Shown here one piece after another: positions 1 to 20,000 of a DNA stretch of 20,000 nt (position 1 is its first letter; each line of letters opens with the position of its first letter). The notes below the pieces were generated by a model, which saw only the letters and a program-made list of their open reading frames with translations, was not told where the DNA came from and made no database searches. This DNA comes from an uncultured virus (IMG/VR IMGVR_UViG_3300037087_000757) (taxonomy: Duplodnaviria > Heunggongvirae > Uroviricota > Caudoviricetes): the IMG/VR virus record IMGVR_UViG_3300037087_000757; one strand, written 5' to 3'. The translations under genes were made by a program, and so were the position numbers.

Positions 1-1
1 G

Positions 2-145
2 TTATCGAGTACATCAGATGAAGAAAATAAATTTGTCGTAGAAATATGGAGATCTTGTTGTGTTGAAAGACATAATAGTAATCATGCTGGTGATTTGATT
101 ATGACAGAAAAGGAAATATTAAATAATTATCTTTACAAAAAATAA
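2..145 (+). CDS. 3' end of a hypothetical protein (truncated by window edge)
   Basis: Frame is open from base 2 (LSSTSDEEIKFVVEIW...NNYLYKK) to TAA at 143-145, followed directly by the next ATG at 155. Confidence 0.6.
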   Translation, partial: LSSTSDEENKFVVEIWRSCCVERHNSNHAGDLIMTEKEILNNYLYKK

Positions 146-154
146 ATACAAAGT

Positions 155-337
155 ATGGAAGGTGTAGAAGTAAAAATATCTAAAACAACAAAAGCCAATA
201 CACCCTATGGATTTCATTATAAAGCCAAGGGAGCTTATGTTCAAGGAAAATATATAATTGTGGTGGGTGAATTGAAAGAGAATAATACTATCAGAATTAA
301 ATATCCTAAGGATGATGTGGAACTAAAATTTTTTTAA
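155..337 (+). CDS. Small hypothetical protein, 60 aa
   Basis: ORF track; tightly packed after the upstream ORF and convergent with 344..1090. Confidence 0.6.
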   Translation: MEGVEVKISKTTKANTPYGFHYKAKGAYVQGKYIIVVGELKENNTIRIKYPKDDVELKFF

Positions 338-343
338 AACGAA

Positions 344-1090
344 TTATAAAATTTTTTCAGCATAATCGAAAAAATTTGAACCGTCTGGATTTAATTTTGG
401 ATTATTTCTTTTATCAAATTTATAAGCTTCTTTGAAATATAATTTACCATAGTTGGATATTGAAGTTCCACATTTCATTATTTCAATTTTCCAATAATCA
501 GAGAGGTATTTATTTAATTTCTTACCTATATCCGCGAAATCTGAGTAATTATCAGAGTCACTACATTTTTTGTATTGTAAAGGTGTTAAAATATTTTTAC
601 ATTCATCGAGAAATCTTTTTATTTTATTTTCATTCCAGTTATTATATAAGTAAGAAATAGGTTCATTAGATAGATAATTATCTAATATAAAATTCATTTT
701 ATCCTTGACTATTTTTGTACCATAATTAATAAATTGACCAACATAATCTTCATCTGGCATAACATCGGTAAATCTATTTTCATCAATAATAAATAAATAT
801 CCAAATTCACCAGCTTCCAGTAGAGGTTCAACATCCATTGAATATCCAACCATATTGGCACCAAGAATATAAATAATAGATTCCTTTAAATTAGGAGTAC
901 AGTAAGTTCTCCCGACATCCGGTGTAATTTTACCGCCTTTTTTATCATTTTGATTCCCCGGTTTTAAATAACCATCTTTCATTATTTTTTCACCTAATGT
1001 CGTAACGGAACATCCATGATAATAGGTAAACTTTATAGAAACAGTTTCAAAAAGTTTATAATTGGTAATTAAGTATTTATTTTCATTCAT
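344..1090 (-). CDS. Putative ADP-ribosyltransferase (Arr/ART fold), possibly virion-packaged
   Basis: YYHGCS...GYLKPG...TYCTPNLKES...GYLFII...PDED follows the motif order of Arr-type ARTs (YHGT, L.PG, YF[ST], YxYxV, acidic DP). The N-terminus has a LITNYKLFE peptide. Confidence 0.55.
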   Translation of the reverse strand: MNENKYLITNYKLFETVSIKFTYYHGCSVTTLGEKIMKDGYLKPGNQNDKKGGKITPDVGRTYCTPNLKESIIYILGANMVGYSMDVEPLLEAGEFGYLFIIDENRFTDVMPDEDYVGQFINYGTKIVKDKMNFILDNYLSNEPISYLYNNWNENKIKRFLDECKNILTPLQYKKCSDSDNYSDFADIGKKLNKYLSDYWKIEIMKCGTSISNYGKLYFKEAYKFDKRNNPKLNPDGSNFFDYAEKIL

Positions 1091-1124
1091 ATTTATTTAA
1101 TTGATTCATTTTAATCATCATGTG

Positions 1125-1134
1125 TATATATAAA
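1125..1134 (-). promoter_or_regulatory. Putative late promoter variant (TTTATATATA)
   Basis: One-mismatch copy of the TTAATATATA motif found before the structural genes, 35 nt upstream of the ATG at 1090. Confidence 0.4.
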
Positions 1135-1196
1135 TTTTTTTATAAAACTTTGTTAGAAAGTAGAACTAAATATATGATAAAAATAATCACAAATGA

Positions 1197-2087
1197 ATGT
1201 ATTATAAGAATGTAGATGACCTCACTCCAGTTGAATTATATGACGGAGTTTACTATAAGAGAGATGACCTATACAGACCTTTTGATCCAGAACCATTGAA
1301 TGGTGGTAAGGTCAGACAATGTATAACCTTGATTCAATCTAATTTACAAAAAATAAAAACTGAACATAATGGTGGGGTTGCTACTGAAACCAGTATAAAT
1401 AGTCCTCAGGGAATTATTATTAGTCGAGTTTGTAAGGAATTTGGTTTGAAATGTATAATTGGAGTAGGCGGACAGGGAAAGAATGATAATAAAATTTGTG
1501 ATGAAATAAGAAAAAACGGGGCCGAAATAATCACCCTTTCTAAAATGGCTTATAGTAATGTTCTACTTAGTAAGCTAAATGAATTAAACAAAAATTATAA
1601 TTATTTTATTATCCAGTTCGGTATAAATGTAAGTGAGAGTACAGAAATCAGAGATTATATAGCTAATCAAGTGGCTAATATTCCAGATGAATTGGATAAT
1701 CTGATCATTCCTACTGGTTCTGGAATATGTGCTGGTGCTATACTTTATGGTATAAAGAAATTCAATAAAAAAGTAAAGAATGTTTATGTGATTCAAATAG
1801 CTGGATACGACAGAACAGATACCATAAATGAAATTTGTAGTGATGTACCTTATATCTTTCTACCTTATAATGTATTTCCATATTCAAAGAAATTAAAGAT
1901 ATTTATAAGACCTGATTTTCAATTAGATACTGTTTATGAAGCTAAAGGTTATCATTGGATGAAAAATTTCCCACACTTTGATGGTGATTATAAATGGGGT
2001 AAAATAAAAAAACCAGATCTTTCTCTTTTATCCCTTCAAGGAAAAACTTTATTCTGGTGTGTGGGGGATGCGTCGATGTATCGTTAA
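1197..2087 (+). CDS. PLP-dependent fold-type II enzyme, ACC deaminase/D-cysteine desulfhydrase-like
   Basis: LTPVE...YKRDDL...NGGKVRQ (Schiff-base Lys region), IPTGSGICAGA phosphate-binding loop and LDTVYEAK (compare DPVY[ET]GK of the ACCD/DCyD family). Confidence 0.85.
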   Translation: MYYKNVDDLTPVELYDGVYYKRDDLYRPFDPEPLNGGKVRQCITLIQSNLQKIKTEHNGGVATETSINSPQGIIISRVCKEFGLKCIIGVGGQGKNDNKICDEIRKNGAEIITLSKMAYSNVLLSKLNELNKNYNYFIIQFGINVSESTEIRDYIANQVANIPDELDNLIIPTGSGICAGAILYGIKKFNKKVKNVYVIQIAGYDRTDTINEICSDVPYIFLPYNVFPYSKKLKIFIRPDFQLDTVYEAKGYHWMKNFPHFDGDYKWGKIKKPDLSLLSLQGKTLFWCVGDASMYR

Positions 2088-2117
2088 ACTTTTTGATTCT
2101 GATATAATATAATCATC

Positions 2118-2411
2118 ATGAAAAAAGATCTTTTTTATAAAGACGCTAGTGTAATAAGAAAAGCTCGAGAAATGACTGAGAAATTAGAATTCAATGATAA
2201 ATTTCTCAATACAGTTTCGGTTATTATTGATGATTTTATAATACCAACTTGTGATGAACCAGATTTGAATTTTTGGAGAAATGTTAAATTGGAAGTTACA
2301 AATTTATATGAAGAATTAATAAACAAAGATAGGTTTGATAAGTTAAATGAAATATTAGACCAACCAATAAAAAATAATGTATTAATTGATGATGAAATTA
2401 TTAAGGACTAA
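2118..2411 (+). CDS. Hypothetical protein, 97 aa
   Basis: ORF between the PLP enzyme and the MTase-like gene; overlaps the start of the downstream gene. Confidence 0.7.
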   Translation: MKKDLFYKDASVIRKAREMTEKLEFNDKFLNTVSVIIDDFIIPTCDEPDLNFWRNVKLEVTNLYEELINKDRFDKLNEILDQPIKNNVLIDDEIIKD

Positions 2412-4218
2412 GTATAATGATTATGATTTAAGTGACTTACCAAATCCATTTTTTCAGGATTTAAGAGAAATGTCAGAAAATGATTTGAATGATGTAGCTG
2501 AACAAATTAGATTAGGATTATTAAAGAAGTGGCAAACCAACAAACAACCATTGGGTGGTGGTAAAAAAACTGATGAAAAAATTATAAAAGATTTCAGAGA
2601 GTTATCAAAGTTTAATGATGATCTTACACTGGTATGTGATGATGAAGGGAATAGAAATATAGTTAAATTCTTTGGAAAACAACCATCAGGTATTAATCAG
2701 TATTTTCCTGAAATGTTGGATACACCAATCTCACTTGGTAATAAGTCTGTAAGTGTTATGGATGTTATCAAGACAACAGATGTTTTCCAAAAGTTTTTCT
2801 ATTCAGTTGTCTTTAAGGATAGAATGTATAGTTTTACAATGTGGTATAATAAAGAATTCATTTCACAGGAAACTTGGGATTTATTAGGTGATAAAATACC
2901 AATCCAATTGGATGATGTTAAGAAATCCGAATATGGTTATAAATTACCTTTCTTTTTCAAAAAAGGAATTAACTATTATAAATTAGAGGACAAGAACGAT
3001 AAAACAAATTCAAAATATATTGATTCTACTGAAAAGGAATACAATCAAAGCATGAAGATATTTCCACAGATTACTCAATCTTTCAGATTGGGGGGTGGAA
3101 GTCAGCCAGTAAGTAATTTTTCAGCTGGTGGGGCTCGTTTTTTAATCAGAAAAGGTTTTCAAAACGCGATAGATAATAATTTGATCGAGAATGATACTTT
3201 TGTGGTATTAGATCCATCTACTGGATGGGCTGGTCGTTTGGTAGGATTACTTAGTGTTTATACTGAACTAAGAAAGTTATACTTTGAGAAGAACAATAAA
3301 CAATTGAGGGTAGTTTATTTAACGACAGATCCGAATGAAGAAATTAACGATAGATATAATGACATTATCGAAGATTGGTTTACTGTTATTGAACCAACAG
3401 CTGAAAAAAGTATGTTCAGGATATTTAAAGACATGACAGGATCAGAAACTCCCGAATTTTTGGATTACTGTAAAGATAAATTATCTAAGTTAAAGATAAA
3501 TGGTTGTACTATGGGATTAACATCCCCACCATATTTCAATAGGGAACGATATAGCAAAGATCAAAATCAAAGCTGGGTAAAGTATGGTAGTTCATATGAA
3601 AGTTGGTCTAAGGGGTTCTTAAAACCCACTATCGAGAATATAAGTCAATTGATGGTTGATGGTGGTATCTTTTATATGAACATTGCTGATATAAAACATA
3701 ATTCCAAATTATTATCATTGGAACAAGATACAATTGATGGGGGTGATGAATATGGATGTTCCAGTACAGGTGTATATAAAATGTTAATGTCAACTATGAC
3801 AGGAAACAACAAGAATAAGGAAACGGGCGGACAACCTAAGAACACCGTGAAAATAATGGGTGATGGATTTAGAAAGTTTGAACCAATTTTCATTTTGAAA
3901 AAAGGAGCCAAGTCAATATCAAATATAGTTGAAACAAAGACAGTTGATACCGTTGTTGATAATCCCCCAAAAATAGATCTTGAAGAAGAAGTTTTTTCAG
4001 AATCAAAAATAGATATTGAATTACCATCTGGTAAAAAAGTGGTGGTTGAATCTCCAACTCAGGAAGAATTAGATGATTTCTTAAATGATGTTAAACCAAA
4101 CGAAAAATTGGAAATTAATCAACATACAGAAGAAACTATTGAAAAATTGAATTATAAACCTCAATCTGTTGATACTGATGACGATGATGATTGGTTTGAC
4201 AAACTTTCTCCTTGTTAA
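2386..4218 (+). CDS. Large SAM-dependent DNA amino-methyltransferase-like protein (motif I before motif IV) with acidic C-terminal tail
   Basis: SAM-binding motif VLDPSTGWAGRL, catalytic TSPPYFNRERY, downstream GGIFYMNIAD and EPIFILKK strands. About 260-aa N-terminal extension and about 100-aa acidic low-complexity tail. Confidence 0.8.
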   Translation: MMMKLLRTKYNDYDLSDLPNPFFQDLREMSENDLNDVAEQIRLGLLKKWQTNKQPLGGGKKTDEKIIKDFRELSKFNDDLTLVCDDEGNRNIVKFFGKQPSGINQYFPEMLDTPISLGNKSVSVMDVIKTTDVFQKFFYSVVFKDRMYSFTMWYNKEFISQETWDLLGDKIPIQLDDVKKSEYGYKLPFFFKKGINYYKLEDKNDKTNSKYIDSTEKEYNQSMKIFPQITQSFRLGGGSQPVSNFSAGGARFLIRKGFQNAIDNNLIENDTFVVLDPSTGWAGRLVGLLSVYTELRKLYFEKNNKQLRVVYLTTDPNEEINDRYNDIIEDWFTVIEPTAEKSMFRIFKDMTGSETPEFLDYCKDKLSKLKINGCTMGLTSPPYFNRERYSKDQNQSWVKYGSSYESWSKGFLKPTIENISQLMVDGGIFYMNIADIKHNSKLLSLEQDTIDGGDEYGCSSTGVYKMLMSTMTGNNKNKETGGQPKNTVKIMGDGFRKFEPIFILKKGAKSISNIVETKTVDTVVDNPPKIDLEEEVFSESKIDIELPSGKKVVVESPTQEELDDFLNDVKPNEKLEINQHTEETIEKLNYKPQSVDTDDDDDWFDKLSPC

Positions 4219-4254
4219 AATTTTTTTATCTCAGCAACATTCCGTATCTTTGTA
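4217..4254 (+). promoter_or_regulatory. Bacteroidota-type (early) promoter, copy 1
   Basis: AAAATTTTTTTATCTCA-N11-TATCTTTGTA; TAnnTTTG at 4245-4252; ATG at 4271. Confidence 0.75.
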
Positions 4255-4270
4255 GAAATAAATTTAATTT

Positions 4271-4669
4271 ATGAAAAAGTCCGTTAAATATTCAAGTAAA
4301 CCAACCTTAATTGAAATTGAAGGAATCGAGGGAGAGATTGAATTACTTGGAAAAATTGAAATGGTTGATAATGGAATCGGACCTTATGAATATTGGGGAT
4401 CTAAATGTGTCGATATTCAAATTGGCCCTGAGGTTCAGGAGATCTCTTGGGATAAAACCAAATATTCCGAAGAACAGAATAAAATCATTGATAAATATAT
4501 TGATGATAATTTTGATGATCTGGCTCAGAAAATGGAAGAAGAATTCGAACCACCTGAAGAAATTGAACCAGATTTTCCAGAACCAGATTTTCCAGAATCT
4601 ATTGATGGTTGCTTTGGTCAACATAAACCTTTATCGGATTTTCCAACATTTCCAGAAGATGAAAAATAA
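4271..4669 (+). CDS. Acidic hypothetical protein, 132 aa
   Basis: ORF directly after the promoter; about 27% Asp+Glu by manual count; Pro-rich EPDFP repeats. Confidence 0.75.
   Translation: MKKSVKYSSKPTLIEIEGIEGEIELLGKIEMVDNGIGPYEYWGSKCVDIQIGPEVQEISWDKTKYSEEQNKIIDKYIDDNFDDLAQKMEEEFEPPEEIEPDFPEPDFPESIDGCFGQHKPLSDFPTFPEDEK
4565..4597 (+). repeat. In-frame 15-bp tandem repeat (GAACCAGATTTTCCA x2.2), encodes EPDFP-EPDFP-E
   Basis: Read directly from the sequence. Confidence 0.85.
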
Positions 4670-4895
4670 AGTAAAAAGTTGGTTTAGATATCAACATTAC
4701 AGTACGAGTGTAGTTTCGGAATCACATAATCATTTCATGACCTGCTTAAGTCATTTGGAAACGAAATGTGATAAAGAATTGTGTAATGATTCGAGATCAG
4801 CAGACGAACATTGGAAAGAAATACTTTCCTGTATAAATACTTTAGATGATAAAGAAATTGTACATTTATATTATCTGATAAGAAATGGAAAATAA
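4659..4895 (+). CDS. Hypothetical protein, 78 aa (MKNKVKSWFRY...)
   Basis: 3' part of track ORF 4311..4895. The ATG at 4659 overlaps the end of the previous gene and is the more plausible start. Confidence 0.65.
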   Translation: MKNKVKSWFRYQHYSTSVVSESHNHFMTCLSHLETKCDKELCNDSRSADEHWKEILSCINTLDDKEIVHLYYLIRNGK

Positions 4896-5079
4896 GAAAT
4901 GGATGCCAAAAGTTGGTGGAAAGTATTATTGGATTGGGAGTGGTCATATTCTCAAAGGAGTTCACAAAAGAATATGGGAAGGTAATGATGTTGATATGTC
5001 TTATTGGAAAAATAATAATTGTTTCAAATCATTATCTGAAGCAACATTTATTTACAAGTCATTCAATGGAAGTTTTTAA
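4885..5079 (+). CDS. Hypothetical protein, 64 aa
   Basis: Overlapping start/stop with the upstream gene; WxPKxGxxYYxI pattern typical of small phage proteins. Confidence 0.65.
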   Translation: MENKKWMPKVGGKYYWIGSGHILKGVHKRIWEGNDVDMSYWKNNNCFKSLSEATFIYKSFNGSF

Positions 5080-6926
5080 ATATTATTATTCACACCTGTC
5101 CAGATGATATTAACCGTTGATAATCCATTAACAATAGGAACATCATTATAATAAATTCCATTTCTATCATACCAACCACCACGAAGAATTGCCAATTCAT
5201 TTGTATCTGTAATAATATCTCCCTGAATTGGATCTAATCCCAAAACTCTATTTGAATCATATCTTGTTTTGTCTATTGGTGTTGGATAAAGATATTGATC
5301 CGATGGACTTATACTCGTAAATATTACATTATTGTTTTGATTCTGTACGGTTCTGTTACGATGATAATCCTCGTTTTTCTTGGATATAAATTCTACATAT
5401 ACTGAATCTATACCATCTATGTTTTTAATCATCCTAATGATGTCTGCACGAACAATACGGTCAAATCTTTGGTTGTTGACAAAGTAATCAGATAGATTTG
5501 ATATTATTAAATTTCTTAAACTATCTTCCAGAATATTAGCATTTCTTCTGACATAAACATTCATAATATAAAAAGATAAAACTGGATTGATTATTTTTAC
5601 TGAAGTCGTAATACTCATTATGGCCATTTGTTTCAAATAATCAAGTGTTTTGTTCTTTTCATAATCACTTAGATAAAAAGCATTCAGAGGAATATTAAAG
5701 TAATTAAAATCCCCTTGGAAATAATTTTGAATATTTGGAATTAAGAATAAATACATGACATTATCGAAAACATTAGGAAAATAATATTTCATGTTTGATC
5801 TTACAGTATCAATATCAATGACATTCCCAAATGTTGTGGTGATAAAATTGTCAATATAAGCATCTGAACTGGTATTCGTATCATCTAAGACATTATAAGC
5901 ATTGATAAGAGAGAACTTATTCAATCTTCTCAGGTGAAATATAAATTGAGGTGGTGTGGCTAAAACGAAATTACGAGAAACATAAGGAATTATATTTTTT
6001 GTAAGTGTTTTATTTTCTTTATCAGAACCAAAATTAATATCATTTTCGATTGTGGTATCAAATATATTTTCTACATTAATAATATTACCATCATTATCCA
6101 CAATATCACCCACATATGTAAAATCGTTTGTTTTGTTGTTTAGAATCGTTCCACTCGAACCATCTGAAAGAATATATTGGACTTCAATTATACTTCCAAT
6201 GTCTGGAACAAATCCATTATCTCCATTTCCAAAGAAAACATCTACCCCACCTGAGAAACCAGTTCTCGTCCAACAGGCTAATTCATTTGGTAACATATCA
6301 TACATATGATCCCTTATATTTAGTAATATACCGTTGTAAAATATAGCATAATTAAAATTTTCTATATTCTGTGTTGAGTTAACAACAACCTGATATGATT
6401 GGCCCTTTAATCCAGTTCCAGTATATTTTTGTGTTTCATATTTACCTTGAATTACATTCAAAAGTATGGAAGTATCAGGAAGAATTTGATAAATAGAATA
6501 ATCAGATCCCAATACTATATTATAGAATAAATTGTTTGATTTATTTTTTAATTGTGTCTTATTGTAAATCTTTATTTTTGAACCGGCAATTTCATTTGCT
6601 ATATCTATACCAACTTTTATTTTTAATTTGATTGTACCTGTAGCGGAAACAGCTCGTGTAGGATTGAGTCCTGATATAACAGCAATATTATTTATAATTC
6701 GTTCATCGGTGGCGTTATCTATTGTGAACTGATTCACAGCGTTCTTTACATATAAAATACTATTCGTGTAAACTTCTTTATTGGTATTAACCATCTGGCC
6801 ATAAGGAGAAGCGTCGGTAAAATTTATATCCGATTTATTCTGTGACTGTTTCAACCAAGTCACTAACTGATTGGTTAAATCAGCGTATTTTGTAGACAGA
6901 TAATTAAAAACTGAGTTTGTTGCCAT
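5076..6926 (-). CDS. Baseplate wedge subunit, T4 gp6-like / baseplate J-like
   Basis: 616 aa. N-terminal helical region followed by IDNA...I.NIA.ISGLNP.RA.SA.G.I, VIQG, VFFGNGDNGFVP..GS.IEVQYILSDGSSG and GSDKE. This is the motif order of gp6-like wedge proteins of myoviruses. Confidence 0.8.
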   Translation of the reverse strand: MATNSVFNYLSTKYADLTNQLVTWLKQSQNKSDINFTDASPYGQMVNTNKEVYTNSILYVKNAVNQFTIDNATDERIINNIAVISGLNPTRAVSATGTIKLKIKVGIDIANEIAGSKIKIYNKTQLKNKSNNLFYNIVLGSDYSIYQILPDTSILLNVIQGKYETQKYTGTGLKGQSYQVVVNSTQNIENFNYAIFYNGILLNIRDHMYDMLPNELACWTRTGFSGGVDVFFGNGDNGFVPDIGSIIEVQYILSDGSSGTILNNKTNDFTYVGDIVDNDGNIINVENIFDTTIENDINFGSDKENKTLTKNIIPYVSRNFVLATPPQFIFHLRRLNKFSLINAYNVLDDTNTSSDAYIDNFITTTFGNVIDIDTVRSNMKYYFPNVFDNVMYLFLIPNIQNYFQGDFNYFNIPLNAFYLSDYEKNKTLDYLKQMAIMSITTSVKIINPVLSFYIMNVYVRRNANILEDSLRNLIISNLSDYFVNNQRFDRIVRADIIRMIKNIDGIDSVYVEFISKKNEDYHRNRTVQNQNNNVIFTSISPSDQYLYPTPIDKTRYDSNRVLGLDPIQGDIITDTNELAILRGGWYDRNGIYYNDVPIVNGLSTVNIIWTGVNNNI

Positions 6927-6954
6927 TTATTTGTTTTATTCTTTTCTTTTCTTT

Positions 6955-6964
6955 TATATATTAA
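6955..6964 (-). promoter_or_regulatory. Putative late promoter TTAATATATA
   Basis: Exact motif 29 nt upstream of the baseplate ATG; recurs before other structural-block genes. Confidence 0.55.
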
Positions 6965-7305
6965 TCGAACCACAATCTGATATGATCGCCTTCTTCTGTT
7001 ATTTCATCAGCACCAAGATTTTGTATAGAATATAATAAATCATGTAAAATTCTTTCATCTGTATAGTAAATAAGTAAAGAACTTCCGTCTATTTCATAGG
7101 ATAAAGAATTATTTGAACCGAATTCATTCTTGAATTTATCAAATCCATCTTCATCCATTAAATTAACATTGATTGATTGAAAATCTGGATCTTCCAATAA
7201 TTCATCAAAGCTCAATCTCTTTCCAGAATCGGGGTGCGTTCCAAATGGATAAAGTTCCTCATTTACTTTATTATTGAATTCTTTAAATTCTTTTATGTAT
7301 TTCAT
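6961..7305 (-). CDS. Acidic hypothetical protein with capsid-targeting-like N-terminus
   Basis: Begins MKYIKEFKEFNNKVNEE; lies in the structural block with its own TTAATATATA motif. Confidence 0.75.
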   Translation of the reverse strand: MKYIKEFKEFNNKVNEELYPFGTHPDSGKRLSFDELLEDPDFQSINVNLMDEDGFDKFKNEFGSNNSLSYEIDGSSLLIYYTDERILHDLLYSIQNLGADEITEEGDHIRLWFD

Positions 7306-7327
7306 CCAGTAGTTAATTATTTTATCT

Positions 7328-7337
7328 TATATATTAA
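7328..7337 (-). promoter_or_regulatory. Putative late promoter TTAATATATA
   Basis: Exact motif 23 nt upstream of the ATG at 7305. Confidence 0.55.
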
Positions 7338-7405
7338 ATATTAGTATGGTGTATTTAGAAAAAACGACTTAAAAACTTTAATGCGGCAAAAAATATAAAG
7401 AATTT

Positions 7406-7477
7406 TGGGTTGAGGAACCAACCCAGCGTCACTCAAAGTGAATGGTTACATTGTGCTTGTGATGTAGAAACTACATC
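7406..7477. other. Structured intergenic element with three hairpins (candidate ncRNA or terminator/processing site)
   Basis: TGGGTTG/CAACCCA (7406-7425), TCACT/AGTGA (7429-7441) and GATGTAG/CTACATC (7461-7477); more GC-rich than the flanks. Confidence 0.45.
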
Positions 7478-8175
7478 TATGTAGTATGTTCATAATTATC
7501 TCTCAGTGTCTCTCCAATAGTTTGTATTAATGTGGTAATATTTGGTTTTTCTACCTCTGAATCTTTATCAAATATATTGAATGTCAATTTGAATTTACCC
7601 ACTCCTAATTTTTTAACTGTCAATTTCACTTCATCTTGATCATTTACAGTCATCACAAAAGTAAAATCCAAATTCTTACATGGAACATTCTTCATATCTG
7701 GTTCATATTTGAATCCAGTAATAGATATATCCTTTATCTTATTTTTATAGAACCATTCATTAATCGTGTGCTCTGGTTTTTTTATAAATTCCGATAAAAT
7801 TTTCAAATCTCCACCAAATTTATTATTTGAAATGATTTCTCTAATTTTGTTTTTAAAATCGTTTATATCATTAAATGTTTCTTCTGGTGAAAATTGACAA
7901 TTTATTTCAAATAAATACTTAAAATTATTATTGATAAGATATGTTCTTTGATTGTCTACATTAAAAAGTAATTTGGTATATATAATAACTTGGTCTTTCG
8001 AATATAACTTAGTAATACTGATAATCATTTTAAGTCCACCCTCACCTTGTTCATAAACGGAATCAGTGGAGAAAACATCATCATTAGCAAAGATTTCTTT
8101 CAACGCTTTGTAAATATCCTGTATGGATATTTTATTTTCATTTTGTTCCTTTATGAATTGATTATATGATTTCAT
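7477..8175 (-). CDS. Hypothetical protein with capsid-targeting-like N-terminus, 232 aa
   Basis: Begins MKSYNQFIKEQNE; ATGA overlap with the upstream gene. Confidence 0.8.
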   Translation of the reverse strand: MKSYNQFIKEQNENKISIQDIYKALKEIFANDDVFSTDSVYEQGEGGLKMIISITKLYSKDQVIIYTKLLFNVDNQRTYLINNNFKYLFEINCQFSPEETFNDINDFKNKIREIISNNKFGGDLKILSEFIKKPEHTINEWFYKNKIKDISITGFKYEPDMKNVPCKNLDFTFVMTVNDQDEVKLTVKKLGVGKFKLTFNIFDKDSEVEKPNITTLIQTIGETLRDNYEHTT

Positions 8176-8567
8176 ACCTTAATTTTATTATATCTTCTGT
8201 TTGTATACCATTTAATACTATCATCTGTATAACCAAGTAATTTTCCAATGTAATAAGCTTCTTCGGGTGTTTTATCTTCTACATATCCACCCTTAGTTTT
8301 CATGAAGTCATATAATTCATGAGCATCCTTAGTCCCTTCATCGTTGAAAATAATTGTCATCCCTACATCATGATTGGTTTGTTTTACTAAAATCGAATTC
8401 AATCCACATTCTTTTATTTTGTTTATACAATAAGGGTCATGAAATGTAGATATTAAACCAACATTTCTTTTCCCTTTGATAATTGTATCGATGGCCTTTT
8501 CAAAAGTATTAGTTTCAAATGGTGCATCAACTTCTTCGTTTATAAATTCATTAAATGATTTCACCAT
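8172..8567 (-). CDS. Hypothetical protein with capsid-targeting-like N-terminus, 131 aa
   Basis: Begins MVKSFNEFINEE; C-terminal IGKLLGY motif; starts 2 nt after the stop of the 885-aa gene. Confidence 0.8.
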   Translation of the reverse strand: MVKSFNEFINEEVDAPFETNTFEKAIDTIIKGKRNVGLISTFHDPYCINKIKECGLNSILVKQTNHDVGMTIIFNDEGTKDAHELYDFMKTKGGYVEDKTPEEAYYIGKLLGYTDDSIKWYTNRRYNKIKV

Positions 8568-8569
8568 GT

Positions 8570-11227
8570 TTAATATGGATTTTTTAATTCACTATTCAAA
8601 AATTCCTTAGTAACAAGATATCTATGGTTTATATCCGAAAAATCACTAGCATCAATTCTTGTTACAGATACTTTAAATCCTTTGTAATAGTGGATTTTTG
8701 GTGTTCCTTTTAATTTAATTTGTAATCCAGCTGTATTTAAGGATAAATGTAACTGGATACCAGTTAAACCAATTATGTAATATAATCCAGATAAATCTGC
8801 TAATTGTGTCGTACCTCCACTTTCAAAAAAGAAATCTTCTACATACACATAATCTCCCAAAAAGAATAAATTTTCTTTTATATCAATAAGTGTTGTCGTT
8901 CCTGTGGTTACTCTATCTACGAATGTTGTTAAAGAATAGTAGTAAGAATTATTGAAAACAGAATCAGGTGGTGATACTATATTATATTGACTAACATCCA
9001 CTGGAGTATCAATATTACCAAGTAATAGAGTTTCAACCTTTCCATTTGGTGACCCATCATAAAACATAATATTTAAATTCAATTTGTTTGAATATAAAGC
9101 AATATCAGGTCTTATAATAAAATCAACACTTTGTTTATACGCTAAATCGTTATCCAGAGCAACATTTAATGTGAGTCCAGAATATTGAACAGTTAAGTTA
9201 TTATATATGTTCACCAAGAATTTACCTGATGTTGGAACAGGCACCATGTAGGAAACCGTTACTCCACTTTGAGTTTGTTTAGCGATGTTATATTGAGCGA
9301 TGTCGGATGTCTTATAATTATCAATTTCAATATAGTCTACAAGTTGAGCATTGAAAGATAAAGCCGGATAGTTTTTTGTGTAATCAATTTTCAATTTAAC
9401 TGTATCAGAATCCACAAATTGATTGGTTTGATACATTTTAAGAAGATCTGTCATATTGTTTAATCTATTCTTTATATCATTGATGTCCGTCTGAGAATAA
9501 AGTAAACTTTTGAGTTTAACAATCTCTTGGTTTATATTTATAAATTCAGATTGTATATTAGTGTATTGTTCTGTCAATCTAACATAATTGTTCATGACAT
9601 TGTTATACAAATCAAAACTAAAAGCGTTAAAGGTACTCGTTGGATCAAATCTCAAAGGTAACATATCATTATCAACTTTGAAGATAAGATTAAGATTAAA
9701 AATATAACTAAAACCATCTTGATTTTCAGTAGTTACAAGTTTTCTGGTTGTGGTAATTGCTCTATCATTGTCATTACCGAAATCATTATCTGGATTATCC
9801 AAAAATTGAATACCGTATATGTTTGTAAATGTTTCATTGGTCGTATTATTTGTTACGGTATAATACCATAAAATAGCATTGAATTCAAAATCTGTTGGAG
9901 GATTACCATCTAATGAAAGTCCATCGAAATCATCAAAATTATTAACTGATTTCCCAGCTTGTTGAGATTTGTAATAATGTTTGATATTAAAATCAAGTCC
10001 TAAACCATCAATATTATCACTTTGGAATTCTTCCAGATTCTCTATATAATCATCCGCGGCCAATCCTACATTATTCACTCTTAAAACACCGAAGTAATCT
10101 CCACTATAACGAACTGGATCTCCTGTACTTGTTTTATATGTTTTATCAAAAGTATCGAAATATCCGAAGTATGATCCGGGATAATCTGAAGGATTAGTAC
10201 GAATAGGTGAACTTAAATTTTCAGAACCTATAATTTCATCCTGAATTTGTTCATCCAATATAGGGATTTCTAAGCCGGGATAGAAATTTGAATTACTATT
10301 TATTCTAAATAAAATAGAAGGTGTATGACCAGCATATGCTGGAATTAAGGCTGAAAACTCCGTGAAATTTTCTTGTTGTGCCTTTTCTTTACTGGTGTAT
10401 TGTATTTCACCTATGTATTGAATTAAGTTATGATATTGTAAATAACAAATTCCTGAATATGTATTTCCATCAGTCCAAGATAAATCCAAAGTAATTGTAG
10501 TTGATGGTACATTATAATCAAATAAAATATCAGTAACGATATGAGTTGATCCTGTTAAGGCTCCATCTAAAACTGTTGTTCCTGTCGTGATATAAATAAC
10601 ATCTCCGATTTTAAATTTTGCTATCTGTCCGACTGTCAATTCAGCGTTTGATCCGTCCGTATTAATTTGACAAGAATAATTTCTCACTTCTCTTTCTTTC
10701 CAAAGATATCTACGAAAATAATCTTGATTCGTAACAGTAGAAGCGTTTGTATTTTCAAAATCTGGTAAATTTTTATCCCAATCAATTTTATGTTCGGCTG
10801 GTTCTAAATCAATGATATTGTTCTTTTTACACCATTTCCACAACACCATTTCAGCTGGGGTTGTAAATTCTTTTGCATTATAAAAATCCTTATTTGTTGA
10901 TATTCTAGCGTTTCTAAATTCAGCATCATGATTGGCCACATAGTTCCTGAGGGATTCCACAAGTTGTTCCGAATATTTAACTGGATAAGATGAATTTGGG
11001 TCAAAATTATACATATTTATTCCATTTGTAGGATCTAAAACATCTTGTTTAGACAAATTCAAAACTTTTCCTGAACTCACTGGAATGTTGAGTAATACAA
11101 ATTTTGACATATGCATATCAACTTCTGATTGTGAAAGATATGTATTGAAATCGCTTGATGAACTTGGAAAGGCGTAGAATGTTGTACCTTTCGATCTCAT
11201 TCGCTTATATAACGGACATGAAGCCAT
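8570..11227 (-). CDS. Large putative virion structural protein, 885 aa
   Basis: Long ORF co-oriented with the baseplate gene; Asn/Asp/Thr/Tyr-rich, beta-rich appearance with a central coiled-coil segment (EQYTNIQSEFININQEIVKLKS...). The structural role is inferred from context. Confidence 0.6.
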   Translation of the reverse strand: MASCPLYKRMRSKGTTFYAFPSSSSDFNTYLSQSEVDMHMSKFVLLNIPVSSGKVLNLSKQDVLDPTNGINMYNFDPNSSYPVKYSEQLVESLRNYVANHDAEFRNARISTNKDFYNAKEFTTPAEMVLWKWCKKNNIIDLEPAEHKIDWDKNLPDFENTNASTVTNQDYFRRYLWKEREVRNYSCQINTDGSNAELTVGQIAKFKIGDVIYITTGTTVLDGALTGSTHIVTDILFDYNVPSTTITLDLSWTDGNTYSGICYLQYHNLIQYIGEIQYTSKEKAQQENFTEFSALIPAYAGHTPSILFRINSNSNFYPGLEIPILDEQIQDEIIGSENLSSPIRTNPSDYPGSYFGYFDTFDKTYKTSTGDPVRYSGDYFGVLRVNNVGLAADDYIENLEEFQSDNIDGLGLDFNIKHYYKSQQAGKSVNNFDDFDGLSLDGNPPTDFEFNAILWYYTVTNNTTNETFTNIYGIQFLDNPDNDFGNDNDRAITTTRKLVTTENQDGFSYIFNLNLIFKVDNDMLPLRFDPTSTFNAFSFDLYNNVMNNYVRLTEQYTNIQSEFININQEIVKLKSLLYSQTDINDIKNRLNNMTDLLKMYQTNQFVDSDTVKLKIDYTKNYPALSFNAQLVDYIEIDNYKTSDIAQYNIAKQTQSGVTVSYMVPVPTSGKFLVNIYNNLTVQYSGLTLNVALDNDLAYKQSVDFIIRPDIALYSNKLNLNIMFYDGSPNGKVETLLLGNIDTPVDVSQYNIVSPPDSVFNNSYYYSLTTFVDRVTTGTTTLIDIKENLFFLGDYVYVEDFFFESGGTTQLADLSGLYYIIGLTGIQLHLSLNTAGLQIKLKGTPKIHYYKGFKVSVTRIDASDFSDINHRYLVTKEFLNSELKNPY

Positions 11228-11247
11228 ATTAATGATAGTTTTTTCTT

Positions 11248-11257
11248 TATATATTAA
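11248..11257 (-). promoter_or_regulatory. Putative late promoter TTAATATATA
   Basis: Exact motif 21 nt upstream of the ATG at 11227. Confidence 0.55.
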
Positions 11258-11275
11258 AAGTGAGATAGTGTAAAT

Positions 11276-11313
11276 AAAATTTTTTTATCTCACTGAAATA
11301 TCGTAATTTTGTA
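11276..11313 (+). promoter_or_regulatory. Bacteroidota-type (early) promoter, copy 2
   Basis: AAAATTTTTTTATCTCA-N11-TAATTTTGTA; first 17 bp identical to copy 1; TAnnTTTG at 11304-11311; ATG at 11331. Confidence 0.75.
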
Positions 11314-11330
11314 ATTCTAATAAGATTAAT

Positions 11331-11507
11331 ATGTCAACGAGAAGTAAAAAAGAATATCCCTTTAAAGTTATAACTGTTATTCCTAAGGTCTTAAGCAAGA
11401 AAAAGGATGTTATCAGAACCAGTTATTACAAAACAAGAGAACTGGCCCAGAAAGATGTGGACGCTTGGCATGAAGCTGGTTTTTCAAGTAAAATTTATGA
11501 TCGATAA
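11331..11507 (+). CDS. Small basic hypothetical protein, 58 aa (not in ORF track)
   Basis: Manually translated as MSTRSKKEYPFKVITVIPK...EAGFSSKIYDR*; first gene after promoter copy 2. Confidence 0.7.
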   Translation: MSTRSKKEYPFKVITVIPKVLSKKKDVIRTSYYKTRELAQKDVDAWHEAGFSSKIYDR

Positions 11508-11519
11508 AAAAGGAAAAAA

Positions 11520-11741
11520 ATGAAAGTACATGAAGTAATGACCGAACTCTCGAAGCAAGACCCGAACGCTGAAGCCTATTATGACAATCGCTATGAGGCC
11601 ATTCCTATTACAAATGTGGAATCTTTACCACTAAATATACCAAAAAGGAAAGGGAGTGCTCGTTTTTATCCTTTTGGAAGTGGAGTAAAAAAGTGTAAAT
11701 CAAAAGGTGTCGTAATATTCAATCAGAAACATAAAGAATAA
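11520..11741 (+). CDS. Hypothetical protein, 73 aa
   Basis: MKVxExxxxLxxxDPNAE start is typical of small phage proteins; operon packing. Confidence 0.7.
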   Translation: MKVHEVMTELSKQDPNAEAYYDNRYEAIPITNVESLPLNIPKRKGSARFYPFGSGVKKCKSKGVVIFNQKHKE

Positions 11742-11753
11742 AAATACATTATT

Positions 11754-12023
11754 ATGAAAAAGAAAATTATTGTATTTCACGGTAATCAACCATGTATCGA
11801 AACTAAGTACGATGAAGTCCAAAAAGTAGATTTTGGATTAAACAGGAATAGACAACCTGATGGAGAGTGGGGTGAATTTCGTTGGACAAGACTTGATAAA
11901 AAGTACTACAAAGAAGTTCCATTGACTCCCAAACTCAGGAAAATTCTCACTGAAGATATCTGTGAATATTACAAGGGTAAAGAAGCTTATGAAAAACTAA
12001 CCTCATTTGGTTTATTGAAATAA
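11754..12023 (+). CDS. Hypothetical protein, 89 aa
   Basis: ORF track; operon packing. Confidence 0.7.
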   Translation: MKKKIIVFHGNQPCIETKYDEVQKVDFGLNRNRQPDGEWGEFRWTRLDKKYYKEVPLTPKLRKILTEDICEYYKGKEAYEKLTSFGLLK

Positions 12024-12032
12024 GACCGATTT

Positions 12033-12401
12033 ATGAGATACAGATTATTTTTCGCCAATAGTGTAAATACTACATACACACCAGAATATTACCAGACTTC
12101 CGATTTTTTTGGTCCGTATTATTTGAATATGTTGAAATATGTAAATGAGAAATTACACGACAAGTCGAAAAAACTTTATTTTTGCTTTATATATGATGAA
12201 CAAAATAAACTAATTCATTCATTTAAAAGAGGTAAATCAATTCAAAAAATAATTGATAGAATAGAAAAACAAAAAGAGATTAAACGTTTGTTGTCCATCC
12301 CATTCGAACAAAGAACTCAGAAAGATAGTGATTTAGTAAAAAAATTGGTTTATGAAACTCGAAGCAGGTCTATTAGACCGATTAACCGATCTAACCAATA
12401 G
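12033..12401 (+). CDS. Hypothetical protein, 122 aa
   Basis: ORF track; operon packing. Confidence 0.7.
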   Translation: MRYRLFFANSVNTTYTPEYYQTSDFFGPYYLNMLKYVNEKLHDKSKKLYFCFIYDEQNKLIHSFKRGKSIQKIIDRIEKQKEIKRLLSIPFEQRTQKDSDLVKKLVYETRSRSIRPINRSNQ

Positions 12402-12900
12402 GTCAAAACACCAAACACAACAATTATTCGAGTTGTGTGGTAGTGATTTTGGTAAATTACTGGAGGTGGAACGGAAATTGAAAAACAATTTCGTTTTTTG
12501 GGTGCCGGGAGATAAAGAGGCTCTGGATTATGTTTTGGGTCTCGGTGAGGGTTCTGGATGGTTTAAACTTACTTGGATGATGTGTGAACCAATGTGTCGT
12601 TTTAAGGAAATCCCTCAACTAACTGGTTTAATTTATACAGAACTTGAAGAAAATCGTTGTCGTTCTTGTTGGCATTTGAAATATAAAGCACAATGGGGAA
12701 TTCATTGGAACGATGAGGATTTAAATAAATGGATTCACCTGATCCTTAACTTTCATCTTTTTTCCTTACATAATAATGGTGGACTTCCCTATCATTGGAT
12801 GGATAAAGATTTATTTGAAATAGCTCGTCCATGTTATAATGATAATGATGAATTGTTGTGGGATTGGGATTTTACATTAAATAAACCAATAGAATTATGA
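12352..12900 (+). CDS. Hypothetical Trp-rich protein, 182 aa
   Basis: ORF track; ATGA overlap with the downstream ATPase. Confidence 0.7.
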   Translation: MKLEAGLLDRLTDLTNRSKHQTQQLFELCGSDFGKLLEVERKLKNNFVFWVPGDKEALDYVLGLGEGSGWFKLTWMMCEPMCRFKEIPQLTGLIYTELEENRCRSCWHLKYKAQWGIHWNDEDLNKWIHLILNFHLFSLHNNGGLPYHWMDKDLFEIARPCYNDNDELLWDWDFTLNKPIEL

Positions 12901-13706
12901 TAAAATCAGTTACTTTACTTAAAGGTCAAAAGACATTCACCAATAAATTATATCATCACAAAAATACTGATGTCACATTTAATTTTGTGGATGGTATTAA
13001 TGTCATTACTGGAAGAAACGGTTCTGGTAAGAGTGTCTTGTTGAAAATTATCAAAACTAATTGTGGGATCGAAGATAATTCATATCCCAGAATGTTCAGT
13101 CCTATGGATCTGACGGAAGGATTTTTTCTTGATAAAAAACTGACAATTCAAGAAGTAATTGCAAAAAAATTAGAAAATTCAGAATTACCCAATTCAAAAA
13201 TAGAATGGGACGGATCAATGGTACATTATTTAACTCCTGATTTTTTTGATCCCGATGATATGTTTAGTAGGATGGATAGTCCATTACCAAGAGGTAAGGA
13301 ATTGTTCTCTTTTGGTGATGTAGTGATGAATATGGTTAATAAAAATAAAAATTCAAAGGGTGAAAGTTGTATTCAACTTTTGAATAAAATTTATGAACTT
13401 CATACGGATTATGATCCGCCTTTAAAAAATGTTAATGAGGTTTGGATGGAAGCTAGTAATACTTTTCAGGAATGGATTGGTAGTTTTTCTAATGAGGGTG
13501 GTAAACCTACTCTTTTAATTGATGAACTTGATTCTCATTTGGATTTGGACAATCAAAAAACATATTGGGATTACATCAATTTATTAACTAAAAAGTGGCA
13601 AGTTATTGTGGTTAGCCATTCAATCTTTTCATTTAAACTGGATAATGTTAATCATATTCCTTTGAATAAAGAATATTTCAATAATGTTAGGAAGTTATTG
13701 AAATGA
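12897..13706 (+). CDS. ABC-superfamily ATPase (AAA_21/SMC-like head, no membrane domain)
   Basis: GINVITGRNGSGKS (Walker A), SKGE (signature), LLIDELDSHLD (Walker B/D-loop), VIVVSH (H-loop). Confidence 0.9.
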   Translation: MIKSVTLLKGQKTFTNKLYHHKNTDVTFNFVDGINVITGRNGSGKSVLLKIIKTNCGIEDNSYPRMFSPMDLTEGFFLDKKLTIQEVIAKKLENSELPNSKIEWDGSMVHYLTPDFFDPDDMFSRMDSPLPRGKELFSFGDVVMNMVNKNKNSKGESCIQLLNKIYELHTDYDPPLKNVNEVWMEASNTFQEWIGSFSNEGGKPTLLIDELDSHLDLDNQKTYWDYINLLTKKWQVIVVSHSIFSFKLDNVNHIPLNKEYFNNVRKLLK

Positions 13707-13709
13707 ATC

Positions 13710-14000
13710 TTACCAATGAAAAGCATCCAAAGAAGTAATACTTTCTTCGCTTTTCGGTAATGACCAATCCCCATTTGAATGTTGACTATATCCTCTTTGT
13801 TGTTTTAATGTGAAAACGGTAATAGAATACCCATTGACATCACAAACATCATAGGGTTCTTTCCAATCAAACCATTTTTCTTTTCTGAAATTCGTTGGAA
13901 TTAGATTACCAGTTGCTTTTTTCCTACAACAATTTCCTTCACTTAATATATGATTTGGTCCACTTCCATGACCACATGAACAATATAAAGTTTCTTCCAT
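13710..14000 (-). CDS. Hypothetical protein with N-terminal Cys/His cluster, 96 aa
   Basis: CSCGH....H.....CC pattern; ORF track. Confidence 0.7.
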   Translation of the reverse strand: MEETLYCSCGHGSGPNHILSEGNCCRKKATGNLIPTNFRKEKWFDWKEPYDVCDVNGYSITVFTLKQQRGYSQHSNGDWSLPKSEESITSLDAFHW

Positions 14001-14013
14001 AATATAATATTAT

Positions 14014-14418
14014 TTATTTTGATAAATCTTTAATTCCCAATTCATCCCCAATATCTTCCAAAGGTGAAGATTCCTCATCATCTTCCTCATCTTTTTCTGG
14101 GATCTGTTCCATGATTTCATCTATTGGTTCAGAATGTTCTTCACCGCCGAACAAATAATTTTCAAAATCTTGTTCATCATCGAATTCAAATTCATCATTT
14201 TCACATTTCGCATATGGTAATAATGTTTCATCATTTAACATTTCTTCGATCACTTCGAAGTTGTCCATTTTGGCGAATTCTTGAAGTTTCTGAATGAATA
14301 TGTCATATTCATCATCCTCATCTCTGAAACTAAGGATGTATTCTTTTATTTCTTTTTCATCTCCTTTTTCGAAAAGATAATTCAGAACATGGATGTAGGA
14401 TTTTTCATTTGTCATCAT
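14014..14418 (-). CDS. Highly acidic hypothetical protein, 134 aa
   Basis: About 35% Asp+Glu by manual count; preceded by CAATATATA (14438-14446, minus strand). Confidence 0.75.
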   Translation of the reverse strand: MMTNEKSYIHVLNYLFEKGDEKEIKEYILSFRDEDDEYDIFIQKLQEFAKMDNFEVIEEMLNDETLLPYAKCENDEFEFDDEQDFENYLFGGEEHSEPIDEIMEQIPEKDEEDDEESSPLEDIGDELGIKDLSK

Positions 14419-14522
14419 TTTTTTATTCCTTTCTTATTATATATTGTCTTTTCCATTCGTAGTTTTAAAAATAAAGAACATATTTTTATTAAATATGTTT
14501 TGTATAAAACAGGTTTTGATAT

Positions 14523-14532
14523 TTAATATATA
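14523..14532 (+). promoter_or_regulatory. Putative late promoter TTAATATATA
   Basis: Exact motif 21 nt upstream of the ATG at 14553. Confidence 0.5.
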
Positions 14533-14552
14533 TCTATAAAATAATAATTGTT

Positions 14553-15536
14553 ATGAAATGGAAAGAAGAAGAAATTCAATTTTTAAAAAATAATTTTAAT
14601 AAATATTCAGATACGAAATTATCTAAATTTTTAAATAAAACGAGAGGGTCTGTAATATCCAAAAGAAATAATTTATTTTTAATAAAAGATAAAGCTATTA
14701 AAAAAGAAGTAAAATGTTTAAATTGTGATGAAATTTATGTGGTTTATGAAAGTAGTAATTCTAAATTTTGTTCAAGAAAATGTAGGGGTGAATATTCTAA
14801 AAAAACCAGTGGTTCTATAAGAAAATGTATTGTTTGTCAAAATGATTTTTATGCCAAAGGAAATCCAAAAGATAGGCATATTTGTTCCAGAAAATGTAGA
14901 GATGAACTTAAAAAAAGTGGAAAAATAATCAAATGTAAAAACTGTGGAAAAGAAGTTTATAAGGATTTGGGAGCTATAAAAAGAAGTAAAAATCTATTTT
15001 GTGGAGTCGAATGTGCCAACCAATTTCAAAAATGTGAGAAAATTAAATTTGTTTGTGAATTATGTAATAAAGAATTTGAGAAATATCCATCAGAAATTAA
15101 AATAGCAAAATCCTTAGGTAAAAAAATAAGATTTTGTTCTATTAAATGTAGGGATAATGATCCAAGAAGATTCGAAAGGTTAATAAGAATGAATCTATCT
15201 CAAAATAAAAATAAAGAACCCAATAAATTAGAAAAAAGAGGTAAGGAGTTATTACTAAATATAACATCAGATTTTATTGAACAACATTTAATAAATGATA
15301 GAATATGTGTCGATGTTTATATTCCCAAATCAAATTTAATTATCGAATGGTGGGGTGATTATTGGCATGGATATAATGAAATAGAACCAGAAAAAAGACA
15401 AAAAAGAAGAATGAATTTGGATATATCGCAAAGAAAATATTTAGAAAAATGTGGATATAAAGTGTTGAGTTTTTGGGAACACGAAGTTTATAAAGAGCCA
15501 GATAAAGTGATAGAAAAAATTAGTTACAATTTGTAA
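14553..15536 (+). CDS. Putative free-standing homing endonuclease: HTH + four zinc-ribbon repeats + Vsr/DUF559-like nuclease domain
   Basis: N-terminal WKEEEIQFL...LSKFLNKTRGSV HTH; four CxxC...[FI]C[SG]xxC repeats; C-terminal EQ...VDVYI....IIEWWGDYWHG...D.......GYKVLSFWE. Confidence 0.8.
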   Translation: MKWKEEEIQFLKNNFNKYSDTKLSKFLNKTRGSVISKRNNLFLIKDKAIKKEVKCLNCDEIYVVYESSNSKFCSRKCRGEYSKKTSGSIRKCIVCQNDFYAKGNPKDRHICSRKCRDELKKSGKIIKCKNCGKEVYKDLGAIKRSKNLFCGVECANQFQKCEKIKFVCELCNKEFEKYPSEIKIAKSLGKKIRFCSIKCRDNDPRRFERLIRMNLSQNKNKEPNKLEKRGKELLLNITSDFIEQHLINDRICVDVYIPKSNLIIEWWGDYWHGYNEIEPEKRQKRRMNLDISQRKYLEKCGYKVLSFWEHEVYKEPDKVIEKISYNL

Positions 15537-16258
15537 TTTTCAATTCTTTTTTTTGCCGTCTCATAACTTTTTAAATCATTCTCTATTAGAATGAAATTTC
15601 TTTTTAGATTAATACATGCTATTCCAGTAGTGCCGCTTCCGGCACAATTATCTAAAATTAGTTCACCTTCATTACTATATGTTTTAATTAAATATTCCAT
15701 TAATTTTACTGGTTTCTGTGTACTATGTAATCCTACTTCAGTATTGAATTTCTGGTGAGAACTTGGAACTCTCAATAATTTTCCCTTACTATCACTTGGT
15801 TTGGTAAATTTATTATAATTTGGTGTTTTTGTCACATGATTAAAATCATATTTCACTCTGGATTTCCCTGTACCGGTTCTCTCTTGCATCTGTTTATTGT
15901 AAGTCCAGTTACCATTACTGAAAATTAAAACCTGTTCATGCTCTTTGAATGGTTCACGAACAGTATTAGCGAAATTACTTCCACGATTCTTAATCCAGAT
16001 CCATTCATGTTTATACATTTCAAGATTACTCATTACTAAGAGGCTGGAGAAAGGCTGAGAGGCCGTTAGAGCGATTACCCCATTTGGTTTAATTAATCGT
16101 TTATACTCAGGCCAAAGTCGTTCCAGAGGTATCTTGATATCCCATTTATTTTGGGTGAGTTCATAAGGTAAATCTGCCAGTACCATATCGAAAATATGAT
16201 CTGGAAATATTGGCATTATATCCAAGGAATCACCGAAATATAATTTATTCAATTCCAT
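15524..16258 (-). CDS. DNA methyltransferase, N6-adenine/N4-cytosine, beta class
   Basis: GDSLDIM, DMVLADLPY (motif IV), HSTQKPVKLMEYLI, LILDNCAGSGTTG (motif I), RNFILIE. Confidence 0.93.
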   Translation of the reverse strand: MELNKLYFGDSLDIMPIFPDHIFDMVLADLPYELTQNKWDIKIPLERLWPEYKRLIKPNGVIALTASQPFSSLLVMSNLEMYKHEWIWIKNRGSNFANTVREPFKEHEQVLIFSNGNWTYNKQMQERTGTGKSRVKYDFNHVTKTPNYNKFTKPSDSKGKLLRVPSSHQKFNTEVGLHSTQKPVKLMEYLIKTYSNEGELILDNCAGSGTTGIACINLKRNFILIENDLKSYETAKKRIENYKL

Positions 16259-16628
16259 GATCCTTCAATTCCTTTAATTCCCTTTCAATAAATTCTCTGG
16301 TGGGTTCATCCATTGGACTTTCTAATAGTTTAAAAAATCCATTTTTAATACAATTAATGACCCATTTTGCCCCTCTTATAAATCCTTCTCGTTCTTCAAC
16401 CTGAGAGGCACCACAAATCCAACTTTCACTTTGTATATCTTCATCGGTGGGTAATTTAGTTTCCTCTAACCAATACTCAATTGGGTGATTATCTTCTAAC
16501 AATGGCATATTCCAATTTTCACCGAATCTTTTATAAGTTATTCCATTACCTTTGGAATCAATTGTCACAACATTTTTTCCTTCCTCTGGAAGTTTATCTT
16601 TAATTGATACTTTTTTAAATATATTCAT
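16245..16628 (-). CDS. Hypothetical protein, DUF551-like N-terminus
   Basis: VSIKDKLPEEGKNV...IEYWLE pattern, followed by GFIRGAKW. Confidence 0.65.
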   Translation of the reverse strand: MNIFKKVSIKDKLPEEGKNVVTIDSKGNGITYKRFGENWNMPLLEDNHPIEYWLEETKLPTDEDIQSESWICGASQVEEREGFIRGAKWVINCIKNGFFKLLESPMDEPTREFIERELKELKDHGIE

Positions 16629-16640
16629 ATTCGTTCATGA

Positions 16641-16989
16641 TTATTTTAATAAATATTCAGAAATTTTTGTTTTTAATTTCTCTTTATGTTGTTCTAAATC
16701 TTCAAATGATTTAATTGGATATTCATCCCTATTGATAGATGTAATATCATCAACCAATAAATCAACAAAAGGAGTAAAATCTGTAATTCTACAAGTTTGT
16801 CCGAAGAATAATTGTTTTTCAATTGGGGATTGATGACTATTTTCATATTCAATTCACATCTTCAATTTGACCATCGGGAGTATTATCACGATGATTGGTC
16901 GGTGGTGACCAGTTAAAATATATTCGGTCTTTGTTGAATACATTACTGGCTTTTGAACAAAATTTCATCATTGTTTCTATATTTTTCAT
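16641..16989 (-). pseudogene. ORF split by an apparent +1 frameshift (46 aa + 70 aa)
   Basis: 16989..16849 reads MKNIETMMKF...QIEDVN*. An ATG-less 70-codon frame 16853..16641 (IEYENSHQSP...ISEYLLK*) begins at the same point in the +1 frame. Confidence 0.5.
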
Positions 16990-17007
16990 ATATCTTTTTA
17001 TTATTTT

Positions 17008-17634
17008 TTAAAAATCAGCATCACGATAATGACAGACAATATATTCTGGCATTTTTTCCAGTTTCTTGAACTTAGTTCCCAATGAATTCAGTTTCATAAT
17101 AAACATAAAATCATGTCCATAACCAATACTCCATTTAAGATCCTTTTTCATTAAAATAGGATGTTTATGTGACACAGAAGATGTGCCAATACTTCCATAT
17201 CTTGGTTCAACAACTCTGGTATGTAATTTGGAAAATTCTTTATTCATAATCATATAATCATCATAATAACACCAATCTAAAAATGGTTCTGATTCCATCT
17301 GATCATGAATTATTTGTAAATGATTCTTACCGAACACATCATCACTATCAAGGTATGTGATAATATCACCAGTAGACATTTGAAGAGCGACATTTCTCAT
17401 TTCCCCAGAGTATGGTGGTTGTTTCGGAATGGGAATTATCTTGATGTTTGGATATTGAGTAAAATTATCATGAAAAAGTTGCATAGTTAAGGGACATCCA
17501 TCGGCAACAATTATCAACTCTTTATTTTGAAATGTTTGGTTTATAAAGGATTTAACAGCTCTCACGAACTTTGGTCCCTGATTTGACTTATTGGGCATTT
17601 GGAGATATGATGCCATTATTACACTAATCTTCAT
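17008..17634 (-). CDS. Glycosyltransferase family 2 (GT-A fold)
   Basis: KISVIMASY, SFINQTFQNKELIIVADG, RNVALQMSTGDIITYLDSDD (DxD), GHDFMF. Confidence 0.92.
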   Translation of the reverse strand: MKISVIMASYLQMPNKSNQGPKFVRAVKSFINQTFQNKELIIVADGCPLTMQLFHDNFTQYPNIKIIPIPKQPPYSGEMRNVALQMSTGDIITYLDSDDVFGKNHLQIIHDQMESEPFLDWCYYDDYMIMNKEFSKLHTRVVEPRYGSIGTSSVSHKHPILMKKDLKWSIGYGHDFMFIMKLNSLGTKFKKLEKMPEYIVCHYRDADF

Positions 17635-17735
17635 TCATAGTATTCTTATTTTTTAAATCAACAGATTTTTTCAATTCCTTGAATGTTTTATAATTTCTAT
17701 ATTCATATTTTAATCTATAACCAGTTTGAAACCAA

Positions 17736-17999
17736 CTAATATTGAAACCTCTTTGAAATATATTCAATGAACAAAATTTTTAAATCCTGATAATTCTTAT
17801 CAATATGCTTTAATATCTGAAATTCACCTCCACCAGTAGATTCACTTAAATATCCAGTTTTACTCAATACTTTTCGATAAACATCAATTGATTTAAAATT
17901 ACCAATATTATTTTTCATGTCTTTTCTGTATATAAGAGATCCAACATTTGATTTATTTATATAATTCACTATTGCTGACCAAACACTAAATTTTTTCAT
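17736..17999 (-). CDS. Hypothetical protein, winged-helix-like; paralog of the adjacent gene
   Basis: Shares W..[IL]V.YINK.N[VI]G, S[IV]D..R..L...GYL and ILKHID with 17986..18294. Confidence 0.7.
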   Translation of the reverse strand: MKKFSVWSAIVNYINKSNVGSLIYRKDMKNNIGNFKSIDVYRKVLSKTGYLSESTGGGEFQILKHIDKNYQDLKILFIEYISKRFQY

Positions 18000-18294
18000 T
18001 TAATATTGTATTTAATTTTTCTAATCTTTCACAATTTATCCTATATTCTTGATTATAAGATCTTTTTTTTATTTCATTGGATGTTAGTTTAATATCAATA
18101 TGTTTCAATATTTTATATTGTCCAATTTTTATTCTTTCCAAATATCCACAGTTCATTAACCAGTTTCGTTGATTATCAACAGATGTGTTCTGATTTGTTT
18201 TGCTGTTAGTTGCAGAAATCAATTCCCCTCTGAAAATAATATCCCCGATGTTTTTCTTATTTATATATTCGACAAGAGTGTCCCATTTATTCAT
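17986..18294 (-). CDS. Hypothetical protein, winged-helix-like; paralog of the adjacent gene
   Basis: Start re-assigned to the ATG at 18294 (MNKWDTL) by alignment to the paralog. Confidence 0.7.
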   Translation of the reverse strand: MNKWDTLVEYINKKNIGDIIFRGELISATNSKTNQNTSVDNQRNWLMNCGYLERIKIGQYKILKHIDIKLTSNEIKKRSYNQEYRINCERLEKLNTILNEKI

Positions 18295-18375
18295 GTCGTA
18301 TATACTTTCCGATAATAAATTTGTTGTAATTTTTTTTATCCAAAGAATTGTTTTATTTTTAATGAAAATCATAAT

Positions 18376-18543
18376 ATGAAATTAAATAATCTTGCCAATT
18401 TCAGCAATGGTAATGAGGATAAGCCTTTTTTGAATGTTGGAAATTTAAGTAGGTTTGTAAGATGGACCAATGGGTGGGTGAATATGCCAATTTATAGACT
18501 TGATAATATAAGGATCAATAAATTATATGAAATAGAGAATTAA
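18376..18543 (+). CDS. Small hypothetical protein, 55 aa (not in ORF track)
   Basis: Manually translated as MKLNNLANFS...DNIRINKLYEIEN*; preceded by a degenerate promoter copy (TTTTTTTATC...TATTTTTA, 18331-18361). Confidence 0.55.
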   Translation: MKLNNLANFSNGNEDKPFLNVGNLSRFVRWTNGWVNMPIYRLDNIRINKLYEIEN

Positions 18544-18577
18544 TTTTTTTATTTCATTGAATTGTCTTATCTTTGTA
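18542..18577 (+). promoter_or_regulatory. Bacteroidota-type (early) promoter, copy 3
   Basis: AATTTTTTTATTTCA-N11-TATCTTTGTA; TAnnTTTG at 18568-18575; ATG at 18594. Confidence 0.75.
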
Positions 18578-18593
18578 CATTGATATTCGAAAA

Positions 18594-18875
18594 ATGAAAG
18601 AGAATACTCTTCTTATATGTTTACCATCAGGTGATAAAAATTGGAGTTTACAACTTTATAAATCTTCGTGGGAAAAACATAATCATCTAAAAATAATAGT
18701 TTCGAATGTAATGATGAGTGAAAGAGCTATTTATAAAATACTTGGTCTTTTTATTCAAGGTGATTCGAGAGAATGGACAATGGTTGAAATGTGGTCTAAT
18801 AACGAATCTCTCTTTCTTGAATTTTGTGAACACGTGAGTAAAATATTGGAATTACCATTAGAATTTGAAAATTAA
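18594..18875 (+). CDS. Hypothetical protein, 93 aa
   Basis: The track start at 18573 is a TTG inside the promoter box; the ATG at 18594 matches the spacing of the other promoter copies. Confidence 0.7.
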   Translation: MKENTLLICLPSGDKNWSLQLYKSSWEKHNHLKIIVSNVMMSERAIYKILGLFIQGDSREWTMVEMWSNNESLFLEFCEHVSKILELPLEFEN

Positions 18876-18887
18876 AAAATTCATAAA

Positions 18888-19037
18888 ATGCCATTTGAAA
18901 ATTGCTCAGAATCGGTAAAAGAACACATTCGTCAACTATATCTCAATGGTATGACCAAAGACGAAATTTATAAAAAATTATATTGGTTCGAAAAAGAACT
19001 AATTGATTTCGTATTGGATGAATTAACAAAAAAATAG
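18888..19037 (+). CDS. Small HTH-like protein, 49 aa (not in ORF track)
   Basis: Manually translated as MPFENCSESVKEHIRQLYLNGMTKDEIYKKL...ELTKK*; fills the gap between its neighbours. Confidence 0.65.
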   Translation: MPFENCSESVKEHIRQLYLNGMTKDEIYKKLYWFEKELIDFVLDELTKK

Positions 19038-19042
19038 GACAT

Positions 19043-19588
19043 ATGAAATACTATATTGATTGTGTATCTGGTTATTCTTTCCTCGTGAATTCTTTCCGAA
19101 CTCATGATAAAAAAGAATTTTTTATTAATAAATTTGAAGATTGTTTCATCAATGGATGTGTTAAAAGCCAGTGTGGTCGAAACATTATCGAATTTCAGGT
19201 CGTTTTGAAGAATATTTCAGATACGATGAAAAGTATTGATGAAAAAGATATTTCTTATCATACTTTAAGATCTATCCTCGATTTGACTTTGAAAGGAATA
19301 GCTGAAATTCCCGGTAACTGTGCGGACGATTCGGATCATTACAAACCAGAAGAACCTGAATATGAATTGGCTTATTGTCCATTTTGTTTACAAATGACCA
19401 ATCATTTGAATAATATTTGTCAAAAACACAAAGATGAAAGTGAAGAAGGAAGTGAAGAATTGAGAAAAGAAAGAATTTGGGTTCTTGAAGAAATTGAAAA
19501 ATGTTTACCAAAAAATCAAATGATCAATCCTCAGGATGGAATAAGAATTATAAATAGAATATCAAAGAAAAATGAAAACAACAAGTGA
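19043..19588 (+). CDS. Hypothetical protein, 181 aa, with CPFC...H....C..H cluster
   Basis: ORF track; possible small zinc site. Confidence 0.7.
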   Translation: MKYYIDCVSGYSFLVNSFRTHDKKEFFINKFEDCFINGCVKSQCGRNIIEFQVVLKNISDTMKSIDEKDISYHTLRSILDLTLKGIAEIPGNCADDSDHYKPEEPEYELAYCPFCLQMTNHLNNICQKHKDESEEGSEELRKERIWVLEEIEKCLPKNQMINPQDGIRIINRISKKNENNK

Positions 19589-20000
19589 CAATAAAGAAGT
19601 TCCTGACAGGTGTTGGTACTATCTTCTGGATTGGAATGACATTAAGGGTAAAGAAATAATGTTGGATAAATTTTCCAAAGAAAGATTGATGGATTTGACA
19701 GAAAAAGAATTTTGGGAACTTTTTGAAATATCAACAAATACAGATCTTAAAAAAATAATTGTTACTCGAATCCAAAGTGATTCTCTAATTGAAACTTGTG
19801 GTGGATGTCCTATGGTTTGGGAAGGAAAAACATCTGACGATAAACCAATTTACATCATGTTGAGATGGGGACATTTAAGGGTTGAGAGTGATGATGTTTC
19901 ATTATTCAGTGGTAATCCAGATCATGATGGAGTAATGGGAAAGAGTGAAATGATTGAGTTTGTAACAAAAGAAAGTCAAGGAAAAATTATTTTCATATGA
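19572..20000 (+). CDS. Hypothetical protein, 142 aa
   Basis: TCGGCP..WEG......YI.LRWG.L pattern; ends with TGA at the window end. Confidence 0.7.
   Translation: MKTTSDNKEVPDRCWYYLLDWNDIKGKEIMLDKFSKERLMDLTEKEFWELFEISTNTDLKKIIVTRIQSDSLIETCGGCPMVWEGKTSDDKPIYIMLRWGHLRVESDDVSLFSGNPDHDGVMGKSEMIEFVTKESQGKIIFI

What the first reader, a model, noticed from the sequence alone, without database searches (positions are those of the whole stretch)
1197..4218. ACC-deaminase-like PLP enzyme clustered with an atypical amino-MTase: candidate DNA hypermodification module
Seen: a fold-II PLP enzyme, a 97-aa protein and a 610-aa SAM-dependent protein (DPSTGWAGRL...TSPPYF) are co-oriented and tightly packed, with the last two overlapping. 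Established: ACC deaminase acts on a compound made from the aminobutyryl part of SAM, true ACC deaminases carry the PVY-E motif (here TVYEAK), and some Rossmann SAM enzymes transfer the 3-amino-3-carboxypropyl group instead of methyl. Inference: a phage has little use for ethylene-precursor catabolism, so the pair may install and then remodel (deaminate/eliminate) an amino-acid-like adduct on a DNA base as an anti-restriction modification. The long N-terminal extension and acidic tail of the MTase-like protein suggest extra partners, for example coupling to replication.
Basis: partly seen in the sequence, partly recalled or inferred. Interest (0 to 1): 0.75.

Follow-up and report, generated by a model that had tools for sequence, protein, structure and literature searches.

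The report
Phage methyltransferase-PLP DNA-modification gene pair
A giant phage from peat carries a methyltransferase-like enzyme next to a vitamin-B6 enzyme related to ones proven to trim amino acids attached to phage DNA; other viruses fuse the two into one protein, so together they probably put an undescribed, larger-than-methyl group on DNA bases.

Summary
The three ORFs are real and packed as described. The PLP protein (1197-2087) belongs to the ACC-deaminase/D-cysteine-desulfhydrase-like branch of fold type II. Its closest characterised relatives are Salmonella phage ViI gp226 and Pseudomonas phage M6 gp52, PLP decarboxylases that act on amino acids tethered to DNA bases. The 610-aa protein (2386/2392-4218) has a class-I SAM-transferase core with intact motif I and an SPPY motif IV. 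It also has a conserved N-terminal domain and a tail ending in a conserved DWFDxL peptide.

The two families are linked. Five fusion proteins were found, in both domain orders, one with a 2OG hydroxylase in between. A PLP gene lies near 21 of 80 viral loci that encode the transferase family, and 13 of 22 PLP genes abut a transferase-like gene. The link is not universal.

The 97-aa ORF is an orphan in an insertion that the closest relative lacks.

Best reading: SAM-derived alkyl transfer (probably 3-amino-3-carboxypropyl) to a base amine, then PLP tailoring (probably decarboxylation). The chemistry and the DNA target are inferred, not shown.

Six full-text searches found no paper describing this pairing. 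This scan has flagged the same pairing before on other DNA (unchecked AI notes).

The parts
1091..1196 (+). AT-rich divergent intergenic region upstream of the cassette; probable promoter region
   Evidence: It lies between the minus-strand ORF 344-1090 and the PLP gene. There is one sigma-70-like match at 1150-1178, but such matches are no more frequent here than in shuffled sequence.
1197..2087 (+). Fold-type-II PLP enzyme of the ACC-deaminase/D-Cys-desulfhydrase-like branch. It is a member of the phage family that holds the DNA-adduct decarboxylases ViI gp226 and M6 gp52. Predicted Schiff-base lysine: K38.
   Evidence: Pfam PALP and phrog_3650 (E 9e-25) and phrog_7093. BLASTP to gp226 E 4e-18 and to gp52 E 2e-9. 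K38 is invariant and aligned with gp226 K92 and gp52 K36. Structure and profile matches.
2118..2411 (+). Orphan 97-aa ORF inside an insertion between the two enzyme genes; not a conserved member of the module
   Evidence: No family hit in Pfam, PHROGs, NCBIfam or PADLOC. No tblastn match in any fetched locus. It is absent from L092, where the PLP and transferase genes are about 60 nt apart.
2386..3120 (+). Conserved N-terminal domain (residues 1-245) of the methyltransferase-like protein; function unknown, possibly target recognition
   Evidence: It is conserved across the family, with R42, W49, P55, G59, I66, F107, M110, S123 and D145 invariant or nearly so. It is modelled with mostly high pLDDT. 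The ESM Atlas gave only unnamed viral clusters, scoring <= 0.84.
3121..3915 (+). Class-I SAM-dependent transferase core (residues 246-510). Motif I is D276-PSTGWAGR, the acidic residues are D315 and E354, and motif IV is S380-P-P-Y383. Motifs run I then IV.
   Evidence: Invariant columns. Model. VIA-align: Trm11 5e71 Z 14.9, TrmN 3tma 14.8, Trm14 3tlj 14.5. PADLOC Type II MTase models hit residues 361-450 at E 1.4e-5. tblastn to a Vibrio phage gene annotated as 'N-4 cytosine-specific DNA methylase' gives 26% identity.
3916..4218 (+). Low-confidence, variable, acidic C-terminal tail
   Evidence: pLDDT is below 50 for 512-529 and 581-610. Length and sequence vary among close homologues.
4186..4206 (+). 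Conserved terminal peptide DDWFDKL (residues 601-607); candidate docking motif
   Evidence: [DN]WF[DN]x[LY] lies at or near the C-terminus in 11 of the 16 closest homologues, and P0006 has it twice.
4271..4669 (+). 132-aa acidic protein downstream and co-oriented; syntenic in the closest relative; function unknown
   Evidence: 45% identical homologue in L092, between the transferase gene and the baseplate wedge gene. No family hits.

Best explanation
The PLP gene and the methyltransferase-like gene form a two-enzyme accessory cassette in a roughly 736-kb peat phage. The cassette most likely hypermodifies the phage's own DNA after replication. Step 1 (inferred): the 610-aa protein has a class-I SAM-dependent transferase core with the (D/N/S)PPY-type motif that activates exocyclic base amines. 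It uses this core to alkylate a base nitrogen (N6-A, N4-C or N2-G). The group moved is probably the 3-amino-3-carboxypropyl (acp) part of SAM rather than the methyl group, which leaves an alpha-amino acid hanging on the base. Step 2 (inferred by homology): the PLP enzyme forms an external aldimine with that tethered amino acid and tailors it. The most likely reaction is decarboxylation, as with its relatives ViI gp226 and M6 gp52, and the product would be a cationic aminopropyl-type side chain. The conserved N-terminal domain and the terminal DWFDxL peptide of the transferase probably provide DNA recognition and docking. Shown here: the folds, the catalytic motifs, homology to the proven DNA-adduct decarboxylases, and the genetic coupling of the two families. 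Inferred: the substrate (DNA), the group transferred, the PLP reaction type and the anti-restriction role. My odds: the two enzymes act in one pathway, about 0.85; the pathway makes a non-methyl nucleic-acid base modification, about 0.55-0.6; the route is specifically acp followed by decarboxylation, about 0.3.
For: P0015 and P0106 run transferase then PLP, P0075 and P0117 run PLP then transferase, and P0217 runs transferase, Asp/Asn-hydroxylase-like 2OG oxygenase, then PLP.

Neighbourhood: 21 of 80 viral-contig loci encoding the transferase family carry a PLP-family gene within the fetched +-8 kb, all co-oriented. Among loci with at least 5 kb on both sides the figure is 13 of 33. Of 22 PLP genes, 13 lie within 100 nt of a transferase-like gene and 19 within 2.5 kb. 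As a baseline, the PLP family is found in 336 of 50,697 phage records.

Synteny: PLP-transferase order is kept in the closest relative, L092 (72% and 75% identity). Both genes are absent from the related 735-kb phage LR756501, although the adjacent baseplate genes are shared.

PLP homology: gp226 E 4e-18, gp52 E 2e-9, and K38 aligns with the published Schiff-base lysines. Those enzymes decarboxylate amino-acid:nucleobase conjugates in polymeric DNA (PMC8989533, passages read).

Partner diversity: PLP relatives also sit beside other candidate installers or tailoring genes. These are a 2OG hydroxylase plus a PF01555 MTase, FemAB/LPG-synthase-like genes, and a spermidine-synthase-like gene. This matches the combinatorial pattern the paper describes.

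Context: the transferase family is embedded in T4-type replication gene clusters (clamp loader in 32 of 82 loci, clamp, PolB, UvsW, gp46/47, RNase H), which points to DNA.

Precedents: SAM donates acp groups (review PMC10491745, abstract in the listing). An MTase-fold enzyme moves a non-methyl group onto phage DNA in CmoX/CmoA (PMC12783734, abstract). An acp-bearing base is tailored by a fused 2OG dioxygenase in wybutosine synthesis (PMC2938197, passages).
Against: There is no chemical evidence; nothing here shows what group is transferred or onto what. The coupling is not universal. 59 of 80 loci have no PLP gene in the fetched flanks, and two whole clades of the transferase tree (10 and 17 rows) lack it. 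Only 1 of 5 long contigs without a local PLP gene has one elsewhere. Vibrio phage 2.058.O and Bacteroides phage DAC16 have distant transferase relatives but no PLP gene. Family members may therefore be ordinary methyltransferases. The SAM motifs look like those of ordinary amino-methyltransferases, and I found no sequence signature of acp transfer. The structural neighbours are tRNA m2G and cap methyltransferases, barely above generic class-I folds (Z 14.9 against 12.4-14), so neither base nor nucleic-acid type is resolved. Co-orientation is weak evidence in modules where most genes share a strand. The rest of the roughly 736-kb genome was not available, so a classical 5-hmdU kinase / amino-acid:DNA-transferase partner for the PLP enzyme elsewhere in the genome cannot be excluded.
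Confidence: 0.5

Rival explanations
1. Cofactor-first route. The PLP enzyme acts on SAM itself, for example decarboxylating it to dcSAM or otherwise making a SAM analogue. The methyltransferase-fold protein then transfers the altered group (for example aminopropyl) to the base, as CmoA supplies carboxy-SAM to CmoX or as spermidine synthases use dcSAM. The end product could be the same aminopropyl base.
For: The CmoA/CmoX precedent for a partner enzyme that feeds a SAM analogue to an MTase-fold DNA modifier (PMC12783734, abstract). A spermidine-synthase-like gene lies two genes from the PLP gene in L009. Fusion and adjacency fit cofactor channelling as well as adduct tailoring.
Against: The characterised relatives gp52 and gp226 act on DNA-tethered amino acids, not on free cofactors. 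From memory: known SAM decarboxylases are pyruvoyl enzymes. The PLP family also pairs with non-SAM installers such as FemAB-like genes.
Confidence: 0.15
2. Ordinary methylation. The 610-aa protein is a plain m6A/m4C (or m2G) DNA methyltransferase. The PLP enzyme is a metabolic helper, such as removal of a SAM-derived by-product or amino-acid catabolism, or is functionally unrelated.
For: The motifs are those of amino-methyltransferases. There are weak matches to Type II MTase models and to a Vibrio phage gene annotated as an N4-C methylase. Many family members have no PLP gene nearby.
Against: Independent fusions in both orders and a triple fusion with a hydroxylase are hard to explain for unrelated functions. 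The PLP protein's nearest characterised relatives work on DNA adducts. A methylated base offers no primary amine for PLP chemistry. The window already encodes a canonical PF01555 methyltransferase at 15524-16258.
Confidence: 0.15
3. RNA target. The pair modifies RNA (tRNA or rRNA in phages, mRNA caps in giant viruses) rather than DNA, in the manner of acp3U, m1acp3-pseudouridine or wybutosine.
For: The best structural neighbours are tRNA m2G methyltransferases (Trm11, TrmN, Trm14) and cap N7 methyltransferases. From memory: all known acp transfers are onto RNA. Earlier notes of this scan report fusions of the pair to cap enzymes in giant viruses (unchecked).
Against: Phages lack caps. The family sits in DNA-replication modules. 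The PLP relatives gp52 and gp226 act on DNA. No tRNA or Rfam RNA lies in the window. The Z-score margin over generic methyltransferases is small.
Confidence: 0.1
4. The PLP enzyme works as an ACC-deaminase/D-Cys-desulfhydrase-type lyase that deaminates or eliminates, rather than decarboxylates, the adduct.
For: The nearest solved relatives are ACC deaminase homologues and D-cysteine desulfhydrase. The Tyr-Glu pair (Y247-E248) aligns with the DPVYTGK segment of 1j0a.
Against: The same Y-[DE]-x-K motif occurs in the proven decarboxylases gp226 and gp52. No NCBIfam ACC-deaminase or desulfhydrase model is matched at E <= 1. Gamma-elimination of an acp adduct would simply remove the modification.
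Confidence: 0.1

Closest known systems
Salmonella phage ViI gp226 and Pseudomonas phage M6 gp52 (PLP-dependent decarboxylases of amino-acid:thymidine conjugates; Lee et al., NAR 2021/22, PMC8989533)
   Same: The same phage PLP family (BLASTP E 4e-18 and 2e-9; phrog_3650 and phrog_7093), with an aligned Schiff-base lysine and the shared Y-[DE]-x-K and LFW-x-G motifs. gp226 was modelled on the same template (1j0a) that is the best profile hit here.
   Different: Identity is only 20-28%. In ViI and M6 the amino acid is installed on 5-hmdU by a 5-hmdU DNA kinase plus an aGPT-Pplase-type amino-acid:DNA transferase. Here the linked or fused partner is a SAM-transferase-fold protein, and no kinase or aGPT-Pplase was seen among the 27 window ORFs scanned. 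The target base and the adduct are therefore probably different.
N6-adenine/N4-cytosine DNA amino-methyltransferases (Pfam PF01555 N6_N4_Mtase and relatives)
   Same: A class-I Rossmann fold, a motif I of the D-P-x-x-G-x-G type and an SPPY motif IV. Relatives score weakly on PF01555 across motif IV and what follows it.
   Different: The window protein does not reach Pfam significance. Its motifs run I then IV, not IV then I as in the PF01555 profile. It has a conserved N-terminal domain of about 245 aa and a docking-type tail. The family is repeatedly fused or adjacent to a PLP enzyme and a 2OG hydroxylase, for which a methyl product gives no reason.
CmoX/CmoA of Synechococcus phage S-B43 (5-carboxymethylcytosine; PMC12783734, abstract read)
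   Same: A phage MTase-fold enzyme that puts a non-methyl, SAM-derived group on DNA with the help of a partner enzyme, and the group is then elaborated further.
   Different: CmoX is a C5-cytosine enzyme that uses carboxy-SAM made by CmoA. Here the motif IV is of the exocyclic-amine type and the partner is a PLP enzyme. No homology between the systems was tested.
Aminocarboxypropyl transfer and tailoring in RNA (TYW2 with the yW hydroxylase in wybutosine; Tsr3; TapT)
   Same: The proposed logic is the same: a SAM-derived acp group is placed on a base and then tailored, and the tailoring dioxygenase is fused to pathway enzymes in some lineages (PMC2938197, passages). From memory: TYW2 has a class-I MTase fold.
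   Different: Those systems act on tRNA or rRNA, have no PLP step, and no sequence or structural match to them appeared in the lists examined. This is a resemblance of logic only.
ACC deaminase / D-cysteine desulfhydrase family (1j0a, 1f2d, 1rqx, 4d8t)
   Same: The nearest cellular and solved relatives by profile (E 2.9e-13 to 2e-5) and by fold (TM up to 0.73). The Lys, the Ser-rich loop and the Tyr-(Glu) positions are present.
   Different: No equivalog-level match, about 12-17% identity in structural alignments, a viral-only clade, and the nearest characterised members are decarboxylases of DNA adducts.

Membership tests
Phage DNA-adduct PLP decarboxylases (ViI gp226 / M6 gp52 family) | Significant sequence homology to gp226 and gp52 over the PLP domain | tested here: met
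   BLASTP E 4e-18 (28% over 225 aa) to gp226 and E 2e-9 (20% over the full length) to gp52. phrog_3650 E 9e-25 and phrog_7093 E 5e-9.
Phage DNA-adduct PLP decarboxylases (ViI gp226 / M6 gp52 family) | Schiff-base lysine at the position of gp226 K92 / gp52 K36 | tested here: met
   K38 is an invariant column in the 13-sequence alignment that includes both enzymes. The residue numbers are from PMC8989533.
Phage DNA-adduct PLP decarboxylases (ViI gp226 / M6 gp52 family) | Genomic association with a 5-hmdU DNA kinase and an aGPT-Pplase-type amino-acid:DNA transferase | tested here: not met
   None among the 27 window ORFs scanned with Pfam and PHROGs. The rest of the roughly 736-kb genome was not available, so absence from the genome is not shown.
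Phage DNA-adduct PLP decarboxylases (ViI gp226 / M6 gp52 family) | Decarboxylation of a DNA-tethered amino acid | not testable with these tools
   Needs enzymology and nucleoside LC-MS.
True ACC deaminase (AcdS) | Match to a curated ACC-deaminase or D-Cys-desulfhydrase family model | tested here: not met
   No such NCBIfam model at E <= 1. The best hit is cysteine synthase A at E 0.0057, 15.8 bits against a cut-off of 387.
True ACC deaminase (AcdS) | Catalytic Lys, and a Tyr-Glu pair at the DPVY-x segment (residue roles recalled from the literature, not from a call) | tested here: inconclusive
   K38 and Y247-E248 are present and align to the DPVYTGK segment of 1j0a. The same Y-[DE]-x-K motif occurs in the decarboxylases gp226 and gp52, so it does not discriminate. 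The Leu322 position was not examined.
N6/N4 DNA amino-methyltransferases (PF01555) | Motif IV (D/N/S)PP(Y/F) and SAM-binding motif I | tested here: met
   S380-P-P-Y383 and D276-x-x-x-G280-W-x-x-R284 are invariant in 39 sequences.
N6/N4 DNA amino-methyltransferases (PF01555) | Pfam gathering-threshold match and the profile's motif order (IV before I) | tested here: not met
   No PF01555 hit at E <= 0.01 for the window protein. Relatives score 22-34 bits around the 26.7 cut-off, and only on the first part of the profile, positions 1 to about 156 of 221. Motif I lies upstream of motif IV.
N6/N4 DNA amino-methyltransferases (PF01555) | Methyl transfer to DNA | not testable with these tools
   Needs assays that distinguish SAH from MTA as by-product and +14 from +101/+57 Da adducts.
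SAM-dependent aminocarboxypropyl transferases (TYW2/Taw2, Tsr3, TapT) | Sequence or structural similarity to a known acp transferase | tested here: inconclusive
   None in the sequence searches of the PDB and none among the 50 entries listed by VIA-align. A family that is not listed is not excluded.

The most novel reading that the evidence does not exclude
This cassette is a minimal two-gene form of a widespread and so far undescribed route of DNA hypermodification. An amino-methyltransferase-fold enzyme would transfer the aminocarboxypropyl part of SAM onto an exocyclic amine of a DNA base, and a gp226-like PLP enzyme would decarboxylate it to an aminopropyl (polyamine-like) side chain. In some viruses a fused 2OG hydroxylase would then hydroxylate it. 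This would be the first acp/aminopropyl modification of DNA. It would be present in T4-like aquatic phages, huge phages and giant viruses, with the enzyme docked to the replisome through its terminal DWFDxL peptide.
Probability: 0.3. Interest if true: 0.9.

Novelty: new variant of a known kind. Interest (0 to 1): 0.72.

Why it matters
All characterised amino-acid-derived phage DNA hypermodifications start from 5-hydroxymethyl pyrimidines made before replication. A SAM-transferase-led route would instead act directly on ordinary bases. It would add a new class of DNA chemistry (acp or aminopropyl purines or cytosines) and could explain resistance of many uncultured phages to restriction and to sequencing or cloning.

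The family is large. There are 6,037 cluster representatives at E <= 0.001 and at least 559 viral-contig loci. One biochemical experiment on a two-gene cassette such as this one would therefore annotate thousands of genes. It could also yield enzymes for site-specific amine labelling of DNA.

Tried and rejected
- **Whole genome:** not held. L093's record is not searchable.
- **Near-identical DNA in phage records:** none. A single-protein scan of viral contigs for the 610-aa protein found none, whereas the profile scan found many.
- **Longer forms:** the 'longer' search with residues 200-510 found no fusion above 1,068 aa. The tool itself calls this weak evidence.
- **PDB sequence searches with the transferase:** nothing at E <= 0.1, for the single protein or the profile.
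- **Fold searches:** Foldseek and VIA-align did not resolve the base or nucleic-acid type. BFVD gave only generically named viral methyltransferases.
- **N-terminal domain:** ESM Atlas returned unnamed viral clusters scoring <= 0.84, which is lead level only.
- **Complex prediction:** not available, so physical binding of the two proteins was not tested.
- **Sequencing runs:** 16 peat or freshwater runs in 13 studies hold the stretch, all as contigs, and no RNA holder is listed. Contigs cannot show modification or expression, so no reads were laid.
- **Promoter and terminator scan:** no more sites than in shuffles.
- **tRNA and Rfam scans of the window:** empty.
- **PADLOC:** only weak Type II MTase matches.
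- **Residue signature of PLP-linked transferases:** considered and dropped, because the PLP label is scattered over the tree and truncated flanks blur it.
- **Literature:** six full-text searches found no paper describing a methyltransferase-PLP DNA-modification pair or acp transfer to DNA. Subscription-only papers and bioRxiv supplements were not searchable.


Full report
**Observation.** The window is AT-rich (25-33% G+C). It holds three co-oriented ORFs at 1197-2087 (296 aa), 2118-2411 (97 aa) and 2386-4218 (610 aa from TTG). The database form of the last protein is 608 aa, which implies a start at the ATG at 2392. The quoted peptides are present.

A fourth co-oriented ORF (4271-4669, 132 aa) follows. 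The cassette is bounded upstream by a divergent gene (344-1090, minus strand) and downstream by a convergent baseplate-wedge gene (5076-6926, minus strand; phrog_219 E 1.4e-14).

**Source organism.** The phage is a huge one. The window's own protein sits on a contig of 736,551 bp. The wedge protein is 59% identical to that of the 735,411-bp uncultured phages LR756501 and LR756503, and it matches other 460-640-kb phages and Lak phages more distantly. The stretch occurs in 16 peat or freshwater metagenome runs from 13 studies, held as contigs only.

**The PLP enzyme.**
- Family hits: Pfam PALP is just above threshold (37.1 against 35 bits). The phage families phrog_3650 (E 9e-25) and phrog_7093 ('threonine dehydratase', E 5e-9) match better.
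- Solved relatives: a profile of 21 viral relatives hits the ACC-deaminase homologue 1j0a (E 2.9e-13), the ACC deaminases 1f2d and 1rqx, and an ACC deaminase/D-Cys desulfhydrase (9jqf), ahead of cysteine synthases and tryptophan synthase beta.
- Model: the AF2 model (pLDDT 84.9) matches D-cysteine desulfhydrase (E 3e-10) and 1j0a (TM 0.73).

No curated ACC-deaminase or desulfhydrase model is matched at E <= 1.

Among phage records, tblastn finds 336 records, mostly Kuttervirus (ViI-like) phages. I fetched ViI gp226 (YP_004327553) and M6 gp52 (YP_001294560). The window protein aligns to gp226 at E 4e-18 and to gp52 at E 2e-9 over the full length. In a 13-sequence alignment K38 is invariant and coincides with gp226 K92 and gp52 K36. 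Lee et al. propose these lysines as the Schiff-base residues.

Lee et al. showed with purified proteins that both enzymes decarboxylate amino acids (O-serinyl and C-alpha-glycinyl) tethered to thymidine in polymeric DNA (PMC8989533, passages read). It aligns to DPVYTGK of 1j0a. It therefore marks the clade, not ACC-deaminase chemistry.

**The 610-aa protein.**
- Sequence hits: nothing in Pfam at E <= 0.01, nothing in NCBIfam, and nothing in PDB sequences. There are weak Type II MTase hits around motif IV in PADLOC. It is 26% identical to a Vibrio phage gene annotated as an N4-C methylase.
- Family size: 77 relatives by the word-index search; 6,037 cluster representatives at E <= 0.001, of which 882 are at <= 1e-30; at least 559 confirmed viral-contig loci.
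- Conserved residues: in 39 aligned members the invariant columns include D276, G280, W281 and R284 (motif I), D315 and N317, G352 and E354, S380-P-P-Y-F384 (motif IV), N432, and K497, E499 and P500. This is an intact SAM-transferase active site of the exocyclic-amine type, with motif I upstream of motif IV.
- Model: pLDDT 82.3, with a class-I Rossmann core at about residues 246-510. The best VIA-align matches are tRNA m2G methyltransferases (Trm11 5e71 Z 14.9, rmsd 2.7 Å, 179 aligned; TrmN 3tma 14.8; Trm14 14.5) and cap methyltransferases (about 13.9). These are only slightly above generic class-I enzymes at 12.4-14. The fold is clear; the substrate is not.
- Flanking regions: residues 1-245 form a domain conserved across the family, of unknown function. 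Residues 511-610 are a variable, acidic, low-confidence tail.
- Terminal peptide: the tail ends in DDWFDKL. A [DN]WF[DN]x[LY] peptide is found at or near the C-terminus in 11 of the 16 closest homologues, behind linkers of different length, and twice in P0006. The partner is unknown.

**Are the two genes linked?** Yes, though not universally.
- Fusions: among the 223 proteins retrieved, 5 join this transferase family to this PLP family (own HMM E 1e-57 to 1e-86). P0015 and P0106 run transferase then PLP. P0075 and P0117 run PLP then transferase. P0217 runs transferase, Asp/Asn-beta-hydroxylase-like 2OG oxygenase, then PLP. Pfam itself detects PALP in 4 of the 19 long proteins scanned.
- Neighbourhood: of the 80 best viral-contig loci for the transferase family, 21 carry a PLP-family gene in the fetched +-8 kb, all on the same strand. 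Among loci with at least 5 kb on both sides, 13 of 33 do. Counting all transferase-like paralogues, 13 of 22 PLP genes lie within 100 nt of one and 19 of 22 within 2.5 kb. The PLP family occurs in only 336 of 50,697 phage records overall.
- Close relatives: L092 (transferase 75% identical, PLP 72%) keeps the order PLP, transferase, ORF132 homologue, wedge gene. The 735-kb relative LR756501 shares the baseplate genes but has neither enzyme anywhere in its genome. The cassette therefore behaves as one accessory unit.
- Reciprocal view: relatives of the PLP gene (34-39% identical) sit beside a 2OG hydroxylase plus a small PF01555 methyltransferase with a degenerate motif IV (L006-L008, L010). Others sit beside a transferase of the window's family plus a spermidine-synthase-like gene (L009), or between two FemAB/LPG-synthase-like genes (L003-L005).

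**Evidence against a strict link.**
- 59 of 80 loci show no PLP gene in the fetched flanks.
- In a quick tree of 74 rows (ORFs under 400 aa and duplicate sequences dropped), the PLP label needs at least 10 changes, and two clades (10 and 17 rows) lack it entirely.
- Of 5 long contigs without a local PLP gene, only 1 has one elsewhere.
- L093 (62% identical transferase) has none within 8 kb.
- Vibrio phage 2.058.O and Bacteroides phage DAC16 have distant transferase relatives and no PLP gene.

Some family members must therefore work alone, possibly as ordinary methyltransferases.

**The 97-aa ORF.** It has no homologue in any library or locus. It lies in an insertion of about 300 nt relative to L092, where the PLP stop and the transferase start are about 60 nt apart. 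It is not part of the conserved module.

**Target.** In the viral contigs the transferase family lies among T4-type replication genes: the gp44 clamp loader in 32 of 82 loci, gp62, the gp45 clamp, PolB, UvsW, gp46/47 and RNase H. Together with the DNA-directed activity of gp52 and gp226, this favours DNA. The window has no tRNA or Rfam RNA. An RNA target is not excluded, because the structural neighbours are RNA enzymes and earlier unchecked notes of this scan mention cap-enzyme fusions in giant viruses.

**Mechanism proposed.** PLP chemistry needs a primary amine next to the reacting carbon. A methylated base offers none, and the only amino-acid-like group that SAM can donate is 3-amino-3-carboxypropyl. 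The simplest joint reaction is therefore acp transfer to a base amine by the transferase, followed by PLP-dependent tailoring of the tethered amino acid. By homology the tailoring step is decarboxylation, which would give an aminopropyl side chain.

A cofactor-first order reaches the same product: PLP-dependent decarboxylation of SAM, then aminopropyl transfer, as in spermidine synthases. The spermidine-synthase-like neighbour in L009 hints at this order.

Three precedents exist:
- SAM as an acp donor (PMC10491745, abstract in the listing).
- A phage MTase-fold enzyme that transfers carboxymethyl from a partner-made SAM analogue (CmoX/CmoA; PMC12783734, abstract).
- Tailoring of the acp side chain of wybutosine by a dioxygenase that is fused to pathway enzymes (PMC2938197, passages). 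This parallels the hydroxylase seen in the triple fusion P0217.

All of this is inference. No tool result shows the transferred group.

**Comparison and novelty.** The PLP half is a new member of a known family (gp226/gp52). The transferase half is an unusual, uncharacterised branch of the amino-methyltransferases. Their pairing as installer and tailor is not described in any paper found by six full-text searches. The scan's own earlier AI notes report the same pairing in other genomes, and one of those notes was later marked 'part of it fell' without detail. I found the fusions and the gp226 homology before reading those notes, and they are not independent evidence. I rate this a new variant of a known kind: post-replicative, amino-acid-type phage DNA hypermodification.

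**Limits.** Supplements of PMC8989533, which may list PLP fusions and contig contexts, were not opened.

Noticed in passing
window 1-20000 (wedge gene 5076-6926, minus strand): The window comes from a huge phage. Its own contig is 736,551 bp, and the baseplate wedge is 59% identical to that of the 735,411-bp uncultured phages LR756501/LR756503. The same stretch is held by peat metagenome runs from 13 studies.
   Followed up: partly
window 4186-4206: The transferase tail ends in a conserved peptide, [DN]WF[DN]x[LY]. It is present in 11 of the 16 closest homologues behind variable acidic linkers, and twice in P0006. This looks like a docking motif; the partner is unknown.
   Followed up: partly
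window 14553-16258: A canonical PF01555 DNA methyltransferase (15524-16258, minus strand, E 5e-28, motif DLPY) abuts an HNH/DUF559-type endonuclease gene (14553-15536, plus strand). The phage therefore also has an ordinary methyltransferase.
   Followed up: no
window 17008-17634 and 12897-13706: A family-2 glycosyltransferase (minus strand, E 6e-14) and an SMC_N/AAA_21-type ATPase (plus strand) lie in the same window. Most other ORFs, including the 885-aa ORF at 8570-11227, have no family match.
   Followed up: no
L009:2107-8782: One viral contig strings together a clamp loader, a transferase of the window's family (433 aa), the PLP gene, a 353-aa unknown, a spermidine-synthase-like gene (PF01564, E 2e-11) and a weak GmrSD_N-like protein. 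This could be an extended aminopropyl-type module with a modification-dependent nuclease relative.
   Followed up: partly
L003:9098-14273 (also L004, L005): Here the PLP homologue (39% identical) is flanked by two LPG_synthase_C/FemAB-like genes and a GIY-YIG endonuclease, with no methyltransferase-like gene. This suggests a third kind of installer for the adduct, possibly dependent on aminoacyl-tRNA.
   Followed up: no
L006:7067-9742 and L010:5407-7989: A 2OG Asp/Asn-hydroxylase-like gene, the PLP gene and a 228-aa PF01555 methyltransferase overlap end to end. That methyltransferase has SLPD in place of the usual (D/N/S)PPY motif IV.
   Followed up: partly
L033:7209-10381, L064:7194-10381; L040, L066, L085: Several viral contigs carry two or three paralogues of the transferase family. 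In L033 and L064 these are tandem full-length copies. Elsewhere they are extra copies of about 410 aa, and in L060 one of these abuts the PLP gene.
   Followed up: partly
L058:10123-13761: A family-B DNA polymerase next to the transferase gene contains an intein with a LAGLIDADG domain.
   Followed up: no
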